Shown here one piece after another: positions 1 to 64,000 of a DNA stretch of 64,000 nt. Both the position numbers and the translations under genes were made by a program. The DNA comes from an uncultured Dehalococcoidia bacterium (GTDB taxonomy: Bacteria > Chloroflexota > Dehalococcoidia > GIF9 > UBA5629): positions 39,622-103,621 of the forward strand of contig CALJTV010000036.1 in NCBI GenBank assembly GCA_937975645.1. Direction: 5' to 3'. The notes under the pieces are model-generated. The model did not search any database. It was given only the letters and a program-made list of their open reading frames with translations, and was not told where the DNA came from. How positions within the stretch are numbered: the first letter of the stretch is position 1; each line of letters opens with the position of its first letter.

Positions 1-435
1 ATGAGAGTGCCTGTCCAGCAAGGAAAGGTGCTGGCTCTGACCATGGACATCTATCAGCAGCCGCCCCAGCTCCTGCAGCAGCTTCCGACTTACTGCCCGC
101 CCATTTACCCTGACTACGCTGCGCCCCTGTCTGATGAACTCACATCTGATGACCAGTGTGTCATCGTCCGCTTCCAGCCCATTTTCTTTGAGAAACCCCT
201 GTAGCCGGGGAAAAGACTTTTCGGGCAGCACAAAAACGCCTTCGATTACAGACTTATCGCAGCCATAGCGGATGGCATCATCGTCCACCCTGCCTTCAAG
301 TAGTGCCTCGATTGCCTCGACGACCAGCGATTTGCCTGCCCCGGTCTCGCCGGTGACCACATTCAGCCCCGGGGAAGGTTCCCACTCTACGCTTTCGATA
401 ATGCCGAAGTCCCTGACCTTTAGCTGGAGCAGCAT
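1..435 (-). CDS. recN: DNA repair protein RecN, N-terminal part (gene continues past window start)
   Basis: Not in the ORF track because it runs off the edge. Own translation of the minus strand from ATG at 433-435: MLLQLKVRDFGIIESVEWEPSPGLNVVTGETGAGKSLVVEAIEALLEGR... This is a RecN/SMC-type N-terminus with Walker A GETGAGKS. The frame is open to position 1. Confidence 0.85.
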   Translation of the reverse strand, partial: MLLQLKVRDFGIIESVEWEPSPGLNVVTGETGAGKSLVVEAIEALLEGRVDDDAIRYGCDKSVIEGVFVLPEKSFPRLQGFLKENGLEADDDTLVIRCEFIRQGRSVVRVNGRAVSRKLLQELGRLLIDVHGQSQHLSLLDRHSH

Positions 436-436
436 A

Positions 437-1933
437 TTAAGCTGTCGGCTTGGCTAGCGCTTCCCTATCGCCACCGCTCATTCCGGCAATGTACCTAACG
501 AGTTTCTTCCTTGACTCAATGTCGTACTGTGTAGTAATAGCGATCTGCTCCATCACTGGCGAGCCACCGCCATGGTAGCTGCCGATGTTATGGATGCCAC
601 CGCTGGCTGAGCATAGTATGTCGCCGAGATAGCGCCAAAACTGCGCCTGGTCCTCTACTGGCATCTCCGGATTGCGCTTGGTATACTTCAGCAGCAGGTC
701 TCTCGTAGCCGGGTTGATGAAGTCCTTCTCGTGTGGGAAAGTAGCCACCACACCACCGGAGATATCGCACAGTATCTCAGCTTCCCTGAACACCGCCTCG
801 CCGGTAAGGCAGCGCCCTACATTGGCATAGATAGAATGCGGAATGTAGGAACCAGGACCGTAGTCCACAAAACCCACACCGGGCATGTACACCCGCGGAC
901 CGCCGAGGTCAGAGGCTGTATAGCCAGCAGCATAGCCCAGCTCGGTTACCATGATCAGCTCTGCCAGCTTTTCCCGTACTCGCGGGGTGCGGTGGATATT
1001 GTTCACCTCAGCTGCCAGTGCCGCAGTGCCGATCACCAGGTCACCAAGGGCTGGCTTGCAGCCTGAATAGGAATGGCGATGGAACAGTGCGAATAGCAGC
1101 GCCAGCACGCCACCATGCTGCCACTCACCACAGAGGAACACCCTCTCCCAGGGTACAAAGCAGTTATCAAAGATCACATAGGAGTCGGTGCTCCCAGGCA
1201 TAAAGCCACGCTTGAAGTGCTCCCTCGGCCTTAAGTTATGGATAGTGACCACGTGCTTGACACCGTCCCAATCACCAGGCACGGCAAACGCCACCGCATA
1301 GTCCTTGTCCTCGGCACGCAGTGCCCTGGTGGGCACCACCAGTATCTCATCAGCCTGCGCCGCCTCGGAGATATGTAGCTTGCACCCCCGCACCACAATG
1401 CCGTCGCTCTTCTTCTCCACCACATGCACATAGGCATCTGGGTCATGCTGGTCAGCTGGACGCAGCAGCCTGTCCCCCTTCACGTCTGTCTGGGCACAGC
1501 AGCCTACCAGGTCCTCAGTCTGGAAGCGGATAAGCCACTTTTTGAAGTTCTCGTGGTACTGAGTGGCACCTTTGTTTGCTTTGTCAGCTTCGTAGGAAAC
1601 ATTGTAGATAGCATTGGTAGCGTCTATGCCCATACACCTCTGAATACAGCCACCCACTTTCCGGCAGAGCACCCGCGTCATATCCTGTTTCTTATGTAAG
1701 TCATCTTTGTTCTGATGTATATGGCAGAAGCGGTTTATCCTCTGCCCGGTAAGGTGGGAGATGGCGGTAAGCAGGTCCTGATTTTCCGGTTTAGCTGCCT
1801 CCTCGAAGGTGGTGCCGATTGTGTTGAGCGTGTCCATGAAACGCTCATCAGTACGGTCGATAAGCTCGCCGTTGAAGTAGATATTGCGCTTCATTTTGGA
1901 CAGTCCCTTGATGTATTGCTCCTTAGTCCTCAT
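437..1933 (-). CDS. abfD: 4-hydroxybutyryl-CoA dehydratase / vinylacetyl-CoA isomerase family protein (HpaB-like fold)
   Basis: 498 aa. Overall AbfD-like sequence with a Cys motif (CRKVGGCIQRC) in the position of the [4Fe-4S] ligands. SD AGGAGGT precedes the ATG. Confidence 0.75.
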   Translation of the reverse strand: MRTKEQYIKGLSKMKRNIYFNGELIDRTDERFMDTLNTIGTTFEEAAKPENQDLLTAISHLTGQRINRFCHIHQNKDDLHKKQDMTRVLCRKVGGCIQRCMGIDATNAIYNVSYEADKANKGATQYHENFKKWLIRFQTEDLVGCCAQTDVKGDRLLRPADQHDPDAYVHVVEKKSDGIVVRGCKLHISEAAQADEILVVPTRALRAEDKDYAVAFAVPGDWDGVKHVVTIHNLRPREHFKRGFMPGSTDSYVIFDNCFVPWERVFLCGEWQHGGVLALLFALFHRHSYSGCKPALGDLVIGTAALAAEVNNIHRTPRVREKLAELIMVTELGYAAGYTASDLGGPRVYMPGVGFVDYGPGSYIPHSIYANVGRCLTGEAVFREAEILCDISGGVVATFPHEKDFINPATRDLLLKYTKRNPEMPVEDQAQFWRYLGDILCSASGGIHNIGSYHGGGSPVMEQIAITTQYDIESRKKLVRYIAGMSGGDREALAKPTA

Positions 1934-2072
1934 AAACTACCTCCTTTTGCTAGAATTGAATATTGCCGAGCCTCTGGTGCCACGGATATCTATAATTGTA
2001 GCCCTTCACGAAAAAAAAGTCACAGGAATATACTGCCCTTTTCCAAAACACCCTGTTACTCTGGGAGAGCAA

Positions 2073-3371
2073 CTACTTCCCTCCTCGCTGGCGCAGCAGT
2101 TCAGCGAAGTCCCTGCCCAGAGGGCTTAATGTACCCGAGAGCACATTCCGCAGTCCCCCTTGGTTGAGCATACGGTTGATTTCAGCGGTGGGAAGGTTTT
2201 TGGTCGCCGCACTGTACTCCAAATAGGCAAAGAAACTACGCGTCCAGAAGAAGGAGACAAAGTCCATCCCGGCGGCATCCGCCAGAGCCACCATGTTGCG
2301 GATAAACCACATGTCTAGTGGTTCCCAGAAGCTATAGGCATCGCGGTTCATAATTTTCTCGTCGCCCAGAGCCTCAGTAGCCCCGAGTTCGTTTGGCATC
2401 GCTTTCCACAGCCAGCTTTCAGAGACGGTCAGCCGCTTCTCGGCTGCCTTCGCCCGCCGCGCATATTGCAAGGCACGCTCAATGTACAGGGCACCTTTGT
2501 TCAGGGGATAGATATGCAAATCTATATAGTCCAGACCCGGCATCCCAAATAGCCCCTCGATGTACTCCTCCGGCTCCCAGGTGCCGATACCGGCACCCAC
2601 GAGCACCCCACCAGACCTGTCTATCCTTTGCAGCGTGTCAGCAACAAAGCTGTTCCATCTTGCCGGCAGGATGCGGAAGCCGGTGAGCCACTGCTGGGTG
2701 ACCGGCTCATTGGTCAGATTGAGATAGTCCGGCTTCACTTCACGAGCGATGAGCAAAAGCTCACTCTGCAACCCCTTGATAAAGCTTTCAGCAGTATATT
2801 TCGACCAGTCCACATATACCGATGAGTACGGTGTACCCGAGAACACAGCACCACCCTCCACCAGCACCCTCAGCCCGCGCCGGTGACATTCAGCAGTGAT
2901 GTCTTTGAAAAACTTGAGGTATTCTGCCGAGCGAGGAAAACCAGGTTCCAGGAGGGGGAACTTTATAGCTATCACCACCCCCCCCACCCCCATCTCCTGA
3001 AGCCTGTCAAGCAGCACAAGGTTATATTCCCAGGCCTGCTGGCTGAGCAGCCACTCGCCGGCGTTGCCGTTGGCATATGCCAGCTCCACAGCGATGATTA
3101 CGCCACTTTGTCTACCGTCCCACCCCTCCCTCACCATATCCTCAAAAGCCTTTAGCTCAGCACTCAACTCCTGGTACAGTGCCCGCCATTCCACCGGGAC
3201 ATCAGTGGTTGGCTCCGAGCGGGAAGGAGCTGCCGGTTGCGCCTCCGATGTAGCCGGCAGAGAAGTTGAGGGAAGAGGTGGCTGGGGTCTAGCCGCCGAG
3301 CAGGCAACAATGCAGAGCAGCCCCAAAAGTAGAACAACCACTCTCGATGCCCCTGCTACCGACCTGCTCAC
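2073..3371 (-). CDS. Putative lipoprotein, TIM-barrel glycoside-hydrolase-like (clan GH-A type NEP motif)
   Basis: The N-terminal signal/lipobox-like segment is LLLGLLCIVACS. 'NLTNEP' and a later 'VSESW' resemble GH5-type acid/base and nucleophile motifs. No specific family was recognised. Confidence 0.5.
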   Translation of the reverse strand: MSRSVAGASRVVVLLLGLLCIVACSAARPQPPLPSTSLPATSEAQPAAPSRSEPTTDVPVEWRALYQELSAELKAFEDMVREGWDGRQSGVIIAVELAYANGNAGEWLLSQQAWEYNLVLLDRLQEMGVGGVVIAIKFPLLEPGFPRSAEYLKFFKDITAECHRRGLRVLVEGGAVFSGTPYSSVYVDWSKYTAESFIKGLQSELLLIAREVKPDYLNLTNEPVTQQWLTGFRILPARWNSFVADTLQRIDRSGGVLVGAGIGTWEPEEYIEGLFGMPGLDYIDLHIYPLNKGALYIERALQYARRAKAAEKRLTVSESWLWKAMPNELGATEALGDEKIMNRDAYSFWEPLDMWFIRNMVALADAAGMDFVSFFWTRSFFAYLEYSAATKNLPTAEINRMLNQGGLRNVLSGTLSPLGRDFAELLRQRGGK

Positions 3372-3386
3372 AGACCGCCTGTCCCA

Positions 3387-3944
3387 TCACTTCTGATTGA
3401 GCATCTCGGCAACTCGTCTGCCCAGCTTCCGCGCTTCTTCCAGCAGCGGCTGCTTATTTTTCACCTCACCCACCTTGCTGGCATAGCCGGTTAGCGTCAC
3501 CAGCCTGTCATCCGGGACATCGAAGGAAAGCTTCAGAAACCGCCTCAATGCTCGCACCGTATGGTCCAGCCCAGCACCACCGCCGACCACTACCAGTCCG
3601 GCACAGGTAGCTTTTGGCGTTATATCGTGGCGATAAAGGAAGTAGTTCCTGTCCACAAATGCCTTCATCTGCGCGGTCATATTATAGTAGTAGACAGGGC
3701 TGCCCAGGACCACGCCGTCAGCCTGGCAGTACTTCTCCAGAATCCAGGGGGCATCGTCCTCCTGCTTGCATTTGGCAAACGAAGAACAATTGTCATGCCC
3801 TAGACATGGACCAACCTTGTATTCTCCAAGGACTATCTTCTCCGTCTCCACACCGTACTCCGCCGCTGCCTTGAGCACCTCATCCACCAGAAGACTGGTA
3901 TTACCCTTCGGTCTGGGACTGCCCACGATAGCTACAATCTTCAT
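3387..3944 (-). CDS. Flavodoxin-like fold / NADPH-dependent FMN reductase family (iron-sulfur flavoprotein-like)
   Basis: MKIVAIVGSPRPKGNTSLL... is a typical N-terminus. The start is moved to ATG 3944, which has an AGGAGA SD. The longer track ORF adds an unlikely 15 aa. Confidence 0.75.
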   Translation of the reverse strand: MKIVAIVGSPRPKGNTSLLVDEVLKAAAEYGVETEKIVLGEYKVGPCLGHDNCSSFAKCKQEDDAPWILEKYCQADGVVLGSPVYYYNMTAQMKAFVDRNYFLYRHDITPKATCAGLVVVGGGAGLDHTVRALRRFLKLSFDVPDDRLVTLTGYASKVGEVKNKQPLLEEARKLGRRVAEMLNQK

Positions 3945-4153
3945 AGTTTCTCCTTTCCATGGTTTGACAAAAAGTCTCCAGTGAAGCACCGATTAGTATA
4001 GCAAAAAGCGACAAAAACGGTGAGCGCCGCGCTCCCGACACTTTAGCCATAACATCTATGCCGAGTCCCACAGCAAGCACCGCGCCTCTAAGCACCGAAG
4101 CCTAGCATATCCACACTGTTGCACGTCCTGTGCCGGAATGGTAACTTGGGAAT

Positions 4154-4864
4154 ATGCAACCACTGGACATTGGCATAGAAAGCCCTGTCGAGTGCACCGT
4201 GTTGCGGCGATTGAACCGATTTGTGGTCGAGATCGCTGTGGCTGGCATTCCAGAACACGCCTGTATCAACAATACGGGTCGGCTGGAACAATTTTTGCAC
4301 CCCGCAAGGAAGGGTTTCTGCACCCGGAACAGACGCCTGCTTAAGACCGCTTACCGCCTATTCGCCATTAGTGATGGCGAAATGGCAGCAGTAATCGATA
4401 CCCAGCTCCAGATGAAGGCATTTGAGCGGGCACTGGCGCTGGGACTCTTACCATGGCTCAAAGGCTACGCTGTGCTAAAGAGAAACCCACGGCTAGGGAG
4501 TTCCGCCATAGACTATCTGCTGGCAAGCCAGAAAGGTCAATTATATCTGGAGGTGAAAAGCGCAGTACTCCGCGAAGGTCACTGCGCCATGTACCCCGAT
4601 TGTCCTTCGGCACGGGGGCAAAGACACATAAAGGAACTCACTAAGCATAAGGCAAAAGGCGGCGCCGCGACGATTTTGTTCATCGCCGCGCTCCCGGACA
4701 CAAAAGCCTTCAAGCCGAACCGGGGTGCTGATCCCCGGCTCGCCGACCTACTACTCATCGCCAGAGACACAGGCGTGGAGCTTCGGGCTATCGGGCTTGC
4801 CTACCGCCCGCAGGACTCGCACATTTATCTTCATAATCATGACCTCCCAGTTGAGCTTTGTTGA
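4154..4864 (+). CDS. sfsA: Sugar fermentation stimulation protein SfsA family
   Basis: 236 aa. The N-terminal region 'RRLNRFVVEI' and the overall length fit SfsA. Confidence 0.75.
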   Translation: MQPLDIGIESPVECTVLRRLNRFVVEIAVAGIPEHACINNTGRLEQFLHPARKGFCTRNRRLLKTAYRLFAISDGEMAAVIDTQLQMKAFERALALGLLPWLKGYAVLKRNPRLGSSAIDYLLASQKGQLYLEVKSAVLREGHCAMYPDCPSARGQRHIKELTKHKAKGGAATILFIAALPDTKAFKPNRGADPRLADLLLIARDTGVELRAIGLAYRPQDSHIYLHNHDLPVELC

Positions 4865-4920
4865 CACATACCTACCCAGACGGTATACTGCCTGATTAAA
4901 ACCGCTAAGCGAGGTCTGAG

Positions 4921-5493
4921 ATGGGTACCATAGAGAGCAAGGTCTTCTACTTCACCAAACCGGGAGCTGAGAATACCGATGATGTCCTCCGCATCGTCAA
5001 AACCAGGGCGGAAGAGCTAGGCATCAAAACGGTCATAGTCGCCTCCACCACCGGCGCTACCGCAGTCAAGGCGGTGGAGGTGCTCAAAGGACTGAAAGTG
5101 GTAGTGGTCACTCACCATGCTGGCTTCCGCGAGCCTAACACCCAGGAGTTCACCGAGGAAAACAGGCGAAAGGTGGAGAACGCTGGCGGACTGGTCCTCA
5201 CCACCACACACGCCTTTGCTGGCATAGACAGGGCAATGCGCCGAAAATTCAATATGTACCTCACCGGCGAAATCATCGCCAATACATTGCGCACCTTCGG
5301 ACAGGGTATGAAAGTTGCCTGCGAGATCGCCTTGATGGCAGCCGATGCCGGGCTCGTACGTACCGACGAAGCTGTCATCTGTATTGGCGGCACCGGACGC
5401 GGGGCGGACACCGCTCTAGTGCTCACGCCAGTCAACTCTCAAGACTTCTTCGACCTCAGGATCAAGGAAGTCCTGTGCAAGCCACACTTTTAA
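4921..5493 (+). CDS. Pyruvate kinase alpha/beta (C-terminal) domain-like protein
   Basis: 190 aa, beginning MGTIESKVFYFTKPGAENTDDVL...VIVASTTGATA. This resembles stand-alone PK C-domain proteins. Confidence 0.6.
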   Translation: MGTIESKVFYFTKPGAENTDDVLRIVKTRAEELGIKTVIVASTTGATAVKAVEVLKGLKVVVVTHHAGFREPNTQEFTEENRRKVENAGGLVLTTTHAFAGIDRAMRRKFNMYLTGEIIANTLRTFGQGMKVACEIALMAADAGLVRTDEAVICIGGTGRGADTALVLTPVNSQDFFDLRIKEVLCKPHF

Positions 5494-5556
5494 GGGGCTT
5501 GGCAGAGAGTTTGATGGCAGCCACTACCACAGGCAGACCCGTGCCCGAAGCAGTCG

Positions 5557-5892
5557 CTATTGCCCAGTGGGGATCTCAGGATAAAGCGGCGAGCCTGCTT
5601 TCATGTACCGTGTCATGTGGCGCATCGCCGCCACCAGCTTCTTACTCGCCTTCTCATACAGCTCTGACTCGAACCAGTAGTACTCGGTCTTGCTGGTGAC
5701 ACCCACGGCGATTATCTTGCCTTTCGTCTGATAGGACACATCCGCCTTAACAGGCCCATTTAAAAACCGCAGCTCGCTGGCACCGTAGAACCCCACCCCT
5801 TTGGCTTCAAAGGGCAACCTCACTTGCATCAGGTAGGCAACACGACTGAGTGGCAGGATGGGTACACCCCAAGGGGACTTGCGGAATACCAC
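5557..5892 (-). CDS. Hypothetical protein, start uncertain (GTG 5892 or ATG 5829)
   Basis: The ORF overlaps the upstream ORF by 64 nt if it starts at GTG 5892, where GAGGA lies 9 nt upstream. Alternatively ATG 5829 forms a TGATG stop/start junction with the upstream ORF. Confidence 0.45.
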   Translation of the reverse strand: MVFRKSPWGVPILPLSRVAYLMQVRLPFEAKGVGFYGASELRFLNGPVKADVSYQTKGKIIAVGVTSKTEYYWFESELYEKASKKLVAAMRHMTRYMKAGSPLYPEIPTGQ

Positions 5893-6431
5893 TCCACTAC
5901 ATCCTCGCAGTTCCCCAGCAATTTCTTCACCGCCTCGCCGCTTTCCCAGACCTCCCTCAGCGGCGTCTCCCAGCCGACCTCGAGTTCCCTGAGAATACGC
6001 CGTTCCTCCGGCCGAGCGCTTTCTAGTTCCAGCGTCTGCAAGTATGGCTTGTCAGCAGGGCTGCCCACCGAGACCGTCCCAGTCGCTACCGTGTGCCCGT
6101 CTCTGGACTCAAGCCTTGTCTCAACCTGAACATCCCTGACATCCTTCGGTGGCACTTGCATGACCACTCTTACCTCCTCGCCATGTAACAGCGCATAGGT
6201 AAAAAACAAGCTGACCGTCCCCCGTTCAAACCATCTCTGCCCGAACAGTTTTGCCACCACCGGCGCATAGAGGTCGAAATGTATGATGCCTGCTACCACG
6301 CCACCCCTCATCCCCACCTTCTTGCCCACAGCTTCGTCATGGATCGAACCGGCTATGCCGGCGTGTGGATTGATGGCTCTGCGCCACTCCCCATAAACAT
6401 AGTCCTCTCTGGCCACAATATCGTCTGCCAC
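5829..6431 (-). CDS. Hypothetical protein (possibly hotdog-fold / MaoC-like)
   Basis: 200-aa ORF with coding-like composition. Only weak resemblance to dehydratase hotdog folds. Confidence 0.5.
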   Translation of the reverse strand: MADDIVAREDYVYGEWRRAINPHAGIAGSIHDEAVGKKVGMRGGVVAGIIHFDLYAPVVAKLFGQRWFERGTVSLFFTYALLHGEEVRVVMQVPPKDVRDVQVETRLESRDGHTVATGTVSVGSPADKPYLQTLELESARPEERRILRELEVGWETPLREVWESGEAVKKLLGNCEDVVEWYSASPLGVYPSCHSVVLPT

Positions 6432-6537
6432 AGTGTCGCCCCCTCAGCGATTTAGCCCTGTCCCTGCAGTACACCCGCATATTATACCGCCCATCGCGCG
6501 ACGTCAACCCCAACCACAGATACAGCCTGTATCTGGC

Positions 6538-7353
6538 TCACTTTTTGAGTACCTCATACAGACGGGCCACATTCATCCGCTGCACCAGCATCGCCCTGTC
6601 CTCAGAACCTGCCTGCATGGGATACCGGTCAAGCAGCGAGATTTGCTCCTGAGCTTCTTCTAGGCTCATCCCCTTATCTATAGCCCCCTTAACTGCATCT
6701 ATCCATGCCTGAATAAAGGCAATCATCTCAGGTATATAGTCCCGACCACATATTTCGCCGTGTCCCGGGACCAGTATGTCAGCACCCATCTCCTGAATCC
6801 TCTTCAAAGACTCCAACCACTCATAGGGAAGGGCTTGGTGAAGCCAAGCCTGCACTTTCCCGAACACGTTATCTGAGGTGAACACCACCCTCTCCTCGGG
6901 GATATAGACTGCAAGTTGGAACTGGGTATGCCCAGGCAGGTTAACAAGCTGGAAGGTGTGGTCGCCCAGATAAAGGGTAAGCCTTTGAGAAAGCGTGATG
7001 GCGGGTAAACGATAGCTAAATTCGCCAATCATGGTAAGGCTTTCAGGGTCAGCAACCTTGAGATATTCTTTTAGCTGGTCGACCGAGGCAGCCAGCATCG
7101 CCTGCCTGGTCCCCTCGTGAGCGACTACTGTCCCCTCGAAGAAGTAGTTGCCAGTGAAATGGTCACCGTGCGGTTCGGTGTTTATTAGGTAACGGACTGT
7201 ACCATGCTTGGCAACCTCCTCCCGCCATCTTAACGCCTCCCGCGGCATCATCGGAGTATCGATCATCACCACCCCTTCTTTGGTGACCACAAAGCCAACA
7301 TTGCACCCACGAAATCCGGTCTCAACAAAAACGTTCTTAGTAATCCTCTGCAT
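6538..7353 (-). CDS. MBL-fold metallo-hydrolase
   Basis: 'TEPHGDHFTGN' is a metal-binding motif. The start is set at ATG 7353, behind GAGGAGGG. Confidence 0.8.
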   Translation of the reverse strand: MQRITKNVFVETGFRGCNVGFVVTKEGVVMIDTPMMPREALRWREEVAKHGTVRYLINTEPHGDHFTGNYFFEGTVVAHEGTRQAMLAASVDQLKEYLKVADPESLTMIGEFSYRLPAITLSQRLTLYLGDHTFQLVNLPGHTQFQLAVYIPEERVVFTSDNVFGKVQAWLHQALPYEWLESLKRIQEMGADILVPGHGEICGRDYIPEMIAFIQAWIDAVKGAIDKGMSLEEAQEQISLLDRYPMQAGSEDRAMLVQRMNVARLYEVLKK

Positions 7354-7399
7354 GACACCCTCCTCTGCAAGCCACAACCTGCGTTCCTGGGTTTCAGGT

Positions 7400-8152
7400 T
7401 TACTTGCCCTTGTACTGTGGCGGTCTCTTTTCTACAAAAGCTCGGGCGCCCTCGGCGAAGTCCTCACTCATCCTGACGCGGTTGGCAAGCTCACGCTCGA
7501 GCCGTAGCCCATCTTCCAGTGCACGGTCGTAGCCCCGGATCATAGCCTCCTTACTGGCGCGTACCCCCACAGGTCCCTTTTTACAGATGGTCTCCGCCCA
7601 CTGTTTGGCAGTTGGCATAAGCTCAGCCAGCGGCACTACCTTGTTCACCAAGCCAACGCGGTACGCTTCCTGGGCATCAATTGGTTCCCCAAGCAAGAGC
7701 AACTGGGCTGCTATGGCACGCGGTATGAAGCGGGGCAACCGCTGCGTGCCGCCAGCACCGGGCATGAAGCCGATGTTTATCTCCGGCTGGCCCAGACGGG
7801 CATGCTCCGCTGCAATCCTCAGGTCGCACTCCAGCGCCAGTTCCAACCCGCCACCGAGGGCATAGCCGTTGATTGCCGCGATAAAAGGCTTCCAGACCTG
7901 GTCTGGGTGAACGGTCTCACCCACAGCAGCCACTGCACCAGGACGGAACTCCTTGATATCTGCACCAGCGGAAAAAGCCCGGTCACCAGCGCCAGTCAGA
8001 ATAGCCACCCAGAGGTCGGGATCATCACGGAATTCAATAAAAGCCCGGTTCAACCCCTGACGCACCTCAGCGTTAAGCGCATTCATTGCTTCTGGACGGT
8101 TAATAGTGATGATGACAATTTTGCCCTCTTTCTGAACCTCTACGACCGCCAT
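7400..8152 (-). CDS. Enoyl-CoA hydratase/isomerase (crotonase) family
   Basis: MAVVEVQKEGKIVIITINRPEAMNALN... and GGGLELALECD are typical. The start is set at ATG 8152, behind AAGGAGGG. Confidence 0.85.
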   Translation of the reverse strand: MAVVEVQKEGKIVIITINRPEAMNALNAEVRQGLNRAFIEFRDDPDLWVAILTGAGDRAFSAGADIKEFRPGAVAAVGETVHPDQVWKPFIAAINGYALGGGLELALECDLRIAAEHARLGQPEINIGFMPGAGGTQRLPRFIPRAIAAQLLLLGEPIDAQEAYRVGLVNKVVPLAELMPTAKQWAETICKKGPVGVRASKEAMIRGYDRALEDGLRLERELANRVRMSEDFAEGARAFVEKRPPQYKGK

Positions 8153-8425
8153 GTTGCCCTCCTTAATAGTAGTTTTAGCCGCAAATAGCGAGCCAGTCAT
8201 GTAGTGTGGACGTGCTTTTTTGCTTTGCCTCAGCTAGCCTCGCGGCAAGGCGTATTCTAGCAGAGGCTAAGGACGAAAACAAACCGAGTAGTGCAATAGG
8301 CGCTTGTTCTTTAATTGCCTTGCTAGCCAAAAAGGACTTTCAGGTCTTCACCCTGCACGGCTACAACCGTTGTTTATCGAGATACCTTACCACTGGCTTC
8401 CACCACCCCCTCTATTTTTCTCCAC

Positions 8426-10162
8426 TCATTGTTTGGCTAGTGGGATCACCGGCAGATCAATATATGAAGGATACCCTGACTCATGGAATATGGTCTGCAG
8501 GGCGAGAATACCCCGGGCGTCCTCTCCAGGAGCGTTGCCGGTATTCATATTGCGCTCGAACCGCGGGAAATTGCTGCTGGTGATATCTATGCGCATGCGG
8601 TGTCCCTTACGAAATAGGTTGCTAGTCGAAGCCAAGTCAATCACATACTCATTGATCTCCCCCGGATTTACCAGCTCGGGCTTGAGAATCGACTTCCTGA
8701 ATCTAGCCCGAATACAGCCTTCCGCCACATTTATGGCAAGTCCATTGGGATAGACATCAACTAGCTTCACGAAAAAGTCTGTGTCCTTCGCTGAGGTGGC
8801 AGCGAAAAGGTGAAGCTTTAAAGGGCCGGTTATCTCCATATCTTCTGGCAACTCTGGGGTGGTATAACACAGGACATCGTGCCGTCTTTCGATAATGGAC
8901 TGGTCCTGTGGTCCGGCAGGTTGGTTGAGGTCCGGGTTAAGCCTGCCACCCCGGGTGGGCACGGGGTCGTGCGGATTATACACATAGATATCCGGCGGTT
9001 CCGCCCCTGGTTCGTCCCGGCTGAGCAGACCGTCGCCTGAGGCAGAGTTAGCATGCCCCCGGCTGTGCAGGTAAAATCGCTGCCACTGCGTCTCCGGCAA
9101 GGGCCAGGTGGTGGCGTTCCTCCACCTGTTCAGCCCCATGACAAAATAACGTATAGGTACGAGGTAAGGACTGTCAACCCCCCTTAAATATTTGTCGAAA
9201 AACTGTATATGTCGCTCGGTGGCAAAGGCACCCACCCCAGAAGCATACGCGCCGAAATTGAGTGCACCGATGAAATTGTGGAGCCTTGCCCCGTGGACCC
9301 AGGGTCCCATTAACACATGCTGCCCCTCCCGGGCAATCTGCGAACCACCTTTTTCTCTCATCTTGAGGAAGTTCAAGAAAGTGTGCCCAACGCTCATGTC
9401 ATACCACCCGCAGGAATGCATGATCGGCACCTTCACTTTCTCATAGGGCCAGAATATTTCTTCTTCGGACTTAATCCCTTTCAGGTTATCATAACTCAAG
9501 CGCCTAATAAGCCACTGCTCCATCCCTTCAAACTTAAAATAGGGTATGTCTTTAAGCGGCAAAAAGTTGCACACTTCTTCAAAATTGTTCAGAACGTACC
9601 TGATGTTTTCCACTGCCTTAGAAACGTCTTTCCCCTGCTTCGCCATTTTCGCCAGCATGTCGAAGGCCATGTTGGCGAACCAGCTCATGGTCGTTTCCAG
9701 CTCCTTTATCCCTGCCATTTCAGCCTCACCTAACATACCGGCTCCGATGACATGGGGAGCAATGGCTTTGAGATGGGGCGGGTTCTCTATTGCAGCTTGC
9801 CATTGGTTCCGCGCCAGATATGATGCGCCTGCCATGCCAACGTTCCCGTCACACCAGGGCTCAGCCGCTACAAACTCTACCGTGTCGTACCCGTCCTTCC
9901 CCTCCGGTGCCCCCGGGACGAACTCGCCCTCTGAGGCGAACCTGCCTCTGGTATCTTGGATAACTACAGCATACCCTGCAAAAGCCGCCTCTATAGGAGA
10001 CAGGAAATCGCTGAAGACAGAGTGCGCTTTGTTATACGGTGTCCGTATCACGATAGCTGGATGCTTTTCGCTATCGTCCGGTCGGTAGACATCAGCCCTC
10101 AGCACCACACCGTCCCGCATCCGCATAGGGACATTTCGGTCCACACGAATTGAACTTACCAT
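8426..10162 (-). CDS. CocE/NonD family hydrolase (X-Pro dipeptidyl-peptidase S15-like)
   Basis: 578 aa. 'VPMRMRDGVVLRADVYRPDD...PAIVIRTPYNK' is a typical N-terminus. SD AAGGAGGAG. Confidence 0.85.
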   Translation of the reverse strand: MVSSIRVDRNVPMRMRDGVVLRADVYRPDDSEKHPAIVIRTPYNKAHSVFSDFLSPIEAAFAGYAVVIQDTRGRFASEGEFVPGAPEGKDGYDTVEFVAAEPWCDGNVGMAGASYLARNQWQAAIENPPHLKAIAPHVIGAGMLGEAEMAGIKELETTMSWFANMAFDMLAKMAKQGKDVSKAVENIRYVLNNFEEVCNFLPLKDIPYFKFEGMEQWLIRRLSYDNLKGIKSEEEIFWPYEKVKVPIMHSCGWYDMSVGHTFLNFLKMREKGGSQIAREGQHVLMGPWVHGARLHNFIGALNFGAYASGVGAFATERHIQFFDKYLRGVDSPYLVPIRYFVMGLNRWRNATTWPLPETQWQRFYLHSRGHANSASGDGLLSRDEPGAEPPDIYVYNPHDPVPTRGGRLNPDLNQPAGPQDQSIIERRHDVLCYTTPELPEDMEITGPLKLHLFAATSAKDTDFFVKLVDVYPNGLAINVAEGCIRARFRKSILKPELVNPGEINEYVIDLASTSNLFRKGHRMRIDITSSNFPRFERNMNTGNAPGEDARGILALQTIFHESGYPSYIDLPVIPLAKQ

Positions 10163-10647
10163 TTTCTCCTCCTTAATCTGGTTATCGAACGGAATCTTTT
10201 CGCAACATTATCCCCCAAATGCACCTTTTCATCAACGCTCCTGTACAAGGAGTGTCCCGCCGCGGCTCCCGCACGCACTCAAATCGTCAAATCATTCCTG
10301 TGGACCCACATCAACCCAGGTGGGGTTATCTCCACTTACCAGCTTACCCCAGATACATTCTAGCCCGTTATTTGTCAAGATACACCACATCCCAATTGCA
10401 GCAGCGTGACTGCCACAACAAACACTTTTCGGGAAGCCATACAGGAGGACACGCTCCAAGGCTTTTGCTGGCACACATTGTCCTGTTTCTTCTTCACACC
10501 AACCTTAGTCGAGTAAATTGGCTACGCCAGGCTAAACAGCCAGCTATAGCAACATTGACTGTCCTAAAATTCGGGCGCGGCAGCTAAAAAGGTCTACGAT
10601 CCTGCCTACTTTGTCCAAACTTTCATTAGCCACACGTTGTGCCTCGG

Positions 10648-10677
10648 TTGACATGTCAACAATAGGTCAGGTAAACT
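10648..10677 (+). promoter_or_regulatory. Putative sigma70-type promoter (TTGACA-18-TAAACT) inside a perfect 14-bp palindrome GTTGACATGTCAAC
   Basis: TTGACA lies at 10648-10653 and TAAACT at 10672-10677. The palindrome spans 10647-10660. Confidence 0.4.
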
Positions 10678-10712
10678 TTGTTGTTGTTTTTTGCGGTCCC
10701 ATCTGGAAAGCG

Positions 10713-10889
10713 ATGCCGAAGAAATCACGCCCCAACTGGATAGACAAACTGAAGATCAGCCTGAAGACGGCGCTGGGGATAAACCCAGTCCTCTGCGATA
10801 GCTGTAAGTGGGACTGGCGCAGCGCCTGTCACCACCCCGAACGTCCCCACGCGGTATGGTGCCCAGACTACGAGAAGCGTGGTACCTGA
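10713..10889 (+). CDS. Small Cys-rich hypothetical protein (58 aa)
   Basis: MPKKSRPNWIDKLKISLKTALGINPVLCDSCKWDWRSACHHPERPHAVWCPDYEKRGT, with a CxxC...C...C pattern. The start was chosen at the internal ATG. The longer track ORF begins at 10611. Confidence 0.4.
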   Translation: MPKKSRPNWIDKLKISLKTALGINPVLCDSCKWDWRSACHHPERPHAVWCPDYEKRGT

Positions 10890-10916
10890 AAGTTAACCGC
10901 AGTCACCCCCAGCCGG

Positions 10917-11186
10917 CTAACATTCCACCATCCTGTACCTGAGCTGTCCTTTTTCGCAATACAGAATAAACTTCACCCTTTTTCCTTGGAGTAAGCGCTC
11001 TTCGCTCTGCCGTCGCAGCTCCCTGAAGTCAGCAGCTTCTAAAAAGTCACGCAGCAGCGACAATTTCCCCTCCAGCGCAGCATCGCTGACACCACCAAGC
11101 AAGCGCCGCGTTACCTCCTCATATTCCTTCCTTGCCACTGTCTCTATACAGTGGAAAAGGTCAGGAAAAAGCTCTACTTCCATCAT
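10917..11186 (-). CDS. Hypothetical small protein, paralog of 17210-17518
   Basis: 89 aa. The C-terminal half aligns by eye with the 102-aa ORF at 17210-17518 (see findings). Confidence 0.55.
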   Translation of the reverse strand: MMEVELFPDLFHCIETVARKEYEEVTRRLLGGVSDAALEGKLSLLRDFLEAADFRELRRQSEERLLQGKRVKFILYCEKGQLRYRMVEC

Positions 11187-11322
11187 CCAGCTCCGTCAAC
11201 ATCACTCACACTCCACCTCCTATCCTATCAGGCAGAAGGCACAGAGGCAAGCGGAAGCGGTTGTTGGTGTCCTCACCCTACCCCCTCCCATTTAGGGAGA
11301 GGGCAAGAGCAAATACGAATTT

Positions 11323-11351
11323 TTGACACTGTAGCTAGCCAGTGTTATGAT
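11323..11351 (+). promoter_or_regulatory. Putative sigma70 promoter TTGACA-17-TATGAT
   Basis: TTGACA lies at 11323-11328, followed by a 17-nt spacer and TATGAT at 11346-11351. Confidence 0.5.
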
Positions 11352-11360
11352 GATATTGAA

Positions 11361-11386
11361 AACCTGGTCACATTGCGGACCAGGTT
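11361..11386 (+). promoter_or_regulatory. Perfect 9-bp stem-loop 4 nt upstream of the CNNM start codon
   Basis: AACCTGGTC-acattgcg-GACCAGGTT, followed by ggatATG. Confidence 0.45.
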
Positions 11387-11390
11387 GGAT

Positions 11391-12674
11391 ATGGAAGAGA
11401 CGACTGGTATATACCTGGCGCTTTTCTTTGTGTGCCTGCTGGTAGCAGCGTTCTTTTGCAGCGCTGAAACGGCTTTTGTCAGTATACAGAGGCTACGCCT
11501 AGAACATTTGGTGCGCACCAACCACCCCAAAGCCAAGAGCGTAGCCAGGATACTGGAAAACCCGGAGAAATTCCTCGCTACCGTCCTCTTCGGCATCAAC
11601 CTGTTCGAGACCGCTGTTGCCACACTGGGCACAGTCATCGCTGTCACAGTCTGGGAACAAAACCTGGGGCTGGCTCTAGCCACCGTCATCATCACGGTGA
11701 TAACGCTTATTTTTGCTGAACTGATCCCCAAGAGCCTCGCGGTGCGCTACAGCGAAAGGCTGGCGCTGCTCTACGCCGGTCCCATCGAGGTCATCGCCTT
11801 CATTTTTTATCCCTTCGTCTATGTGCTCAACCACATCGGTATAAGGTTCACCCGGCTGGCTGGCGATGAGACCGCACTTAAACCGATTGTCAGCGAAGAA
11901 GAGCTGCACACTGCCATAGAAGTAGGTGAGGAACAGGGTATCTGGGAGGAGGACGAGGCAGAGATGCTGCACAGGGCTTTCGAGTTTGCTGATCGCCCGG
12001 TGAAGGAGGTGATGCAGCCCAGGACAGAGGTCGTCTGGCTCAGACAAGGGTCCACCATGGCGGAATTCCTAGAAGCCTACCGCCGCTTTCCATACTCCCG
12101 CTTTCCTGTTTACCGGGAGACCATTGACGATGTCATCGGCGTCATCTCTATCAAGGACGTGCTCATGGCACAAGCCAACAATTCGCTGAGCATGGACAGC
12201 CGCCTCGATGACCTAGTCCGCCCGGTCCACTTCGTCCCCGAGACCAAGAAGCTGGGTGAACTGCTGGCTGAGATGAGGGATAACAACTACCATATGGTCA
12301 TAGTGGTCGATGAATATGGCGGCGTGGTCGGTGTTGCCACCCTGGAGCACCTCACCGCCGAGATTATGGGCAAGATAGGCGATGAGCTTGCCAGTAAGAA
12401 AAGAGACTTTGTCACCGTCGATGCCAATACCTTCGAAATAGACGCCGGGCTCAGGATCGAGGAGGTGAACGAGGAACTGGAGCTGAACTTGCCGCTGGGC
12501 GACTATGAGACCGTAGCTGGCTTCATCCTCAGCCATCTGGGACGCATCCCCAGGCAGGGCGAACACTTGCGGTATAAGGACCTGAAGCTGACAATCCTGG
12601 AGATGCGTGGCAGGAAGGTGGAGAGGATATTGGTAACCAAGGAAAAGGATGCAGCGACTGCGGATAAAGTTTAG
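11391..12674 (+). CDS. Hemolysin/CNNM family transporter (DUF21 + CBS pair + CorC_HlyC)
   Basis: From ATG 11391 the protein begins MEETTGIYLALFFVCLLVAAFFCSAETAFVS... Its 427-aa length is typical. The 80-aa upstream extension in the track ORF covers the promoter. Confidence 0.85.
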   Translation: MEETTGIYLALFFVCLLVAAFFCSAETAFVSIQRLRLEHLVRTNHPKAKSVARILENPEKFLATVLFGINLFETAVATLGTVIAVTVWEQNLGLALATVIITVITLIFAELIPKSLAVRYSERLALLYAGPIEVIAFIFYPFVYVLNHIGIRFTRLAGDETALKPIVSEEELHTAIEVGEEQGIWEEDEAEMLHRAFEFADRPVKEVMQPRTEVVWLRQGSTMAEFLEAYRRFPYSRFPVYRETIDDVIGVISIKDVLMAQANNSLSMDSRLDDLVRPVHFVPETKKLGELLAEMRDNNYHMVIVVDEYGGVVGVATLEHLTAEIMGKIGDELASKKRDFVTVDANTFEIDAGLRIEEVNEELELNLPLGDYETVAGFILSHLGRIPRQGEHLRYKDLKLTILEMRGRKVERILVTKEKDAATADKV

Positions 12675-13290
12675 CCGCGGCGAGGAACTAAAGTTCCTCT
12701 CCCACCTTGATATGATGAAGCTCTGGGAAAGGGCATTGCGCCGCGCCAGAATTCCCCTCGCCTACTCCCAGGGCTATACACCACACCCACAGCTCTCCTT
12801 GGCAGCACCGCTGGCAGTTGGCGTCACCAGCGAGGCAGAGCTCATGGACATCTACCTCTCTCGCTGGGTGACATTGCAGTTCTTCGAGGCGCGGGTGAAA
12901 GAACAACTCCCTCAGGGCATCAGGCTGCTCGAGGTATGGCAGATAAGCCTCAAAATCCCCTCCCTGCAGTCGCAGGTCAAGTTTGCCGAATACAAAGTAG
13001 AAATAGAGACCGACAAGGCGACAGAAGAAATACAGCGGTCTGTGGACTCGCTTCTAAAAACAGACAGGCTCCCCTGGCAACATGTGAGGGATACTGGACC
13101 TAGACATTACGACCTGCGCGCCCTCATCCAAGACCTTTGGCTCATCGAACGCCGCGACTCCCTATGCGTGCTGGGTATGAGGCTGCGTTGCGACGAACAC
13201 GGTTCGGGTAGACCGGAACAGGTGACCAAAGCCTTGGGCTTCCCCGATCCCCCTAAATCCATCCACCGCGTCGCCCTGCTGTTCGGTTAG
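12649..13290 (+). CDS. Radical-SAM-linked protein family (TIGR03936 / DUF2344-like)
   Basis: MQRLRIKFSRGEELKFLSHLDMMKLWERALRRARIPLAYSQGYTPHP... is characteristic. It overlaps the upstream gene by 26 nt. Confidence 0.7.
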   Translation: MQRLRIKFSRGEELKFLSHLDMMKLWERALRRARIPLAYSQGYTPHPQLSLAAPLAVGVTSEAELMDIYLSRWVTLQFFEARVKEQLPQGIRLLEVWQISLKIPSLQSQVKFAEYKVEIETDKATEEIQRSVDSLLKTDRLPWQHVRDTGPRHYDLRALIQDLWLIERRDSLCVLGMRLRCDEHGSGRPEQVTKALGFPDPPKSIHRVALLFG

Positions 13291-13323
13291 AGCTGGGGCC
13301 CTGAGGCAAACTACAGCCTCAAG

Positions 13324-14160
13324 CTAAGCAACTTGGATTACACTACCCACAGTGTTAAACGCAAATCTACCCTCGAACTCTCTTGCCAACACGCTGATAG
13401 CCTGTAAGCCAGTGCAATGACATAGGCTCAACCTCTGCACATCAAGCTCCTTCAAAACAGCTATCGTCTTGCGCAACTGTTCCTCAGAGGCGCCGATGAG
13501 GTGGGAACCGCCGATCACTGTATGTATCCGGGAAACACCGGTAAGCTGCCGTGCGTGGTAAAGCGTATTTATCATGCCCCGATGGGCACAGCCCAGGACT
13601 ACCACCAGCCCCTGCCCCGTCTTAATCACCAGAGCCTGGTCATCGGCAAGCCCGTCCGGCTTCAGCTCGCCATCCCGCTCCACATACAGTATCTCATCAA
13701 CCCGCTCGAAATCAGTGACCATCGGTATCTCACCGGTGGTCAGAATGGAGTCGGTGATAGCCACCGGCTCCCCAGTCAGCCGAAAACTGGCACCTAAGCC
13801 CTCCAGCTCGCGCCTCTGAAACGGTATACCGATGTACCTGGTGCGATGGCTCCCCCTTCCTCGGGCATACTTCGCCTCCCAGATATCAGGGTGGGCTACG
13901 ATTTCCACCTGCTTCTTCATCCGCCGTAATACCTCCCTTAGCCCGCCGGTATGGTCGTAGTGCCCATGGCTGAGCACTATCCTGTCCACTTTCCGTAGGT
14001 CGATGCCCAGACTGTCAGCATTGTGCACCACAGACCTACCGCTCCCAGAATCAAGCAGCACCATGGTACCATCCATCTCCACCAGCATGCTCAGCCCCCA
14101 CTCCCCCAAAAAGTCCCCGAGCATGGCAGTGTTCTCACTCAGTGTAGTTATCCGCAGCAC
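13324..14160 (-). CDS. MBL-fold metallo-hydrolase
   Basis: The 'LSHGHYDHTGG' motif is present. GTG start behind GGAAGGAGA. Confidence 0.75.
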   Translation of the reverse strand: MLRITTLSENTAMLGDFLGEWGLSMLVEMDGTMVLLDSGSGRSVVHNADSLGIDLRKVDRIVLSHGHYDHTGGLREVLRRMKKQVEIVAHPDIWEAKYARGRGSHRTRYIGIPFQRRELEGLGASFRLTGEPVAITDSILTTGEIPMVTDFERVDEILYVERDGELKPDGLADDQALVIKTGQGLVVVLGCAHRGMINTLYHARQLTGVSRIHTVIGGSHLIGASEEQLRKTIAVLKELDVQRLSLCHCTGLQAISVLAREFEGRFAFNTVGSVIQVA

Positions 14161-14171
14161 CGGTCTCCTTC

Positions 14172-14393
14172 CTAGGTATCACTAACTCCGCGTGCACCCT
14201 TGTCAGCGGGATAGAGGACAACGGAGTGCTCCTCCCAGAAATCGATACTCCTCAACCCGCCACGAACATATTTTTCCTCACCCAGAAGGTTTGTCACCCG
14301 GAGCCCACCATCTTCCACCTCTATCCGAATGACCTCAGACATCAATTCTCTCAGTCCACCATCGGATTCAATATAGACCGTAGCCACGCACAT
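14172..14393 (-). CDS. cooT: CooT-family nickel-binding protein
   Basis: 73 aa with an N-terminal 'MC' and a CooT-like beta-barrel sequence (MCVATVYIESDGG...LRVTNLLGEE). Confidence 0.65.
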   Translation of the reverse strand: MCVATVYIESDGGLRELMSEVIRIEVEDGGLRVTNLLGEEKYVRGGLRSIDFWEEHSVVLYPADKGARGVSDT

Positions 14394-14410
14394 GTCTGCA
14401 CCCCCACAGT

Positions 14411-15205
14411 TCAGATTTCAGCCTTTTGAACCAACTTATCAACAATCTCTTTGACGCCCTCTACCGTCACCGTCTCCAAGCTGCGACCGTCCAGACAAGC
14501 CTCAAATATCTCCCTGTCAGTATAAATAGTGCCCATCACATCTATACCCCTTTTCGCCAGTTCGCCTGCCAGCCTATCCGCCATCCTGTTCGAGCTAACC
14601 TTGTTTAGGATAGCCTCGGTGCTCTCCACCCCAGCGCCATCAGCCAGCCCCTTCACCTTCGCTGCCAGCCCCACCGACTCGAACGACGGTTCCACCACCA
14701 CCAGTACTCGGTCGATGCTGGTGTCCACACCCCTGCCAAAATGCTCCACCCCGGCTTCCATATCAACGATGACCACCTCGTCTTTGTCCAGGGAAAGTTT
14801 AGCAAGGAACTCGCGGCTTAACACCCCCATGGGACAGGCGCAGCCCTCCAGCGCCTGCAGGATCTTGCCGATGTTTATCAACCTCAAGCCGTCTCTCTGT
14901 TTGATGTACGCCGGTGGGACATCGCCCACTCGGACTTTCTCCAAGCTGAGTACATCCGCCTTCACCTTCGATTTGCCAGTGGAGACCACCCGCCCCATTT
15001 TGTTCTTGAGCCCCACCTTGCCGCCGACCATCTCCATTATAGGCACCGGCGGTTCAGCAAAGCCCAGCATGCGGAACAGCCCCGAGTTGGACTCGTCTGA
15101 ATCCACCACCAGGACACGGTAGCCACGGTTCTTGAACTCATATGCCAGCAATGTGGCAACGACGCTCTTGCCACACCCTCCTTTGCCGCAGACCGAAATC
15201 TTCAT
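14411..15205 (-). CDS. cooC: CooC-type P-loop NTPase (CO dehydrogenase/Ni maturation factor family)
   Basis: The P-loop is GKGGCGKS. The CxC metal motif is 'EGCACPMG'. Confidence 0.7.
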   Translation of the reverse strand: MKISVCGKGGCGKSVVATLLAYEFKNRGYRVLVVDSDESNSGLFRMLGFAEPPVPIMEMVGGKVGLKNKMGRVVSTGKSKVKADVLSLEKVRVGDVPPAYIKQRDGLRLINIGKILQALEGCACPMGVLSREFLAKLSLDKDEVVIVDMEAGVEHFGRGVDTSIDRVLVVVEPSFESVGLAAKVKGLADGAGVESTEAILNKVSSNRMADRLAGELAKRGIDVMGTIYTDREIFEACLDGRSLETVTVEGVKEIVDKLVQKAEI

Positions 15206-15222
15206 CTCTGCCCCTTCTATTT

Positions 15223-16230
15223 CTAGCTTGCCTTTGCCTTCACCGCCCTAGCGATGGCATCGGCAAAGCCCTGCAGGAAGTCGGCCTGGTAACGCTCCAC
15301 CCTGCCTTCATCACAGAGCTGAGCTAACTCCGGGTCGATAGGTATCTTTGCCAGCAGGGGCGCACCCGCAAGGTTTGCCATCTCCTCAGCGCGACTCTTG
15401 CCAAAAAGCTCAATCTTTTTGCCAGTCTCAGGTAAAACGAAGTAGCTCATGTTCTCCACAACCCCCAGAATAGGTATATGCATCGCCTCCTGTGCCATCT
15501 TAATCGCCTTGCGCACCACCATCGCTGCCAGCTCCTGGGGGCTAAAGACTATGATCACGCCCGATACCGGTAACGACTGCAACACCGTAAGCGGGGCATC
15601 AGCCGTCCCCGGCGGCAGGTCGACTATCAGATAGTCCAGCCGCCCCCAAAGCACGTCCTCCCAGAACTGCGTAATTGCCTTGGCAATAAGGGGACCCCTC
15701 CAGATGACAGCGTCGTCCTCGTGTGGTAACAACAGGTTTACAGACATGATCTCGATCCCCAGGTGGGTGAGCACCGGCAGCAGTCCGGTCTCGCTCCCCT
15801 CAGGGCGCTCGGCGATACCGAACATCTTGGGTATGCTTGGTCCGGTAATATCGGCATCCAGTATACCGACATCGAACCCAGCCCTTGCTAGCGCCACCGC
15901 CGCCAGACTGCTTACCAGCGACTTTCCCACACCACCTTTGCCGCTCATCACCGCTATGACACTGCCGATCTCGTTCAGCTCCTTAGGCCTCATCTCAGTA
16001 AACTCGACGTTCACCTCACCGACATCGGAAAGCTTCCTCAATATCTCCTGCACTTTAGCCCTAAGCCACTCCTGCGACCCATGGTTCAGCGCCGCCGAGG
16101 CAAGAGATATGTCCACACTCCGGTCACTCACCTCGACACGTCTGACGAGATTAAGGCTTGATACGCTCCGCCTCACCCCGGGCACGAGTACTTCTTCAAG
16201 GCTTTTCAATACCTGGTCTCGGTCTATCAA
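15223..16230 (-). CDS. apbC: Mrp/NBP35 (ApbC) family Fe-S cluster carrier ATPase with N-terminal DUF59-like domain
   Basis: 'VMSGKGGVGKS' is present. The TTG start at 16230 follows GGAGG. Confidence 0.85.
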   Translation of the reverse strand: MIDRDQVLKSLEEVLVPGVRRSVSSLNLVRRVEVSDRSVDISLASAALNHGSQEWLRAKVQEILRKLSDVGEVNVEFTEMRPKELNEIGSVIAVMSGKGGVGKSLVSSLAAVALARAGFDVGILDADITGPSIPKMFGIAERPEGSETGLLPVLTHLGIEIMSVNLLLPHEDDAVIWRGPLIAKAITQFWEDVLWGRLDYLIVDLPPGTADAPLTVLQSLPVSGVIIVFSPQELAAMVVRKAIKMAQEAMHIPILGVVENMSYFVLPETGKKIELFGKSRAEEMANLAGAPLLAKIPIDPELAQLCDEGRVERYQADFLQGFADAIARAVKAKAS

Positions 16231-16736
16231 TGCTTACCTCCGTTCACATAAGTCTTGCGGAAATTGTGCGTCCTCCTGCCCTCAAACGCAAGCTGAAATA
16301 GTCCACCATCGCTCACCATACTTATTTTGTCCCGCCCAAGATGGTGGTCGCTCACCTACAATACCCCCAGACCCTTTAGCACTGGATGTAATTCCACCAG
16401 TACATTATACCGCGCTTTCAAATGGTGAATCATGCAATACAGCAGGACCACATCCATGCTCCCAGACACAAGCCTCGTACGGCAATCGGAAGCAATGGTG
16501 TTAACATTCGTCAACTGTTTTCTGAAAACTAAGCTATTCACTGCTTCAATAGCAAGCGGGTTCCTGTCCATGACATGGGCTCTCCCCCACTTGCCCACCA
16601 GCCTCGAGAAGGGCAGGATATAACTTCCCGGTCTGCAGCCAAAGTCAAGCACCTGGAACCCTTCCTTAATCCCCACCCCCTTAAATAGCTCCATCCGCGG
16701 CAACAGGATGCCCCGGAACTTGTAAGCCAAAGACAT
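16227..16736 (-). pseudogene. Class I SAM-dependent methyltransferase interrupted by an in-frame TAG (16356-16358)
   Basis: The 126-aa ORF ends ...LKGLGVL. After the TAG the same frame reads VSDHHLGRDKISMVSDGGLFQLAFEGRRTHNFRKTYVNGGKH. It ends in a TGA that overlaps the TTG start of the next gene (TTGA). Confidence 0.6.
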
Positions 16737-16853
16737 CAGCCCGAAATGCAGTTTTTGATTCAGGTCACGTCACCACCCTGTTTTCTATCGACACTGTTTA
16801 CCGCCTACAGCCCTACTTAGTCAGCCACCACACAGCATTCTGGTCACCCCGCA

Positions 16854-17192
16854 CTAATGGTCGCAGACGTTCTCACCTATTGCAAGTCTACCGTTTAGGT
16901 AGTTTAGGACAGCCTTATCAGGATCGTTCTCCATTACGCCGATGACCACAGTTATGCGTTTCTGTTGGAATAATGCCTGAGCCCTAGGCCCCATACCACC
17001 CGTCAACACCACCGATACCCCTTGCTCTGCCAACCATACTGGAAGGAAGCCGGGCTGATGCCCGGGCGAATCTACAACCTGCTTTTTCTGGATGGTCTTC
17101 GTTGCTACATCCACATCTATCAGGGCAAACTGCTCACAATGCCCAAAATGGGGCGATAACATACCACCACTTAACGGAATAGCAAATCTCAT
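16854..17192 (-). CDS. NifB/NifX family (dinitrogenase FeMo-cofactor-binding domain-like) protein
   Basis: MRFAIPLSGGMLSPHFGHCEQFALIDVD... is typical of this family. Confidence 0.8.
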   Translation of the reverse strand: MRFAIPLSGGMLSPHFGHCEQFALIDVDVATKTIQKKQVVDSPGHQPGFLPVWLAEQGVSVVLTGGMGPRAQALFQQKRITVVIGVMENDPDKAVLNYLNGRLAIGENVCDH

Positions 17193-17209
17193 CTGTGTAC
17201 CTCCTATGT

Positions 17210-17518
17210 TTACTCCTTTACCCTAAGCCTGTAAACCGGTCTCCCTTCTTCTAGGTAAATATTCACACTCACTTGTTTCCCTTCGGCAAGATAACGTTCA
17301 GCCTCGTCGCGCAACTTCTGTGACTCCGGCGACTTTAGAAAGGTGACTAGCGCCTCGAACCTCTCCTCTAGTTCCCGATTTCCCGCGCCGCCTTGTCTCA
17401 AGAGCTCCAACAGGCAATTGTTCATCTCCTGCTCAGCTAGGCACTTTATACATTTGCCCGGAACATCAGTTGTAGAATATCTCGGGCTAAGGTCTATCAC
17501 TTCCACTGCGGAATTCAC
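17210..17518 (-). CDS. Hypothetical protein, paralog of 10917-11186
   Basis: 102 aa. Its GTG start overlaps the upstream stop (GTGA). Confidence 0.55.
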   Translation of the reverse strand: MNSAVEVIDLSPRYSTTDVPGKCIKCLAEQEMNNCLLELLRQGGAGNRELEERFEALVTFLKSPESQKLRDEAERYLAEGKQVSVNIYLEEGRPVYRLRVKE

Positions 17519-17760
17519 CTCCTTCGGTTCTGGCTACACCCATCTCCCAAGGAGCAGGGTGGTGTATCGCAGCGCTCTGTACTGCCACAACAAGTTGTGC
17601 CCGCTGCCCTTGATCCCGCCTTCACCATATAAGACGCCGAAACCAGCTTCTCCGTCTTCTGGCTACCGCAATCGGGACAGCACACCACTTTACCAGTATC
17701 ACGCATCAGAGACTCAAATATCCTGCCACAATTCTGACATCTAAAGTCGTAGATCGGCAT
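17515..17760 (-). CDS. FmdB-family zinc-ribbon protein
   Basis: MPIYDFRCQNCGRIFE...CPDCGS, with a C-terminal CCG...C..PPC tail. SD AAGGAGG. Confidence 0.8.
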   Translation of the reverse strand: MPIYDFRCQNCGRIFESLMRDTGKVVCCPDCGSQKTEKLVSASYMVKAGSRAAGTTCCGSTERCDTPPCSLGDGCSQNRRR

Positions 17761-18637
17761 GTTTCAAGCCTCCTTGGTATCTATCTAGAGATTCAAAAAT
17801 CCGCTGCCACAGGGACTCTATCTGTCTGACAGTACCATTAGAACAGTTTTCCACCAGCGGAATTCCCCTGGCAATTGATTCGGTAAACGCATCGTCGAAG
17901 GGGATTTTGCCAGCAATAGTCAGCTTCTGACTGTAACAGTACTCCTCAATCTTGCGGCTGTTCTCTTCATTAACATCATATTTGTTGATACACACCAGAG
18001 GGGAGACGCCGAAATGCCGACACACCCCCAGTACCCTCTCCAAATCGTGTATCCCAGAGAGTGTCGGCTCGGTAACCACAAGCGCCAGGTTTGCCCCAGA
18101 CAATGAGGAAATGACCGGACAACCGATCCCAGGGGGACCATCGCTGATTATCAAGTCAAACCTGTCTTTTTGAGCTATCTGCTTTGCCTGCTGCCTGATC
18201 AAAGCTACCAATTTTCCTGAATTCTGCTGCGCTATTCCCAGCCTGGCATGCACCAAAGGACCATAACGGGTGTCCGAAACGAACCAGTGCCCGGAAAGTT
18301 TGTCCTGCATTGTGATCGCTCCCACAGGACAGACATGAAAGCAAAAGCCACAACCCTCACAGGATTTAGCGTCAACTCTAAAATCACGGATAGCCTGGAA
18401 GCGACACAGTTGCTGGCACAAGCCGCACTGCGTGCACTTGTCACCTTCAATGATGGCAATTTGTCCCGTCCAGAACTCGTGGCTTTCGCGTCTGGTCGGC
18501 TGCAGGACAAGGTGCAGGTCGGCAGCATCTACATCGCAATCGCAAAGCACTTCGCTGCTAGCTAGAGCAGCAAAAGAGGCAACAAGGCTAGTCTTGCCAG
18601 TGCCCCCCTTACCGCTTAATACGACCAGTTCCTTCAT
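17741..18637 (-). CDS. MinD/ParA-superfamily P-loop ATPase with inserted 2x[4Fe-4S] ferredoxin domain
   Basis: GKGGTGKTS is present, together with CTQCGLCQQLC and CEGCGFCFHVCP. The start is set at ATG 18637, with GGAGA 8 nt upstream. Confidence 0.8.
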   Translation of the reverse strand: MKELVVLSGKGGTGKTSLVASFAALASSEVLCDCDVDAADLHLVLQPTRRESHEFWTGQIAIIEGDKCTQCGLCQQLCRFQAIRDFRVDAKSCEGCGFCFHVCPVGAITMQDKLSGHWFVSDTRYGPLVHARLGIAQQNSGKLVALIRQQAKQIAQKDRFDLIISDGPPGIGCPVISSLSGANLALVVTEPTLSGIHDLERVLGVCRHFGVSPLVCINKYDVNEENSRKIEEYCYSQKLTIAGKIPFDDAFTESIARGIPLVENCSNGTVRQIESLWQRIFESLDRYQGGLKHADLRL

Positions 18638-19475
18638 GTACCATATCTCCAATCTTATCGAAGAGCTCTATAAAATGCCGCCTCCACTCAGGTAGACCGA
18701 CAACCAGAGGGATGCCCCTGGAGTACAGCCGGGCGATTTCCATGTCGAGCGGAATGGTGAGCAAGATTGGAATACCCTCTTTCTCACAATAGTCCCTGAC
18801 CAGACCATCTTTCATCCCGGCACGGTTGATGACCACACCGCAGGGCACGTCAAACTCCCGCACCATCGACACAGCCAGCACAAGGTCGTTGAGCCCAAAT
18901 AGGGTGGGCTCGGTCACCAACAGACAGAAGTCGCTGCCCTTAACCGCCTCCACCACCGGACAGGATGTCCCCGGCGATACGTCCACGATGACAACTCCAT
19001 CCCGGTTGGCAAACTGCTTCACCTTTCTGATCACCGGCAGTGCCAGCGGCTCACCAACATTGAGTCTGCCGTGAACAAACTCCACCCCGTCTGAATTGCC
19101 CCACTCCACGACGCCGACCTCCCTCCCCACCTCGCTTATCGCCCCCTCTGGGCAAAGGTAACTACAAGCCCCGCAACCATGACATAATTCCGGAAACGTC
19201 AACACATAGCCCGGGACCACCGCAATGGCATGATAGGCACAAACCTGAGCACATTTGCCACAGTAGTTACACTTACCCTTTTCTATCTGGGGAACAGGCA
19301 TACACACGGGTTCTCTCCCGCTTATAGCTGGGTTCAGTAGCAAATGCGCATTGGGCTCCTCGACATCACAGTCAAGAAGCTGCACCCTTGCTTTCTCCTT
19401 CAAGGAGAGGGCAAGACTAGTAGCCATCAAAGTTTTGCCCGTACCCCCCTTGCCACTGGCCACAGCTATAATCAT
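18609..19475 (-). CDS. MinD/ParA-superfamily P-loop ATPase with inserted 2x[4Fe-4S] ferredoxin domain
   Basis: MIIAVASGKGGTGKT is present, together with CNYCGKCAQVC and CHGCGACSYLCP. ATG 19475 overlaps the upstream TGA (ATGA). Confidence 0.8.
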   Translation of the reverse strand: MIIAVASGKGGTGKTLMATSLALSLKEKARVQLLDCDVEEPNAHLLLNPAISGREPVCMPVPQIEKGKCNYCGKCAQVCAYHAIAVVPGYVLTFPELCHGCGACSYLCPEGAISEVGREVGVVEWGNSDGVEFVHGRLNVGEPLALPVIRKVKQFANRDGVVIVDVSPGTSCPVVEAVKGSDFCLLVTEPTLFGLNDLVLAVSMVREFDVPCGVVINRAGMKDGLVRDYCEKEGIPILLTIPLDMEIARLYSRGIPLVVGLPEWRRHFIELFDKIGDMVHEGTGRIKR

Positions 19476-19684
19476 GCTCGGACCATTCTGGTGCCACACT
19501 TGGGGCAGGTCACCTGATGACACGGCGTGCCTGCCTGGTGCGGCACTTTATGACCACAACTGGGACAAACACACTCCCCACCGGGACCAGCACCGGGGCA
19601 GTTGCCACGCTCCCTTTTACCACATCCTCTTCCCGTGCCGGAACCGCTCCCCCATGGCGGTCCCATGCTGTCTCCCCTAGGCAT
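19472..19684 (-). CDS. Small Gly/Arg-rich protein with C-terminal Cys4 zinc ribbon (DUF5320-like N-terminus)
   Basis: MPRGDSMGPPWGSGSGTGRGCGKRERGNCPGAGPGGECVCPSCGHKVPHQAGTPCHQVTCPKCGTRMVRA. The start at ATG 19684 follows GAGGAGGTG. Confidence 0.65.
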   Translation of the reverse strand: MPRGDSMGPPWGSGSGTGRGCGKRERGNCPGAGPGGECVCPSCGHKVPHQAGTPCHQVTCPKCGTRMVRA

Positions 19685-20255
19685 CACTACACCTCCTCTG
19701 TGTCTTATCTCGCTCTTTGCCTTCGCCACCGCTTTCAAGCGTCTTTACCCTCGCTTGGATCTCCTCAAGCTGCTTCGCCAGCAGCTGCGACTGCGCTTTC
19801 AGTGCCGAAAGCTCCTGCTGCAGGCTTTCTGGATTCAACGTCGAACCAGTTGTCCGGCTGCCCCGAGCTACCCATCCCCTACCAGGCATGCTGCCGGTGC
19901 CGAAGTGTGGAAGCACATTGGGCTGTGAACTTGCCTGATGTTTCCCTCTCTTGTAGTCCTGAATAGCATCCCTTATTTTACCGGAGACACCCGTTACCAC
20001 TTCGATACCAGATGAGGACAGCACCTGATAGGCGTTAGGTCCACAGTTCCCGGTGAGCACTGCCTTCACACCCTTCCCGGCAATCATCTGTGCCGCTGCA
20101 ATCCCGGCTCCGCCAGAAGCAGCCGAGCTGGAATTAGCCACAGCCTCGAACTGCAGTGTCTCTAGGTCGACGATGACAAAATATTGGCACCGCCCAAAAC
20201 GAGGGTCCACCTCGCTGTCGAGGCTAGCATCCACAGCCGAAACGGCAACTTTCAT
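19677..20255 (-). CDS. NifB/NifX-family domain fused to a Gly/Arg segment and C-terminal coiled coil
   Basis: The N-terminus is MKVAVSAVDASLDSEVDPRFGRCQYFVIVD... The C-terminus contains LQQELSALKAQSQLLAKQLEEIQARVKTLE. The junction with the upstream gene is TAATG. Confidence 0.75.
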   Translation of the reverse strand: MKVAVSAVDASLDSEVDPRFGRCQYFVIVDLETLQFEAVANSSSAASGGAGIAAAQMIAGKGVKAVLTGNCGPNAYQVLSSSGIEVVTGVSGKIRDAIQDYKRGKHQASSQPNVLPHFGTGSMPGRGWVARGSRTTGSTLNPESLQQELSALKAQSQLLAKQLEEIQARVKTLESGGEGKERDKTQRRCSDA

Positions 20256-20587
20256 TACTTCAACTCCTGGCTCAATTCCTTTACCCTGGCTTCAATCCGC
20301 TCCAGTTCCTCCCTTATCGCCTCTGCCTGCTCCTTTAGATAATTGAGCTCCTCTTCCTTGCTCATCGGCGGAGTGAAAGGGGCATAGCTAGGAAAGGGAC
20401 TGCGGGCATAGCGGGGGGAATAACCAGGCGGATAAGCCCACGGGGCTATACCTCCCCAGCCGAGGAAATAACCGCACCTGGGCAGACCACCCCTGCCTAC
20501 CCCCACAAAGGGCCACGGAGGTGAGGCACCACGGAAGCCAAACCCACAGCCCCTACCGAAGCCAGCACCTCGACCAAATCCATACAT
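20255..20587 (-). CDS. DUF5320-like protein (Gly/Arg/aromatic-rich N-terminus + coiled coil)
   Basis: MYGFGRGAGFGRGCGFGFRG...EEELNYLKEQAEAIREELERIEARVKEL. SD AAGGAGGTGA. Confidence 0.7.
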   Translation of the reverse strand: MYGFGRGAGFGRGCGFGFRGASPPWPFVGVGRGGLPRCGYFLGWGGIAPWAYPPGYSPRYARSPFPSYAPFTPPMSKEEELNYLKEQAEAIREELERIEARVKELSQELK

Positions 20588-20660
20588 ACTATCACCTCCT
20601 TTCCATAAACTTGTGCTTGCTTGTTCCCTAGCTAAATTTCAGCCGAAGTTCTTTGTCTTG

Positions 20661-21167
20661 TTACCATCGCCCCCTACCGCGACACCTCCCCCAACCACCA
20701 CCTACTCTCAGTACCCCCGGCGGCAACGGAATGATACCCGACGTATGGCAGGTAGGGCACACCTGCTGAGGCGCCACCACCAGAGATCCAAACGGTACCT
20801 GCCACTCATGCCCGTTGCCGCAACGGAAGCGCCGTATAATTAGCTCGAAGTTGCCCCCCTCAACCCTTATCGCCTTGCCATTAACCAGCGCATCAGCCAC
20901 CTTGCGCCTCGCCGAATTTAAAATGCGCTGGAAAGTGGGACGAGAGATATTCATCTGCTGAGCACACTCCTCCTGCTCCAGACCTTCTATATCTTTGAGC
21001 CGCAGGGCTTCCAGCTCCTCCACCACCAGATGAACCTCCTCCAGCATGTACAAAGGCACCGCCGTGGGTTTGAAATAGCCCACCCGCGGCAACAAGCCAA
21101 CCTTTCGCCACTTCACCGGCCTCCCCACCAGCCTTTTGTTCTCTTCCATCTCAGAAGTTTTTGGCAT
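20661..21167 (-). CDS. DUF134 (UPF0251) family putative DNA-binding protein with C-terminal Cys4 and GRG tail
   Basis: GRPVKWRKVGLLPRVGYFKP, an HTH-like 'QEECAQQMNISRPTFQRILNSARRKVA', then CGNGH...CPTCH and RVGGGWGRCRGRGRW. Confidence 0.75.
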   Translation of the reverse strand: MPKTSEMEENKRLVGRPVKWRKVGLLPRVGYFKPTAVPLYMLEEVHLVVEELEALRLKDIEGLEQEECAQQMNISRPTFQRILNSARRKVADALVNGKAIRVEGGNFELIIRRFRCGNGHEWQVPFGSLVVAPQQVCPTCHTSGIIPLPPGVLRVGGGWGRCRGRGRW

Positions 21168-21179
21168 ATGCTCATAATT

Positions 21180-21208
21180 ATTATGCCAAATTGGGGCTGG
21201 AGAGTCAA
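21180..21208 (-). promoter_or_regulatory. Putative promoter TTGACT-17-CATAAT ending 12 nt upstream of the DUF134 ATG (near-leaderless)
   Basis: On the minus strand, TTGACT lies at 21208-21203 and CATAAT at 21185-21180. The inverted repeat GGCATA/TATGCC (21163-21168 and 21182-21187) brackets the -10 box and the start codon. Confidence 0.45.
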
Positions 21209-21337
21209 GAACCGATAGGGGAGAGTGGACAGCTCGTGCCAGTCCGGTGACGGCTATGCTCGCTGGCTCAAGGAGGGGTACACCGGGCGTACCTTACCAC
21301 GGATACACCCTATCCATTTGTATGCGCCTGCTGGGCT

Positions 21338-23200
21338 CTATTGGAACTTCACCGAGTTAATAATGTCGTACTTCTGGTTCGGGGTAGTGAAGGGGAAATA
21401 AGCCGGCACGGTAAAAACCTCGATGATGACCCACTTACCGTTTCTGACCAGCCCGATAATAAGACTATCGTACTTGCCGGCTGCCCCGGTATAGGTCACC
21501 TCAGCCTGAGTTACCCTAGTGCCACCGATGGTGACCTCGCTCGCGCTAAACGTGTCGATGGTCTTACTGCCGTCGGCTGCCAGGTGCCCAGCGAATGCTG
21601 CTTTCAAATCAGCGCCTGCCGACCGGTCAAGGACGATAACTCTGACCGCAGGCACATTGTAGTTGCCGGCACCGACGCGCCAGACGACATTGGGGCCCAG
21701 GTCGCCAGCTTTTGGCACCCAGCTCCCGGGATACTGCAGGGAGAAATTATAGTCAGAATTGGTATAAGTAGCCCATTCAGCCGCTCCACTGGCAGCAGGC
21801 TGCGGTCTGTATAGACCTGTTCTTACCTCCAGAGGCTTTCCGATCCTGAGATACCGGTCAGTGGCGGCGTCATATGGTGGCCACTCCACAAGCCCTGGGA
21901 CATTGGGGTTCCCTGTCCTGGCAAATTGCACCCACATAGAGACCATTGCCTTAGCCACCTCCACATCCACAACGCACATGTCCTGCCTTTTAGTCAGGTC
22001 GGAAAACAGGTAAGTTACGCTGAGACAGTGGGTACCACCTCCAACACCGCAGGGACCATGGTCAAAGACCCAAACGTATACAGGTGACGAGACCGAACTC
22101 ATAGCCGAAGCAATGGCTTTATCGAAGTACTGGTTCCAGGAACCGGCAAGGTCGTTGCTTCCGCTACCTATCATCAGGGGTACATCGTGTTGTTTGCCTG
22201 ACTGAAAAATGTTGAGCGGGTAGTCCGGCAAAAACCATCCGTCTACATTTGGTAATTGCAAATCTGTCCCCGTGGTGCTGACAGGCACTGCTGCCACGAT
22301 CTTATCGGCACTTAGCGCGCGCAGCGCGCCGAGCAAATCAGAGGCACCGGAAACCCCCAGTCTAGCCACCAGCTCCTCTCCCCGCCTCTCCATCTCCGCC
22401 AGTGGCGGTGTGCGGCTGTTGCCATACATACCAGCATCGGCAATGGCTTTATGGAAGAGTCCTTTGCCAAAAGGCGATGCCATGAGAAACAGGACCGATT
22501 CCCCACCCGAGGAACAACCATATATAGTCACGTTCTTAGGGTCCCCACCAAAGGCAGAAATATTTCTTTGCACCCACTGAAGAGCAGCTACCTGGTCCAT
22601 AAGACCGTAATTACCAGAAACCCCCTTCTCTGATTCCTTATCAAGCAATGGGTGTGCGAAGAAGCCCAGTCCACCTAACCTATAAGCAATCGATACTGCC
22701 ACCACGTTGTTCTCCCGGGCAAAGTAAGACAGGTCGATCCGTGAAGAACCTATGACCATAGCGCCACCATGGATGTAGACGAACACCGGCAGGCGGTCAG
22801 CCGTGCTTCTGGCGGGAGTGAACACATTAAGATAAAGACAGTCTTCGCTCTGCTCCGCCTCCTGAGTCGTCAGACGCGTCCTCTGCTGGGGACAGATCGG
22901 CGCATATTCCCGGCACTCAAGGACACCTTGCCAGGGATTGACAGGTTGAGGTGGTCTCCACCTGAAATCGCCCACAGGTGGCGCTGCGAACGGTATGCCC
23001 CTGTATACCCGCACCTCCTTGCCTGCTTCCCCCACGACCACACCGGAAATGAGTCCAGCATCGGTCTTGATGGGGTCGGTTAATGGAACCGCAGTAGCCT
23101 GCTTTTCCCCACAGGAAACGGTTATCGCGCTCACCAGTACCAGCAGGGCAAGGACTGCTAACAGTCTGGAGGACAAACGGCTTCTCATGTCACTCTCCAA
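21338..23200 (-). CDS. Secreted/lipoprotein carboxylesterase type B family with extra C-terminal domain
   Basis: 'YRGIPFAAPPVGDFRWRPPQP' and the G-x-S-x-G-like 'GCSSGG' are present, with a signal peptide plus 'VSC'. The C-terminal domain of about 140 aa lies outside the esterase fold. Confidence 0.8.
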   Translation of the reverse strand: MESDMRSRLSSRLLAVLALLVLVSAITVSCGEKQATAVPLTDPIKTDAGLISGVVVGEAGKEVRVYRGIPFAAPPVGDFRWRPPQPVNPWQGVLECREYAPICPQQRTRLTTQEAEQSEDCLYLNVFTPARSTADRLPVFVYIHGGAMVIGSSRIDLSYFARENNVVAVSIAYRLGGLGFFAHPLLDKESEKGVSGNYGLMDQVAALQWVQRNISAFGGDPKNVTIYGCSSGGESVLFLMASPFGKGLFHKAIADAGMYGNSRTPPLAEMERRGEELVARLGVSGASDLLGALRALSADKIVAAVPVSTTGTDLQLPNVDGWFLPDYPLNIFQSGKQHDVPLMIGSGSNDLAGSWNQYFDKAIASAMSSVSSPVYVWVFDHGPCGVGGGTHCLSVTYLFSDLTKRQDMCVVDVEVAKAMVSMWVQFARTGNPNVPGLVEWPPYDAATDRYLRIGKPLEVRTGLYRPQPAASGAAEWATYTNSDYNFSLQYPGSWVPKAGDLGPNVVWRVGAGNYNVPAVRVIVLDRSAGADLKAAFAGHLAADGSKTIDTFSASEVTIGGTRVTQAEVTYTGAAGKYDSLIIGLVRNGKWVIIEVFTVPAYFPFTTPNQKYDIINSVKFQ

Positions 23201-23413
23201 AATCGTTGACGTTGTTCATATCATAAACAACAAATTGACCACCGTCAATAGGTGGATCCAGGTCGCTTTAGGCTGGCAATCAACAGTAAAAAGCCAAGCT
23301 CGCGACTTAAATGAGTAAACGGCTGAACTATGCTTTTATCTGATGGGCATCTGCGTTATACTTAAATGCACCACAACACTGATGTGGAGACTTCACGAAG
23401 GAGGTAGAAAGAA

Positions 23414-24037
23414 ATCAGACTCATTTTAATAAGACACGGCGAGACCCTGTGGAACAAGGAGCGGCGGGTGCAGGGCGGGGGCAGTGACACTGAACTCAGC
23501 GAAACAGGCAGAGTACAGGCACAAAGGCTCGGCGAAGCCCTAAGGGACATAAAGGTAGATGCCATCTATTCCAGCCCGTTGAAACGCGCCCTAGAAACCG
23601 CCCGCATCATCGCCAGCCACCACAAGCTCCCGGTAGAGATCGAGCCCGATTTCCGTGAGATCGAAGCCGGTGAACTGGAAGGGCTATCGCTGGCGGAATT
23701 CAGCACCAGCTTCAGTCAGTTTATTTTGCGCTGGCGGGAAGGCGCCGGACAGGAAAGGCTGCCCGGCGGGGAGAGTGTTGTTGACCTTGCCGAAAGGGTC
23801 TGGCGTGGCATTCAGCGTATTAAAGAGAAACATAACGGCGGCACAGTCATCGTCGTCAGCCACTTTTTCTGCGTCGTGGTCGCTATCTGCAAAGCACTCG
23901 GCTTGCCACTAACCACCATCGAGCGCATTCGCGTCCAGACCGGTAGCATCAGCATAGTTGACCTTGATGAAAGCCAGCCGCGGCTGGTGCTGCTTAGCGA
24001 TACCTGCCATTTACAGGACATCACAGGCGGTAGATGA
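23414..24037 (+). CDS. Histidine phosphatase (phosphoglycerate mutase-like) family protein, probable ATC start
   Basis: The catalytic 'LIRHGET' motif is encoded upstream of the first canonical start (GTG 23468). The frame is open only back to TAG 23405-23407. AAGGAGGT (23398-23405) lies 9 nt upstream of ATC 23414. Confidence 0.65.
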   Translation: MRLILIRHGETLWNKERRVQGGGSDTELSETGRVQAQRLGEALRDIKVDAIYSSPLKRALETARIIASHHKLPVEIEPDFREIEAGELEGLSLAEFSTSFSQFILRWREGAGQERLPGGESVVDLAERVWRGIQRIKEKHNGGTVIVVSHFFCVVVAICKALGLPLTTIERIRVQTGSISIVDLDESQPRLVLLSDTCHLQDITGGR

Positions 24038-25476
24038 GGGGAACAGGTCAAACAACAGCACCCCAGGCCCTGCAATACAGGGTCGCTGAATTTATTCAAA
24101 AACATCACCTGCTCCTTCCTGACGAAAGGCTGGTGGTAGCAGTGTCCGGCGGTCCCGATTCGGTCTGTCTGTTCCATGTCCTGCTCCAGTTACAAAAGAG
24201 ACTTGCACTAAAGCTGTATGTAGCCCACCTGAACCACAAACTCCGGGGTGCTGAGTCTGACGCCGATGCCACCTATGTCGCCGAGCTTGCCCGTAAATTC
24301 TCAGTACCTGCTATTATGGAAACAGAAGATGTGACTGCTTACCACAAAAAAAGCAAGGGCGGCTCTCTCGAGGAATCTGCCCGTGAACTGCGCTACGCCT
24401 TTTTCGCCCGGGTTGCCAAAAGCATCGGTGCTTCAAAAGTTGCAGTGGGCCACACCAAGGACGATAACGTGGAGACCATTCTCCTGCACTTTCTCCGAGG
24501 CACCGGCACCGCCGGACTACGGGGGCTGGCTCCCCTATCAATCCTCCGCCCGAAAGAAGACAAGCAGCCTGTAACCATCGTCCGTCCCTTACTAGAAGTA
24601 AGCCGCAATGAGACTGCCGCCTACTGCGAGGAGCACAAACTGCATCCGCGTAGTGATTCATCCAACATCTCACTAAAGTTCCAGAGAAACCGCATCCGTC
24701 TGGAACTGCTCCCGCTGCTGCGTAACTATAACCCTAACATCGATAGTGCCCTCCTCCGCCTAGCTGCCATCGCCACAGACGATACTTCTTTCCTTGAAGC
24801 ACAAGCTGATGCACTGTGGAATGGACTGGCACAAGAAAAAAATGGCACTATCTATCTGGAAACCTCCAGGCTAGCCCCAGTACCACCAGCCTTGCAAAGG
24901 CAAATATTCAGAAAGGCAGTGGAAAGGCTTAAGGGGAACATCAGGGACATCGAAGCTGACCACGTCGAAGCGATGGTCTCCTTCCTAAAAAAGCCAGCAG
25001 GCAAAAGGCTGAATTTACCGCAGGGCTTGAGCCTGTTTTCTGAATATGGGCGACTGGTATTGACTTCCTCTCCCCTCCCCCCCTGCCCCTTGCCGCCCCT
25101 CGAAGGCACTTTCCCACTCAACATCCCTGGCGAGACTACCCTATCATGGTGGCATATCACTGCTGCGATATTCGATAGCCCCCGAGGTGAAAAAGATGAC
25201 TTCGCCGCCGATCTGGATTTCGACAAATGCGGCGCCGAACTGATAGTCCGCAGCCGCTGTCCCGGCGACCGCTTCCAGCCTCTGGGTATGGCAGAGTCCA
25301 AGAAATTGCAGGACTTTATGGTCGACTGCAAAATACCCAGAACATGGCGCGATAGAGTGCCACTGGTCTGTTCTCCCACGGAAATCATCTGGGTGGTCGG
25401 TTGGAGGATAAGTGATAGTGCTAAAGTTACCATTGACACCAGGCGGGTCCTGCATTTAAAATTCAGGAGACTTTGA
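24034..25476 (+). CDS. tilS: tRNA(Ile)-lysidine synthase
   Basis: The PP-loop 'VAVSGGPDS' is present. The start overlaps the upstream stop (ATGA). Confidence 0.85.
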   Translation: MRGTGQTTAPQALQYRVAEFIQKHHLLLPDERLVVAVSGGPDSVCLFHVLLQLQKRLALKLYVAHLNHKLRGAESDADATYVAELARKFSVPAIMETEDVTAYHKKSKGGSLEESARELRYAFFARVAKSIGASKVAVGHTKDDNVETILLHFLRGTGTAGLRGLAPLSILRPKEDKQPVTIVRPLLEVSRNETAAYCEEHKLHPRSDSSNISLKFQRNRIRLELLPLLRNYNPNIDSALLRLAAIATDDTSFLEAQADALWNGLAQEKNGTIYLETSRLAPVPPALQRQIFRKAVERLKGNIRDIEADHVEAMVSFLKKPAGKRLNLPQGLSLFSEYGRLVLTSSPLPPCPLPPLEGTFPLNIPGETTLSWWHITAAIFDSPRGEKDDFAADLDFDKCGAELIVRSRCPGDRFQPLGMAESKKLQDFMVDCKIPRTWRDRVPLVCSPTEIIWVVGWRISDSAKVTIDTRRVLHLKFRRL

Positions 25477-25479
25477 GCG

Positions 25480-25737
25480 ATGCCCGCATTGAGCCCGGAG
25501 TTACGTTTGCGACGCCTGAGAGTAGACGAAGCGCTGCCGATGCTGGACGGATACCTGAACGATGCTTTCCTCAGCGGTACCCCTTCAGTGCGTATCGTCC
25601 ATGGCAAAGGCAGTGGCACTCTGCGCCGTGCCGTCCACCAGGCATTGAGCGAACATCCTCTGGTCAAGTCATTCCGCCTTGGTTGCTGGGGAGAAGGTGA
25701 TACCGGCGTTACCATCGTCGAACTGGCAAACCACTAA
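25480..25737 (+). CDS. Smr-domain protein
   Basis: 85 aa. '...VRIVHGKGSGTLRRAVHQAL' is a typical Smr motif. Confidence 0.75.
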   Translation: MPALSPELRLRRLRVDEALPMLDGYLNDAFLSGTPSVRIVHGKGSGTLRRAVHQALSEHPLVKSFRLGCWGEGDTGVTIVELANH

Positions 25738-25779
25738 GACAACAGGGCTTACCAAACAATTAAACAAGGAGGTTGCAAA

Positions 25780-26166
25780 ATGAAAAGGTTCGCTCTAGCA
25801 GCGATCGCGCTCTCAGTCCTGACAGCCACTAGCCTGCTGTCCTGTGCAGCACCTAAAGCCGCAGTCTATGTTGACCCAACTCAAACCATATTCGCCAAGG
25901 TCAATGAAGAGTTCACTATTGGCATACCAGCCAACCCCACCACCGGTTATCAGTGGACAGCCAGCCACGATACTTCGCTACTCAGCCTGGTGGGCAGCGA
26001 ATACAAAGCGTCAAAACAGGCTAAAGGACTTGTCGGCGCCGGCGGTGTGCAGTACTTTAAATTCAAAGCACTGAAGGCTGGTATGGCTAGAATTAGTTTC
26101 AGCTATCAGCGCCCCGCAGAAGGCATAGTGGTTGACATCAAGGTGTTCAACGTAGTCATAGAATAG
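25780..26166 (+). CDS. Chagasin-like (I42 family) protease-inhibitor lipoprotein
   Basis: The signal/lipobox is 'SLLSC' and the 'NPTTGYQW' motif is present. SD AAGGAGG. Confidence 0.7.
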   Translation: MKRFALAAIALSVLTATSLLSCAAPKAAVYVDPTQTIFAKVNEEFTIGIPANPTTGYQWTASHDTSLLSLVGSEYKASKQAKGLVGAGGVQYFKFKALKAGMARISFSYQRPAEGIVVDIKVFNVVIE

Positions 26167-26176
26167 ATCTTATAGA

Positions 26177-27433
26177 ATGCACACCAAAAACATAGCCGTT
26201 CCCCGCCAGATCTGGCATGGGGAGAGTGAGCGTTACCTGGACTTTCCCGAGCCCTGGGAAATTTTCCTATGTCTGATGCAGGGACATAACATCCCCAGGG
26301 TCTCAGCGGACGACATCAGGTCTGCCCTAAAAACGCCAACTGGCAGTGCCCCCTTAACAGAACTGGCTAAAGGTAAGAACGAAATAGCCATAATATTCGA
26401 TGATATCTCCCGTCCCACCAGGGTCGCCGAAATTGTGCCGCACATCCTTGATGAACTCCACGCTGCTGGCATTCCGGACAGGGCGGTCAGGTTCATCTGC
26501 GCTACCGGCTGCCACGGCGCCCACACCTATCAGGACTTCCAGAAAAAGCTCGGCGCTGAGGTAATGGACAACTTCCCCGTCTACAACCACAACGTCTATG
26601 AAAACTGCACCTATGTGGGGGAGACGTCCCAGGGAACAAAGCTATCGGTCAACTCCGAGGTCATTGGCTGTGACTTGAAGATCGCCATCGGCTCGGTCGT
26701 TCCCCATCCCCAGACCGGATTCGGCGGGGGTGGCAAGATCGTCCTCCCAGGCATCGCCTCGATAGACTCCATCGAGGCTTTCCACCGCCTTGAATTCAAA
26801 GCGAGAGACGAGGGTAAATGGGGCATAGTCGGTCCGGGGAACTATGTTGACAACCCCATGGTCAAAGATTTCACCGAAGCTGCCAGGCTTGCCGGGCTAG
26901 ATTTCAAAATCGATACCCTAGTAAATGGCAAAGGTGAACCATGTGCCATCTTTGCCGGCGCCCCCGAGACAGTATACTACCAGGCAGTGAGCCTTGCCGC
27001 GAGTCACTACGCCACCAAGAGCATCCCCGATGCCGACATCGTTGTAGTCAACACCTATGCCAAGGGCAACGAAGCAATCGTTGGTCTGCTCATCGGCATA
27101 CCGATGCTGATGGCTAAGGGTGGTAACCTGGTGCTCATTATGGATTGTCCCACGGGCCAGGTGGTACACTACCTCCTTGGTAGCTTCGGCACCAGAACGA
27201 GGGGGCGCCTCTTCAATGCCGTGAGCTATAAGCTCCCCTGGCTTAAGAGAGTGATCGTCCTTTGCCCGCAGTTCGAAAAGTCCACCAAAGACTGGCTTGC
27301 CATCCCTGATGCCGTCTGGGTGAAGACCTGGGAGGAGGTTGTAGAAATACTGCGTGGCGACTTTCCTGGCAAAGCGAAAGTGGCTATCGTTCCCGATGGC
27401 ACTATACAGTACCTGGCTCCTCAGCAGACTTGA
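26177..27433 (+). CDS. LarA-like (lactate racemase N-terminal domain / DUF2088) protein
   Basis: 418 aa. 'IIFDDISRPT', 'ATGCHGAHT' and 'VVPHPQTGFGGGGKIVLPG' resemble the LarA nickel-pincer-cofactor binding region. Confidence 0.7.
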   Translation: MHTKNIAVPRQIWHGESERYLDFPEPWEIFLCLMQGHNIPRVSADDIRSALKTPTGSAPLTELAKGKNEIAIIFDDISRPTRVAEIVPHILDELHAAGIPDRAVRFICATGCHGAHTYQDFQKKLGAEVMDNFPVYNHNVYENCTYVGETSQGTKLSVNSEVIGCDLKIAIGSVVPHPQTGFGGGGKIVLPGIASIDSIEAFHRLEFKARDEGKWGIVGPGNYVDNPMVKDFTEAARLAGLDFKIDTLVNGKGEPCAIFAGAPETVYYQAVSLAASHYATKSIPDADIVVVNTYAKGNEAIVGLLIGIPMLMAKGGNLVLIMDCPTGQVVHYLLGSFGTRTRGRLFNAVSYKLPWLKRVIVLCPQFEKSTKDWLAIPDAVWVKTWEEVVEILRGDFPGKAKVAIVPDGTIQYLAPQQT

Positions 27434-28044
27434 TATCCGCGAGGCAGAAAGTGACATTAGCAGCTGACAGGATAGAACAGTTCAAATCGGAAGCCAGCCG
27501 GGCAGGCGCTAAAGTACAGGAGTTCGCCTCTTGGTCTGAAGCTATTGACTTCGTCATCGCTCTTGCCCAGCAGCATTCCGCCACCAGTGTGGTGATAGCC
27601 AATTCATCGCTCGCAGGACTCATTATGTTGGCACACCGGCTGATGAAAGAAGACTTGGAAGTGACCCGCGCCGAGCGCTGCAAATCGGAAAGCGAACAGC
27701 AGCAGCTTAGAGAGGCGTGCGTCCGGGCTGACATCGGCATCTCAGAAGCCACCACCGCCATTGCCGAGACTGGCACAGTGGTAATCGCCAGCAATGACGG
27801 CAGCTCACGTCTCATCGCAGTGCTACCCCGCCTTCACATCACGTTGGTTGAATGCAGAAACATCGTCACAGTTATGGAAGAGGCTATACTCAAAATAAAA
27901 TCGCTCGGCGGCACGCCGAACAGTCCTTTCCCCACTTACGTGACCTATATCACAGGAAGGAACACCACCGCCGACATCCCTGGTGCTCTGCTCGCTCGCG
28001 CCCAGGGTCCTGCCGAAGAGCATATTTTGCTGGTTCATTCTTAG
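27430..28044 (+). CDS. lutC: LUD-domain protein (LutC-like)
   Basis: 204 aa. '...GISEATTAIAETGTVVI...' is a LUD-type motif. Its TTG start overlaps the LarA-like TGA (TTGA). Confidence 0.65.
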   Translation: MISARQKVTLAADRIEQFKSEASRAGAKVQEFASWSEAIDFVIALAQQHSATSVVIANSSLAGLIMLAHRLMKEDLEVTRAERCKSESEQQQLREACVRADIGISEATTAIAETGTVVIASNDGSSRLIAVLPRLHITLVECRNIVTVMEEAILKIKSLGGTPNSPFPTYVTYITGRNTTADIPGALLARAQGPAEEHILLVHS

Positions 28045-28059
28045 ACCGGGGATAGAAAA

Positions 28060-30219
28060 ATGTCACGAAATATCTCCCAGCAGGTTACCAGGGCGCTCAG
28101 CGACCAGAACCTGCAGACGGCGCTCTCCAGGCTTGTCTCCCTCATCAAAATGGGCAGACAGATAGCTTTTGCCGGCGTGGACTTCGATGGCTTGAGCCGC
28201 GAGGTCCGCAGGGTGAAAGAGAGGGCGATAGATAGCCTCCCGATGTTGGCAGATGAGTTCAAGAGGCAGGCGACCGCGTCCGGTGCCATTGTATATGAGG
28301 CAAAGGACGCCGGGGAGGCAAATGCCTATGTGCTCAACCTGGCACGACGAAAAGGGATAAAACGCATCGTTAAATCAAAGTCTATGCTCACCGAAGAGAT
28401 CGGTCTCCGGGAGCACCTGGAAAGACAGGCCATCGAGGTCACCGAGACCGACATTGGAGAGTGGATTGTGCAACTTGCCGCAGAAAGACCAGCCCACCTC
28501 GTCGGTCCGGCAATACACAAGACCATCGAACAGGTAGCTGAACTTTTTTCTAAAGCCACAGGACAGAAGTTGGACCCCGAGCCACAGCTCCTGCTCGACG
28601 TCGCACGCAATACACTGCGACAGCACTATATTGATGCCCAGCTGGGTATCTCCGGCGCCAACATGGCAATCGCCGAGACCGGTACCCTAGCTATAGTCAC
28701 CAACGAGGGCAACGGCTGCATGGTGACCACACTACCACCAGTACATGTAGCCGTGGTGGGCTACGAGAAGATAGTCGCCACTTGGGAAGACACCGTTGCC
28801 ATACTTCGTCTCCTCAGCCGCTGCACCACCGGCATGAAGATGCCAGTTTACGTTTCCTATATCACCGGACCCAGCCGCATTATCGCCCCGCCGGGCACAC
28901 CCACCGCCGGTGCCACAGGTCCTGCCGAGCTCCATATTGTCCTTGTAGATAACGGTCGCTGGCGGATGTGGCAGTCCCCAGATTTCAGAGAAGCCCTCTA
29001 CTGTATCAAATGCGGTGCCTGCCTCAATGTCTGCCCCGTCTTCGCCTCCGTTGCCGGCCAGACCTATGGCTATATCTATCAGGGTGGCATCGGTGCCATA
29101 CTGACCGCCTTTCATCACGGTTTGGACAAGGCGCGCGGCCCCACCAGCCTCTGCCTCGGCTGCATGGCCTGCAAAGAGGCATGCCCCGCCCGCATTGACA
29201 TACCCCAGCTCGTGCTCCGGCTTAAAGCTATGATCGCCGACAAGAAGGGACTGCCCCTTCTTGACCGCTTTATTTACGGCACCTTCCTCAAACATCCCCA
29301 GCGTCTGGACAGCGCCGCAAAGGCAATATATTACCTCGAAAAGCGCTTCGCCGAGCCCGATTCTATGGTGCGTCACCTGCCGCGCCCCTTGAACAAACTG
29401 ACTGACACCATCTCATTACCAACCGTATCTTCGAGACCACTACGTCAACGGCTGTCACGCCTTTCCCGCCCTAGCAACACCACCCAACCCAAAGTAGCCC
29501 TCTTTGCCGGCTGCATCGGCAACTACATCTACCCAGAGACCTGTGAGCAAGCGGTGATAACACTGCGGAAGTGCGGCGCCGACGTCTATTTTCCCATCGA
29601 CCAGGGCTGCTGCGGTGCCCCGGCGTACTTCTCTGGCGAAACCGCCGCCAGCCTCGCCCTTGCGGAGACCAACATCACTGCACTGGAAGAGTTTAGCCCT
29701 GACTATATCGTCACCCTCTGCCCCGGCTGCGCTGTAATGCTCAAACAAAAATACCTTTCCCTCACCAGCGAAAATCCCTCCCTTAATCATCGGGCTCAGG
29801 TGGTAGCCGACAAGGTGCGCGACTATTCCCAGCTCATGCTCCAGCTTACAACCGGCACCACACCGGCAATGCCCGCAGGACAAAAGGTCACCTACCACGA
29901 CCCCTGCCACCTGAAACGGGGACTGGGCATAGCCAACGAGCCCAGAGAACTCCTGAAGCGCCTGGGGTACGAAATTGTGGAAATGGCTGACTGCGATGCC
30001 TGCTGTGGCTTTGGCGGCAGGGTGGTGCTCGACTATCCACAGCTATCAGCTTCGGTGCTCAAGCGAAAGCTGGACGCCATTGAAGCCACCGGCACCACCG
30101 TGGTCACAAGCTGCCTCCCCTGTGTCCTACAACTGCGCGGCGGCTTGGACAAGCGCCACAGCCCCATCAAAGCCCTCCATATCGCCGACCTTGTGGCAGG
30201 GTACAGCCCACCCAGCTAA
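28060..30219 (+). CDS. LutB-like (LUD + 2x[4Fe-4S]) fused to LutA-like CCG-domain Fe-S oxidoreductase
   Basis: CIKCGACLNVCP and CLGCMACKEACP are followed by two CCG motifs (CCGAPAYFSG, CCGFGG). The 719-aa length equals LutB plus LutA. Confidence 0.75.
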   Translation: MSRNISQQVTRALSDQNLQTALSRLVSLIKMGRQIAFAGVDFDGLSREVRRVKERAIDSLPMLADEFKRQATASGAIVYEAKDAGEANAYVLNLARRKGIKRIVKSKSMLTEEIGLREHLERQAIEVTETDIGEWIVQLAAERPAHLVGPAIHKTIEQVAELFSKATGQKLDPEPQLLLDVARNTLRQHYIDAQLGISGANMAIAETGTLAIVTNEGNGCMVTTLPPVHVAVVGYEKIVATWEDTVAILRLLSRCTTGMKMPVYVSYITGPSRIIAPPGTPTAGATGPAELHIVLVDNGRWRMWQSPDFREALYCIKCGACLNVCPVFASVAGQTYGYIYQGGIGAILTAFHHGLDKARGPTSLCLGCMACKEACPARIDIPQLVLRLKAMIADKKGLPLLDRFIYGTFLKHPQRLDSAAKAIYYLEKRFAEPDSMVRHLPRPLNKLTDTISLPTVSSRPLRQRLSRLSRPSNTTQPKVALFAGCIGNYIYPETCEQAVITLRKCGADVYFPIDQGCCGAPAYFSGETAASLALAETNITALEEFSPDYIVTLCPGCAVMLKQKYLSLTSENPSLNHRAQVVADKVRDYSQLMLQLTTGTTPAMPAGQKVTYHDPCHLKRGLGIANEPRELLKRLGYEIVEMADCDACCGFGGRVVLDYPQLSASVLKRKLDAIEATGTTVVTSCLPCVLQLRGGLDKRHSPIKALHIADLVAGYSPPS

Positions 30220-30244
30220 CCAAATCGGTAATCATCTACGACCG

Positions 30245-30273
30245 TTGACAAGCTGTGTTGTGGGTGATAGAGT
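30245..30273 (+). promoter_or_regulatory. Putative sigma70 promoter TTGACA-17-TAGAGT
   Basis: TTGACA lies at 30245-30250 and TAGAGT at 30268-30273. An inverted TGTCAA follows the -10 box. Confidence 0.5.
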
Positions 30274-30300
30274 GTCAACAACAACTGCTGGGGGTGTGAC

Positions 30301-30624
30301 GTGAAACAGCTTTCGCCAGCTCTGCTACATGTGATTATCTGGGTGCCGTGGGCTATCCTGATGATAATTGGCTGGACTGTATCCCCCTTTCCCAACGGGG
30401 CTTTCGGCGCTGTCTCGGGCTGGTTCTCCGCGGGGCTGCTCAGCCTTGGCATCCTTTCAGCCGGGCTTTTCTCTGCCGGGGTCTATTCGGCAGGGCTATT
30501 CTCCGTCGGCATTTTTTCAGCCGGTATGTTCTCAGTAGGCATCTTTTCATTCGGCACCTACTCCATCGGCATCTGGGCATCAGGGCAATACCCTATAGGT
30601 ATCTTCACTGGCAAGCTGAAGTAG
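30301..30624 (+). CDS. Small membrane protein composed of hydrophobic pentapeptide repeats
   Basis: 107 aa with a GTG start. One N-terminal TM-like segment is followed by 12 x [F/L/Y/W]-S-x-G-hydrophobic repeats. Confidence 0.55.
   Translation: MKQLSPALLHVIIWVPWAILMIIGWTVSPFPNGAFGAVSGWFSAGLLSLGILSAGLFSAGVYSAGLFSVGIFSAGMFSVGIFSFGTYSIGIWASGQYPIGIFTGKLK
30424..30603 (+). repeat. 12 tandem 15-nt (pentapeptide) coding repeats
   Basis: FSAGL LSLGI LSAGL FSAGV YSAGL FSVGI FSAGM FSVGI FSFGT YSIGI WASGQ YPIGI, read directly from the sequence. Confidence 0.85.
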
Positions 30625-30744
30625 CCGTGGCAAGACCACAACAATAGGCACGGCATCCGTGCATTGCGGGAACACAAAGGGCTAATCCACTTGCGAAGCT
30701 GTTATTTGTTTTAAGATCCCGCTAGTGGCATACTAAATGCCGCT

Positions 30745-31311
30745 GTGTCTGAAATCGGCATACTTTCGCTTTTGCTCATTGCCTTAGGGTTATCTCCCGA
30801 CTGCTTTGCCGTCGCTCTTAGTGGCAGCACCACCATCAAGTCAACATCCCGAATTCCCATGTTCCGCATGGCGTTGGCTTTCGGTCTTTTTCAGGCAGGG
30901 ATGCCAGTGCTTGGCTGGCTCGCCGGACAGACAGTGGTGGATATGGTGGCTGCCTATGATCACTGGGTGGCTTTTGCACTCCTGGCACTCATCGGCGGCA
31001 GGATGGTCTGGGAATCTTTCCGGGGCGAAGCCGAAAGAAAGCACACCGACATCACCAAGGGTGCCATGCTGCTCGGGCTTGCCATCGCCACCAGCATCGA
31101 CGCCCTGGCGATGGGACTGGTGTTCGCCTTCATTAGGGTGAACCTGCTCCTCGCCTGTCTAATCATCGGCATCATCGCCTTCGCTATGACTATAGCCGGC
31201 TATATAGTAGGGAGAAAAGCTGGCACCTATCTTGGAAAGTATGCCGAACTCGGCGGTGGTGTTATCCTCATAGCTATCGGACTTCGAGTCCTGCTCAGCC
31301 ACCTCCTTTAG
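30745..31311 (+). CDS. mntP: Manganese efflux pump MntP family
   Basis: 188 aa. '...LGLSPDCFAVALSGS...' and the repeated 'SIDALAMG' half are typical of MntP. Confidence 0.8.
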   Translation: MSEIGILSLLLIALGLSPDCFAVALSGSTTIKSTSRIPMFRMALAFGLFQAGMPVLGWLAGQTVVDMVAAYDHWVAFALLALIGGRMVWESFRGEAERKHTDITKGAMLLGLAIATSIDALAMGLVFAFIRVNLLLACLIIGIIAFAMTIAGYIVGRKAGTYLGKYAELGGGVILIAIGLRVLLSHLL

Positions 31312-32173
31312 TCCCCACCTCACGCGCCACCAGCTCCCGGTAAGCCGTCATCAACCGCATCGTTACCGGTCCCGGCTTGCCATCGCCAATAGCTCTGCCT
31401 TCAACCTGTGTCAGCGGCATGACCTCGATTATAGAGCTGGTGAGAAATGCCTCTTCAGCCCTGAGCAACTCCTCAAACCCCAGGTCTACCACCCTAAAGC
31501 CTATGCCCAGAGTCTGTGCTAACCCCAGTACCACCTCTCTGGTCACTCCGGGCAGAGCTCCGCTTTCCGTTGGCGGCGTGTACAGTACACCGCTTCTCAC
31601 CAGGAAAATATTGCTGGCGCTGCACTCAACAACTAGTCCCCGTTCATTGAGCAACACGGCTTCTTCAGCACCTGCAGCCCGAGCTTCACTTCGGGCAAGG
31701 ACGTTTTCCAGCCATGACGTGCTCTTGTGTTGCGACGAAGGCGAGCGGCTGTTGCGTCTTATCGAGGAAATTACTACATGATAGCCGCGCTGGTATACCT
31801 CACCAGCCAAAGGTGCCAACTTTCTGGCAACTATAAACACCGTCGGTTCACGGCAGGTAGCCGGGTCAGGGACTATCTCCCCTTCCCCGGTAGACACGGT
31901 AAGCCTGATACGGGCATCGCTTAAACCGTTCGCCTTCAATACCTGGTAGCAGGCGTTTCCTAAATCAAAGTTGCCCAACTTCGAAACCATCCCCAATGCT
32001 TCGGCTGATTTCATCAACCTGGCAAGATGGGACTCCAGACGAAATATGTGCCCATCGTAAGAACGCATCGTCTCGAAGAGACCGAAACCGAGAAGAAAAC
32101 CATAATCGAACGCCGAGACCTTTGCCTCGAAAGCTGGCACTAGCCTACCATTAAGATATACGGTTTCCGTCAT
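31295..32173 (-). CDS. pabC: Class IV aminotransferase, probable aminodeoxychorismate lyase
   Basis: The fold-type IV sequence begins MTETVYLNGRLVP...FDYGFLLGFGLFETMR. It lies directly downstream of pabB-pabA. The start is set at ATG 32173, behind AAGGGGGA. Confidence 0.7.
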   Translation of the reverse strand: MTETVYLNGRLVPAFEAKVSAFDYGFLLGFGLFETMRSYDGHIFRLESHLARLMKSAEALGMVSKLGNFDLGNACYQVLKANGLSDARIRLTVSTGEGEIVPDPATCREPTVFIVARKLAPLAGEVYQRGYHVVISSIRRNSRSPSSQHKSTSWLENVLARSEARAAGAEEAVLLNERGLVVECSASNIFLVRSGVLYTPPTESGALPGVTREVVLGLAQTLGIGFRVVDLGFEELLRAEEAFLTSSIIEVMPLTQVEGRAIGDGKPGPVTMRLMTAYRELVAREVGTKGGG

Positions 32174-32184
32174 AAATTCCCCCT

Positions 32185-32763
32185 TTACCACACTGGCTTA
32201 GTGAAACTTAGGAAGTTAGCTAGCAAATTATGTCCCACCTTGGTAAGTATCGATTCCGGGTGCACCTGTATCCCCTCGACCACATAGCGTTTATGTCTTA
32301 TCCCCATTATTTCACCGTCCTCAGTCTCGGCAGTTATCTCAAGGCAGTCCGGCAACCCATCTTTTTTGACCACTAGCGAGTGGTAGCGGGCAGCAGGGAA
32401 AGGGTTTTCTATACCACGATAAATAGACTTCCCGTCGTGGTATATCAGCGAGGTCTTGCCGTGTGTCGGCACCCGCGCCCGTCCCACAATGCCGCCATAA
32501 ACATAGCCGATGCACTGGTGCCCTAGACAGACACCGAGAACAGGTATCTTGCCACCGAAATACCTGACCACATCGTTAGAGACTCCGGCTTCCAGCGGGG
32601 TGCACGGTCCTGGGGATATTACTATATGGCTTGGGGCAAGAGACTCTATTTCCTCTAAAGTGACCGCGTCATTGCGATATACCGCAGGCTCCCAACCCAG
32701 CTCCCCTAAATATTGAGCCAGATTATAGACAAAAGAATCGTAATTATCAATTACCAGTACCAT
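32185..32763 (-). CDS. pabA: Aminodeoxychorismate/anthranilate synthase component II (glutamine amidotransferase)
   Basis: MVLVIDNYDSFVYNLAQYL...GVCLGHQ. Confidence 0.8.
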   Translation of the reverse strand: MVLVIDNYDSFVYNLAQYLGELGWEPAVYRNDAVTLEEIESLAPSHIVISPGPCTPLEAGVSNDVVRYFGGKIPVLGVCLGHQCIGYVYGGIVGRARVPTHGKTSLIYHDGKSIYRGIENPFPAARYHSLVVKKDGLPDCLEITAETEDGEIMGIRHKRYVVEGIQVHPESILTKVGHNLLANFLSFTKPVW

Positions 32764-34211
32764 CAGGTCTGCACCGCCACCCTGGGCGCCAGCCGCAGTG
32801 CCTGCACAAGCGCCTTAGCCTTGTCCAGCGTCTCCTGATATTCCGCTTCAGGTTCGGAATCATACACAATGCCACCCCCAACTTGGAAATAAGCCCTGTC
32901 GCCCTTTACCAGGATGGTGCGAATGACTATGTTGAAATCCATGTTGCTACCGAAGCTCAAATAACCAATGGAGCCCGTGTATACGCTCCTCCTGGTCGGC
33001 TCAAGCTCATCGATGATCTCCATAGCCCTTACCTTGGGCGCACCTGTGATGGAGCCGCCCGGAAAGCAGGCTTTGAGCAGGTCGATGCGCGTCTTGCCCG
33101 GGCGCAACCTCCCGACCACAGTCGAGGTGAGGTGGAACACGGTGGGGAAAACTTCCAGGATAGCCAGCTCAGTCACCCTTACCGTACCATAGCAGCAGAC
33201 TTTGCCCAGGTCGTTCCGCTCCAGGTCTACAATCATCACATTCTCCGCGCGGTCCTTTATACTGCCCAGTAGTTCCTGTGCCAGTCTCTCATCCTCTTCG
33301 GGCGTCCTGCCCCGTGGCCTGGTGCCCTTTATAGGCCTGGTCTCCACCCAGTCACCTTCAACACGCAAGAACCTCTCCGGAGACGCGCTCACAATGGTCA
33401 CCTCGTCAAAGTTGAGGTAGCTAGCGAATGGTGCCGGGTTTATCCCACGCAGACGCCGGTAAAGCTCGTAAGGGTGCACGGTCAGTTTGGCTTCAAACCG
33501 CTGCGACAGATTGACCTGAAAGACATCGCCAGCAGCAATGTAGTCCCTGACCTTTTGTACGGCTTGTATGTAGCCGTCCGGAGTAAAATTGGACCTGACC
33601 ACCAGCTCACGCCCCTCTTCTGCCCCACGCCCAACATCTTCAGGCTTTTGCATTCTGTACCTACACGACAGCCTGTATTCCATCTCCTCAAGCCTTACCT
33701 GCGCACGCCTTAACCTGTGCATTTTATCAAGCTCCGGAAGACCGGTGGAGATGACATAACACCTCTTCTCCAGATTGTCGAATGCCAGAAGAGCGTCATA
33801 GAACCCGAAATAGCTTTCCGGTAACTGAAGGTCATCCACAGCCGAGGTGGGCAGACGCTCAATGAAGTGGCACAGGTCGTAAGCTAGGTAGCCCACAGCA
33901 CCACCAATAAAGGGGACCGGGGCAGGATAGTCACCAACTCTGTATTTATCAAGCAGGCTGCCGAGGAAATCAAAGGGGTTACCATCAAACCTCCGCTCAC
34001 CTTCCTCCGTGAGAATGCTGATTTCTGTGCCCCGGCTTTTCAACACCATGAAAGGGTCAACGCCGATGAAGGAAAATCTGCCCAGCCTTTGAGGGTCCAT
34101 GCCGCTATCAAGGAACACGGCGTGCCGCTCCTGGTAGAAACGATCGAAAGCCTCTAGCGGCGATAGCCAGCCTGGCAGCTCTTCAATCAACGGAAAACAA
34201 TTTTTGTCCAT
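32763..34211 (-). CDS. pabB: Aminodeoxychorismate synthase component I
   Basis: 482 aa with a chorismate-binding domain (…GGSITGAPKVRAMEII…). Confidence 0.8.
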   Translation of the reverse strand: MDKNCFPLIEELPGWLSPLEAFDRFYQERHAVFLDSGMDPQRLGRFSFIGVDPFMVLKSRGTEISILTEEGERRFDGNPFDFLGSLLDKYRVGDYPAPVPFIGGAVGYLAYDLCHFIERLPTSAVDDLQLPESYFGFYDALLAFDNLEKRCYVISTGLPELDKMHRLRRAQVRLEEMEYRLSCRYRMQKPEDVGRGAEEGRELVVRSNFTPDGYIQAVQKVRDYIAAGDVFQVNLSQRFEAKLTVHPYELYRRLRGINPAPFASYLNFDEVTIVSASPERFLRVEGDWVETRPIKGTRPRGRTPEEDERLAQELLGSIKDRAENVMIVDLERNDLGKVCCYGTVRVTELAILEVFPTVFHLTSTVVGRLRPGKTRIDLLKACFPGGSITGAPKVRAMEIIDELEPTRRSVYTGSIGYLSFGSNMDFNIVIRTILVKGDRAYFQVGGGIVYDSEPEAEYQETLDKAKALVQALRLAPRVAVQT

Positions 34212-34232
34212 TCGGAGCTAGCCTCTCCTGAC

Positions 34233-35108
34233 TTAACTGCTGAGAACCTTTTTCATGGTCACACCGATCTCGGCCGGACTACGCGCGATGGTTGCCCCCG
34301 CAGCCTCCAAGGCTGCTATCTTGTCCTGCGCCCGCCCTGAACTGCCACTTATGATGGCACCGGCATGTCCCATCCTCCTACCGGGCGGAGCCGTTACCCC
34401 AGCAACGAAGGCGACCACCGGCTTGGTCATTTTTTCCTTTATGAAAGCAGCCGCCTCCTGCTCCGCGGTACCACCGATCTCGCCTATCAGCACCACAGCC
34501 TCCGTACCTTCATCCTGCTGGAAAAGCTGCAAAATGTCAACAAAGGTGCTGCCGGGCAATGGGTCACCACCGATGCCCACGCAGGTTGACTGCCCGATCC
34601 CTAGCGCGGTCAACTGCGCCACCGCTTCATATGTAAGCGTGCCGCTACGAGATACCACACCGACCTTTCCCGACATGTGTATCTCGCCGACCATAATACC
34701 TACCTTGCACTTACCTGGCGAGATCACACCAGGACAATTAGGACCGATAAGCCTCGTCGGCTTGCCCTTAAGATAACGGTGTACCATCACCATGTCAAGC
34801 ACCGGGATCCCCTCGGTAATACACACCACCAGCGGAATTCCAGCATCCGCCGCCTCCAAAATAGCATCGGCGGCAAAGGGTGCCGGCACGAAGATGATGC
34901 TGGCATTGGCACCGGTCTCTTTCACCGCTGCCTCTACCGTATTGAAGACGGGCACCCCGAAGACGGTGCTGCCACCTTTACCGGGCGTGACACCAGCTAC
35001 CACCTTGGTGCCGTACTCAATGCACCTCTGAGTATGAAAACTGCCCTCTCCCCCGGTTATCCCCTGCACCAGCAACCTTGTATTTTCGTCGACAAGTATG
35101 CTCACCAT
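34233..35108 (-). CDS. sucD: Succinate--CoA ligase subunit alpha
   Basis: The sequence is highly conserved (…GHAGAIISG…). Confidence 0.9.
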
Positions 35109-35138
35109 GCACCTCCAGTGTCGCCGTAAGCAGGTACT

Positions 35139-36308
35139 TTATCTGGCAGGCCCTGCAGCCAAGACCGCCTTCCTGGCAGCATCATAGAAGTCCACCGCCT
35201 CGATAAACTCTATCCTAGATTCATTTAATATACGCTTGCCCTCTTCCACATTTGTCCCCGCCAGCCTTATCACTAGCGGCACGCGGACATCCACCTCCCG
35301 CTTCGCCTCTACGATTCCCTGAGCGATGACGTCTGCCCTAGCCATGCCACCGAATATGTTGACCAGCACCGCCCTTACCTCTGGGTCAGCAGCAAAGATT
35401 TTGAAGGCATTGACCACGCGCTCAGTATTGTTTACCGTGCCAATATCCAGGAAATTGGCCGGCTTGCCGCCAGCCTGAGTTACCAGGTCCATCACCGCCA
35501 TCGCCAGTCCAGCCCCGTTCACGATACAGGCAATATTTCCATCGAGCTTGATATAGTTCTTGATGCCCATGTCGCTCGCCCTGACTTCCAGCGGGTCTTC
35601 CTGTTCCACGTCACGGAGCTCCTCAATATCACGGTGGCGGAAAAGGGCATTGTCATCGAAATTCAGTTTGGCATCTAGCGCCAGCAGCCTGCCATCAGCG
35701 GTCACCGCCAGAGGGTTTATTTCAGCCAAGGAGCAGTCCTTAGCCATAAACAACCTGTAAAGGTTAGCCATCAAGTCAGCCGCCGCCTTTATTTGCGGCT
35801 GCTCCAGTCCCATACCGTAGGCGAGCCTCCGCCCCTGGAATGCTTGAAAGCCCACTGCGGGGTCAATGTAAGCCTTCAGTATCTTCTCCGGGGTGGCCCT
35901 AGCGACCTCCTCGATCTCCACCCCACCAGCTTCGCTAGCCATCATCACCGGCATACGGCTGGAGTTGTCCACGATGATGCTCAGGTAAAGCTCCTTCCGC
36001 ACGTCCACAGCCCGCTCCACCAATACCCTGCTCACCGGCACGCCTTCAGCCGTTGTCTGATAGGTCACCAGCCTTTTGCCCAACATCTCGCCAGCCAGTT
36101 TCTCTACCTCCTCAGGGCTATCAGCCACCTTAATGCCGCCGGCTTTCCCCCTACCCCCGGCAAAGACCTGTGCCTTAATCACCGTCCTGCCACCCAACGC
36201 CTTCGCTATCTCCTTTGCCTCACCCGCAGTGGACGCCACCCTGCCTTCAGGTACCGGGATACCAAACTCAGCCAGCAGTGCCTTTGCCTGATACTCGTGG
36301 ACCTTCAT
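35139..36308 (-). CDS. sucC: Succinate--CoA ligase subunit beta
   Basis: MKVHEYQAKALLAEFGIPVP... The start is set at ATG 36308, behind AAGGAGA. Confidence 0.9.
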   Translation of the reverse strand: MKVHEYQAKALLAEFGIPVPEGRVASTAGEAKEIAKALGGRTVIKAQVFAGGRGKAGGIKVADSPEEVEKLAGEMLGKRLVTYQTTAEGVPVSRVLVERAVDVRKELYLSIIVDNSSRMPVMMASEAGGVEIEEVARATPEKILKAYIDPAVGFQAFQGRRLAYGMGLEQPQIKAAADLMANLYRLFMAKDCSLAEINPLAVTADGRLLALDAKLNFDDNALFRHRDIEELRDVEQEDPLEVRASDMGIKNYIKLDGNIACIVNGAGLAMAVMDLVTQAGGKPANFLDIGTVNNTERVVNAFKIFAADPEVRAVLVNIFGGMARADVIAQGIVEAKREVDVRVPLVIRLAGTNVEEGKRILNESRIEFIEAVDFYDAARKAVLAAGPAR

Positions 36309-36368
36309 CTCCGTCTCCTTGGTCAAAACTGTGCCGGGTTAGAAAACAGTCACTCCGCGACAACCAAG

Positions 36369-36453
36369 CGGAGGGGGTGGGATTCGAACCCACGTTCGCT
36401 TGCGCGAAAGCGGTTTTCAAGACCGCCGCCATAGTCCGCTCGGCCACCCCTCC
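36369..36453 (-). tRNA. tRNA-Ser (anticodon UGA), CCA not encoded
   Basis: Reverse complement: GGAGGGGTGGCCGAGCGGACTATGGCGGCGGTCTTGAAAACCGCTTTCGCGCAAGCGAACGTGGGTTCGAATCCCACCCCCTCCG. It has a 7-bp acceptor stem, a long variable arm, a TTCGAAT T-loop and the anticodon loop CT-TGA-AA. Confidence 0.85.
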
Positions 36454-36534
36454 CGAGCTACACTAGTATAGGAAAACCGCCCTACCGCTGCAAGCAAACG
36501 CCTGGGCAACATCCATATCTAAGAGACAGGCTAA

Positions 36535-38118
36535 CTAGAAGGATGAAAGGACGTCCTCTATCTCTTGCTGGTTGGCAAATTCCCCCAGCCTTACCTCTCG
36601 TACGATACCATCGGCATCTATAAAAACTGTCTTGGGAACCTCCGACACCTGATACAGCCCAGCAACTTTCCCTTCACCATCAAAAAGGACAGTGAAGGTG
36701 TACCCGTTGTCCTGCACAAATAGCTTTACCCCATCAAGGCTCTGGTTCTGTTTTACCGCCACCCCCAGCACCACCACACCTTTCTGTCGCCATGCCTCGT
36801 GCACCCCCTGGATGTAGGGCATCTCCTTCTTGCACGGAGAACACCAGGTCGCCCAGAAGTTGAGCAACACCTTATTCCCCTGAAGCTCACTTAAGGTGAC
36901 GCTTTTGCCGTCCAGAGACTTGAGGGTGAAATCAGGAGCACGGTTGCCCGGATTTGTGCCTATGGGGATAGCAGCTTTAGTCTTAAAAGGTTCGCCGGCA
37001 ACCTCAACCTTTTCCCCGCTCGCTGCCTTGGATACCGTCCTGAAATAGTAGGTGGTATCAGCCTCCAGCCCGCTGAGGCGCACCGAATGCTCTGTGACCA
37101 GGTTTTTGGACTCCTCCGTCGCCAGTCCGCAGGCTTCCGTCTTCCCGTATCTCACCTGACTGGTCGCCGGTCTGTCTGTCTTCCAGGTGATCACGGCGGT
37201 CTTATCAGTGAAGCTGGACACGGCCACATCGGAAATTACCGGTGGTGGCACCGCGGGGGGCGGCTGTGCCGCTGGCTTTGATTGTGGCGAGGACGAAGGT
37301 TCAGAAACCACCGGCATTTCACTGCCCTGCTGAGAAAAGAGGTAGTACAAGCCTGCACCAGCAAAAACGAGGACAAACAGCACAAAAAACACAAATACCA
37401 TCTTAAGTAGCGTTTGCCTTAGGTCGTGCGGTGCACCAGCTTCCCTAGCTGGTTCTCGATAACGGTGCGCCCCAGGCACTGCAGGTGTACCGAATTGATG
37501 CAGGTCACTCACATGACCCACTCCCGCCATCGCTGGAGCCACCGTTGCCTGCCGAACAAGCTTTGAGGGGTGCACTGGTGGCGGTAAATTGGAACCGGAG
37601 CGTGTCACTCCCCCCTTTTCAGCTGACAGCGCAGATGATGACGGTGTACCCGCCCCATATTGCCCGGGCATATATTGCTGCGAAGGCACGGGGCACGGCG
37701 GTACCGGCGCGGGTCCTGCCCCCGCCTGCACCACTCGGTGTCTGGCTCCAAAAAGCAGCCCACAACCGGTACACCGACCGGAATCGAGGTCTATGGCTGA
37801 GCCACACTGCGGACATACCGTGCGAGCACCACCCACCCCAACCACAGTTGCCCTGGGTGATTCCTGGGAGGGTCGCGGAGAAAAGGCTTGAGTGTCAGAG
37901 AACGTCTGCTTAGGTATGGTTGATGAGGCAGCAGGGGGTGCCGTTTCCTTGGCTGGCTCGCTGAGGCAGAGAAAGCCGCATCTAGGGCAGTACCTCGACC
38001 GATGTGGCAGCAACTCTTGACAGTTGGGACATATCACTGCGCCACAGTTGCGGCAAAACCGCTCACCAGGTGGCATACTGGTATGACATCTGGGACACAG
38101 GGCTATCCTCGGCTTCAC
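36535..38118 (-). CDS. Zinc-ribbon / TM / Fn3-like / TlpA-type thioredoxin membrane protein
   Basis: The N-terminal ribbons are CPRC...CRNC, CPNC...CPRC and CPQC...CTGC. The TM segment is MVFVFFVLFVLVFAGAGLYYLF. An Fn3-like 'TTYYFRTV' region follows, then the redoxin motif 'FWATWCSPC'. Confidence 0.7.
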   Translation of the reverse strand: MKPRIALCPRCHTSMPPGERFCRNCGAVICPNCQELLPHRSRYCPRCGFLCLSEPAKETAPPAASSTIPKQTFSDTQAFSPRPSQESPRATVVGVGGARTVCPQCGSAIDLDSGRCTGCGLLFGARHRVVQAGAGPAPVPPCPVPSQQYMPGQYGAGTPSSSALSAEKGGVTRSGSNLPPPVHPSKLVRQATVAPAMAGVGHVSDLHQFGTPAVPGAHRYREPAREAGAPHDLRQTLLKMVFVFFVLFVLVFAGAGLYYLFSQQGSEMPVVSEPSSSPQSKPAAQPPPAVPPPVISDVAVSSFTDKTAVITWKTDRPATSQVRYGKTEACGLATEESKNLVTEHSVRLSGLEADTTYYFRTVSKAASGEKVEVAGEPFKTKAAIPIGTNPGNRAPDFTLKSLDGKSVTLSELQGNKVLLNFWATWCSPCKKEMPYIQGVHEAWRQKGVVVLGVAVKQNQSLDGVKLFVQDNGYTFTVLFDGEGKVAGLYQVSEVPKTVFIDADGIVREVRLGEFANQQEIEDVLSSF

Positions 38119-38170
38119 CGACTAACCTCCGCCCCGAGATTTCGCCCTTCCACCATCCTAAACCAGCAAC

Positions 38171-38192
38171 GGTGCATCATGCACCCATTATA
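38171..38192 (-). promoter_or_regulatory. TATAAT box followed by a perfect 15-bp palindrome GGTGCAT-N-ATGCACC upstream of 36535-38118
   Basis: On the minus strand, TATAAT lies at 38192-38187 and the palindrome at 38185-38171. No convincing -35 box was found. Confidence 0.3.
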
Positions 38193-38233
38193 CACACAAC
38201 TGCAGACAAAAGTGGAATTTTCACGGCACTAGC

Positions 38234-39949
38234 CTAGTCCTCGGAAGGATTTGACAGGCCCCTCACCAGCTCGCCTATTTCCTCCACGCTCTTAAGCTGC
38301 TCCGTCTTCACCGCCCGGATGATGCCGTCTGGGTCAATGAACACAGATTTGGGTACGTAGGTGATACGGTAGAGGTCAGTAAGTGTGCGCTTTTCGGCGT
38401 CGTCCACAAGTATAGGAAAGGTGAACAGCCCTATTTGGTACTTGTATTTTTCCTCGAGTTTCACAATCCTGTCTGTCCTACCATCAATGCAGACCGTGAT
38501 TACCACCCAGTCCGCATCTTTAGAGTTCCGGTCAGCCCACCTATCGGCCTCATAGAATGCCCGTATATGCGGGAACTCGCCCAGGCAGGCGGCACAGAAG
38601 GTATTCCATAGGTTAAGGAACACCCATTTCCCTCTGAACTGGCTCAAACTTACCCGCTCGCCGATGTAATATGGCGAACCAGGATTGTTCGGGGAGTCAG
38701 GATAGGAGTCCTTAAATGAAGGCAAAGTAAAGTCGGGCGCACGTTCACCCACCGAATAACCTACAGTCACAAAGCTCACGGTGGTGAAACTCCCCCCTTG
38801 AGCAGGCGCTTCGTTCCCGCATTCATCCCGTGAAGTTACCCTGAAGTAGTATGTCTTGCCCGGGCTCAGCCCGGTAAGGTTAACGGCATGGTCAGTAGCC
38901 AGCCGCCCCTCCTCGACAACCATCCCGTAGTCGGTGGTAGGACCATACTGGACTTTTCCTATAGCCGGCTCGTCCGTCCGCCAAACCACAGTGGCACCGA
39001 CATCTGAATAACGGGCGACCTTTACGCCCGTCATTGCCGGTGGCACCGTGTCCCTCAGTTTGAAATGCGCAGTGATGATCTTCTTGGGCTCAAAGTCGAT
39101 GCTCACCTCCGGAGAAGGGTCTTCTATCCCCTCCCATCGGTCGAAAGCATAGCAGCCTGCCGGCACAGCAGTAAGCACCAGAGGCGTCCCGGGCTCGAAA
39201 GCATTCCCTTCCGGTGACCAGACGATCTTGCCCCCATCGGGCGGCATCACACCGGGACTAAAGGCATAGGTTCTGCCACCACCCCCAGCGGGCTGCATCG
39301 GCACTGGCTGTCTACTTTCACTCCCACCACTGGCCCTGTCGGCAATATACCTGCCTCCGATATAGGAGCCCCAGACAATCGAGACAAGCACACCCAGCGC
39401 CAGCAAGCCCGCGACAATAGGTCGAAACAGTCGCCGGAAACTACCAAAATCCCTGCCACGCCGTCCGCCCCTTCCCCCAACCTCCAATAGAATTGGGCTG
39501 CGTGGCACTGACATAGCTTGCCGCTCGAACCGCACTGCCGCCTGTAGGTCCTGCACGGGCACAGCTTCACGTTCTGCAGCAGGAGGTGGTACCACTCTTG
39601 GTTGTGCCCTTTCCACACCACGCACCGGTGGAAAAAGATAGTTACAATTAGGACAACGCCTTGCCCCCAGCTCAGTGTCAAAACCACAAACTGGACAGAT
39701 ACGACCCGACTTGGCAGCACGGTATCCAGCGGACTGTTTACCATCCAAAGACGGAGCACCTGACTGCTGCCTCTTTTGCCATAGGTAATAGTTAGGGTCC
39801 TCCCACCCGCAGCGGACACAGATTTTGGCTTCAACTACATGGGCGTTCGGACAGAGCCTTGACCTGCACTTAGGACATACCCGTTCCCCGATGTCGTCCT
39901 CATCAACCACCACCAGACACCTGGGACACAACACTTTTCCTGCCATCAC
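38234..39949 (-). CDS. Zinc-ribbon / TM / bacterial-repeat + Fn3-like / thioredoxin-like membrane protein (paralogous architecture)
   Basis: The ribbons are CPRC...CPKC, C..C and CPVC...CPNC. The TM segment is IVAGLLALGVLVSIVWGSYIG. 'GKTYYFRVTS' and the CxxC motif 'FCAAC' follow. Confidence 0.7.
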   Translation of the reverse strand: MMAGKVLCPRCLVVVDEDDIGERVCPKCRSRLCPNAHVVEAKICVRCGWEDPNYYLWQKRQQSGAPSLDGKQSAGYRAAKSGRICPVCGFDTELGARRCPNCNYLFPPVRGVERAQPRVVPPPAAEREAVPVQDLQAAVRFERQAMSVPRSPILLEVGGRGGRRGRDFGSFRRLFRPIVAGLLALGVLVSIVWGSYIGGRYIADRASGGSESRQPVPMQPAGGGGRTYAFSPGVMPPDGGKIVWSPEGNAFEPGTPLVLTAVPAGCYAFDRWEGIEDPSPEVSIDFEPKKIITAHFKLRDTVPPAMTGVKVARYSDVGATVVWRTDEPAIGKVQYGPTTDYGMVVEEGRLATDHAVNLTGLSPGKTYYFRVTSRDECGNEAPAQGGSFTTVSFVTVGYSVGERAPDFTLPSFKDSYPDSPNNPGSPYYIGERVSLSQFRGKWVFLNLWNTFCAACLGEFPHIRAFYEADRWADRNSKDADWVVITVCIDGRTDRIVKLEEKYKYQIGLFTFPILVDDAEKRTLTDLYRITYVPKSVFIDPDGIIRAVKTEQLKSVEEIGELVRGLSNPSED

Positions 39950-40016
39950 ACTCCACTGAACGGGGACAATACTGGCAATTTCTCTGCTCTCGTCTTCGCC
40001 AGGAGTCTACTCCTAC

Positions 40017-40370
40017 TCATCTGGCTGCTTGTTCACCTTGGACAGACACGCTCTGCATGGGACCGACATAGCCACAGCTACGGCTGTCGGGACAGCGTCC
40101 AAATGCCCTACCTGTCCTGGCACCGCAGCGCGGACATTGGTACCGGAGTGGACCGTTGCTGGCATCGGAAAGCTCGCCTTGCCGCTTCTTCGGCGCCTCA
40201 AACGGTGGCTCGGTGAGCACCAGTTTTCCCGCTGCGGTCATAGCCGTAAGCCGCAAGACACGGTGCTCCAGGCGTCCGATAAAGCCACATTCAGGGCAAT
40301 AGCCCAAGTCACTTTTCAGCCCAGCATGACAACGGGGGCAAGCATATTCATACCTACTCTCTTCAGTCAT
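40017..40370 (-). CDS. Double zinc-ribbon protein (no TM segment)
   Basis: CPRCH...CPECG and CPRCG...CPDSRSCG in 117 aa. Confidence 0.55.
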   Translation of the reverse strand: MTEESRYEYACPRCHAGLKSDLGYCPECGFIGRLEHRVLRLTAMTAAGKLVLTEPPFEAPKKRQGELSDASNGPLRYQCPRCGARTGRAFGRCPDSRSCGYVGPMQSVSVQGEQAAR

Positions 40371-40443
40371 AACGCCTACGTTGCGGTTCTGCCTGAGAGC
40401 AATGTAACATAACCGGACATTGATTTCAACCGCACCCTCAATA

Positions 40444-41709
40444 TCATTGGCGGGTTATGACGTCCACACCAATATATGGTCTTAATGCTTCGGGCACTCT
40501 TATGCTCCCGTCAGCCTGCTGATAATTCTCCAGTAAAGCTATAACCACCCGCGGCAGTGCCAGCCCTGAGCCATTCAGCGTATGAACAAAACGGGGCTTG
40601 GCTTTAGGCTCGGGACGGTAGCGTATGTTAGCCCGCCGTGCTTGAAAGTCACCGCAATTACTACAGGAGCTGACCTCAAGCCATTCAGCGCAGCCCGGTG
40701 CCCACATCTCTATGTCGTAGGCTTTCCGCGCGGCAAACCCCAGCTCCGCAGTACATAACTGGACTACTCGATAAGGCATACCCAGCCGCTGGCAGACGTC
40801 CTCGGCATCCCCGACCAGCTTTTCCAACTCCTCGTCAGACTTTTCCGGCTCGGTGAATTTGTACAACTCCACTTTATCGAACTGATGTCCACGCTTGATG
40901 CCACGGGTGTCCTTGCCTGCCGCCATCTTCTCCCGCCGAAAGCAAGCAGTATAGGAGACATAATAGATGGGTAGCACACCCGGAGACAGTATCTCGTCCC
41001 GGTGAAGGTTGGTCAACGGCACCTCCGCCGTGGGCACAAACCAGAAATCGTCTTCGTCATCGTGGTACAGGTTATCGGCGAACTTTGGTAGGTTACCAGA
41101 GCCCACCATGCATTCACGCTTCACCATAAAAGGTGGATATATCTCTGTATAGCCGTGCTCCTTGGTGTGGATGTCAAGCATGAACGCTATCAGTCCTCTC
41201 TGCAGCCGGGCACCCATCCCCCTCAGGATGTAGAAACGGCTCCCTGATAACTTCACACCTCGCTGAAAGTCCAATATGTTCAGCCTCTCTCCCAGCTCCC
41301 AGTGCGGCAGTGGGGTGAAGGGGAAATTAGGTGGACTACCCCACGAGCGCACCACTATATTGTCTTCGGCCCCCTTGCCCACCGGCACATCGTCCGCTGG
41401 GATATTGGGCAACCGTAACAGATAGTCCTCCAGTTGTGCCTCCATCTCAGCTACCTGCCTCTCCAGAGAATCAATCCTTTCACCGAGTTGACGGAGGCTG
41501 GCAATGAGTCCCGCTGGCTTTTCTACCGTCTTCCCCAGCCTCTTGCTGGCCTCGTTCCGCTGCGCACGCAATGTCTCCACCTCATGGAGTAGCTTGCGGT
41601 GCTCCATGTCCAGCTCTATAACCCTCTCCACCGGGAAGTCTTCACCACGCTTGGCTAAGGCATCCCTTACAATCTCGGGGTTCTCACGGAGCAATCTGAT
41701 GTCCAGCAT
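40444..41709 (-). CDS. serS: Serine--tRNA ligase
   Basis: MLDIRLLRENPE... The start is set at ATG 41709. Confidence 0.9.
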   Translation of the reverse strand: MLDIRLLRENPEIVRDALAKRGEDFPVERVIELDMEHRKLLHEVETLRAQRNEASKRLGKTVEKPAGLIASLRQLGERIDSLERQVAEMEAQLEDYLLRLPNIPADDVPVGKGAEDNIVVRSWGSPPNFPFTPLPHWELGERLNILDFQRGVKLSGSRFYILRGMGARLQRGLIAFMLDIHTKEHGYTEIYPPFMVKRECMVGSGNLPKFADNLYHDDEDDFWFVPTAEVPLTNLHRDEILSPGVLPIYYVSYTACFRREKMAAGKDTRGIKRGHQFDKVELYKFTEPEKSDEELEKLVGDAEDVCQRLGMPYRVVQLCTAELGFAARKAYDIEMWAPGCAEWLEVSSCSNCGDFQARRANIRYRPEPKAKPRFVHTLNGSGLALPRVVIALLENYQQADGSIRVPEALRPYIGVDVITRQ

Positions 41710-41710
41710 C

Positions 41711-43207
41711 TCAATCACCCTTCGTTTTCAGTTGCGGGAACAGAATAACCTCGCGGATCGACTGTTTTCCGCAGAGCACCATGACCAGACGGTCTATCCC
41801 CACCCCCAGTCCCCCGGTCGGCGGCATGCCATACTCCAACGCTAGTAAGAAGTCCTCATCGATAACCTCCGCTTCTGTATCTTCTACCGACCTTGCCGCG
41901 GAGGTCTGTGTCTCCTGCTGCTTCCGGAACCGTTCCCGTTGCTCCAAAGGGTCATTGAGCTCAGTGAAGGCATTGGCTACCTCCATGCCACCGATGAAAA
42001 GCTCGAACCTTTCCACCATACCAGGGTTATCCCGCTTCCTCTTAGCCAGCGGTGACATCTCCACAGGATAGTCCACCAAGAAGGTCGGCTGAATGAGATG
42101 GGGCTCAACGAAGGTGGAAATAAGCTCGTCTACCAGCCTGCCTCTGTCCTTGGTCGGATCCACTTCCATCCCCATTTCCTCCATTTTGTGGCGCAGTGAA
42201 TCAACATCGGGATAGTCCTCGAAGTCGATGCCACTTCTCTCCTTCACCGCCTCGCGCAGCGTCACCCGCCGCCAGGGTGGCGAAAGGTCAATAGTGTCGT
42301 TACCAAATTTCACCCTGGTACTCCCGATGGTCTCTCTGGCAACATAACACACCATGCCCTCGACCAGCCCCATCATATCACTGTAGTCAGCATAAGCCTC
42401 ATAAACTTCCAGCATGGTGAATTCTGGGTTGTGTTTGGTGGAGATACCTTCGTTACGGAACACCCGCCCGATTTCAAACACTTTGTCAAACCCCCCCACC
42501 ACCAGCCTTTTTAAATGCAGTTCCAGCGCAATGCGCAGGTAAAGGTCTTCGTCTAGTGCCTCGTGGTGGGTCTTGAAACGACGGGCTAAAGCACCGCCAG
42601 CTACCGACTGCAATACCGGTGTTTCCACCTCAATAAACCCCCTCTGAACAAGAAACTCCCGTACAGCAGATACTATCCGGCTTCTTGCCACAAAGAGTGG
42701 CTTTGTCTCCTCATTAGCAATAAGGTCGAGGTACCTCCGCCGGTACCGCTTCTCCACATCCACCAGACCATGCCACTTCTCCGGCAATGGCTTAAGCGAC
42801 TTGCATAAGACAGTGAAATCAGCCACATCCAGGGTGACCTCTCCTGTCTTTGTGCGAAAAAGGCTACCCGCAACCCCTATAATGTCACCGATATCTAGGT
42901 CACGGAGCAATTCGTACTTGCCGTCACCAAGCCGCTCCCTACTGAAAAACAACTGCACTTTTCCTGAGCCATCGCGCAAATCAAAAAAGGCGATCTTACC
43001 CATAAAGCGAATGGACGTGATCCGCCCAGCAAGCCTTAGCTCCTGCGGGGTAGGCACTTCCCCGGCTTCCATCCTCTGAAATAACTTCAGGGCTTCCTCG
43101 CAGGTGTGTGTACGGTGGTAGGAATGCGGATAAGGTTCAATTCCCCGCCCCCTGAGCCTCTCTAGCTTCTCCAGCCGCTGCCGTGTTATCTGCTCGAGTC
43201 GTGCCAT
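41711..43207 (-). CDS. lysS: Lysine--tRNA ligase (class II)
   Basis: 498 aa, conserved throughout. Confidence 0.9.
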   Translation of the reverse strand: MARLEQITRQRLEKLERLRGRGIEPYPHSYHRTHTCEEALKLFQRMEAGEVPTPQELRLAGRITSIRFMGKIAFFDLRDGSGKVQLFFSRERLGDGKYELLRDLDIGDIIGVAGSLFRTKTGEVTLDVADFTVLCKSLKPLPEKWHGLVDVEKRYRRRYLDLIANEETKPLFVARSRIVSAVREFLVQRGFIEVETPVLQSVAGGALARRFKTHHEALDEDLYLRIALELHLKRLVVGGFDKVFEIGRVFRNEGISTKHNPEFTMLEVYEAYADYSDMMGLVEGMVCYVARETIGSTRVKFGNDTIDLSPPWRRVTLREAVKERSGIDFEDYPDVDSLRHKMEEMGMEVDPTKDRGRLVDELISTFVEPHLIQPTFLVDYPVEMSPLAKRKRDNPGMVERFELFIGGMEVANAFTELNDPLEQRERFRKQQETQTSAARSVEDTEAEVIDEDFLLALEYGMPPTGGLGVGIDRLVMVLCGKQSIREVILFPQLKTKGD

Positions 43208-43254
43208 AAACCGCCTATAAAGAAAACATCACTCCCGCTTCCAGCGACAGCCAC

Positions 43255-43722
43255 TTAGCTTACATCCATAATTAGCAGCTTCAACACCCCACCCGGTGTC
43301 TGCACATCAACCTGGTCGCCAATCTTTTTGCCCAGCAACGCCTTCCCCACCGGTGACTCATTCGAAATCTTTCCTTCAAGGGGATTAGCCTCAGTGCTAC
43401 CCACTATAGTATACTGCTCTATCTTGCCATCCTGGTTCTGCACCAGCACTTTATCTCCCAACTCCACCACACCAGGCACTGCCGGTGACTCTATGACCAT
43501 TGCATTCTTGATGATATTCTCCAGCATCAGAATCCTGCCCTCAACAAAAGACTGCTCGTTTTTGGCATCTTCATATTCAGCATTGTTCTCGGTACCCCCT
43601 ATTTCCCTCGCCCGCTTAATTTTCTGGGCAACCTCCACCCTACGGACCGTCAACAAGTGCTGCAGCTCCCTCTCCAATTTAGCCAAGCCTTCTTTTGTGA
43701 TGAGGAACTTCTTCTGCGCCAT
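43255..43722 (-). CDS. greA: Transcription elongation factor GreA
   Basis: MAQKKFLITKEGLAKLERELQHL... The start is set at ATG 43722. Confidence 0.85.
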   Translation of the reverse strand: MAQKKFLITKEGLAKLERELQHLLTVRRVEVAQKIKRAREIGGTENNAEYEDAKNEQSFVEGRILMLENIIKNAMVIESPAVPGVVELGDKVLVQNQDGKIEQYTIVGSTEANPLEGKISNESPVGKALLGKKIGDQVDVQTPGGVLKLLIMDVS

Positions 43723-43746
43723 AATAACCAACCCCCCAGAAGCTAG

Positions 43747-43780
43747 TAAAAAAACTGAGAGCTTCACAGATACTCTCAGT
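43747..43780 (-). terminator. Intrinsic-terminator-like hairpin plus T-run inside the greA leader
   Basis: On the minus strand: ACTGAGAG-tatctgtgaag-CTCTCAGT followed by TTTTTTT. It lies between the predicted greA promoter and the greA ATG. Confidence 0.55.
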
Positions 43781-43802
43781 TACTTCAGACAGCTGTGGAC
43801 AT

Positions 43803-43831
43803 ATTATAGGCGCATACAGCCCGGTTGTAAA
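43803..43831 (-). promoter_or_regulatory. Putative greA promoter TTTACA-17-TATAAT
   Basis: On the minus strand, TTTACA lies at 43831-43826 and TATAAT at 43808-43803. Confidence 0.55.
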
Positions 43832-43901
43832 GTCACCGGGGAGGAATTATAATAATGTGCGCGTAGCTGGCTAACCACCGACGCCCACAAAGGATAAAAG
43901 C

Positions 43902-44969
43902 ATGGTAGCCCTGTATGTCGCCTCCTCAGAAACCGCTGGTGGAAGCACTACTATATGTGCCGGTATTGGTAAGAAGTTAATGGGCACGAAAAGGGTCGGG
44001 TTTTTTGTCCCCGTTAGGTTTCCCGATACCAAAGCTACCTCTGGGGCTCTATCCGACGCCGCTTTCTTCAAGGAGACCTTTCAGCTACCTGAAAGTGTAG
44101 AACAAATTTGCCCGCTGGTACTTTCACCCGGTGAGCTGTGGCAGTACCTCACAGATGACCTCTCGGACTTCAGTCAGAGGTTGCAGCAGATGTACCGGGA
44201 CATTGCACGGGACAGGGACATAGTCATTATGGAAGGGATGGGCAACCTCACTACGGACAAAGTCTCCGAACTTGCCTGCTATTCCATCTCTGAAGTGCTT
44301 GGAGCTAAGGTGGTCATTGTGCTGCGCTACACCACCAGACCAGACATAGCTAAGGTGATACAGGTGTGCAAAAAATTGGGCGAAAGGCTGCTGGGCGTAG
44401 TCATAAACCTAACACCCGAACCAAAGATTGAAGGAGCGAAACAGCACCTCGCCAAGCAGTTCCAGGAAAGTGGTATCCACATTTTGGGGATATTGCCACA
44501 ACTACGCAGCTTGCTCGGCATCACAGTAGCCGAGCTCAGCCAAGCCCTCGATGGCAGACTCCTCTTCGGTAACGGCAACAAGAATGCCATCATAGAAAAC
44601 ATCATGCTCGGTGCCATGACCCAGGGTTCCGGCAAAGACTACTTCGAGCGCAAAGTCAATAAAGCAGTCATCATCCGGGCAGACCGACCTGACATGCAGC
44701 TAGCCGCCCTGCAGACCTCCGTAAGGTGCCTCGTCCTGGCTGGCACCTCCACCCAACCATCACCCACCGTCCTCTTAGCAGCCCAAGAAAAACGCGTGCC
44801 GATCATTACCACAGGAAAGAAGGTCCCGCAAATCATCGCCGAGATTGAGAAAGCGCTGGAAAAAGTAAGCTTCGCCCATCCCGAAAAGCTACAGAAATTG
44901 GGCAATGCGATGGAAAGCCACTTCGACTTCGCCACGCTCTATGCAAAGCTGGGCATCGACACTAGGTAA
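43902..44969 (+). CDS. Phosphotransacetylase-family N-terminal/DRTGG-domain protein
   Basis: 355 aa. The P-loop-like N-terminus MVALYVASSETAGGSTT and the overall layout fit DRTGG proteins. Confidence 0.65.
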   Translation: MVALYVASSETAGGSTTICAGIGKKLMGTKRVGFFVPVRFPDTKATSGALSDAAFFKETFQLPESVEQICPLVLSPGELWQYLTDDLSDFSQRLQQMYRDIARDRDIVIMEGMGNLTTDKVSELACYSISEVLGAKVVIVLRYTTRPDIAKVIQVCKKLGERLLGVVINLTPEPKIEGAKQHLAKQFQESGIHILGILPQLRSLLGITVAELSQALDGRLLFGNGNKNAIIENIMLGAMTQGSGKDYFERKVNKAVIIRADRPDMQLAALQTSVRCLVLAGTSTQPSPTVLLAAQEKRVPIITTGKKVPQIIAEIEKALEKVSFAHPEKLQKLGNAMESHFDFATLYAKLGIDTR

Positions 44970-44973
44970 GCAA

Positions 44974-45177
44974 CTATTCGTTAGCCAGAAGCTCTCTAGC
45001 AGTAGAGGCAAATACCGCTGGCACCCGGACTTCCACTCTCCCCAAGCCATCAACCGTTAGCCCATAGACCAGCCCGGCACTTTCATACCGTAGGACCACT
45101 GGTATCCCTTCGCTTTCCAAGCGCCCCTTGACTATCTCAGCCTCGGGCTGTCCCCAAGCCACATATACCGTCACCAT
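44974..45177 (-). CDS. DUF2007-like small protein (start uncertain; the track ORF extends to 45267)
   Basis: MVTVYVAWGQPEAEIVKGRLESEGIPVVLRYES... Confidence 0.5.
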   Translation of the reverse strand: MVTVYVAWGQPEAEIVKGRLESEGIPVVLRYESAGLVYGLTVDGLGRVEVRVPAVFASTARELLANE

Positions 45178-45318
45178 CTGGTGTTCTTTAAACAACTTCT
45201 CTGTCACCGCTGTTGGACTTAACGCAGCATAAAGGTCAAGGTAAATAACAGCCCTGGCCTCGGGCATAATTTGCCTTTGCCAGGGCTGTATAATTCAGAC
45301 CGTGAGAGAAAAACCGGT

Positions 45319-46011
45319 CTATTTCTTATAGAAGCCAGGATTGCTCAGCAGATTGTCCTGCAGACACCAGGTCAGCGAGCAATGCTCGGTGTGCGGGCAG
45401 CCGCTGATGCCCCAGTCACCACCCTTGCCACCACCATAGCAATCTCCGGTGCCAAAGTGGTTCGGGTGGTCATCATTGATGCGCGGATGGGTACCAATGG
45501 TACCCCCTGCCCAGCTCTTGCTGGCAAAAGCCAGGCTCCTACCCCAGCAGCAGCAGCAGGTGGCTAGCTTGCCCTTAAGCACCGGAGTGCTCGGGCACTC
45601 CACCTCTGCCTGACCGGTAGCTGGACAGGCTTCGCTCGAAAGCGACGCCTCGCAAGCCGCCGGGTCTGAACAAGTCGCCAAGGCACCCTGCTCCACATCG
45701 CGGCAAGCGGGACAACCAGCAGTGGCACCACAGTCCATGTCCTTCCCAGTAGGACAGCTTATGCCAAAGAAATCGTTGCACCACCTGCTCGGACCACATA
45801 GTCCGGACAGCCTGGACATAGACTGTATCGGCGTCCTCCCCCAGTTCTTGATATAGAGGTTCCAAGAATCAGGGTTGTCCTGCCACTTCACCTTGTCCCA
45901 GGCGCCCTTAGCCAAGCCTGCATAAGCGTCCTCCGCTGACACCACCGCCGGCATCAACATGACAGACAACGCCAGCAACAAAGCAAACGACGCACCTATA
46001 GCTTTCCTCAA
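45319..46011 (-). CDS. Secreted cysteine-rich protein of unknown function
   Basis: The TTG start follows GAAGGAGGTG. The signal peptide ends ...PAVVSA/ED. I count 18 Cys, including a 'CCCC' run. Confidence 0.6.
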   Translation of the reverse strand: MRKAIGASFALLLALSVMLMPAVVSAEDAYAGLAKGAWDKVKWQDNPDSWNLYIKNWGRTPIQSMSRLSGLCGPSRWCNDFFGISCPTGKDMDCGATAGCPACRDVEQGALATCSDPAACEASLSSEACPATGQAEVECPSTPVLKGKLATCCCCWGRSLAFASKSWAGGTIGTHPRINDDHPNHFGTGDCYGGGKGGDWGISGCPHTEHCSLTWCLQDNLLSNPGFYKK

Positions 46012-46094
46012 TTTGTCACCTCCTTCTTGGCTTTGCGTGCCTTGATTTTACAGGGCAAAAACCCCCTTGTCAAGAGGTTTTTCGGTCAAAAGTC

Positions 46095-46123
46095 TTGAAA
46101 ATCCGCGCTTCACAATATAAAAT
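46095..46123 (+). promoter_or_regulatory. Putative promoter TTGAAA-17-TAAAAT upstream of speH
   Basis: TTGAAA lies at 46095-46100 and TAAAAT at 46118-46123. Confidence 0.45.
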
Positions 46124-46202
46124 TACAGCTTGCTGTTGCCAAATACACAGCGGATAGGAGGTGAGAACTTCACGGAAAAATCTAAATAGGAGGGAAGGTG
46201 AT

Positions 46203-46571
46203 TTGAATGCACTGGGAAGACACTTACTGCTGGAGCTCAGAGACTGTAATCCGGAGGTGCTCAATGACCTGAAGTTCCTCAGAGAATGCCTTTATCAAGC
46301 CGCCAAAAACATCGGAGCCACTATAGTAAACGAATGCTTCCATGAGTTTAGCCCCCACGGTATAAGTGGTGTAATCGTTATCTCGGAATCACACCTCTGT
46401 ATACATACCTGGCCAGAGCACAGGTATGCTGCGGTGGACATATTCACCTGCGGGGATGCCGTGGACCCCGAGAGGGCTGTGAAACCACTCGTGGAACAAC
46501 TTGGCTCCAAAAACCCCTCTTTCATCGAAATGAAGAGGGGTATACTGCAAGGCAGCCGGGTTGGAGTGTGA
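46203..46571 (+). CDS. speH: S-adenosylmethionine decarboxylase proenzyme (small bacterial/archaeal type)
   Basis: LNALGRHLLLELRDC...VISESHLCIHTWPE contains the self-cleavage ES site. The TTG start at 46203 follows GGAGGGAAGG. Confidence 0.8.
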   Translation: MNALGRHLLLELRDCNPEVLNDLKFLRECLYQAAKNIGATIVNECFHEFSPHGISGVIVISESHLCIHTWPEHRYAAVDIFTCGDAVDPERAVKPLVEQLGSKNPSFIEMKRGILQGSRVGV

Positions 46572-46577
46572 AGTAGC

Positions 46578-47510
46578 ATGACGGACCCAGACAACCCTGA
46601 TAGAGACAAACGCAACTGGTTATATGACCAAATAAACCCTAACCTTGTCCAGCTTCATAGGATAAGGCGACAGATATACTCAGAGCGGACAGAGTTCCAG
46701 TATCTGGAAATAGTGGAGACTGCCAGCTTCGGGACTTGTCTGGTACTGGACGGCAGAATTCAGTCCAGTGCCAGCGATGAGTTCATCTATCACGAGGCAT
46801 TGGTCCACCCGGTCATGTTGGCACATGATTACCCCCAGACGGTCTTCATCGCTGGTGGAGGTGAAGGTGCCACATTGCGAGAAGTACTCAAACACAAGAC
46901 TGTAAAAAGGGTTGTTATGGTGGATATAGACAGAGGGGTGGTGGATATCTGCCGTCATTATCTGCCCGCTTTCCATCAAGGTTCTTTTGATGATGCCCGC
47001 CTTGAACTCCATTTCACCGACGCCAGAAAATACCTTGAACAAACAGCAGAGAGCTTCGATGTGGCAATAGTAGACCTGGTCGAGCCTTTGAAAGAAGGGC
47101 CGGCATGCCTGCTGTACACACAGGAGTTTTATCAGCTTATCAAAAGCAGACTATCCCCAGGTGGTATCGTTTCAGTCCAGTCCGGCGCTGCTGGCTGGAC
47201 AAACCTCTCCCTGTTTACCGTGATAGTCAACACTCTGAAAAGTGTTTTCCCCAGAGCTCGCCCTTACCATATCTACGTACCTTCATTTGTCGATATGTGG
47301 GGGTTCACTGCAGCCTCAAAAACTATTGACCCCGCTAAGTTGTCTCCCCGAGAAGTCAACCGCAGAATCGCAACAAGAATGGTGACGATACCTAGGGCCT
47401 ATGACGGGCTCTCCCACCTGGCTATGTTTACCCTCCCCAAACACATCCGACGCCGTATAGCATCCACCAGAAGGGTCGCCACGGACAACGCCCCCATCTT
47501 CATCCACTAA
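46578..47510 (+). CDS. speE: Spermidine synthase / polyamine aminopropyltransferase
   Basis: 'VFIAGGGEGATLREVLKH' and 'VDLVEP' are present. Confidence 0.85.
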   Translation: MTDPDNPDRDKRNWLYDQINPNLVQLHRIRRQIYSERTEFQYLEIVETASFGTCLVLDGRIQSSASDEFIYHEALVHPVMLAHDYPQTVFIAGGGEGATLREVLKHKTVKRVVMVDIDRGVVDICRHYLPAFHQGSFDDARLELHFTDARKYLEQTAESFDVAIVDLVEPLKEGPACLLYTQEFYQLIKSRLSPGGIVSVQSGAAGWTNLSLFTVIVNTLKSVFPRARPYHIYVPSFVDMWGFTAASKTIDPAKLSPREVNRRIATRMVTIPRAYDGLSHLAMFTLPKHIRRRIASTRRVATDNAPIFIH

Positions 47511-47557
47511 CGTATCACGCCATACAGAAACAAAGTTCCCATAATATGACTTTTATA

Positions 47558-48091
47558 TTAACCTTCTGGAGAGAGCTTTTCCGGACGAAATATCTCCATG
47601 ACCAGGAAAGAGTAGCCCCAGCAGAAGAGACTGCCACAGGGGGTAAAGCCGCACTTCCTGAAGCACTTCTGTGCCCGTATATTCCAGTCGAGCGTCTTTA
47701 GGTACACCCTCCGTAGACCGGTGCTTGCGAAAATATACCTTAACAGGGTGAGGATAGCATCGGTGCCGTAGCCACGGTCCCAGTAAGCCCGGTTGCCGAT
47801 CATTATCCCTACCTCCGCCTCTTGCTTCTCCTCATTGATGCTGAAAAAGCCGCAATTGCCGATATGCTCTCCCTCCAGGGTCTCTATAGCAAACCGTCGC
47901 CCCGAATGGTAATGTTTTAGCTCCCAGGCATAGTCCTCGAGAAACTCTTTGAAAGAGCAGGTGAGGGGCGACGTAGCATCGAGACGGCATAGCTCGGCAT
48001 CGCGCCGCCAAGCATAATCATTAGCCGCATCCCCTATATGCTTAGGGCGCAGCCTCACCTTTTCGCCAACCAGCGATAACTGTTCAATCAA
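47558..48091 (-). CDS. GNAT-family N-acetyltransferase (RimJ/RimL-like)
   Basis: 'GEKVRLRP...' and 'IGNRAYWDRGYGTDA' are present. TTG 48091 overlaps the upstream stop by 8 nt. The track ORF start at 48142 is less likely. Confidence 0.7.
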   Translation of the reverse strand: MIEQLSLVGEKVRLRPKHIGDAANDYAWRRDAELCRLDATSPLTCSFKEFLEDYAWELKHYHSGRRFAIETLEGEHIGNCGFFSINEEKQEAEVGIMIGNRAYWDRGYGTDAILTLLRYIFASTGLRRVYLKTLDWNIRAQKCFRKCGFTPCGSLFCWGYSFLVMEIFRPEKLSPEG

Positions 48092-49022
48092 AGTCGTCCA
48101 GCGATTGTGATAAAGGTTCCTCGTTGAAACGCAGCACCTCAAGGGCTTCTTCCGCCGCCTGGCGGACCCGCTGTTCGCGGTGGTGCAACAGTCTTTTCAG
48201 CGCCCTTTTCGCCTGTTCACCACCGATCTCACCCAGCGCCCTGATAGCCGCTTCCTGGACTTCGCCATCGGTGTCCTCGACCAGTCGCAAAAGCTGTGGC
48301 ACCGCCTCCACGGCACCCAGCTCGGCACAGGCGTTGGCTGCCTCATACCTCACCGCCGGTTCCTCACTCTCAAGTTCATCTAGCAAAAAGTCCAGCCATA
48401 ATGGATCACAGTTCCGTCCCATAGCGTATATAGCGCTCAGCTTGAATTCAGCACCGCCCTGACAGTACGCTTGCCCTATCAACTCCTTTACCCGCGGCTG
48501 GTTGAACGGCGAGATAGCCTCAAGGGCACGCCGCCTCACTTGGACCAGCTCCTGCCCATTATTGATAGCATCAAGCAGGGCTTCATACACTATATCCTTG
48601 TAGTACGCCGAAATTTTGCCGCACTCGGCAAGCATGGCAAAACTGCCCAGTGCTGTAGCTGCGGCTTCCCGCACTCTCGCTGAGCTGTCATGTCTCAAAC
48701 GCTTCACCAGTGGCACAATAAGTTGACAGTTGTCCTCGCCTTCCAAGCCCATTATTGCCTGTAGCCTCACCGCCTCATCATCATCACCCAGACAGGAGAC
48801 AAAAACAGCGGTGAAGTCCATCCCGAGATCTGTCTCGCTGAGATGTACTAGCTTGGAAATGATCTCTTGTTTTCGCACTGCATCCACCCTTGCCCAATTC
48901 AGCTCAAAAAACCTCAGCTCTTCACGTCCCAAGCCCGAAAGACATGCAAGCTCGGAACTGGTCACTGGCTTATCAGAGTTGAGTAGACCGCTTATTCGCT
49001 CTATACGCGCTGCCAGTTGCAT
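48084..49022 (-). CDS. HEAT-repeat (PBS-lyase-type) protein
   Basis: The sequence shows repeated 'D..VR..AA.ALG' units. Confidence 0.7.
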   Translation of the reverse strand: MQLAARIERISGLLNSDKPVTSSELACLSGLGREELRFFELNWARVDAVRKQEIISKLVHLSETDLGMDFTAVFVSCLGDDDEAVRLQAIMGLEGEDNCQLIVPLVKRLRHDSSARVREAAATALGSFAMLAECGKISAYYKDIVYEALLDAINNGQELVQVRRRALEAISPFNQPRVKELIGQAYCQGGAEFKLSAIYAMGRNCDPLWLDFLLDELESEEPAVRYEAANACAELGAVEAVPQLLRLVEDTDGEVQEAAIRALGEIGGEQAKRALKRLLHHREQRVRQAAEEALEVLRFNEEPLSQSLDDFD

Positions 49023-49025
49023 ACC

Positions 49026-49853
49026 TCAGAACTCCTCATCGTCCTCTTCTTCCTCGTCTTCTTCTTCCTCTTCCTCATCTTCTGGCGGCCACACTGGCTT
49101 GGTATAACGGTCGATATATTCACCCATGGCTGCTGCTGCTACCTTCTTCATCTCCTCTTCTGACTCTTCCGCTAGCGTAGCCAGCTCTGAAAGGTCTATG
49201 TCAATGTCAAGTATCCTCACCAGTACCTCGAGCACCGCCAGGGCGGCTTTAGGGTTCGGGATTCGGGTAGTATAGGAAGGGACCTCACCGAGGAGACACA
49301 CCCCTTCGACGCCACACTCCTTGGCTACACCGAGAAACAACCCGTTGAGCCCAGCGATCTGTACGTTGCCACGCAATACCACATCATACCTCTTTAACAT
49401 TTCTATGAGCTTCCGGCTCGTGGCTGCCCCCCAGACTCTAGGCTTCTCGGTATGATGGATCTTTGCCATAGCCGCGGCGGTAGTGTAAACCCTTTTAGCC
49501 TTCAACTTTCTCCCGGCATCAAGCACGCACCGGGCTAGCTCATAGCCCTTGAAATTCGGTTGCTCCTCACCGATGAACAGCAATAAGCCGCGGTCTGTGT
49601 GGGTATTATGCCAGTAGTAGAACTTGCTCTCCGGGAAACGGGGCGCTTCGATCAGGTTGTCCCTCACCATAATACCGATGGGGTCAAAAAACTCAAAAGG
49701 CGCCAGCTCTCCAATCTCCTCAGCACCCAGCTTGTCCTGCAGATACTTGGCTACGATCAGCCCTACATTGCCAATGCCAGGCCAAGCAGCCAGCATATCG
49801 CAGACCTCGGGACGCAGCTCCTTATAAAACTTTACCGGATTTTTTATCCTCAT
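49026..49853 (-). CDS. PAC2 (proteasome assembly chaperone 2-like) family protein with poly-acidic tail
   Basis: 'LAAWPGIGNVGLIVAKYL' is a PAC2-type N-terminus. The C-terminus is PPEDEEEEEEDEEEEDDEEF. Confidence 0.65.
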   Translation of the reverse strand: MRIKNPVKFYKELRPEVCDMLAAWPGIGNVGLIVAKYLQDKLGAEEIGELAPFEFFDPIGIMVRDNLIEAPRFPESKFYYWHNTHTDRGLLLFIGEEQPNFKGYELARCVLDAGRKLKAKRVYTTAAAMAKIHHTEKPRVWGAATSRKLIEMLKRYDVVLRGNVQIAGLNGLFLGVAKECGVEGVCLLGEVPSYTTRIPNPKAALAVLEVLVRILDIDIDLSELATLAEESEEEMKKVAAAAMGEYIDRYTKPVWPPEDEEEEEEDEEEEDDEEF

Positions 49854-49872
49854 GCTACAAACATCGATAGGA

Positions 49873-51201
49873 CTAGCCCTCTTTGGTGGCTACTGGCAGA
49901 CCCCCACAGTAAAGACATGGGGTCAGTAACGCGCCCTCCACCCACCTTCTTTCCTTCCCGATGCCTTCGATTTGATTCAGTACCTGGTACACGTTACCTG
50001 AAACCATCGTGTTCTTCACCCTGCCCACAATTTCCCCATCCTCCACCTTGTAGCCCAGCAGGACATTGCCACTGAAGTCCCCGTTAAGCACATTACCTTG
50101 CTCAGCACCCATCACCAGTTCTACCACCAGCCCCTCTTTGATGTCCCTGACCATGTCCCAGAAATCGCTGTCCCCCTCCCCTATCACCAACGAGCTGGGG
50201 TGAGGTGCAGGCAAGCCCCCCTGGCGGCTGCCATTCCCGGTACTTCTCGAGCCCGACAGGGCTGCAGTATGCAGGTCGTAGAGGAAATGCAATACCACTC
50301 CACGCTCCACCAGCGTTGTCCGTTGTCCAGACACACCCTCATCATCACAGGGATAGCTCCGAGGCTGGAAAGATATGGTGGCATCATCCCACAGGTTGAA
50401 CCTAGCGTCAAACACCTGCTCCCCCAGCCTGTCTTTTAGCGGCGAAGACCCATCATAAACGATTTTACCATTGAACGCTGCCACAAGCGAGGGCAGGAGG
50501 CAACTAGCAACGCCGTAGGCGGTGAAGACCACTGGCATCGTCCTTGTCTTGATGCTAGCGTTCCGCTTCGCCAGCTCAAGTTGTCTTATCACCTCATTAA
50601 CCACCGACTTGAAATCCGTCAGCCGTCGACAGGAACTCTGGCTGTCCCCAACAAACAACATATCTTCGCCCCTAACCAGCATACCATCAATGCTTATCCT
50701 GAAATAGCTCTTTCTATAGCTGGCTTCGCCACCGTTGGAGTTAATTAGATGCACCGAGATAACACGCTTTGCTACCAGAGCATCGCACAGGAGTTCAGGT
50801 GTGTGCGACCTCACGGCGTCAATAAGGCTTTGCCCCAGTCCAGCCATGTCCTCAATAGGTACTCCGTCCACTTCCGGGTCAAACGTCTCCACCTGCACAG
50901 GGTCCACCTTCGCCGGAAAGGAAAAACCCTCCGGTACATCGAAGCGGCATGTCTCCACCGCCATCTGCACCAGGTCTGCTGGTCTGATAAAGCCACTTGC
51001 TTGGGCAAAGCCAGCTTTGCCTCCTTTCACGATCCTGAGCGCGGTCACAGTGCTCTCCCTATCCTCCACCTGTTTGAGCCGGTTGGCATGAAAATACACT
51101 GGCATCGCCATTGACACCATCTGAAACACCTCAGCCTGCTCTGCTACCTCTCTGGCTTTCTCCAGGACCTCTTCCACTAGTGTTTGCCTCCCACCAGACA
51201 T
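49873..51201 (-). CDS. pmbA: PmbA/TldE family protein
   Basis: The sequence is TldD/PmbA-fold without an HExxxH motif. The start is ambiguous: ATG 51201 or GTG 51249. Confidence 0.75.
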   Translation of the reverse strand: MSGGRQTLVEEVLEKAREVAEQAEVFQMVSMAMPVYFHANRLKQVEDRESTVTALRIVKGGKAGFAQASGFIRPADLVQMAVETCRFDVPEGFSFPAKVDPVQVETFDPEVDGVPIEDMAGLGQSLIDAVRSHTPELLCDALVAKRVISVHLINSNGGEASYRKSYFRISIDGMLVRGEDMLFVGDSQSSCRRLTDFKSVVNEVIRQLELAKRNASIKTRTMPVVFTAYGVASCLLPSLVAAFNGKIVYDGSSPLKDRLGEQVFDARFNLWDDATISFQPRSYPCDDEGVSGQRTTLVERGVVLHFLYDLHTAALSGSRSTGNGSRQGGLPAPHPSSLVIGEGDSDFWDMVRDIKEGLVVELVMGAEQGNVLNGDFSGNVLLGYKVEDGEIVGRVKNTMVSGNVYQVLNQIEGIGKERRWVEGALLTPCLYCGGLPVATKEG

Positions 51202-52538
51202 CGCGATACCCTTATATGCGGGCTGCCATTGGAGACCGGCAGCGGCCACTGGTCACCCTTGCCACAACCTCCACCTTGCTCCATCTCGAGGTCATTTCCG
51301 ATGGCTTCGATGTTCATCAGTGTAGTGAACACATTGCCGCTGAGCACTACCGGGCGAAGCAGCTCAGCCAACTTGCCATTGCGTATCGTATACGCCTCAC
51401 CGGCGGAGAAGGTGAACATCTCCAAGCTAGTGGTGCCCCCATACCATTCTCTAGCATAGACGCCCTCCTTAATATCGCTTATCATGTCTTCAAAGGACAC
51501 CCCTCCAGGCTCTATGTATGTGTTGGTCATTCTGACTATGGGCGGGTAAATATAACTTATTGCTCTGGCATTGCCAGTAAGCTGCTCACCCATCTTGGCT
51601 GCCGTCTCTCGGGAATGTAGGCGGCTTACCAGTATACCCTCCCTTATTAGGTAAGTCTTAGTTGCTGGCACACCCTCGTCGTCATACTTATAGCTGCCCC
51701 TCAGCCCTGGTACGGCAGCGCCGTCTACGATGTTCAATTCCTTACTGCCGAACCTCCTCCCCAGCACCATTATCTCCTGCAGCTTCTGGTTCTCATAGAC
51801 ATGGTCGGCTTCAGAAAGGTGTCCAAAGGCTTCATGAACGAACACACCTGCTAGAATAGGATCGAGCACCACAGTGTATTCTCCACCTTTGGCATAGGGC
51901 GCCGAAAGAAGCCTCACTGCCCTCCGGGCTGTCTCCCTGACCTTCTCCTGTAGCCCCTCCACCACCGAAAAATCTCCAGGACTACCCAGGCTCAAGCCCG
52001 CTTGCTGTACCTCCCCATCGCTGGCAGCTACTGCTGCTAGCCGCAGGTTGATATCCAGCTTTGTCTGCTCAATGTAGCTACCTTCAGAATTGGCAAAGAG
52101 GAGCTTCCGCTGGCTGTCCTGATAGTTTATCTGACAGCTCCGCACCTTCGGCGTGCTCATCACAATGTCGTTATATTCATCTAACAACTGTTTCTTGAGC
52201 ACCAGCGGTACCTCTGCCGGACTCTTCTTCACTTCAGGCACCACAACATCGACTATGGGACCGGTAAAGCACAGCTTGCTGGTTTCCCTGCCCAGCAGCC
52301 TCGCTTGGCTGATCACCACTGCTACCTTCTCCCTCAGCCTGTCCAGGTTGTTGAAGCTGGCAAATCCCCAGCCACCATTCACCAGAGCCCTGACATTACC
52401 CCCCACTGCCGATGTCCTGCCCATCTCCTCCAGCCTGCCGCCACGATATACAATCCGCGTCGCCTGGCTCTCCTCAACGCGTACCTCTATATAGTCGGCG
52501 TTATGCCCTTTTAAAGCCTCAAAAATAATGTCACGCAT
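51177..52538 (-). CDS. tldD: TldD family metalloprotease
   Basis: The 'HEAFGH' (HExxxH) motif is present. The start is set at ATG 52538 (MRDIIFEAL...). Confidence 0.8.
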   Translation of the reverse strand: MRDIIFEALKGHNADYIEVRVEESQATRIVYRGGRLEEMGRTSAVGGNVRALVNGGWGFASFNNLDRLREKVAVVISQARLLGRETSKLCFTGPIVDVVVPEVKKSPAEVPLVLKKQLLDEYNDIVMSTPKVRSCQINYQDSQRKLLFANSEGSYIEQTKLDINLRLAAVAASDGEVQQAGLSLGSPGDFSVVEGLQEKVRETARRAVRLLSAPYAKGGEYTVVLDPILAGVFVHEAFGHLSEADHVYENQKLQEIMVLGRRFGSKELNIVDGAAVPGLRGSYKYDDEGVPATKTYLIREGILVSRLHSRETAAKMGEQLTGNARAISYIYPPIVRMTNTYIEPGGVSFEDMISDIKEGVYAREWYGGTTSLEMFTFSAGEAYTIRNGKLAELLRPVVLSGNVFTTLMNIEAIGNDLEMEQGGGCGKGDQWPLPVSNGSPHIRVSRCLVGGKH

Positions 52539-52656
52539 CCTCAGATTCCCAGCACAGTTCTTTATTATAACACAAGATACTTGCCCCAGCCCCCAACGGA
52601 CAGCGCTAGATTGGACATCTGTCATGGTCTGGAGTATACTAAGGGATACAGAAAGC

Positions 52657-52950
52657 ATGCAGTCCAGCCTTATCGGGAAGATAGAGAAAGCCAGGCGCTA
52701 CGCAGAGGAGCCAGACCGTATCAAGTTTCAGGAATTCGCTGCCAAGTTCCAAGGACAGCACGATAGCTACACCTTAAGCTACAAGGGCGGGAAATGGCAC
52801 TGCACCTGCCATTTCTTCTCCCAGTGGAAGCTGTGCAGCCACATCATGGCACTGCAGCAAATTCTGGCGAAAATGCTACCGGAGGAGGCGCTTACCTCCC
52901 CAATTACAACAGCTGCTTCAGTCCCCCAGTCCCCTGATCTAACTGCTTAG
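52657..52950 (+). CDS. SWIM zinc-finger protein
   Basis: 'CTCHFFSQWKLCSH' fits the CxCx(n)CxH pattern. The start is set at ATG 52657. Confidence 0.6.
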   Translation: MQSSLIGKIEKARRYAEEPDRIKFQEFAAKFQGQHDSYTLSYKGGKWHCTCHFFSQWKLCSHIMALQQILAKMLPEEALTSPITTAASVPQSPDLTA

Positions 52951-54259
52951 CAGCATAGTCCAGCGCCTCAGCGACCACGAAAAGCGAGCCGGTGACCAAT
53001 ACCATATCGGTCGCCCTGACTTCACTCAGAGCCCGAGACAACGCTTCGGGGACACTCCTGCTCTCCTCCACCACCATACCACCATCCTGAAATGCCTCCG
53101 CCAGCACCGAGATAGAAGCTGCCCGGGGATGGGTCGAGCTGGTGATGATGACCCGGTCTGCCAACGACCGCAACTCCTTCACCATCCCTGCGATGTCCTT
53201 GTCACAGGATGTACCGAAGATAACAATACACCTATCGTAGTCAAAATATTTGCTCACCGCCTTGGCAAGCTTGCGCATGGAATCAGCGTTGTGCGCCCCA
53301 TCCACCACAAGAAGCGGCTTTTGCTTCAGAATCTGAAGCCGCCCCTGCCATACCACCTCCTTCATCCCTTGGACGATTGCCTCTCTGGGAATCGGAACCC
53401 CCAGCGACATCAGCCCCTCCACCACTGCCACCGCAGTAGCTGCATTCTCCAATTGATGGTCGCCGAGCAACGGTATCTTAAGCGTATAGCTATCATTTCG
53501 GGTATTTATAACCAAGCTCTGCCCGGTGAGGTCGCCACCAGTCCTTTGCCAAGTGATGTCGTTACCTATCCTGACCAGCCCTGCCCTTTGCTCCGCACAT
53601 ACCTTCTCGATCACCATAGCAACATCTTGAACCTGTGGGGCACTGACCACTATGCTGCCCGGCTTAATGATGCCCGCCTTCTCGGCAGCGATCTTAGCCA
53701 CGGTATCACCCAGAATTTCCATGTGGTCAAGGCTGATAGAGGTGATCACACAGACATCCCCACGAGCCACATTGGTGGCATCGAGCCTGCCACCGAGTCC
53801 CACCTCCAGTACCTGAAACTCCACAGCCTTGCTCCTGAAATGGGCAAAGGCTACCGCAGTCAATATCTCGAAGGTCGTCAATGCGCCATACCTAGCTTCA
53901 CTGTTCACTACCTCCACCGCCGGCTTTACCTCGGAGACCAGCGCAGCAAATTCTTGCTCGGAGACCATGGCACCATTGACCTTGACCCTCTCCCTTATAG
54001 TATGGAGGTGTGGTGAAGTGTACGAGCCAGTCCGATACCCAGCAGCAATAAGCACCTGAGAGACCATCGCCGCAGTGCTCCCCTTACCCTTGGTACCAGC
54101 GATGTGCACTGTCCTTCTGCCCAGATGCGGGTTGCCCAGCAAGCGGAGCAGCTCCTCCATCCGCCTTAGATCATAGTTAGCCGCCGTATAGGCAAAACCC
54201 GGGATTTTCTCGTAATCAGTGAAGCTCAGAACGTACTTCTCTGCCTGGCTGAAGTCCAT
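52904..54259 (-). CDS. folC: Folylpolyglutamate synthase / dihydrofolate synthase
   Basis: 'HIAGTKGKGST' is the P-loop, in a Mur-ligase fold. Confidence 0.85.
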   Translation of the reverse strand: MDFSQAEKYVLSFTDYEKIPGFAYTAANYDLRRMEELLRLLGNPHLGRRTVHIAGTKGKGSTAAMVSQVLIAAGYRTGSYTSPHLHTIRERVKVNGAMVSEQEFAALVSEVKPAVEVVNSEARYGALTTFEILTAVAFAHFRSKAVEFQVLEVGLGGRLDATNVARGDVCVITSISLDHMEILGDTVAKIAAEKAGIIKPGSIVVSAPQVQDVAMVIEKVCAEQRAGLVRIGNDITWQRTGGDLTGQSLVINTRNDSYTLKIPLLGDHQLENAATAVAVVEGLMSLGVPIPREAIVQGMKEVVWQGRLQILKQKPLLVVDGAHNADSMRKLAKAVSKYFDYDRCIVIFGTSCDKDIAGMVKELRSLADRVIITSSTHPRAASISVLAEAFQDGGMVVEESRSVPEALSRALSEVRATDMVLVTGSLFVVAEALDYAAKQLDQGTGGLKQLL

Positions 54260-54358
54260 TACGGCACAATTATATCATCAGCTCAGAGCAGGAGGACAAT
54301 TGTTCCCCGGGCAGAAACTTGGAGATATGGCAGTGGTGGTTTATAATCTGTACAGGGC

Positions 54359-55183
54359 ATGAAGTTTATAGATAAGCTGCTGGCTGCCAGCCGGAAAAAC
54401 AACAGCCTGCTCTGCATCGGGCTCGACCCCGACCCTGAGCTCATTTCGGGCGTCGACTTTTTGGACTTCAATCGAGCTATCATCGATGCCACCTTTGACC
54501 TTGTCTGCGCCTACAAGCCCAACCTGGCATTCTACGAAGCGATGGGCATAGACGGGCTGAAGCTACTGGTGAAAACGGTGGAGCATATCCCGAAATACAT
54601 TCCAGTCATCGCCGATGGTAAACGCGGCGACATCGGTAACACCGCCAAGGCTTATGCCAGAGCCCTGTTCTCTACCTTTGGCTTCGACGCCGCCACGGTA
54701 AACCCCTACCTCGGCACTGACTGCATCGAGCCCTTTACCAGTTACACGGAAAAAGGCGTCTTCATTCTCTGCCGCACTTCAAACCCGGGAGCACTGGACT
54801 TTCAAAATCTACGAAGTCCAGAAGGTGTGCCCCTATACGAGTTGGTAGCTAGAAAAGCCTTGGAATGGAATACCAATGGCAATATCGGGTTGGTCATGGG
54901 TGCCACCTATCCTGAGGAACTGAAGTCAGTCCGCCAACTCTGCCCGGACATGCCTCTGCTCATCCCTGGCATCGGTCCTCAGGGCGGTGACCTGGCATCA
55001 GCGGTGCGTTATGGCACTGACAAGAATGGTGAAAAAGCCATTATCGTTGCCGCGCGACAGGTCCTTTATGCCGCTTCAGGCAGCGATTTCGCCGCAGCAG
55101 CCAGAAAAGCTGCTATGGAGCTAAAGGGTAAGATAAACAGACTCGTCTCTGAAATCGGGAGACTTCTATCTCAACAGCCTTAA
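54359..55183 (+). CDS. pyrF: Orotidine 5'-phosphate decarboxylase (long type)
   Basis: 'LCIGLDPD' and 'DGKRGDIGNT' are present. Confidence 0.85.
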   Translation: MKFIDKLLAASRKNNSLLCIGLDPDPELISGVDFLDFNRAIIDATFDLVCAYKPNLAFYEAMGIDGLKLLVKTVEHIPKYIPVIADGKRGDIGNTAKAYARALFSTFGFDAATVNPYLGTDCIEPFTSYTEKGVFILCRTSNPGALDFQNLRSPEGVPLYELVARKALEWNTNGNIGLVMGATYPEELKSVRQLCPDMPLLIPGIGPQGGDLASAVRYGTDKNGEKAIIVAARQVLYAASGSDFAAAARKAAMELKGKINRLVSEIGRLLSQQP

Positions 55184-55207
55184 AAACAAGCTGCAACCAT
55201 AAGCAAA

Positions 55208-55414
55208 ATGGAGATCCGACTGGGCGATATTGTCCGTCTGAAGAAGAAACACCCCTGCGGTAATGACGAATGGGTGGTGGTCAGAGTGGGTGCCGACATC
55301 CGCATCAGATGTCTAAAATGCCAGCGCTACGTGCTCCTGGAGAGAAGCGTCTTTGAACGCCGTGTCAGAGCTGTCCTCTCCACCGGTGGACAGGAACGCC
55401 CACCATCAGGTTAG
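55208..55414 (+). CDS. DUF951-family small protein
   Basis: MEIRLGDIVRLKKKHPCGNDEWVVVRVGADIRIRCLKCQRYV... Confidence 0.7.
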   Translation: MEIRLGDIVRLKKKHPCGNDEWVVVRVGADIRIRCLKCQRYVLLERSVFERRVRAVLSTGGQERPPSG

Positions 55415-55462
55415 GCCAGCCCCGAGCAAAATATCACCGCTAAGACGCGTAGACACCGACTT

Positions 55463-55491
55463 TTGACAAATAGAGGTGGTGCTGTTACAAT
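55463..55491 (+). promoter_or_regulatory. Putative sigma70 promoter TTGACA-17-TACAAT upstream of the MarR gene
   Basis: TTGACA lies at 55463-55468 and TACAAT at 55486-55491. Confidence 0.55.
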
Positions 55492-55578
55492 GGGATTTCT
55501 GTGCTCTAAGTAAGAAAATGGACTGGCCCCTTCTGGGGTCCGTCTCTGTTGACACTGAGCTTATACGGAGGAAACGTC

Positions 55579-56067
55579 ATGCCAGAGTTTACAGATGTCG
55601 ACAATAGCTATAACTTGTGGCTGCTACTGCACCAGGTCACTGATATAATATTCTACGCCCGGGAACAGGAGCTGAAAGAACATGACCTACCCGGAATGCA
55701 GGCAGAAGTCCTGTTCGCCATAAAAGCTATTGGTGATAAAGCCACGCCAGCAGAGATTGCCCGCTGGCTGTTCCGCAGACCACATTCGGTCTCCGGCATC
55801 CTCGACAGAATGGATAAAGCGGGCTTGGTGCGAAAGTCCAAAGACCTTGACCGCAAAAACCTGGTCAGGATCAGCCTCACGGAGAAGGGTGAAAAAGCTT
55901 TCACACAAGCTCTAAAGAGGGCTTCCATCCACAAGATAATCTCAGCCCTGAACGATGACCAGAAGAAACAGCTACAGTCCTTGCTCGATATCCTCCGAAG
56001 CAAGGGACTTAAGGAACTGGGACTGAACACCAGAAAAGTACCCTATCCTAAGTTCAAAGCTAGTTAG
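55579..56067 (+). CDS. MarR-family transcriptional regulator
   Basis: The winged-helix region is 'PAEIARWLFRRPHSVSGILDRMDKAGLVRK'. ATG 55579 follows GGAGGAAA. Confidence 0.8.
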   Translation: MPEFTDVDNSYNLWLLLHQVTDIIFYAREQELKEHDLPGMQAEVLFAIKAIGDKATPAEIARWLFRRPHSVSGILDRMDKAGLVRKSKDLDRKNLVRISLTEKGEKAFTQALKRASIHKIISALNDDQKKQLQSLLDILRSKGLKELGLNTRKVPYPKFKAS

Positions 56068-56171
56068 AAATCAATTTTGGGACCGCAAGCACCTATAACC
56101 CGGTGCTAAACCTTCCGACGAAAGTTTGCAGTTGATGGTTTCTGCACCCGTGGCTTATAATCGCACCGGAT

Positions 56172-57365
56172 ATGGCACGGTGCATCTTTCATATAGACCT
56201 TGATGCCTTTTTTGTCTCCGTCGAACAGTCCCTGAGACCGGAACTGCAGGGCAGACCTGTGGTCGTAGGCGGCAGACCAGACCGACGCGGGGTGGTAGCA
56301 TCCGCCTCCTACGAAGCCAGGAAATTCGGCATCAAGGCGGGCATGCCGCTCTCCCGTGCCTACCAGCTCTGCCCTAAAGCAATTTTCATCGAGGGGAACT
56401 TCCCACGGTACAGGGATGCTTCAGAGAAATTTATGACCATACTGGCAGGATATTCGCCCTCCCTGGAGCCGGTAGGACTGGACGAGGCATATATGGACAT
56501 TACCGGCTGCGACAGCCACGGAACGCCGTGCCAACTAGCCGAACGTATAAGGAGAGAAATAAAGACGAAGCTCAAACTGACTGCCTCCATCGGCATCGCC
56601 AGTTGTAAGGTGGTAGCCAAGATCGCCTCCGATATAGCAAAACCGGATGGCGTGGTCGAAGTGGCACCTGGCGCCGAGAAGGAGTTCTTGGCACCCCTGC
56701 CAGTAAACAGCCTTCCCGGCGTGGGCAGAAAGACCGAGGCAGTACTCAAATCACTGGGCATAACCACCATCGGGCAGCTCGCCGCCCTACCTCTCCCTGT
56801 ACTCAAAGCACGTCTCGGGTCAAGCGGGGTTGTGTTGCACAACTACGCCAACGGCATCGACACCCGGCGGGTAGAGCTGCCTGGCGAAGCTAAATCAATC
56901 AGCCGGGAGACCACATTGGCACGGGACACCCTTGACCAGCCCTTGCTCAAAGCCCTGCTTCGCTATCTCTGCGAGCAAGTCGGTGCCGAGCTACGCAGCC
57001 AAGATGGACAGGCCAGACGGGTGACCCTGAAGCTGAGGTATGCCGACTTCGACACCGTGACTCGGAGTTCAACATCACCAGAAGCTACCTCCAGCGATGA
57101 TGTCATCTTCTCCAGGGCTGAAGTACTGCTTCACAAAGCGCTCTCCCAGAGACGAGAACTAGTCCACCTTATAGGTGTGGAGGTATCTGCCCTGACCTAC
57201 GGCAAACAGCTCCGTCTTTTCGAGTCCTCGCCACGGCGCCTAGAATATCTAGACAGAGCAGTCGACCGCATTCGCAAGAAATACGGCTTCGCCTCCATCC
57301 AGACCGGCTGTACCCTGCATCTCAAAGACCTGTTTGCCAGCGACCTGAAGCCGGCAATGCCGTAG
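56172..57365 (+). CDS. dinB: DNA polymerase IV
   Basis: 'FHIDLDAFFVSVEQ' is present, in a Y-family polymerase layout. Confidence 0.85.
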   Translation: MARCIFHIDLDAFFVSVEQSLRPELQGRPVVVGGRPDRRGVVASASYEARKFGIKAGMPLSRAYQLCPKAIFIEGNFPRYRDASEKFMTILAGYSPSLEPVGLDEAYMDITGCDSHGTPCQLAERIRREIKTKLKLTASIGIASCKVVAKIASDIAKPDGVVEVAPGAEKEFLAPLPVNSLPGVGRKTEAVLKSLGITTIGQLAALPLPVLKARLGSSGVVLHNYANGIDTRRVELPGEAKSISRETTLARDTLDQPLLKALLRYLCEQVGAELRSQDGQARRVTLKLRYADFDTVTRSSTSPEATSSDDVIFSRAEVLLHKALSQRRELVHLIGVEVSALTYGKQLRLFESSPRRLEYLDRAVDRIRKKYGFASIQTGCTLHLKDLFASDLKPAMP

Positions 57366-57487
57366 ATGCCATACCACAATGGGTTGTAGCCACCTATGGC
57401 TCTTGTCTTTATGCAGTTCCAAGTCTATAATTAAGTCCATCGTTTTCAAACTGTTTCGATGAACGGTAGCGGAAAGGAGATGTAAGC

Positions 57488-58429
57488 ATGCCACCCTACG
57501 CCTTCTTTCAAAAGCAGTTTATGCCACTTGCTGAGGCTAAAATAGGCATCCTCACCCATGCGCTGCATTACGGTACTGCCTGCTTTGAAGGTATCCGAGG
57601 AAACTGGAATGCAGAACAGGGGCAATTATACCTGTTCCGCATGAAAGAGCACTATGAGCGCATGCGGCAAGGTTGTCGCCTGCTAAAAATAGACCTTCCC
57701 TACTCCATAGAAGAGTTATGCTCCATCACCACAGAACTAGTGGAGAAAAGCGGCTACCGTGAGGACGTATACATCCGACCGCTGGCTTATAAAAGTTCAC
57801 AGGCTGTCGGCGTCCGTCTGCATGACCTGGAAGACGACTTTTTCATCATCGTCACCACCCTCCCCGCCTATCTGGATACCGACAATGGCGTCCGCTGCTG
57901 CACCTCGTCATGGAGACGCGTGGACGACACCATGATACCCCCCAGAGGCAAAATCACCGGGATCTATGTCAATAGCGCGCTGGCTAAGACAGAGGCAAAC
58001 GAACTGGGATTTGACGAAGCCATCCTGCTCAATCAGGATGGTCATGTATCAGAGGGAAGCGGCGAAAATATATTCATCGTCAGCGGTAACACGCTGGTCA
58101 CCCCACCCAGCTCAGACAACATCCTGCTGGGCATTACACGGGACACGGTAATCCAACTGGCACGCAACGAACTGGGAATAGAGACTGTGGAGAGGTCAAT
58201 CGACCGCAGCGAACTCTACCTTGCCGATGAAGCCTTCTTTACTGGCACTGCCGCACATGTCAGTCCCATACTTGAAATCGACCACCGCCCCATCGGCAAT
58301 GGCAAGGTGGGCAAAGTGACCAAGAAACTGCAGCAGCTATACTTTGATGTTATCAGAGGCAAGAACCCCAAGTATTTCCATTGGTGTACGCCCGTGTACA
58401 CAAAAGTAGTTGAAAAAAAACTTTCTTAA
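57488..58429 (+). CDS. ilvE: Branched-chain amino acid aminotransferase (class IV)
   Basis: 313 aa. '...HALHYGTACFEGIRG...' is present. SD AAAGGAGA. Confidence 0.8.
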   Translation: MPPYAFFQKQFMPLAEAKIGILTHALHYGTACFEGIRGNWNAEQGQLYLFRMKEHYERMRQGCRLLKIDLPYSIEELCSITTELVEKSGYREDVYIRPLAYKSSQAVGVRLHDLEDDFFIIVTTLPAYLDTDNGVRCCTSSWRRVDDTMIPPRGKITGIYVNSALAKTEANELGFDEAILLNQDGHVSEGSGENIFIVSGNTLVTPPSSDNILLGITRDTVIQLARNELGIETVERSIDRSELYLADEAFFTGTAAHVSPILEIDHRPIGNGKVGKVTKKLQQLYFDVIRGKNPKYFHWCTPVYTKVVEKKLS

Positions 58430-58467
58430 ACAGAGAGGTCTTGGACACAAGAACAGGCAGCTTACGT

Positions 58468-59034
58468 TCAGCCCACTTTGATCTGCAGCATCCTTAGCAG
58501 GCAAAGAAGGCGGCAGCTCTCTTCGAGCGTAGTGGTGTAGTAGTAAGCTTCCTCAAGCAGTTGCCCCACGGCAAAGCTCCCGTGGCCACGCACCAGCACC
58601 ACCTTATGGCTGGCCAACGCCTCAGCTATCTCCTCAGCCATCTCCCCGGGAACCACCGGTCCTTGCTTAGTGAGCACAGGCACCTTTGAGAGCAAGAGTA
58701 TCCCTTCCATATCGCAGGGCACGATCTCCTTCTCACAGAACGAGAGGGCAACGGCATAGGCTGGGTGGGCATGTACTATAGCTGAGGCTGAAGTCCGCTT
58801 GTATATCTCGCGGTGCACCGCTAGTTCAGTTGAAGCCAGCGGCGTAAAGCGGTCATTTTTGTGGATTCCTGTCTCCACAAGGTCATGCTCCTCCAGTTGC
58901 CCCAGCATGCTGCCCCGGTGGGTTATACACAGCCGCTCCCCAAGCCTGATACTGAGATTACCGCTGTGCGAGGAGACCAGTCCTCGGGCACAGAGTTCAC
59001 GCCCCACTGCCTGAAACTGCCGGAGAAGCATCAC
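58468..59034 (-). CDS. Class II aldolase/adducin-family protein
   Basis: 'SSHSGNLS' and 'IVHAHPAYAVALS' are present. Confidence 0.75.
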   Translation of the reverse strand: MMLLRQFQAVGRELCARGLVSSHSGNLSIRLGERLCITHRGSMLGQLEEHDLVETGIHKNDRFTPLASTELAVHREIYKRTSASAIVHAHPAYAVALSFCEKEIVPCDMEGILLLSKVPVLTKQGPVVPGEMAEEIAEALASHKVVLVRGHGSFAVGQLLEEAYYYTTTLEESCRLLCLLRMLQIKVG

Positions 59035-59139
59035 CTAACTTTTACACCAATACCACAGCGAAAGTCAAATCACCACTCGCCCGTCAATCGAGTGGAGCCC
59101 AAAAATCGCAAACCCATCCTCACCGGCAACAGACAAAAA

Positions 59140-59436
59140 TCACTTTTTTTGTTCACCAGCAACAGTGGAGAGTTTCGCCCGATTGAATTTTTTCATCAGG
59201 CGCGATTTGCGCCTGGCAGCATTGTTGGGGTGTATTACCCCCTTCTCCGCCGCCCTGTCCAGGGCACTTATAGCCTGGATTACCAGCGGCTCAGCAGCCT
59301 CAAGATTACCGGCAGCTATAGCCTTCTCCGCTTTGGTTATCCATGTCTTGGTAGCACTTTTTACCGCCTTATTTCTTAGCCTCTTCCTCTCGGAAGCTCT
59401 AGCAGCCTTCAATACGGATTTGCTCTTCTTGGGCAA
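59140..59436 (-). CDS. rpsT: 30S ribosomal protein S20
   Basis: (M)PKKSKSVLKAARASERKRLRNKAVKS... The TTG start follows AGGAGGT. Confidence 0.9.
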   Translation of the reverse strand: MPKKSKSVLKAARASERKRLRNKAVKSATKTWITKAEKAIAAGNLEAAEPLVIQAISALDRAAEKGVIHPNNAARRKSRLMKKFNRAKLSTVAGEQKK

Positions 59437-59445
59437 TGTTACCTC

Positions 59446-59598
59446 CTACTTTCTTATCAACGTCAGCGCTCCCCAAAGGATGAGAAAAATGCCAATTATC
59501 CACTGTGCAATATAGAACTTCCATATGACCAGGATGCCAGCCACAATAGCCAGTATCCCCAGTGCTGCCTCACTTAGGGTAACGCTTTTCTTCGCCAT
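59446..59598 (-). CDS. Small (50 aa) two-TM-like membrane protein, below the ORF-track cutoff
   Basis: Own translation: MAKKSVTLSEAALGILAIVAGILVIWKFYIAQWIIGIFLILWGALTLIRK. Its TAG stop lies inside the rpsT SD (aagTAGGAGGT). Confidence 0.45.
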   Translation of the reverse strand: MAKKSVTLSEAALGILAIVAGILVIWKFYIAQWIIGIFLILWGALTLIRK

Positions 59599-59622
59599 GA
59601 CGACCTCACATAAACGGTAAGT

Positions 59623-59651
59623 ATAATATCGACTTCACCACTGTCTGTCAA
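59623..59651 (-). promoter_or_regulatory. Putative promoter TTGACA-17-TATTAT for the small ORF-rpsT unit
   Basis: On the minus strand, TTGACA lies at 59651-59646 and TATTAT at 59628-59623. Confidence 0.5.
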
Positions 59652-59700
59652 TTCCAGCCCCACAGACTAGCGTGTGGGCTGCTCCGTAGCCAGAAGGAAA

Positions 59701-59731
59701 GGCAGGCGCTCTTTTAAAGCGAGCGCCTGCC
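59701..59731 (-). terminator. Rho-independent terminator after dnaK
   Basis: An 11-bp perfect stem GGCAGGCGCTC / GAGCGCCTGCC has a 9-nt loop. TTTCCTTC follows it on the minus strand. Confidence 0.65.
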
Positions 59732-59755
59732 CTTCTTTACACCCACGGCATATTC

Positions 59756-61639
59756 TTAGATTTCTCTAAATTCGCCCTCCACCGTCCCTTCATCGCCCCC
59801 CGGAGGTTGTCCGGTTGAGCCACCAGAAGGTGCCCCCGCCTGCTGGTAGACAGCAGCACCTACCTTCTGCATGACTTGGGAAAGGTCATTGACCGTCGTC
59901 TTTATGTAGTTTATGTCCGTGCCCTGCAGAGCTGAACGCACCGCAGCCACCTTCCCCTCAACCTCGTGTCTTAGGTCAGCCGGTATCTTGTCGCCGTGCT
60001 CCCTAAGAGTCTTCTCCGCGGTATAGACAAGGCTGTCAGCCATATTACGTGTCTCCGCCTCCTCCCTCTTTCTGGCGTCCTCAGCAGCGTGCATCTCAGC
60101 TTCACGCCGCATCTTCTCCACCTCTTCCTTGCTCAGACCACTGGAGGCGGTGATGGTTATCTTCTGCTCCTTGCCAGTACCCTTGTCCTTTGCCCGTACG
60201 CTTAAGATACCATTGGCATCTATATCAAAGGTCACCTCAATTTGGGGCACACCCCTGGGCGCTGGAAGTATCCCGTCCAGTATGAATCTGCCCAGGGTAC
60301 GGTTGTCTGCCGCCATAGGACGCTCTCCTTGGAGCACATGGATCTCCACGCTGGTCTGGTTGTCAGTTGCGGTGGTGAATATCTGACTCTTTGCCGTCGG
60401 TATAGTGGTATTACGCGGGATGAGCGGTGTCATCACACCACCAAGCGTCTCAATGCCCAGCGTCAGCGGCGTCACATCAAGAAGCAAGACCTCCCTCACA
60501 TCGCCCTTCAGCACGCCCGCCTGAATGGCTGCCCCCAGCGCCACCGCCTCGTCCGGGTTTATCCCCTTTATCGGCTCCTTGCCGAAGAACTGCCGCACCA
60601 GCTCCTGCACTTTTGGCATCCTAGTCTGCCCGCCCACCAGAATCACATCGCTTATCTGGGCTACCGTCAGCCCGGCATCGCTCAACGCTTGCCGGCAAGG
60701 TCCAATGGTCTTTTCCAGCAGGTCCAGGCACAGTTGCTCCAGCTTAGCCCGGGTAAGAGTGATGTTCAGATGCTTTGGTCCCGAGGCATCGGCAGTGATA
60801 AACGGCAGGTTTATCTCTGTCTGAGTCACCGTAGAGAGCTCTCGTTTGGCTTTCTCTGCAGCATCCTTGAGCCTCTGCAGTGCCATCCTGTCCTGCTTTA
60901 GGTCTATACCCGTCTCCTTCTTAAACTCCTCGCACAGCCAGTCGATGATCCTCTGGTCGATATCATCACCACCAAGATGGGTGTCGCCAGAGGTGGACTT
61001 CACCTGGAACGTGCCCTCGCCAAGCTCCAGTATGGAAATATCGAACGTGCCACCGCCCAGGTCATAGACCGCGATCGTCTCCTCGCCCTTCTTGTCCAGC
61101 CCGTAAGCCAGCGCCGAAGCTGTGGGCTCATTGATGATGCGCAGCACATTTAGCCCAGCGATGGTGCCAGCATCCTTGGTCGCCTGCCGCTGGCTATCAT
61201 TGAAATAGGCAGGCACCGTGATCACCGCGTCAGTGACCTTCTCCCCAAGGTACGCTTCGGCATCAGCCTTTAGCTTCTGCAGGATCATGGCTGATATCTC
61301 AGGCGGGCTATATTCCTTACCACCCATCACCACCCAGGCATCGCCGTTCCGCGCCTCGATAATCTTGTAGGGCAACCGCTTCATATCGAACTGCACCTCG
61401 GAGTCGCGGAACTTCCGCCCCATCAACCGCTTGATGCTGAAGATGGTGTTCTCCGGGTTGGTTATCGCCTGCCTTTTCGCCAGCAGCCCCACCAGCCGCT
61501 CCCCCTTCTTGTCAATAGCCACCACAGAGGGTGTCAGCCTCTCACCTTCAGCGTTGGGAATGACTTTGGGCTCGCCACCCTCGATTACCGCCACCACACT
61601 GAAGGTAGTACCAAGATCAATACCTACTGCTCTTCCCAT
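59756..61639 (-). CDS. dnaK: Molecular chaperone DnaK
   Basis: [18 protein letters not shown]..., conserved throughout. Confidence 0.95.
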
Positions 61640-61664
61640 AACTGACCTCCTTACTTAGACCTTT

Positions 61665-62234
61665 TTATCTTTCTTTCGAGTTCTCACCTTGCGTCTGAGC
61701 AGCACCACCGTTACCCTTCCCCACCACCACCTGCGGTGCTCGGAGCAACCTGTCTTTAAGCCAGTAACCCTTGCGCACCTCCTCCACCACCAGTCCCTCC
61801 TCACCATCACCTTGGGCTACCGCCTCGTGGACCTGTGGGTTAAAGACCTCCCCGACACACTTCACCTCAGACAGCCCGTGCTTGCCCAACACGTCCAGCA
61901 ACATGCGCTGGATCTGCCTGAAGCCCTCGATCCAGCCCCACTTCTCATCGTCAGGAGCGACCCCCTTAAACGCCCGATCAAAGGCATCCAGCACCGGCAG
62001 TATATCGCACACCAGCGCTGAATTAGCCATTTTTACGAACTCCTTCTTCTCCTCCTCCTCGCGCCGTTTATAGTTCCTGAAATCAGCCTCCGCCCTCTGC
62101 CAGTTAGCCAAGTACCTCTCAGCCTTCTCCTTCTCCCTGGCTAACGCCTCGCGGAGGGCTTCGATGTCATTCTCTACTTCTTCGTCGGCGCCCGCCACCT
62201 CTTGCCCGGATAGCGCTTCTTCCTCTGCAAACAA
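61665..62234 (-). CDS. grpE: Nucleotide exchange factor GrpE
   Basis: The 'RYLANWQRAEADFRNYKRR' region is typical of GrpE. Confidence 0.9.
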   Translation of the reverse strand: MFAEEEALSGQEVAGADEEVENDIEALREALAREKEKAERYLANWQRAEADFRNYKRREEEEKKEFVKMANSALVCDILPVLDAFDRAFKGVAPDDEKWGWIEGFRQIQRMLLDVLGKHGLSEVKCVGEVFNPQVHEAVAQGDGEEGLVVEEVRKGYWLKDRLLRAPQVVVGKGNGGAAQTQGENSKER

Positions 62235-62261
62235 TTTACTGTCCCCCTGATACTCTCTAAA

Positions 62262-63293
62262 TCAGTCGCTGGTGCAGACCCGAGACAACAGGTCGCTCAG
62301 CACCTGTGACATATAGTCCACCGTGGAGATAGCCCGGCGATAGTCCATACGGGTAGGACCTATGACGCCGAGGGCACCGCTTGCCCTGCCCGGCACACCA
62401 TACCTGCTGAACACCAGGCTCAAGTCCTGAAATATTTCGTCCCCGTGCTCACCGCCTATCACCACTTGCACACCGACATCGCCAGACCACCTCGCCAGCG
62501 TGGAATTAATCCATTCTTTGGTCTCAAACAGTTCCATCACACTGAGCATCCTTTCCCGGCGCGCGAACTCCGGCTGGTCTAGCATAAGGCGTATACCTTC
62601 AAAATATGGCTCCTCATATTCCACCTCGTCTTCGGCGCTCATAATGTCCAGCACCGCCTCCAGCACCTGCTCCTCTCTTAGCGCCAGCCCCTTTCGCCTC
62701 CTTCTGATTTCAGAACTTGTCAGATTGAAACAAAGTGCATTCAGCCTGTCGGCGACCGCAGTCAATTCAGTCTGCGTCACCGGTTCGCTAAATGACAGCA
62801 GTCGCCGCTTCAATATCGCCTCACTGAGAACCAACACCATAAGCGCTAGAAACTCATGCAGCCCCACCAGCTCTAGGTGTCTAAAACGGCAGCGGCTGGG
62901 CTTGGGGAATGTGACCACAGCAGCGCTCCTCACCAGATGCGACATCACCATCGCTGCCAGCCTTATCCACCTCTCCAGCCCCTCACTCGCCTCACGAAAG
63001 AGTTCTCGTATGCGGTACTGCTCCTCGAAGGGCAGCTCATATTTTTGGGCTAATGACTCCACATAGCGCCGGTAGCCCTTGTCAGTGGGCACACCACCCG
63101 CAGAGGTGTGAGGACGTATAATATAGCCCTCCCTCTCCAGATAAGCCATATCATTGCGAATGGTCGCCGGACTAACCCCCAGATCATAATTCCGATGAAT
63201 AGTCTCCGATGCCACCGGCTGCGCCGTGGTAACATACTCGTTGACTATGATCCTTAAAATAGCTTCCCTTCTGGCAGCAACGCTCCTAGCCAT
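62262..63293 (-). CDS. hrcA: Heat-inducible transcription repressor HrcA
   Basis: MARSVAARREAILRIIVNEYVTTAQPVASETI... The start is set at ATG 63293. The longer ORF, starting at 63332, would contain the CIRCE element. Confidence 0.9.
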   Translation of the reverse strand: MARSVAARREAILRIIVNEYVTTAQPVASETIHRNYDLGVSPATIRNDMAYLEREGYIIRPHTSAGGVPTDKGYRRYVESLAQKYELPFEEQYRIRELFREASEGLERWIRLAAMVMSHLVRSAAVVTFPKPSRCRFRHLELVGLHEFLALMVLVLSEAILKRRLLSFSEPVTQTELTAVADRLNALCFNLTSSEIRRRRKGLALREEQVLEAVLDIMSAEDEVEYEEPYFEGIRLMLDQPEFARRERMLSVMELFETKEWINSTLARWSGDVGVQVVIGGEHGDEIFQDLSLVFSRYGVPGRASGALGVIGPTRMDYRRAISTVDYMSQVLSDLLSRVCTSD

Positions 63294-63295
63294 TT

Positions 63296-63322
63296 TTAGC
63301 ACTCTCCGCTGTCGACTGCTAA
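63296..63322 (-). promoter_or_regulatory. CIRCE operator (HrcA binding site)
   Basis: TTAGCACTC-tccgctgtc-GACTGCTAA has one mismatch to the consensus TTAGCACTC-N9-GAGTGCTAA. Confidence 0.8.
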
Positions 63323-63332
63323 CATCACCCAT

Positions 63333-63361
63333 ACTTTACCATATTTACGGCGGCGTGTCAA
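63333..63361 (-). promoter_or_regulatory. Putative hrcA operon promoter TTGACA-17-TAAAGT
   Basis: On the minus strand, TTGACA lies at 63361-63356 and TAAAGT at 63338-63333, immediately upstream of CIRCE. Confidence 0.55.
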
Positions 63362-63398
63362 AGTGTATCCCTGCGCAGGGAACTTTTAGAAAACAATA

Positions 63399-63973
63399 TC
63401 ATGGGACAAAACTAAAGTCGGAGATGTGCTTGAAAGCCAGCGCCCGGCTATTCGGGGAGCAGTCTAAAGCAATCTGCTTGTCTTTGCAGCCATCCACAAC
63501 AAGCTGAAGGACCCGCAGTTCGCGTGCTGTCAGGCACTGGCAGTTCGCTCTTTGTACTAGCGAATTCACGTCGTACCGCCGGGCAAAGGACGCTGCTATT
63601 TCCGGCTCCGTCACCACCTTGCCTGCCGCCACAGCTTCAATGGCTGGCACAATGTTTTCTATCGGCACGCTGCGCAGTAGATATCCATTAGCACCGGATG
63701 CCAAGGCCGCTAAGGCACTGGTAAAGTCCGCCTCCCGCGCCAGTACCATAATATTGGAAGTGGGTGATACCTTCTCGACCTGCCTGGTAATATCGATCTG
63801 GGATGTCATAGCACCTATAATGACGACTCGGGGTTTAACTGGCTGGCTAACTCCGCAACCTTGTGGGTTTCTGGGGCTACTGCGGTGGACTCTACCTTAC
63901 GGCAGCGGGAAGCTACCTGCTTTAGGCTGTATATCAGGGGACAATCCGCCGACACCAGCATTACCTGCTTCAT
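63399..63973 (-). pseudogene. NarL/LuxR-type response regulator split over two frames, with a degenerate receiver domain
   Basis: Frame A (ATG 63973 to TAG 63815) reads MKQVMLVSADCPLIYSLKQV...AELASQLNPESSL. Frame B is open from 63896 and reads ...KPRVVIIGAMTSQIDITRQVEKV...GANGYLLRS...LTARELRVLQLVVDGCKDKQIA... Confidence 0.55.
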
Positions 63974-64000
63974 CTTCCCCGAACACCTTATCCCATCTCC

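Follow-up and report, generated by a model that had tools for sequence, protein, structure and literature searches.

Organisation of the locus

The genes under study lie on the minus strand of a 64-kb stretch of Dehalococcoidia DNA (the window), as do all features described below. All 13 open reading frames that a first-pass annotation had listed are present at the positions and with the domains it gave (domain labels here are from Pfam and NCBIfam profile matches), and its junctions and tight packing were equally borne out. The genes for the DUF5320 protein and the tailed NifX protein meet at TAATG (20255), an ATGA junction lies at 19472-19475, provided that the first MinD-ferredoxin ATPase starts at MIIAVASGKGG, and GTGA and TTGA junctions lie at 17515-17518 and 16227-16230. 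The other intergenic overlaps are 8, 20 and 29 nt and the gaps 17, 17, 17 and 11 nt. The list was, however, one gene short. A 14th co-oriented gene, 11 nt past the CooT gene, encodes an MBL-fold metallo-hydrolase of the COG1237 type (13324-14160; Lactamase_B, 2e-13), whose top PDB matches, 2P4Z (5.5e-42) and TM1679, are both uncharacterised. It is syntenic in relatives (L003, L006, L007, L034, L050 and L086) and is the final gene of the operon, the gene 3' of it being convergent. The ORP ('orange protein')-type block is a tightly packed 14-gene operon, with co-transcription predicted from gene spacing alone.

A sigma70-like promoter candidate (TTGACT-17-CATAAT with an extended TG, 10/12 matches) was located at 21180-21208, 13 nt before the ATG of the DUF134 gene. 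It is the top match in positions 13000-21600; since such matches are no more numerous in the region than in shuffled sequence, it is a candidate only. No riboswitch was found in the window. The absence of a client enzyme also held: no CO dehydrogenase (CODH), nitrogenase or hydrogenase was found among the ORFs of at least 150 aa scanned across the window, and a CooS protein used as tblastn query had no match in the 64 kb.

Regulator and Gly/Arg-rich proteins

The first gene encodes a DUF134 helix-turn-helix regulator (20661-21167; Pfam DUF134, 1e-24; sigma70 region-4-like HTH). Its C-terminus carries a CxxxH...CxxC element and a Gly/Arg/Trp tail, and the sequence RRFRCxNGHEW...CPxC followed by the GGWGRCRGRGRW tail is kept among orthologues. 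The DUF5320 protein (20255-20587; Pfam DUF5320, 4e-8) consists of a Gly/Pro/Arg/aromatic N-terminal region of 74 aa and an acidic coiled coil. The N-terminal region (18 G, 13 P, 7 R/K, 17 F/W/Y and no D/E; pI 10.3) includes the conserved motif GFGFRGxSPPWPxxGxGRGGLPRCGYF.

Downstream lies an Orp8-like NifX-fold protein of the ORP/MTH1175/IssA type (19677-20255; Pfam Nitro_FeMo-Co, 1e-25), in which a Gly/Arg linker leads to a DUF5320 coiled-coil tail (DUF5320 match at residues 117-173). Its top PDB match is 2WFB, the Desulfovibrio gigas orange protein (E 1.9e-19), on par with MTH1175 (1EO1; E 3.2e-19). The next gene encodes a Cys4 ribbon protein (19472-19684), for which no Pfam family scored above threshold. 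Although the ORF could reach 19738, giving 88 aa, the true start is probably at MPRGD (19684), giving 70 aa; the MPRGD start and every Cys are invariant in 11 orthologues. A Gly/Arg-rich N-terminus (MPRGDxxGPPWG) precedes a putative metal-binding ribbon (CxCPxCG...PC...CPxCG).

Gly/Arg/aromatic segments occur in all four of these proteins, from the DUF134 regulator to the 70-aa Cys4 protein. They resemble the thioferrate-binding tail of IssA (70 aa with 15 G, 11 P, 7 cationic and 14 aromatic residues; pI 10.7), a likeness of domain family and amino-acid composition. The orange protein as isolated contains a Mo-Cu cluster and no Fe-S polymer.

MinD-ferredoxin pair and a split MrpORP

Two adjacent genes encode MinD-type P-loop ATPases like Orp3/Orp4 (copy 1, 18609-19475; copy 2, 17741-18637; both CbiA/ParA plus two Fer4). 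A 2x[4Fe-4S] ferredoxin domain is inserted in each and contributes two CxxCxxCxxxC motifs (CNYCGKCAQVC and CHGCGACSYLCP in one pair, CTQCGLCQQLC and CEGCGFCFHVCP in the other), and the two copies are 34% identical. Copy 1 has more than 8000 homologues, the named ones being from Dehalococcoidia/Chloroflexota. The copies stand side by side in all relatives and form one fused 632-aa ORF in L076. They are followed by an FmdB-type zinc-ribbon protein (17515-17760; Zn_ribbon_8, 3e-14; TIGR02605, 5e-15) with a conserved C-terminal TCCGRxERC(D/E)xPPC motif, a candidate Orp5 counterpart. The 102-aa protein after it (17210-17518), previously listed as unknown, belongs to the AF_2379 family (PF27306) according to the precomputed Pfam matches of its orthologues. 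It has an invariant PGKC(I/V)KCLA...NCL motif; its AlphaFold model (pLDDT 86.6) has three helices and a beta-hairpin and found no fold match in the PDB at E<=0.001.

The second NifX protein (112 aa; 16854-17192; Nitro_FeMo-Co, 1e-21) is of the Di-Nase type and matches positions 265-365 of the MrpORP profile NF041136 (118.6 bits, E 3.6e-34). Its SPHFGHCE and CDH motifs are invariant in 11 orthologues, and HFGHCE and CDH are motifs that PMC6345978 describes. It is thus the counterpart, as a separate gene, of the MrpORP (Orp9) C-terminal domain. Both NifX-like proteins, which had been read as nitrogenase-cofactor carriers lacking their enzyme, are instead of the ORP/MTH1175/IssA and MrpORP Di-Nase types. 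Similarly, the DUF59-Mrp/NBP35-type ATPase (15223-16230; ParA/NUBPL plus FeS_assembly_P, 2e-88) covers positions 2-245 of NF041136 (E 1.3e-93), scoring 314 bits against this profile and 221 bits against ApbC. It corresponds to the N-terminal module of MrpORP, yet without the CxxC: in 12/12 Dehalococcoidia-type Mrp orthologues ENMSYFVLPETGKK stands in place of ENMSxxxCPxCG. The expectation that this Mrp/ApbC protein carries Fe-S clusters is therefore not simply transferable, as the cluster-binding CxxC is missing.

Between these two genes lies that of a SAM-dependent methyltransferase (16227-16736; Methyltransf_31/11/25), probably a recent pseudogene on the evidence of its sequence. Where its in-frame TAG stands (16356-16358), the intact L003 orthologue, which is 67% identical, has TCG (Ser), and SAM motif I has changed from DFGCGPG to DFGCRPG (Gly to Arg). 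We take the gene to be decaying and its TAG to be a point mutation, and reject a recoding signal. Compared with the nearest orthologous locus, 81 nt have been inserted upstream, which accounts for the 117-nt gap there.

Conservation of gene order in relatives

The order DUF134, DUF5320, NifX with tail, Cys4, two MinD-ferredoxin ATPases, FmdB, AF_2379, NifX, (methyltransferase), Mrp, CooC-like, (CooT), (NifU), MBL was found in at least ten Dehalococcoidia loci (L003, L004, L006, L007, L008, L024, L025, L034, L050 and L086). Both halves of the cluster, which had been proposed to form one unit, are syntenic in these ten, so the block behaves as a conserved unit, contrary to the refuting case (halves never syntenic) set out for it beforehand. 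Chance does not account for the arrangement, since contigs that are independent of one another repeat it with 50-89% amino-acid identity. Gene fusions support functional coupling: the DUF134 protein is joined in frame to a NifX domain in L034, and L076 has a NifX-ferredoxin fusion besides that of the MinD-ferredoxin pair.

A CooC-like ATPase and CooT without a nearby CODH

Past the Mrp gene lie those of a CooC-family ATPase (14411-15205; CbiA), from a clade unlinked to CODH, and a CooT homologue with an N-terminal Met-Cys (14172-14393; PF10133, 3e-15, 56.7 bits at a cut-off of 27). The pair had been taken for a CODH nickel-insertion pair. One alternative is a composite cluster, in which an ORP-type block is joined by a displaced dedicated Ni maturase pair for a CODH or acetyl-CoA synthase elsewhere in the genome. 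CooC1 (3KJE) is the top solved relative of the ATPase (E 3.4e-17) and its Ni-binding CxC motif is aligned, the CGKGGxGKS and LEGCACPMG motifs being invariant clade-wide. Cys2 of CooT, the Ni ligand in Rhodospirillum rubrum, is invariant in 15 orthologues. Moreover, a Prismane/CODH gene stands beside the pair in L032 and L053, the D. vulgaris CODH gene DVU_2098 is near orp (DVU2103-2109) by locus tag, and the otherwise similar clusters of L001 and L005 have the core without CooC/CooT.

Genomic context argues otherwise. Among 80 relatives of the CooC-like clade, in which CODH was looked for within +-10 kb, it was found at 2/80 loci, leaving 78 without. CooT was directly downstream at 33/75 loci with enough flank, and an ORP-core gene was nearby at 16/42 (those with at least 6 kb upstream). 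The recurrent neighbours of the pair are genes for MinD-ferredoxin, NifX, Mrp, NifU, Fur, thioredoxin and methyltransferase. The MinD-ferredoxin, NifX, Mrp, NifU and Fur association is repeated in a second phylum; Desulfobacterales loci (L026 and L076) show the CooC-like/ORP association, beside Fur and NifU. Here the pair sits inside the operon, 17 nt past Mrp; it holds the same position in L004, L006 and L008, as does the CooC-like gene alone in L003, L007 and L086. CooT is also rare in true CODH operons (16% of clade E, 6% of clade F). We therefore regard a composite cluster as unlikely.

A probable Dehalococcoidia version of the ORP system

Taken together, it is probable that the region from ~21208 to 13324 is a single operon encoding the ORP metal-sulfur system, which is specific to anaerobes, in its Dehalococcoidia (Chloroflexota) form. 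The hallmarks present are the MinD-ferredoxin pair, the Orp8-like NifX-fold protein and both MrpORP modules as two genes, so that the core corresponds to the ORP cluster of D. vulgaris (DVU2103-2109). The module was described as lacking an assigned function or name; it can now be given a name, whereas the cellular role of ORP was 'still unclear' in the 2021 literature. This version differs from that of Desulfovibrio in its DUF134 regulator in place of sigma54/OrpR, its CxxC-less Mrp, its IssA-like Gly/Arg/aromatic segments and its CooC-like/CooT pair.

The ATPases are homologous to MinD, and the operon might mainly serve positioning or cell division in strict anaerobes, with the metal centres as redox sensors only. 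A role of this kind was the earliest proposal for the ORP complex of Desulfovibrio: loss of orp expression caused morphological defects, MrpORP is polar, and Orp3/Orp4 have C-terminal amphipathic helices. The literature itself words this role as a hypothesis, 'directly or indirectly'. In the present operon, 9/14 genes encode predicted metal- or cluster-binding proteins or carriers thereof, and the neighbouring genes that recur encode NifU, Fur, thioredoxin, thioredoxin reductase and radical SAM proteins rather than division proteins, which makes a division system improbable here. More improbable still is thiomolybdate or thiotungstate detoxification or trafficking by analogy with the non-covalently bound [S2MoS2CuS2MoS2] cluster of the orange protein, for although the tailed NifX protein is closest to ORP 2WFB in the PDB and in L001 and L005 the cluster is immediately preceded by molybdopterin oxidoreductase genes, MTH1175 scores equally, Fur and NifU, which recur as neighbours, are iron-related, and the ORF scan found no Mo/W transporter or Moco genes in the window.

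In Desulfovibrio, the ORP proteins form one complex, expressed at very low redox potential only, in which an anionic metal-sulfide cluster is bound to ORP non-covalently and MrpORP donates [4Fe-4S] clusters to Orp3/Orp4. By extension of the ORP reading, the NifX-fold proteins here would keep an anionic species (Fe-S or another metal sulfide) bound non-covalently, electrostatically stabilised by the Gly/Arg/aromatic segments as thioferrate is by the IssA tail. The DUF5320 and Orp8-like proteins could be tethered to each other by the DUF5320 coiled coil that they share, and a MinD-ferredoxin heterodimer may couple ATP hydrolysis and electron input to cargo loading or release. The Di-Nase protein and the Cys-less Mrp ATPase would mature or feed the complex; the documented transfer from Mrp to Orp3/4 may not apply, because this Mrp has no CxxC to carry a transferable cluster. 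CooC-like/CooT may supply a metal ion or dimer-bridging site (2 x CxC) to the ORP-type system rather than to CODH, and the DUF134 protein, in the role of sigma54/OrpR, may detect the same ligand with its Cys/Gly/Arg tail.

The match to the ORP complex of sulfate reducers also explains the absence of a nearby nitrogenase or CODH. In D. vulgaris the documented MrpORP acceptors are Orp3/Orp4, Fe-S subunits of the complex itself, so no external client is required, and under the ORP reading a nitrogenase or CODH client would be unnecessary here too. The reading we favour is that of a self-contained system that handles or stores Fe-S or other metal-sulfide species.

Organisation of the operon

The 13 minus-strand genes listed by the first-pass annotation (21167-14172) were recovered by open reading frame (ORF) calling, and their labels were borne out by profile searches against Pfam and NCBIfam. 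The operon opens with a DUF134 protein (Pfam, 1e-24) and a DUF5320 protein (4e-8), followed by a tailed NifX-like protein (19677-20255; Nitro_FeMo-Co 1e-25, with a DUF5320-like C-terminus), a Cys4 protein and two CbiA/ParA ATPases of the MinD type, each carrying the CxxCxxCxxxC ferredoxin motif twice. Then come an FmdB zinc ribbon protein (Pfam 3e-14; NCBIfam TIGR02605 5e-15), a 102-aa protein assigned to the recent Pfam family PF27306 (AF_2379) via the precomputed annotation of its orthologues, and a second Nitro_FeMo-Co protein (16854-17192; 1e-21). A methyltransferase gene precedes those for Mrp (15223-16230; ParA/NUBPL with a DUF59 N-terminal domain, 2e-88), a CooC-like ATPase (14411-15205) and CooT (14172-14393; 3e-15, with PF10133 at 56.7 bits against a gathering score of 27). 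The last of the operon is a 14th gene, encoding an MBL-fold hydrolase (13324-14160), which begins 11 nt past CooT; the next gene is convergent. For four of the products (the methyltransferase and the CooC-like, CooT and MBL proteins) NCBIfam gave no specific model.

The TAATG, ATGA, GTGA and TTGA junctions and short overlaps, previously taken as a sign of coupling, fit the ORF coordinates with conserved internal starts. A sigma70-like promoter candidate, the best match of the region, lies immediately 5' of the DUF134 gene (21208-21180), and a terminator scan gave no convincing hit within the operon. No riboswitch or other RNA was found in an Rfam scan of 13000-21700, and hence no NiCo or Moco clue. 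The absence of a client enzyme also held up: CODH/ACS, nitrogenase and hydrogenase are missing from the 40 other ORFs of at least 150 aa in the window, and a CooS query by tblastn had no match across the 64 kb.

Conservation of the gene block

Relatives were gathered with the first MinD-ferredoxin protein, which yielded at least 8000 homologues, and the neighbourhoods of some were inspected. The same gene order was found in other contigs from named Dehalococcoidia/Chloroflexota, with this protein at 69-86% identity. We gathered 80 further loci with the CooC-like protein and compared all of them to the window proteins by tblastn. One of these homologous loci, L006, holds every window gene in identical order (CooC-like identity 77%), and the gene set is nearly complete in L003, L004, L007, L008, L024, L025, L034, L050 and L086. 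The flanks are syntenic too in L086, from the LarA/LUD genes through to the PepX/ECH genes. The block had been proposed to be a single unit, and its two halves (21167-16854 and 16736-14172), far from never occurring together, are syntenic in L006 and in the nine others.

Gene content varies among the loci. Both CooC-like and CooT genes are missing from L001 and L005, CooT alone from L003, L007 and L086, and a Pyr_redox_2 flavoprotein, radical SAM genes and DUF364 are variably present. A NifU_N scaffold and a 100-aa ferredoxin occur in L003, L006 and L007 (NifU_N also in L086), their genes being placed between CooC-like/CooT and the MBL gene in the closest relatives; the window has neither.

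The window methyltransferase is interrupted by a TAG codon (16356-16358), which aligns with TCG (Ser) in the intact, 67% identical orthologue of L003, and its SAM motif I carries a Gly-to-Arg change (GGA to AGA). Pyrrolysine or other stop-codon recoding was rejected on these two grounds; the interruption points to recent pseudogenisation or else to an error in sequencing. Relative to L003 the window carries an insertion of 81 nt between the stop codon of the gene for the 112-aa NifX protein and the methyltransferase ATG (16737-16853), which explains the 117-nt gap 5' of the methyltransferase. Together, the broken methyltransferase and the missing NifU_N and ferredoxin genes (window 14160-14172) suggest an operon copy undergoing gene loss. 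Separately, the DUF5320, NifX and MinD-ferredoxin genes of L086 are called as many short fragments (L086:7075-9687 and 10314-10651), which are probably assembly frameshift errors and not true decay.

Fused ORFs were seen at two loci. In L034 (4148-5152) a single 334-aa ORF joins DUF134, with its Cys element and Gly/Arg tail, in-frame to an ORP-type NifX domain, as either a Rosetta-stone fusion or an assembly read-through. L076, from Desulfobacterales, encodes a 309-aa fusion of a NifX domain with a 2x[4Fe-4S] ferredoxin (6825-7754), and its MinD-ferredoxin pair forms one 632-aa ORF (7718-9616), with CooC-like/CooT directly 3' and a Fur gene 5'. As read from sequence, these fusions hint at interaction among the cluster proteins.

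Correspondence with the orange protein cluster

The orange protein (ORP) complex of D. vulgaris Hildenborough, encoded at DVU2103-2109, comprises Orp3, Orp4, Orp5, Orp8 and Orp9/MrpORP (PMC6345978). Orp3 and Orp4 carry two [4Fe-4S] ferredoxin motifs apiece, Orp5 is a small [2Fe-2S] protein, and Orp8 is a homologue of the orange protein, to which a [S2MoS2CuS2MoS2] cluster is bound non-covalently (PMC6345978). MrpORP combines an Mrp P-loop domain with a NifX-like 'Di-Nase' domain bearing the motifs CxHFGHCE and CDH, and the cluster is passed from MrpORP to Orp3/Orp4 (PMC6345978).

The operon matches this system part by part. As in the ORP cluster, there are paired MinD ATPases (18609-19475 and 17741-18637), here 34% identical paralogues with two CxxCxxCxxxC motifs each. 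The Orp8 homologue is the tailed NifX protein (19677-20255), which matches the D. gigas ORP structure 2WFB over residues 2-113 (E 1.9e-19) and MTH1175 (1EO1) with an E value of 3.2e-19. The gene at 16854-17192 supplies the Di-Nase module, matching positions 265-365 of the NCBIfam 'MrpORP' model NF041136 with 118.6 bits; its 112-aa product has SPHFGHCE near the start and a terminal CDH, both invariant in 11 orthologues. The Mrp module matches positions 2-245 of the same model with 314 bits, against 221 bits for ApbC. A small Cys-rich protein is likewise present, the FmdB-type protein (81 aa, 9-10 conserved Cys) being a candidate Orp5 counterpart, and the anaerobe-specific distribution is shared.

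The architecture differs from that of D. vulgaris in several respects. Mrp and Di-Nase form one polypeptide in the ORP system, whereas here they are two genes, each scoring below the 450-bit equivalog cut-off, with the Di-Nase gene upstream of Mrp and the methyltransferase gene in between. The ORP genes form two divergent operons and the window genes a single unidirectional one. ORP genes are under the sigma54 enhancer-binding protein OrpR, reported only in Deltaproteobacteria (2021 literature); the window has no OrpR-type gene but a DUF134 regulator and the sigma70-like promoter candidate instead, and the sigma54 motif TGGCAC-N5-TTGC, allowing one mismatch, had no match in 13.3-21.4 kb. The ORP homologue of the window bears a DUF5320 tail, and DUF5320, Cys4, AF_2379, methyltransferase, CooC-like, CooT and MBL genes are all additional.

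We conclude that the block is very probably an ORP-type cluster. Its earlier description as an unexplained unit without assigned function largely falls away, because the core belongs to a named system, the function of which was called 'still unclear' in the 2021 literature. Since the acceptors in the one studied system are the Fe-S subunits of the ORP complex itself, the lack of a nitrogenase or CODH client is to be expected.

Several of the regulatory and small Cys-rich proteins have conserved motifs. The DUF134 HTH protein at the operon head ends in a conserved C-terminal CxxxH...CxxC element and a GGWGRCRGRGRW tail, and the FmdB-type protein contains an invariant TCCGRxERC(D/E)xPPC. The 70-aa Cys4 protein with CxCPxCG...CPxCG and the CxxC-bearing AF_2379-type protein are conserved among relatives. 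The AF_2379-like protein was modelled with a pLDDT of 86.6, and a fold search with this model gave no PDB match at E<=0.001. An 89-aa AF_2379-like paralogue without CxxC lies at 10917-11186 (minus strand), between CNNM transporter and PepX peptidase genes. Such paralogues are also found a few kb past the MBL gene in L086 (17257-17526), flanked by the same two genes as in the window, and in L006 (10652-10873).

NifX-like proteins and the comparison with IssA

The Pfam Nitro_FeMo-Co domain is shared by the window proteins with the NifX/NafY/NifB-C nitrogenase carriers, and NifX/NafY-type domains had initially been described as carriers of complex Fe-S cofactors. Membership of the window proteins in the nitrogenase carrier group was not supported: NCBIfam gives MrpORP only, for both proteins, and their nearest solved structures are ORP, MTH1175, PH0822 and TM1290-type, not NafY. 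A nitrogenase-type cofactor pathway was rejected, there being no nif genes in the window and no match to a NifX/NafY model.

Gly/Arg-rich, acid-poor segments occur in four window proteins. The N-terminal 74 residues of the DUF5320 protein contain 18 G, 13 P, 7 R/K, 17 aromatic and 0 acidic residues, with a pI of 10.3. The thioferrate-binding tail of P. furiosus IssA has 70 residues, with 15 G, 11 P, 7 cationic, 14 aromatic, a pI of 10.7 and one Cys (PMC5524996). The DUF5320 composition is almost that reported for the IssA tail. MTH1175 served as the template for a model of the IssA globular domain, and Gly-rich tails of high pI are noted in an 'IssX' clade that is non-thermophilic and uncharacterised (PMC5524996).

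Two features are shared with IssA, namely an IPR003731/NifX-type globular domain related to MTH1175 (1EO1 match, E 3.2e-19) and an acid-free cationic segment of ~70 aa, rich in Gly, Pro and aromatic residues, with a pI >10 and a single conserved Cys. However, the IssA tail sits on the NifX protein itself, whereas in the window the IssA-like composition is mainly on the separate DUF5320 protein; the tailed NifX protein has its own linker of ~40 aa (pI 11.7, 7 G, 2 aromatic), followed by a coiled coil. Unlike in IssA, the DUF5320 N-terminal region is conserved in sequence, beyond composition, and a coiled coil comes after it. This coiled-coil region is common to the DUF5320 and Orp8-like proteins, which suggests that the two pair. 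A 2026 review of Fe-S biogenesis treats IssA for archaea only, and ORP is absent from it.

An Mrp ATPase lacking the CxxC motif

The window Mrp resembles the Mrp/NBP35/ApbC carriers in its ParA/NUBPL fold, its Walker A SGKGGVGKS and its PF10609 score (296.6 bits). Its N-terminal DUF59 domain is as in ApbC and is a difference from the D. vulgaris ORP system. In these carriers the CxxC binds a bridging [4Fe-4S] cluster, whereas the Dehalococcoidia-type Mrp is without that motif in all 12 loci examined. The window protein (15223-16230, minus strand) has a single Cys, outside the CxxC motif site, and carries ENMSYFVLPETGKK at the site of the ENMSxxxCPxCG of Desulfobacterales and Anaerolineales homologues. 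VLPETGKK replaces CPxCG in the window and 11 related Dehalococcoidia loci (12/12 of the Dehalococcoidia type); CPxCG is kept in the Mrp of L026, L053, L056 and L082. This group therefore lacks the cluster-binding motif that defines Mrp/NBP35 carriers. The idea that presence of the CooC-like gene tracks the Cys-less Mrp was dropped, since L001 and L005 are Cys-less yet have no CooC-like gene within 10 kb.

The CooC-like/CooT pair

Among solved structures, the CbiA ATPase comes closest to Carboxydothermus CooC1 (3KJE, E 3.4e-17), the CxC of which aligns with EGCACPMG in the window protein. The CooC-like clade comprises at least 120 clusters with at least 56% identity to the window protein and carries the JGI label 'CO dehydrogenase maturation factor'. 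The clade alignment shows no variation in CGKGGxGKS, LEGCACPMG and VDMEAGVEHFGRG, and the Met-Cys (MC) of CooT is likewise invariant in its orthologues. As in the CooC/CooT(/CooJ) systems of R. rubrum and C. hydrogenoformans, a deviant Walker A ATPase with CxC is encoded adjacent to a CooT with Cys2.

The pair could be a displaced CODH/ACS maturase, and both the Ni-binding CxC of the CooC-like protein and Cys2 of CooT are kept. The CODH gene of D. vulgaris (DVU_2098) is also only a few genes from orp (DVU2103-2109) by locus-tag numbering; the proximity of CooC and ORP genes may therefore be ancient, including where a CODH is present. Unlike the Ni-CODH systems, however, the window pair has no cooS, cooF or cooJ and is embedded in ORP, Fe-S and thiol-redox surroundings, and its clade has an extra conserved Cys immediately before the P-loop (CGKGG). 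No cooS/acs linkage exists in the 64-kb window, and just 2 of the 80 loci (L032 and L053) have a Prismane/CODH gene within +-10 kb; the 80 loci span Dehalococcoidia, Desulfobacterales, Anaerolineae, Armatimonadia and Planctomycetota.

Of the 75 loci with sufficient flanking sequence, 33 have CooT directly 3' of the CooC-like gene. An ORP-core gene is nearby in 21/80, or in 16/42 where at least 6 kb upstream is available. Genes that recur in the neighbourhood encode NifU_N (22 loci), a 248-aa methyltransferase (21), radical SAM (20), thioredoxin (19), Fur (17), Pyr_redox_2 (15), thioredoxin reductase (14) and a small ferredoxin (13), methyltransferases recurring beside the CooC-like gene across loci. 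Two Desulfobacterales loci have the orders methyltransferase - Mrp - MinD-ferredoxin - MinD-ferredoxin - NifU - Grx - Fur - CooC-like (L026) and Fur - NifX/ferredoxin - fused MinD-ferredoxin pair - CooC-like - CooT (L076). These counts and the recurrence in Desulfobacterales argue that CooC-like/CooT is a variable, recurrent member of an Fe-S/redox neighbourhood and not a stray CODH maturase, leaving the displaced-maturase explanation unlikely.

Other features of the window

At 26177-30219 (plus strand), LutC-like and LutB-like LUD-domain genes come immediately after a LarA-like gene (Lar_N). The best NCBIfam matches of the LarA-like gene are Ni-pincer malate and lactate racemases, all far under their cut-offs, and no LarB/C/E genes were seen in the window; the LarA-like and neighbouring LUD-domain genes adjoin the cluster in L086 also. 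At 36535-39949 (minus strand), adjacent 527- and 571-aa proteins each have an AhpC/TSA-redoxin domain at the C-terminal end, the first with an N-terminal double zinc ribbon and a purple-acid-phosphatase-N-like region, an unusual architecture for peroxiredoxin-fold proteins. A Pfam search at E<=1e-6 gave nothing for three minus-strand ORFs, at 2073-3371, 5829-6431 and 45319-46011 (432, 200 and 230 aa); an HpaB-like flavin monooxygenase gene and an FMN reductase gene flank the first.

Proposed function and implications

The Desulfovibrio and Pyrococcus literature describes complex formation, non-covalent holding of anionic metal-sulfide by ORP and IssA, and expression only at ~-425 mV. For the window cluster, we consider the chances of a storage or trafficking role to be even; the overall reading, an ORP-type cluster with such a role, is on balance probable. 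Anionic cargo, Fe-S or another metal-sulfide, would sit on the NifX-fold proteins and be stabilised by the Gly/Arg/aromatic segments, and a MinD-ferredoxin heterodimer would link ATP and electrons to cargo loading or release. The Di-Nase protein and Cys-less Mrp ATPase would feed or mature the complex, CooC-like/CooT would contribute either a metal ion or a 2 x CxC site acting as a bridge, and DUF134 would regulate the operon, possibly sensing the cargo.

A MinD-like division system, as another reading of the cluster, is very unlikely, and so is the handling of a Mo/W-Cu sulfide.

Storage or trafficking could take a more specific form, which we regard as quite unlikely as it stands: an ATP- and redox-driven bacterial machine for iron-sulfide storage and mobilisation, the 'IssX'-type counterpart of archaeal IssA. 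In that case anionic Fe-S polymers or clusters, seated on ORP-type NifX domains, would be wrapped by Gly/Arg/aromatic segments of the DUF5320 type. Their loading or unloading would fall to the Orp3/Orp4-like pair of MinD-ferredoxin proteins, and the DUF134 tail would sense the same cargo. CooC-like/CooT would provide CODH-independent metal or cluster delivery, compensating for the Mrp without CxxC. If true, this would at once give a function to ORP/COG1149 proteins, DUF134 and DUF5320.

The ORP core is already known. In the literature searched we found no description of the Dehalococcoidia architecture, the DUF134 protein with a cargo-like tail, the Cys-less Mrp, the IssA-like DUF5320 segments or the CODH-independent CooC/CooT clade. 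In clusters of this kind, annotation as 'NifX', 'CooC', 'CooT' or 'Mrp' does not imply nitrogenase or CODH, nor the canonical chemistry of cluster carriers. ORP-type clusters, described more than 15 years ago, have a very wide distribution among strict anaerobes, as the at least 8000 MinD-ferredoxin homologues illustrate. One operon now joins the ORP core, IssA-like cationic segments, a dedicated DUF134 regulator and CooC/CooT without a nearby CODH. The combination gives several 'domain of unknown function' families concrete hypotheses to test and bears on Fe-S storage and traffic in anaerobes living on sulfide-rich iron.

Follow-up and report, generated by a model that had tools for sequence, protein, structure and literature searches.

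Four consecutive genes of an uncultured Dehalococcoidia bacterium were found to encode proteins that carry a shared Gly/Arg tag, a module that lacks acidic residues, is intrinsically disordered, and has aromatic or Met residues scattered through it. These modules are real and conserved, are under purifying selection, are limited to certain families of the gene cluster, and are similar in composition to the tail of the storage protein IssA. The window analyzed is a 64,000-nt stretch of contig CALJTV010000036.1 (positions 39,622–103,621; assembly GCA_937975645.1; lineage GIF9, UBA5629). The four genes belong to the form that the ORP (orange protein) gene cluster of anaerobes takes in Dehalococcoidia. 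On the present analysis, we see about an even chance that they are tagged components of an ORP-type or IssA-like iron-sulfur handling operon, with polycationic arms through which the tagged proteins would bind iron sulfide and assemble together.

The first gene of the cluster encodes a 168-aa DUF134 (HTH) protein, a likely regulator (20661..21167, −). It is followed by ORFs, confirmed by translation, for a 110-aa DUF5320 protein (20255–20587, −), a 192-aa NifX-like protein (19677–20255, −), and a 70-aa Cys-rich protein (from the ATG at 19684 down to 19472, −). The Gly/Arg segments quoted in an earlier sequence-only reading were present in all four translations where that reading had placed them. 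The junctions of the tagged genes show translational coupling through TAATG, an 8-nt overlap (ATGCCTAG), and ATGA, the last of which couples the 70-aa gene to the first of two MinD-type ATPase genes directly downstream. These untagged, Orp3/Orp4-like ATPases (17741..19475, −) were recognized by CbiA/ParA and Fer4 Pfam matches in both ORFs, and both contain inserted 2x[4Fe-4S] ferredoxin domains. MinD-type ATPases, which have a deviant Walker A motif, come after the tagged genes in nearly every locus examined. The remaining cluster genes, all untagged and conserved in order (15223..17760, −), were assigned by Pfam and NCBIfam matches and comprise an FmdB zinc ribbon, a 102-aa protein, a second NifX-like protein, a methyltransferase remnant, and an Mrp/ApbC-type Fe-S carrier. 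In one Aerophobetes genome, a Fur gene stands at the head of the cluster.

The DUF134 protein matched PF02001 with 87 bits and also gave sigma-70 region 4-like HTH matches. Its C-terminal extension (C..H..CPxC) is zinc-ribbon-like, and the pattern RFRC..GHEW..VPFE..CPxC is conserved in the orthologs. The cationic Gly/Arg tail (residues 147–168, ending in RVGGGWGRCRGRGRW; 20664..20729, −) was delimited by composition and by comparison with orthologs. These last 22 residues contain seven Gly, five Arg, and no acidic residue, with a pI of 12. GRG, RGR, or GRR occurs after the CPxC in 52 of the 56 CPxC-bearing orthologs, and the last 25 residues of the orthologs have a median net charge of +5. The tail has the conserved motif GWGRGRGRG..W, which lies outside the PF17253 (DUF5320) profile; neither a protein search nor a six-frame genome search at its place gave a PF17253 match to the DUF134 protein. 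The ferredoxin-linked tags described below also lie outside this profile.

The 110-aa protein is a member of DUF5320 (gathering cut-off, 27 bits), with 34.8 bits for residues 4–105 on profile positions 10–99 and 32.2 bits in a six-frame genome search. Its head (residues 1–45; 20453..20587, −) contains a GFGRG run and the motif GFGFRG-xxPPWP-(Y/F)(V/I)G-x-GRGGLPRCGYF, which was nearly invariant in two alignments; G17, F18, R19, P23, P26, G29, R32, G33, G34, and R37 were invariant. The head is predicted to be disordered (pLDDT <50). Comparison of residues 1–45 with close relatives gave 15–16 synonymous and 4–6 nonsynonymous codon changes, indicating that the head is under purifying selection. 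A Pro/Tyr/aromatic-rich linker follows (residues 46–76; 20360..20452, −), the length and sequence of which vary in the alignments. Residues 1–76 contain 18 Gly, 7 Arg or Lys, 17 aromatic residues, 13 Pro, and no Asp or Glu, with a pI of 10.3. The C-terminal coiled-coil helix (residues 77–110; 20258..20359, −) corresponds to the C-terminal part of the PF17253 match, and AlphaFold2 predicted residues 77–109 as a helix with a pLDDT of ~88.

The 192-aa protein begins with a NifX-like (IPR003731) domain of the orange-protein/MTH1175 type (residues 1–113; 19917..20255, −; PF02579, 90.3 bits), the best solved relatives of which are ORP 2WFB (1.9e-19) and MTH1175 (3.2e-19). According to alignment, its Gly/Arg linker (residues 114–142, starting with GTGSMPGRGWVARGSR; 19830..19916, −) represents, in short and degenerate form, the (GMGR)n linker of relatives, which have GMGRGMGRGMG runs of variable length and up to 14 Met in 52 aa. 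The linker in the window has no acidic residue, no Cys, and a single Met, with a pI of 12. A coiled-coil helix homologous to that of the 110-aa protein follows (residues 143–175; 19731..19829, −) and is present in 72 of 80 long homologs. Linker and coil together constitute the C-terminal half of DUF5320. This tail matched PF17253 positions 36–99 with 23.2 bits, under the 27-bit cut-off, but orthologous fusions scored 39–49 bits, and the module is therefore considered homologous. The pairing of the Gly/Arg segments with similar coiled coils, as had been proposed, was borne out for these two proteins: the four-heptad coil is homologous in both, and the two coils are reciprocal and exclusive matches, the HMM of the 110-aa coil finding only itself and the NifX tail across the whole 1.5-Mb genome. 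In modelling, a hetero-dimer of these coils reached a score of 0.20, below the support mark of 0.32.

The head of the 70-aa protein (residues 1–36; 19577..19684, −; MPRGD..GP..G.G.GTGRG) consists of an N-terminal motif of the DUF5320 type and, after it, a Gly/Arg run. It matched PF17253 positions 1–32 with 12.1 bits (E value, 0.48), below the cut-off, and orthologous heads gave 25.8–26.9 bits, just under or at the cut-off. An MPRGDGTG-like head was found in 67 of 79 homologs. The rest of the protein (residues 37–70; 19475..19576, −) had been read as a Cys4 ribbon; it is a Cys-rich ribbon, but its pattern CxCPxC..H..C..CPxC has six Cys and one His, as in 77 of 80 homologs. By position and Cys-richness, the protein is a candidate counterpart of Orp5, described as the small, [2Fe-2S]-binding Fe-S protein of orp operons (PMC6345978). 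The earlier remark that no described function was known for the shared element needs amendment, since three of the four segments belong to parts of DUF5320, a catalogued family, and the IssA tail is a published precedent (PMC5524996). For DUF5320 itself, the literature yielded a catalogue entry and no functional study.

Absent or randomly placed motifs in orthologs had been named as the sign of compositional drift. Comparison of approximately 100 loci showed instead that the segments keep the same position in orthologous clusters of Dehalococcoidia, Desulfobacterota, Planctomycetota, Aerophobetes, Acidobacteriota, and one archaeon, which supports a shared module. The background frequency of GRG in the long ORFs of this genome is 0.04 per 100 aa. 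In the six tagged families of the cluster it is 0.7–3.5 per 100 aa, which is 20–90 times the background, and in the ATPases, Mrp, the second NifX-like protein, and FmdB it is 0–0.16 per 100 aa (0.02–0.16 in the ATPases alone). When the genome was searched with a strict segment filter (16-aa window, at least six Gly, at least three Arg/Lys, no acidic residue), the DUF134 tail and the 110-aa head were two of the four best-scoring segments. The NifX linker and the 70-aa head of the window, which are weaker copies compared with those of relatives, fell just under this filter. The tag is borne by varied domain types (HTH, NifX-like, Cys-rich ribbon, ferredoxin, and coiled coil), including natural fusions to 2x[4Fe-4S] ferredoxin domains, and this variety fits a common tag. 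Many tags end in a C-terminal Trp, and the number of repeats differs between orthologs.

The orp genes of Desulfovibrio vulgaris Hildenborough include Orp3, Orp4, Orp5, Orp8, and Orp9/MrpORP (PMC6345978, PMC8359166). The likeness extends to two MinD-ferredoxin ATPases (Orp3/Orp4) with a small Cys-rich protein upstream, an orange-protein-type NifX-like protein (Orp8) with 2WFB as the best solved match, and an Mrp carrier with a NifX-like partner. The NCBIfam MrpORP model scored Mrp at 314 bits and the separate NifX-like gene at 118 bits, each against a cut-off of 450 bits for what is here a split gene. Judged by these matches, the second NifX-like protein and Mrp would amount to a split MrpORP, whereas the Desulfovibrio protein is an Mrp/NBP35 domain fused to a NifX-like domain. 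The systems also differ in the adjacent regulator: the Desulfovibrio genes have the sigma-54 activator OrpR, but no such gene was found within 15223–21167, where the DUF134 gene heads the cluster instead. Stand-alone DUF5320 proteins and Gly/Arg tags are not mentioned in the accessible portion of the ORP literature.

IssA (SipA, PF2025) of Pyrococcus furiosus is a thioferrate iron-sulfur storage protein, and its 70-aa tail contains 15 Gly, 7 cationic residues, 14 aromatic residues, 11 Pro, and one Cys, with a pI of 10.7 (Vaccaro et al., 2017; PMC5524996). Binding of this cationic Trp/Gly/Arg tail to anionic (FeS2-)n thioferrate was put forward there as a proposal, not as a demonstration. What is shared with IssA is the NifX-like domain (IPR003731) and, after it, a disordered Gly/Arg/aromatic segment that is cationic, poor in acidic residues, and has one Cys; in composition, the disordered part of the 110-aa protein (residues 1–76) comes very close to the IssA tail. 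In contrast to IssA, the tag is spread here over 4–7 separate proteins, and a coil comes after it on two of them. The operational definition of IssA comprises IPR003731, a pI of at least 9, fewer than five Cys, and at least 20% Gly in the last 40 residues (at least 10% for IssX) (Vaccaro et al., 2017, supplement; PMC5524996). The NifX-like protein of the window has the domain (90.3 bits) and only three Cys, but its pI is 8.8 and its last 40 residues contain 8% Gly, below the IssA and IssX values, because the coiled coil comes after the Gly-rich segment and makes it internal.

The IssA-type genes compared have tails of the form (GWGRG)n..GYCPW..GWW, which gave no match to PF17253 and no significant alignment with one tag from the present system. 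The gene adjacent to these encodes a NifX paralogue that ends in a (GMGRG)n..GW tail, and the NifX-like protein of the window is nearer to this paralogue (36% identity, 4e-22) than to the IssA type (28%). A GRG-tagged DUF134 protein, starting with MPRGMGQGWGRGRGRRRK, is encoded on the same IssA-type contigs. The likeness to IssA lies in composition and repeat pattern, and any polyanion binder could share such a likeness.

Since the segment resembles the IssA tail, which is proposed to hold stored iron sulfide, it probably marks the components of an ORP-type iron-sulfur handling system that assemble around such material. The polycationic arms would wrap anionic iron-sulfide material, either thioferrate-like chains or other anionic metal-sulfide clusters, as proposed for the tail of P. 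furiosus IssA. The NifX-like domain would make or hold this material, and Mrp and the MinD-ferredoxin ATPases would serve it. The coiled coils would render the arms multivalent, so that the tagged proteins, including the regulator, would come together on a single protein-mineral particle. The ligand, the co-assembly, and the oligomeric state are what we infer here.

To our knowledge, 15 years of work on the ORP complex of anaerobes have not settled its function, and no iron-sulfide storage protein other than IssA has been described. The DUF5320 and DUF134 families both occur widely, and we know of no role assigned to either. The present locus and its approximately 100 relatives link these threads: one type of cationic tag marks a regulator, a NifX-like protein, a small Fe-S protein, and coiled-coil matrix proteins, and tags of the same types are found alongside IssA in contigs of archaea. 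This yields a testable hypothesis of tail-dependent iron-sulfide binding and co-assembly, which bears on iron and sulfur storage or traffic in strict anaerobes such as Dehalococcoidia, which rely heavily on Fe-S and corrinoid enzymes.

A more far-reaching version, which we consider unlikely, is that the Gly/Arg tag acts as a client tag that recruits proteins to a membrane-less body of protein and iron sulfide. The NifX-like protein as nucleator, the coil-multivalent DUF5320 matrix proteins, the small Fe-S protein, and the ferredoxin modules would all carry the tag because they have to join the body. The tagged DUF134 regulator would be titrated onto the body or would bind the sulfide polymer directly, and transcription of the operon would thereby report the fullness of the iron-sulfur store. 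If this were true, it would give the ORP complex a function and would represent a bacterial mineral-protein organelle with built-in feedback.

An equally improbable alternative to iron-sulfide binding is that the tags are partner peptides that dock on and stimulate the dimers of MinD/ParA-family ATPases, for the positioning or delivery of cargo. ParB, MinE, and McdB act on their ATPases through such partner segments, and McdB offers a parallel in its basic disordered region, coiled coil, and C-terminal Trp. The two ATPase genes after the tagged genes in nearly every locus, the ATGA coupling of the 70-aa gene to the first of them, and the Trp at the end of many tags are consistent with this explanation, as is the polarity of MrpORP in Desulfovibrio (PMC6345978). 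However, the Thermococcales-type IssA contig stretches compared have tagged NifX and DUF134 genes and no MinD-ferredoxin genes, and the tag on the regulator and on ferredoxin domains would be left unexplained.

The flexible Cys-donating arm suggested in the sequence-only reading is comparably doubtful. In this explanation, the single conserved Cys of each module, in the motifs GGLPRCGYF, GRGxGFC, and NPYPFCR, would ligate discrete Fe-S clusters between chains, with the coil gathering two to four Cys, and the proteins would be carriers or scaffolds rather than mineral binders. An embedded Cys is indeed conserved in the 110-aa family (GGLPRC, 48 of 52), in A-type heads (42 of 61), and in C-type heads (29 of 30), and the conserved 110-aa motif, being predicted as disordered, may fold on a ligand. 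Fe-S carrier genes lie within the cluster, and the IssA tail likewise has one Cys (PMC5524996). The arm fits only some families, however, because the Cys within GRG runs is mostly not conserved (1 of 79 in the 70-aa heads of relatives; 17 of 56 in DUF134 tails), and the NifX linker has none. In addition, one Cys per chain requires a defined oligomer, and the modelled coil hetero-dimer scored below its mark.

The G(F/W/M)GRG repeat pattern resembles the eukaryotic RGG/GAR domains of nucleolin, fibrillarin, and FUS, which are disordered, repetitive, and built from Gly, Arg, and aromatic residues, and the multivalency of which could promote condensation. The modules might accordingly be prokaryotic nucleic-acid-binding or condensate-forming regions with RNA or DNA, not metal sulfide, as the ligand, but the chance of this appears small, and the likeness in repeat composition does not imply homology. 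One tag carrier is an HTH protein (DUF134), and the 110-aa family joins Arg-rich and Tyr/Pro-rich disordered segments to a multimerising coil, as such a role would allow. In contrast to RGG/GAR proteins, the present prokaryotic system has a metal-cluster context and no RNA-binding domains. Apart from the DUF134 regulator, the conserved cluster contains no RNA- or DNA-related gene, the remaining partner domains are all Fe-S or cofactor binders, and no arginine methyltransferase is conserved in the cluster, a methyltransferase being found in only ~5 of ~100 loci.

Met-rich motifs are Cu(I) binders, and the (GMGR)n linker of the NifX-like protein could bind soft metals such as Cu(I), or thiomolybdate, a role that would be connected with the orange protein's Mo-Cu sulfide cluster. 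The closest relation of the NifX domain to the Mo/Cu-binding ORP 2WFB and the high Met content of the linkers of relatives would agree with this role, but it is very unlikely here, as the linker in the window has only one Met, the other tags have Phe, Trp, or Tyr where Met would be, and the cluster contains no molybdate or copper genes. Finally, although slippage can create such low-complexity segments and ortholog repeat numbers vary, neutral, functionless drift in a GC-rich genome is barely credible and is already contradicted by the conservation data, namely positions kept across phyla, invariant motifs inside the segments, the excess of synonymous over nonsynonymous changes in the 110-aa head, and GRG enrichment in only six families.

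Four genes on the minus strand of the window form a tight cluster in the ORF listing of the 16–25 kb region. They encode a DUF134 protein of 168 aa (20661–21167) with the C-terminal end RVGGGWGRCRGRGRW; a 110-aa protein (20255–20587) that starts with MYGFGRGAGFGRGCGFGFRG and ends with EEELNYLKEQAEAIREELERIEARVKEL; a NifX-like protein of 192 aa (19677–20255) that contains GTGSMPGRGWVARGSR and has a heptad-like end; and a 70-aa protein (ATG at 19684) that starts with MPRGDSMGPPWGSGSGTGRGCGK and has a Cys-rich end. For all four proteins, the translations agreed exactly with the segments quoted in the sequence-only reading. At the junctions, TAATG, an 8-nt overlap preceded by GGAGG, and an ATGA that leads into the following gene were found, indicating that the genes are translationally coupled.

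Pfam analysis placed the 110-aa protein in the DUF5320 family (PF17253; 34.8 bits, cut-off 27), and the tail of the NifX-like protein matched the same model below the cut-off (positions 36–99, 23.2 bits). A six-frame search of the genome with PF17253 identified three places only, all within the cluster: the 110-aa gene, the NifX tail and, weakly, the head of the 70-aa protein (positions 1–32; E value, 0.48). This arrangement recurs in 40 related genomes with higher scores than in the window (39–49 bits for the NifX fusions and approximately 26 bits for the 70-aa heads), and several DUF5320 matches adjoin one another on single contigs of these genomes. A search for functional literature on DUF5320 found none.

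In an AlphaFold2 model based on a 33-sequence alignment, residues 1–70 of the 110-aa protein were predicted to be disordered (pLDDT < 50) and residues 77–109 to form a single helix (pLDDT approximately 88). Direct reading of the sequence demonstrated a 3–4 spacing of hydrophobic residues (L81, L84, A88, I91, L95, I98, V102, L105, and L109). When the genome was searched in six frames, HMMs of the coils of the 110-aa and NifX families matched only their own gene and each other (E values, 5.5e-6 and 3.7e-4), the next best other match having an E value of 0.37. Since these matches are reciprocal and exclusive in the genome, the two coils are specifically related and not generic. Comparison of the 110-aa family with solved structures returned generic coiled coils only (E > 0.2). 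In models of the complex of the NifX-like and 110-aa proteins, the helices were parallel (140–177 against 77–109) in all three runs, with a median score of 0.20 against a mark of 0.32. A further small family, encoded in related loci (L028:5338–5550, L047:7302–7499, L069:4411–4596, L074:1137–1340, and L079:7355–7567), combines a similar coiled coil with a preceding head that is rich in Trp, Tyr, Gly, and Pro and nearly devoid of Arg (MWPWFGWNPW...YGYGYSPWG).

The iron-sulfide storage protein IssA of Pyrococcus furiosus possesses an unstructured tail of 70 residues, with 11 Pro, 7 cationic and 14 aromatic residues, 15 Gly, one Cys, a pI of 10.7, and a conserved repeating pattern of Trp/Gly/Arg; this tail was proposed to wrap anionic (FeS2-)n, and the uncharacterised "IssX" clade also has Gly-rich tails (PMC5524996). 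The composition of residues 1–76 of the 110-aa protein is almost equal to that of the IssA tail, with 18 Gly, 7 Arg + Lys, 0 Asp + Glu, 17 aromatic residues, 13 Pro, and a pI of 10.3. In the reading with the best support, to which we give about even odds, the Gly/Arg-rich segments, hereafter tags, would serve as polycationic, disordered arms that bind anionic iron-sulfide material, with the coils rendering the arms multivalent and leading the tagged products to co-assemble. Such a link would make the function of ORP (the orange protein complex of Desulfovibrio), DUF5320, and DUF134 experimentally testable.

The rarity of the tag was determined against the genome of the window (1.52 Mb, 79% complete), where GRG occurs at 0.04 per 100 aa of long ORFs. 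A strict filter (16-aa window, at least 6 Gly, at least 3 Arg/Lys, 0 acidic residues) was passed by only 16 of 1680 crude genes. The top score was common to four segments, two of which were the DUF134 tail and the 110-aa head, and the remaining two lay in unrelated proteins. The NifX linker and 70-aa head of the window are weaker and failed this filter, and these copies of the tag appear rather degenerate. Among the families of related loci, in which A-, B-, and C-type denote stand-alone DUF5320-type proteins and B-type is the 110-aa family, GRG per 100 aa was 3.5 for C-type, 2.4 for B-type and for the 70-aa ribbon, 1.85 for A-type, 1.2 for the NifX fusion, and 0.7 for DUF134, where it was concentrated in the tail. 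The density was 0–0.16 for the MinD-ferredoxin ATPases, Mrp, the second NifX-like protein, FmdB, and a 102-aa protein. The tag is therefore selective: it distinguishes the components that are neither ATPases nor carriers, among them the putative regulator.

Species-representative genomes were scanned with the NifX-fusion alignment, yielding 80 loci, mostly from Dehalococcoidia and the rest from Desulfobacterota, Planctomycetota, Aerophobetes, Acidobacteriota, Stahlbacteria, and one Thermoproteota archaeon; on this basis the window was assigned to a Dehalococcoidia MAG. The gene order, which is strongly conserved, is DUF134, (C-type), B-type, (A-type), NifX fusion, (FmdB), 70-aa ribbon, and two MinD-ferredoxin ATPases, followed by (FmdB), (102-aa protein), second NifX-like, (methyltransferase), and Mrp; brackets denote families found in a subset of the loci (rarely, in the case of the methyltransferase). 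The tags could alternatively be partner peptides of the MinD-type ATPases; we regard this as unlikely.

The nearly invariant core of the 110-aa family, GFGFRG-xxPPWP-(Y/F)(V/I)G-x-GRGGLPRCGYF, precedes a Pro/Tyr-rich linker, which is variable, and then the coil. Relatives of the NifX fusion carry a (GMGR)n linker of variable length N-terminal to the coil; the coil was present in 72 of 80 long homologs and was combined with a Gly/Arg-rich linker in 63. The 70-aa family has the consensus MPRGDGTGP.G.GPGTGRG.GRG...GRMGGNRPGAGP.G.CVCP.CG....H..G.PC....CPKCG..M.R, with an MPRGDGTG-like head in 67 of 79 homologs. Its C-terminal part (19475–19576, minus strand) had been described as a Cys4 ribbon; a Cys-rich ribbon was confirmed, its pattern being CxCPxC..H..C..CPxC with 6 Cys and 1 His instead of four Cys, and this ligand pattern was found in 77 of 80 homologs from related loci (L004–L102). 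The 70-aa copy of the window has Cys (GRGCG, GNCPG) at sites that are occupied in relatives by Arg or a different residue. Cys inside GRG runs is not generally conserved. In another alternative, Cys-bearing arms would ligate discrete clusters between the chains of coiled coils, a reading that we find improbable. The observation made from the sequence alone is confirmed, and its reading as a common tag is supported in part: the element is shared, conserved, and selective across several families, and the embedded Cys is not a general feature.

In the DUF134 protein, the HTH is separated from the Gly/Arg tail by an extension, RFRC..GHEW(D/N)VPFE..(17–22 aa)..CPxC (approximately 20730–20850, minus strand), which is conserved in orthologs and is probably a small zinc-binding module. 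DUF134 proteins of the cluster share this C..GHEW..VPFE..CPxC extension and continue into a tail such as PFGWGRGRGRGFRGGRRW; short DUF134 proteins without the extension also occur, for example, the Thermococcales-type (118 aa). GRG, RGR, or GRR was found downstream of CPxC in 52 of 56 orthologs, and the last 25 residues have a median net charge of +5. The contingency of the DUF134 tail against an A/B/C-type gene was 34/0/14/4, no more than a hint, as it was counted in related loci with a strict regex that undercounts. In the four loci that lack every stand-alone DUF5320 gene of the A, B, or C type (L020, L030, L078, and L085), the DUF134 tail has no GRG repeats; in L085 a coiled coil takes its place. 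These few, related loci give a hint that the tag of the regulator goes with the presence of tagged partners. RGG-like nucleic-acid binding or condensation by the tags is a further alternative that we find quite doubtful.

Further tag carriers were identified in relatives: a 2x[4Fe-4S] ferredoxin fused to a B-type body, DUF134 with GRG and a coil, a NifX-like protein with GRG and a Cys-rich ribbon, and small C-type proteins composed of a DUF5320 head, (GFGRG)n, and a C-terminal Trp. Another carrier joins a 2x[4Fe-4S] ferredoxin to (GMGR)n and NPYPFCRFYPWLPRRWW...W, with the conserved motif NPYP(F/Y)CR..PWLPR.WW and a terminal Trp (L026:7088–7597, L056:3157–3573, L064:1491–1985, L090:7096–7659, and L094:6869–7561); no such gene was found in the window. 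Soft-metal binding by the Met-rich version of the tag is in our estimate very improbable. In codon comparisons of the 110-aa protein with two close relatives, residues 1–45 were under stronger constraint than either of the other two parts, with 15–16 synonymous and 4–6 nonsynonymous differences. According to the sequence-only reading, orthologs that lacked the motifs or carried them at random places would point to drift; neither was observed, since the motifs are positionally conserved and the head is constrained, and neutral drift is scarcely credible.

With regard to cationic arms for iron-sulfide material, metagenome contigs were scanned with the back-translation of the first 11 residues that the IssA cloning primer encodes (PMC5524996 supplement), and nine IssA-type genes were retrieved from contigs whose hosts are taken to be Thermococcales-like. 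In their products, a NifX-like domain is followed by a Pro-rich stretch and then by (GWGRG)n, GYCPW, and GWW at the end; FeoB is encoded nearby. Immediately after the IssA-type gene lies one for another NifX-like protein, whose tail is (GMGRG)n...GRGGW (L106:2796–3287 and L107:4096–4548, two IssA-type contigs). The NifX-like protein of the window shared 36% identity with this paralogue (4e-22) and 28% with the IssA type (3e-8). Two contigs also encode a DUF134 protein with an N-terminal Gly/Arg tag, MPRGMGQGWGRGRGRRRK (L106:5635–6123 and L107:752–1108). The association of tagged NifX-like and tagged DUF134 proteins therefore spans Archaea and Bacteria. IssA-type proteins had no match to PF17253, an IssA-type tail gave no significant BLASTP alignment with a ferredoxin-linked tag, and the NifX-like protein of the window falls outside the published IssA/IssX criteria (pI 8.8; Gly makes up 8% of the final 40 residues because the coil comes last). 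For these reasons, the system is likened to IssA in its working and is not assigned to it as a member: cationic tails of the IssA type would be distributed, in the form of DUF5320 and related modules, across an operon of the ORP type. One phmmer match between a C-type protein and an IssA-type tail (1.6e-7) was low-complexity and was not counted as homology.

The core genes of the cluster match the Desulfovibrio genes orp5-orp4-orp3 and orp7-orp8-orp9. According to published descriptions, Orp3/4 are ATPases of the MinD-like type that contain ferredoxin motifs, Orp5 has a small [2Fe-2S]-binding protein as a homologue, Orp8 is the orange protein, and Orp9 is MrpORP (PMC6345978, PMC8359166). By gene position only, the 70-aa protein is the putative counterpart of Orp5. 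The closest solved structures to the NifX domain of the window were ORP 2WFB (1.9e-19) and MTH1175 (3.2e-19). The NCBIfam MrpORP model matched two separate genes, Mrp (314 bits) and the second NifX-like one (118 bits), which together appear to be a split MrpORP.

A fragment of a class I SAM methyltransferase (Methyltransf_11; 16356–16736, minus strand), in which an in-frame stop was noted in the first reading, is flanked by the second NifX-like gene and Mrp. Homologs at this place are present in only about five of about 100 related loci, and so the methyltransferase does not belong to the core of the cluster; Arg methylation of the tags by this enzyme was rejected as a core feature on the same count and in view of the stop. 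A Fur-family regulator gene (PF01475, 122 bits; L046:6234–6680) lies directly upstream of the cluster in one genome of Candidatus Aerophobetes, for which no DUF134 gene was found, and is an added iron link. Metallo-beta-lactamase-fold genes adjoin the cluster in two Dehalococcoidia loci (L025:5128–5769 and L031:5015–5656); on one contig of archaeal type, such a gene adjoins the IssA-type pair (L105:4478–5287).

Follow-up and report, generated by a model that had tools for sequence, protein, structure and literature searches.

The window, the whole stretch of 64,000 nucleotides analysed here, carries a small gene on the forward strand whose product consists largely of hydrophobic pentapeptides. 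The locus comprises the following features:

30245..30273, + strand: predicted sigma-70-type promoter, TTGACA, 17-nt spacer with TG extension, TAGAGT (10 of 12 consensus matches)
30290..30296, + strand: Shine-Dalgarno-like GGGGGTG, 4 nt before the GTG, read off the sequence
30301..30624, + strand: coding sequence, 107 aa plus stop, GTG start (from the ORF listing)
30316..30381, + strand: N-terminal hydrophobic alpha-helix, residues 6-27 (helix in both AlphaFold2 runs)
30382..30417, + strand: short connecting loop, residues 28-39, SPFPNGAFGAVS, with a conserved P-x-P-N motif (family consensus alignment)
30418..30603, + strand: 12 hydrophobic pentapeptides G-[IVL]-[FY]-[SA]-[AIV], residues 40-101, predicted beta-solenoid (periodicity, logo, AlphaFold2, covariation)
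30604..30621, + strand: short basic C-terminal tail FTGKLK (K/R after the array across the family)
30745..31311, + strand: mntP, manganese efflux pump, downstream neighbour (Pfam Mntp, 165.5 bits)

The translation given in the initial annotation is identical to that of the ORF at 30301..30624, which is a real, conserved gene. Compared with ten orthologues, dN/dS is 0.08-0.15 in the coding frame (dS up to 3) and 0.7-5.7 in the remaining two frames, and this selection, together with the N-terminal hydrophobic helix, supports the original call of a genuine small membrane protein. Among the orthologues the start-codon column holds ATG, GTG, TTG or ATT; at six orthologous loci there is a G-rich (GGGGG) or GGAG block in the same place, with the start codon in a shared column. 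The promoter that had been proposed at 30245-30273 was recovered by a consensus scan (1 site, against 0.5 expected), and its -35 TTGAC is identical across six orthologous Dehalococcoidia loci, where the remaining intergenic DNA is about 66% identical. An inverted repeat, GTTGACA/TGTCAAC, overlaps the promoter in the window; it is not kept in the orthologues and was dropped as a candidate operator. A search of Rfam over 29800-31200 returned zero matches, and there is therefore neither a yybP-ykoY Mn riboswitch before mntP nor a leader-peptide logic. The gene stands, as first described, between lactate-utilisation genes upstream (Lar_N, LUD and LUD+Fer4+CCG, assigned by synteny with locus L002) and mntP downstream.

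Residues 42-101 read FSAGL LSLGI LSAGL FSAGV YSAGL FSVGI FSAGM FSVGI FSFGT YSIGI WASGQ YPIGI, which is the uninterrupted hydrophobic pentapeptide run that had been noted after a TM-like segment. Thirteen Gly stand in exact period-5 register across residues 40-100, where shuffling this protein 20,000 times gave 2.7 on average and never more than 8. The spacing of Gly in the array is strictly 5, and the Fourier power of G, S and aromatics lies at period 5 only. The family logo consists of G (98%), then I, V or L, F (67%) or Y (14%), S (57%) or A (30%), and A, I or V. This register is conserved without gaps in 77 bacterial and archaeal sequences, and the survey of homologues for repeat-number variation, which had been suggested as a check, found a constant 11 repeats family-wide. 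The window protein has 1-2 extra degenerate repeats at its C-terminal end, in keeping with the initial count of 12. The absence of the polar D/N position, also noted at the outset, is true of this protein and does not extend to many relatives, which have N/D at position 1 of repeats 2 and 4, near the outer end. The repetition exists only at the protein level, because Tandem Repeats Finder reported no 15-nt array at the ORF and its 15-nt units share just 52-62% pairwise identity; recent DNA expansion as the source of the repeat was rejected on the same blank search.

Close homologues number 43, and 184 loci were confirmed in species genomes of Chloroflexota, Desulfobacterota, Bacteroidota, cyanobacteria, Halobacteria, methanogens and Bathyarchaeia. 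At E<=1e-3 there are 962 clusters at 50% identity, almost all of them 96-170 aa and full length, from Dehalococcoidia, Desulfomonilaceae, Bacteroidia, cyanobacteria, haloarchaea (cultured ones included), methanogens and Bathyarchaeia. They share one plan, in which a basic N-terminus is followed by a single Leu-rich helix, a short loop, some 11-13 repeats and a basic tail. Domain fusions were discounted: of the few long matches, P0126 and P0156 read through into a secreted protein encoded downstream, and P0116 and P0183 are unrelated proteins of low complexity. The 2.9 million contigs of IMG/VR held just 4 loci, and a phage origin or holin was rejected on this count and on the absence of lysis genes among the neighbours.

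The NCBIfam models matched none of the 77 members. The only Pfam match above threshold for the window protein was GLTT (PF01744), at 22.1 bits (cutoff 21), and 64 of the 77 members match it at E<0.01; it is a marginal low-complexity pattern whose name is uninformative on mechanism. Pentapeptide_2 (PF01469) stayed under its gathering threshold (18.5 bits, cutoff 26.4), with sub-threshold matches in 36 of the 77 members at E<0.01 (best 3e-5). It was the only hit of the Pfam search against Pentapeptide families that the initial annotation had advised: PF00805, PF13599 and PF13576 matched neither the window protein (E<=10) nor any of the 77 members (E<=0.01). No other Pfam domain was found in the window protein, and a profile search of PDB chain sequences gave nothing at E<=10. 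These results sustain the initial view that the repeat type belongs to no described family. The sole RefSeq name retrieved, for a haloarchaeal relative, was 'hypothetical protein', and our literature search found no paper on 'GLTT repeat', hydrophobic pentapeptide membrane proteins or transmembrane beta-solenoids. Judged by these searches, the family appears to be undescribed, unnamed and common to bacteria and archaea.

Covariation was computed over 253 sequences as APC-corrected mutual information and by mean-field DCA, and both peak at separation 10. The mean DCA by separation is 0.79 at 10, 0.82 at 3, 0.44 at 5, 0.36 at 4, 0.24 at 7, 0.05 at 20 and -0.11 at 15; separation 10 differs from 15, 20 and 7 with Mann-Whitney p = 5e-7, 1.5e-5 and 1e-4, respectively. 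Repeat positions 1 and 4 are coupled only at separation 10. Synonymous-codon identity between repeats is flat over offsets (0.36-0.385), so that gene conversion was rejected as the source of the i/i+10 coupling. The outer half of the array shows a period-10 alternation in conservation, and the power of the entropy spectrum is 13.0 at period 2.5, against 0.6 at period 3.6. DCA couplings that link the N-terminal helix to the repeats amount to noise (top pairs without trend, Spearman 0.04), so that neither the packing of the helix on the repeats nor the topology draws support from covariation.

AlphaFold2 with 150 sequences gave an all-beta model with pLDDT 91.9 and pTM 0.79 (five models at 87-92), consisting of a helix at residues 6-27 and then continuous strand/bridge at 32-105, with pLDDT 93-98 for residues 41-100. 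From a 44-sequence alignment it returned a single long alpha-helix spanning residues 40-103 (64 residues; pLDDT 73, pTM 0.34), which we treated as unreliable and not as evidence for a helix, and still counted toward the alpha-helical alternative discussed below. The prediction thus flipped from helix to confident solenoid with alignment depth alone. This is a methodological warning that AlphaFold2 output for this repeat depends on alignment depth. AlphaFold2 is also known for confident yet unrealistic beta-solenoids on repeat sequences (PMC11795689). A Foldseek search of the confident model against PDB and BFVD (viral) found nothing significant (best TM-score 0.24); the weak matches were other beta-solenoids, with no classical pentapeptide-repeat protein among them. 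Covariation, period-10 conservation and the all-beta model together suggest a coil of two pentapeptides (ten residues), where covariation and AlphaFold2 share one alignment and are therefore not independent, and where coil length and the outward-facing residues of the solenoid are inferences. The initial annotation had offered either a beta-solenoid with a greasy exterior or a helix bundle; the first is favoured by the deep alignment, and the second stays as the main rival, one that we consider rather unlikely.

The distribution of charge bears on the topology. Across the 253 members, K/R amount to 1.62 per sequence in the N-terminus, 0.21 in the loop and 3.37 in the tail, K/R follow the array in 97% of members, and the loop at 28-39 has a net charge of -0.57. 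This pattern leads to N-in, loop-out and C-in, and therefore to an odd number of crossings after the loop; it implies that the loop would be extracytoplasmic and the C-terminus cytoplasmic. Within residues 41-94, D+E amount to 0.40 per sequence and occur only in columns 46 and 56, at the outer end. Polar residues are absent from columns 57-77 and 79-90 in all 253 sequences, and column 78 is 32% polar, some members having N there, in a single repeat. The stretch free of charges covers a median of 56 residues, equal to 5.6 coils or about 27 Å, where some six coils would measure roughly 27-30 Å, and Y/W belts lie at residues 41 and 87/92. Helix 6-27, a membrane anchor or possibly an uncleaved signal sequence, has a Kyte-Doolittle value of about 2.0, with L20 and G24 at least 90% conserved. 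Family-wide, Leu makes up 22% of it vs 6.5% of the repeats, where F, I, V, S and G abound and Gly + Ser reach 31%. The repeat region has a Kyte-Doolittle value of 1.3-1.65, a moderate hydrophobicity that counts against a membrane-spanning solenoid, as does the question of how the Sec/YidC machinery would insert a beta-solenoid. To our knowledge, no transmembrane beta-solenoid of L-amino acids has been solved.

Our best reading, offered tentatively and at slightly less than an even chance, is that of a small cytoplasmic-membrane protein with one helix and one membrane-spanning beta-solenoid. The chain would begin in the cytoplasm and make its first crossing as an ordinary Leu-rich alpha-helix (residues 6-27); after a short outside loop it would return through the membrane as a beta-solenoid, with 11-13 pentapeptides G-phi-[F/Y]-[S/A]-phi wound at two pentapeptides (ten residues) per turn and with Gly and Ser, instead of Asn, forming the tight turns. 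Positions 1 and 4, polar in a soluble relative, would here be Ile, Val, Leu or Ala, so that the rod surface would be lipid-soluble. About 5.5-6.5 turns at 4.8 Å would give 26-31 Å, the thickness of the bilayer core, and we propose that the repeat number is constant because the rod length matches that core. The basic tail would terminate in the cytoplasm. The conservation of the gene, its periodicity, family, charge pattern and i/i+10 covariation and the AlphaFold2 result are observations, whereas the ten-residue coil, the membrane location and the topology are inferred.

Teaching on membrane proteins recognises two architectures, the alpha-helical bundle and the beta-barrel, to which the proposed rod, if true, would add a third. 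That the family is the first case of a ribosomal all-L polypeptide crossing a membrane as a beta-solenoid, and hence a third transmembrane architecture with repeat number as bilayer ruler, we regard as possible and rather doubtful. It would also offer the first natural context for testing the 'shortest possible' beta-solenoid coil, so far AlphaFold2-only, and pose the concrete question of Sec/YidC insertion of a non-helical segment, while the spread from Dehalococcoidia to haloarchaea and methanogens would mean an ancient family or wide transfer between lineages. Such a protein would be expected to give a beta-type spectrum in lipid, to be N-in/C-in without an internal loop, and to be sensitive to one-coil changes.

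Under the alpha-helical alternative, which we hold to be unlikely, the repeat region of a small membrane protein, 55-60 residues long, would fold as a helical hairpin or as three short TM helices (three or four in total), and the small Gly/Ser/Ala at every fifth position would be packing surfaces for self-association. The 12 repeats equal 60 residues or three 20-residue segments, N-in/C-in fits four helices, and the 44-sequence model has pLDDT 82-90 at residues 60-90 of its helix 40-103; moreover, all translocon-inserted bacterial inner-membrane proteins known to us are helical. However, the deeper alignment turned the prediction all-beta with much higher confidence, the couplings peak at 10, with 3 above 4 and 7 weak, unlike the 3-4-7 pattern of a helix, and a 3.6-residue periodicity is absent from the conservation. 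Residues 57-90 contain no polar, charged or Pro-containing turn in the 253 sequences, three passes would have just about 18 residues apiece, and the repeats are depleted in Leu and enriched in beta-branched and aromatic residues relative to the protein's own first helix.

Three homologues are called SugE by JGI, the name of a four-helix protein of the same size, which speaks for the helical reading. Small multidrug resistance (SMR) proteins (SugE/EmrE) have four transmembrane helices and a conserved membrane-embedded Glu. The Pfam SMR family was unmatched even at E<=10, no NCBIfam match to it was found, and with no polar residues in columns 57-77 and 79-90 a SugE/EmrE identity was rejected. 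Glycine-zipper helices (small-xxx-small, spacing 4) were likewise set aside on the Gly spacing of 5, the power of 0.6 at period 3.6 and the coupling at 4, which is lower than at 3 and 10. Even if the repeats were helical, this would be an unannotated family that, clustered at 50% identity, numbers about 1,000 clusters from bacteria and archaea.

The beta-solenoid evidence applies equally to an extracytoplasmic, self-assembling hydrophobic solenoid, in which the helix would be a signal or anchor and the solenoid, placed outside the membrane, would stack end-to-end or side-by-side into fibres or sheets like functional amyloids, chaplins and hydrophobins. The open ends of beta-solenoids favour end-to-end stacking, and the moderate hydrophobicity and 31% Gly + Ser would suit an interfacial or assembled state. 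We nevertheless consider this distinctly improbable, since the basic tail (97% of members) and the basic N-terminus fit a cytoplasmic C-terminus, the constant repeat number and gap-free alignment fit a membrane ruler and not a fibre subunit, and secretion, nucleator or assembly genes were not recurrent among the neighbours examined.

[quoted passage not shown] The initial annotation had compared the array with these A(D/N)LxX beta-helices, a reading that is largely refuted and that we rate as very improbable. The mini-protein resembles them in its period of 5, in at least 8 contiguous tandem repeats, in a central F followed by S, in its predicted beta-solenoid type and, in some relatives, in N/D at i-1; it differs in having Gly, not Ala/Ser/Thr/Val, two residues before the central F, in being without D/N, and in a probable coil of ten residues, not twenty. 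With the register written as G(i-2)-phi(i-1)-F(i)-S(i+1)-phi(i+2), the family logo agrees with the published consensus [S,T,A,V][D,N][L,F][S,T,R][G] (PMC8145042) only at its F-S centre, which corresponds to [L,F][S,T,R]. PF00805, PF13599 and PF13576 and the PDB profile search (E<=10) were all blank, Foldseek recovered none of the many solved members, and DCA is about 0 at separation 20 vs 0.79 at 10. Three 20-residue coils would measure about 14 Å, too short for a bilayer, and the charge pattern requires a crossing. That the ORF is spurious or a low-complexity artefact without product, as its short, repetitive sequence and GTG start might suggest, has next to no probability and is already refuted by the conservation data, namely purifying selection confined to this frame (dN/dS 0.08-0.15), the hundreds of homologues that are full length and come from both bacteria and archaea, and a conserved promoter, ribosome-binding site and start codon.

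The ten-residue coil predicted for PF01469 is a better comparison than the classical pentapeptide-repeat. Its arrays in mycobacterial MPTR proteins are much longer than that of the mini-protein and variable in length, whereas the mini-protein has about 12 repeats in constant number. For the GxxNx repeats of PF01469 (mycobacterial PE/PPE-MPTR), AlphaFold2 predicts a ten-residue coil GXXNXGXXNX, described as the 'shortest possible coil' (Akdel et al. 2022, PMC9663297), and the models are consistent over four prediction methods (PMC11795689). Alignment with hhalign to P0176, a PF01469-positive soluble protein, gave 91% probability and E = 1e-6, with both sides low-complexity, in the register G=G, S=S, F=F/Y, [IVL]=D/N/E and [AIV]=T. 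Common to both are the five-residue period, a Gly in fixed register with a small polar residue three later (N in PF01469, S here, with some Bacteroidia members also having N), probably a turn of two pentapeptides, here backed by the separation-10 covariation, and a fold absent from the PDB. The N position of the GxxNx motif is occupied in the family by S (57%) or A (30%), and the Gly is 98% conserved. Unlike PF01469 proteins, the mini-protein is without a PE/PPE domain, to which the mycobacterial repeats are C-terminal, and its family is not mycobacterial (Chloroflexota, Bacteroidota, archaea and others); every surface position would be apolar, the repeats are preceded by a TM helix and followed by a basic tail, and the protein is predicted to lie inside the membrane, where PF01469 proteins are secreted or soluble.

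Gramicidin A is a membrane-spanning beta-helix matched to the bilayer, about 26 Å long as a head-to-head dimer; it is non-ribosomal, has 15 residues of alternating D/L configuration at 6.3 residues per turn, and forms an open cation pore. The mini-protein would share with it a single chain wound as a beta-type helix with a wholly hydrophobic exterior, and differs in being ribosomal and all-L, with probably ten residues per turn and a core that, unlike that of gramicidin A, is probably too narrow for a pore. The GLTT repeat (PF01744) is a Caenorhabditis elegans repeat, a Pfam family without known structure or function, with which the mini-protein has in common a Gly-containing five-residue period.

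The solenoid rod proposed above would be a rigid, lipid-embedded accessory or regulatory subunit that docks via a conserved Ala-lined face on itself or on other membrane proteins. This proposal of function is the weakest step of our explanation, and any specific partner of the mini-protein is rather improbable. A survey of immediate and second neighbours at about 80 loci found no common family except the lineage-restricted LytTR, MntP and DtxR-FeoA/FeoB, and a universal gene partner was rejected; most loci, about 20 haloarchaeal ones included, have no recurrent neighbour. Within the family, Mn/Fe transport genes and a LytTR regulator nevertheless recur as neighbours. Genes of the DtxR-FeoA/FeoB/FTR1 group lie near the mini-protein gene at four archaeal loci. 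In Bacteroidia the gene immediately follows a LytTR-domain gene of the same orientation at 11 of 14 loci, with nothing else conserved there; the LytTR protein, of about 285 aa, has a long N-terminal region, which from its hydrophobic sequence we read as membrane-embedded, and its LytTR domain at 182-280. In LytTR regulatory systems of the HdrM/BrsM type a small membrane protein controls the regulator. The adjacency in Bacteroidia resembles these systems, whereas the pairing is Bacteroidia-only and absent from the window, and the mini-protein has no sequence relation to HdrM/BrsM. The LytTR regulator in Bacteroidia and Mn/Fe transporters (MntP; FeoB/FTR1 in archaea) may thus serve as leads to candidate partners. 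In the window and at six further Dehalococcoidia loci, seven in total, mntP is the next gene downstream and has the same orientation. At locus L012, mntP is kept downstream though the other synteny is gone.

The open reading frame at 30301-30624 on the forward strand begins with GTG and encodes a mini-protein of 107 residues, laid out as MKQLSPALLHVIIWVPWAILMIIGWTVSPFPNGAFGAVSGW, twelve pentapeptides and a terminal FTGKLK; its translation agrees exactly with the twelve pentapeptides listed in the initial annotation. Thirteen glycines share a single period-5 register over residues 40-100, compared with a mean of 2.7 and a maximum of 8 when the same protein was shuffled 20,000 times, and the Gly, Ser and aromatic residues have Fourier power at period 5 only. 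No 15-nt array was reported by Tandem Repeats Finder, and nucleotide identity among the 15-nt units is just 52-62%; since the DNA itself shows no periodicity, it is selection acting on the protein that keeps the repeat. Comparison with ten Dehalococcoidia orthologues gave dN/dS of 0.08-0.15 in the annotated frame (dS 0.7-3) and 0.7-5.7 in the remaining two frames. This is a real gene.

The predicted promoter named earlier, TTGACA-17-TAGAGT, was recovered by our scan with a TG extension. Its -35 TTGAC is invariant across six orthologous loci, the rest of the intergenic DNA being about 66% identical, and the columns of the G-rich Shine-Dalgarno site and of the start codon (ATG, GTG, TTG and, once, ATT) are also kept. 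The ATT lies at 5001-5003 of L007, the locus of the closest orthologue (89% identity), which has either a rare ATT start or a start at Met9, giving a shorter cytoplasmic N-terminus. A perfect 7-bp inverted repeat, GTTGACA...TGTCAAC (30244-30250 and 30273-30279), encloses the promoter, starting at the -35 box and ending a little beyond the -10 box; it is probably not a conserved operator, since it is only partial in one orthologous locus (L009) and absent from the other four.

In a protein search 43 homologues were recovered, 88-147 aa long and unnamed or 'hypothetical' except for three called SugE by JGI; a scan of one genome per species gave 184 confirmed loci. The closest loci (81-89% identity) are from Dehalococcoidia metagenome-assembled genomes, which gives the affiliation of the window's organism. 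Further bacterial loci occur in Desulfomonilaceae, Anaerolineae, cyanobacteria, Bacteroidales/Marinilabiliales, Chitinispirillum and Rokubacteria, and archaeal loci in many cultured Halobacteria, including Salinibaculum, Natrialba, Halorubrum and Halorientalis, as well as in Methanocella, Methanobacterium, Methanoperedens, ANME-1 and Bathyarchaeia; IMG/VR contributed four loci only. When 1.84 billion representatives were searched exhaustively with the profile, 962 clusters passed E<=1e-3 and 215 passed E<=1e-10; almost all are 96-170 aa long and match over their full length, the rare long matches being read-through fusions or unrelated low-complexity proteins. Just one RefSeq name was retrieved, 'hypothetical protein', and it belongs to a haloarchaeal relative. 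The earlier view that the repeat type lies outside described families was borne out: none of 77 members was matched by any NCBIfam model, the Pfam GLTT match is marginal (22.1 bits versus a cutoff of 21) and the Pentapeptide_2 match is below threshold (18.5 versus 26.4).

Every member follows one plan: a short N-terminus, usually with K/R, a single hydrophobic helix with conserved L20 and G24, a loop some 12 residues long, which carries P-x-P-N in the window's clade, the pentapeptide array (residues 40-101 in the mini-protein) and a tail with basic residues. Aligned together, 77 sequences from bacteria and archaea show no gaps over residues 36-100, so 11 repeats are conserved in both number and register; in-register glycines per member have a mode of 12-13. 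The pentapeptide logo reads G 98% / I, V, L / F 67%, Y 14% / S 57%, A 30% / A, I, V, with Tyr and Trp at both array ends (residues 41 and 87/92). Conservation alternates with a period of 10 in the array's outer half, residues 41, 44, 51, 54, 61 and 64 being conserved (Ala at 44, 54 and 64) and residues 46, 49, 56 and 59 variable, with N/D tolerated at 46 and 56. Divergent versions from the profile search (P0187, 377 aa; P0182; P0096), whose organisms are probably high-GC, include one protein with two complete helix-plus-array modules in tandem, and longer arrays reach about 19 in-register glycines (loci L029 and L076). In a few Bacteroidia (L082 4941-6119; proteins P0126 and P0156) the reading frame continues into the next gene, which encodes a secreted protein that carries a signal peptide of its own; the C-terminus of P0156 looks like a putative T9SS sorting domain. 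These run-ons probably stem from a lost stop codon or misassembly, and not from true gene fusion.

With a 44-sequence alignment, AlphaFold2 returned a helix at residues 6-26 and one 64-residue helix (pLDDT 73, pTM 0.34), the latter implausible as modelled. With 150 sequences it returned a helix at 6-27 followed by unbroken strand/bridge at 32-105 (mean pLDDT 91.9, pTM 0.79; five models all 87-92). Alignment depth alone therefore flips the same protein from helix to a confident all-beta solenoid, and database models of such proteins built from shallow alignments may show the wrong secondary-structure class. Foldseek with the AlphaFold2 model gave no significant match in PDB or BFVD; the weak matches are other beta-solenoids, and none is a solved pentapeptide-repeat protein, of which PDB holds many.

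Because AlphaFold2 over-predicts confident beta-solenoids for repeats (PMC11795689), a fold signal was sought separately by covariation in 253 non-identical family sequences (effective number 169). Both APC-corrected mutual information and mean-field DCA peak at separation 10, where the DCA mean is 0.79 (on a par with that at 3); the means at 5, 7, 15 and 20 are 0.44, 0.24, -0.11 and 0.05, respectively. In Mann-Whitney tests of separation 10 versus 15, 20 and 7, p was 5e-7, 1.5e-5 and 1e-4. Pentapeptide positions 1 and 4 are coupled at separation 10 only; the S/A position is coupled most strongly at 5. Gene conversion is ruled out as the source of the separation-10 signal by the flat synonymous identity of same-residue codons (0.36-0.385 over offsets 5 to 25; control 0.367). 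A 3.6-residue component is absent from the column entropy. Covariation and entropy favour a turn made of two pentapeptides and speak against both an alpha-helix and a coil of 20 residues. The beta-solenoid with a greasy exterior proposed in the initial annotation is plausible given the 150-sequence model; its likeness to the classical pentapeptide-repeat type was not upheld, either by Foldseek or by the DCA means at separations 20 and 10.

The nearest known repeat is PF01469 (Pentapeptide_2), the GxxNx repeat of mycobacterial PPE proteins, for which a ten-residue coil is predicted and no experimental structure has been solved (Akdel et al., PMC9663297); four prediction methods agree on it (Pratt et al., PMC11795689). 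The frame is shared with G-phi-F-S-phi of the mini-protein, the Asn there being Ser here; Asn occurs in one repeat of some Bacteroidia members. P0176, a soluble protein of 273 aa with about 25 S-T-G-D-[F/Y] pentapeptides, passes PF01469 at 46.7 bits, and hhalign places it in register with the family profile (91% probability, E = 1e-6), pairing G with G, S with S, F with F/Y, [IVL] with D/N/E and [AIV] with T; its C-terminal half had no significant Pfam match. P0176 looks like a water-soluble counterpart of the hydrophobic family's repeat. Positions 1 and 4, polar in P0176 and apolar in the family, coincide exactly with the positions that covary at i+10 only, and would form stacked surface ladders. 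Similarity between low-complexity sequences is a weak argument for common descent; the mini-protein is filed as a putative new hydrophobic membrane variant of the predicted Pentapeptide_2 solenoid.

Among the 253 members, K/R residues average 1.62 before the first helix (at least one in 81%) and 3.37 beyond the array (at least one in 97%); the loop averages 0.21 and has a net charge of -0.57. Under the positive-inside rule this distribution indicates N-in, loop-out and C-in, so that the number of membrane crossings by the array would be odd. The median length of the charge-free span is 56 residues; as 5.6 coils at 4.8 Å it would extend about 27 Å, which fits the bilayer core. Leu makes up 22% of the first helix versus 6.5% of the array, where F, I, V, S and G are abundant. 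The best explanation, held with slightly less confidence than doubt, would be a single helix and one beta-solenoid, the latter spanning the membrane with ten residues per coil. Its chief competitor, an alpha-helical multi-pass protein, is rather unlikely: it has the 44-sequence model with its two helices in its favour, but the couplings peak at separation 10, the entropy has no helical component, and a single helix of 56 charge-free residues would be too long (about 84 Å), three helices needing more residues than that. Positions 57-77 and 79-90 hold no polar residue in any lineage, leaving no candidate loop between three helices. Against a solenoid that crosses the membrane stand the array's Kyte-Doolittle hydropathy of just 1.3-1.65, the lack of usable first helix-array contacts from DCA, and a literature in which we found no precedent for a membrane-spanning beta-solenoid; we also know of no insertion route for such a segment. 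The membrane-spanning reading is possible though doubtful; if true, it would represent a new class of transmembrane architecture. A membrane mini-protein of an undescribed family, as first proposed, is plausible.

No universal gene neighbour was found across loci; three neighbour pairings recur, each lineage-restricted. In the window's clade (seven loci) the gene lies directly upstream of mntP, a manganese efflux pump gene; one of the seven, L012, keeps this adjacency with other synteny gone. In Bathyarchaeia and Methanocella, a DtxR-FeoA fusion, FeoB and the mini-protein follow each other on one strand, 85-94 bp apart, and a Methanoperedens-like genome has the order mini-protein, FTR1 (permease), DtxR-FeoA, FeoB. 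In Bacteroidia, the gene directly upstream on the same strand encodes a LytTR-domain protein of about 285 aa in 11 of 14 loci. The loci, in their own coordinates, are:

L066 2111-5225, archaeal iron-uptake cluster with the mini-protein
L075 2112-5279, archaeal iron-uptake cluster with the mini-protein
L084 2110-5258, archaeal iron-uptake cluster with the mini-protein
L061 4887-8907, archaeal iron-uptake cluster with the mini-protein
L005 4999-5844 with 6001-6306, LytTR and mini-protein pair, same strand
L031, L058, L062, L065, L067, L078, L079, L082, L083 and L085, the same pair

Together with mntP in the window's clade, the four archaeal loci point to a recurring link to divalent-metal transport. 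The LytTR proteins have only 35-42% mutual identity and no other Bacteroidia neighbour is common to more than two loci, so the two genes form a genuine conserved pair; the long N-terminal region of the LytTR protein looks membrane-embedded. With low confidence, we suggest that the mini-protein may be an accessory or regulatory membrane subunit docking via its conserved face; candidate contexts are Fe/Mn transport and LytTR signalling.

In the 120-nt gap before mntP (30625-30744), neither the yybP-ykoY manganese riboswitch nor any other Rfam family was found at E<=1; a GC-rich hairpin, GCACGG-CAT-CCGTGC, lies at 30648-30662, without a T-run on the forward strand. The position given earlier, between lactate-utilisation genes and mntP, is correct, the upstream cluster (26177-30219) consisting of three genes:

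Lar_N (LarA-like) gene, 418 aa
LUD-domain gene, 204 aa
LUD, 4Fe-4S and CCG fusion gene (LutB/LutA-like), 719 aa

This cluster is kept in the five closest loci and is unlinked to the mini-protein in more distant relatives.
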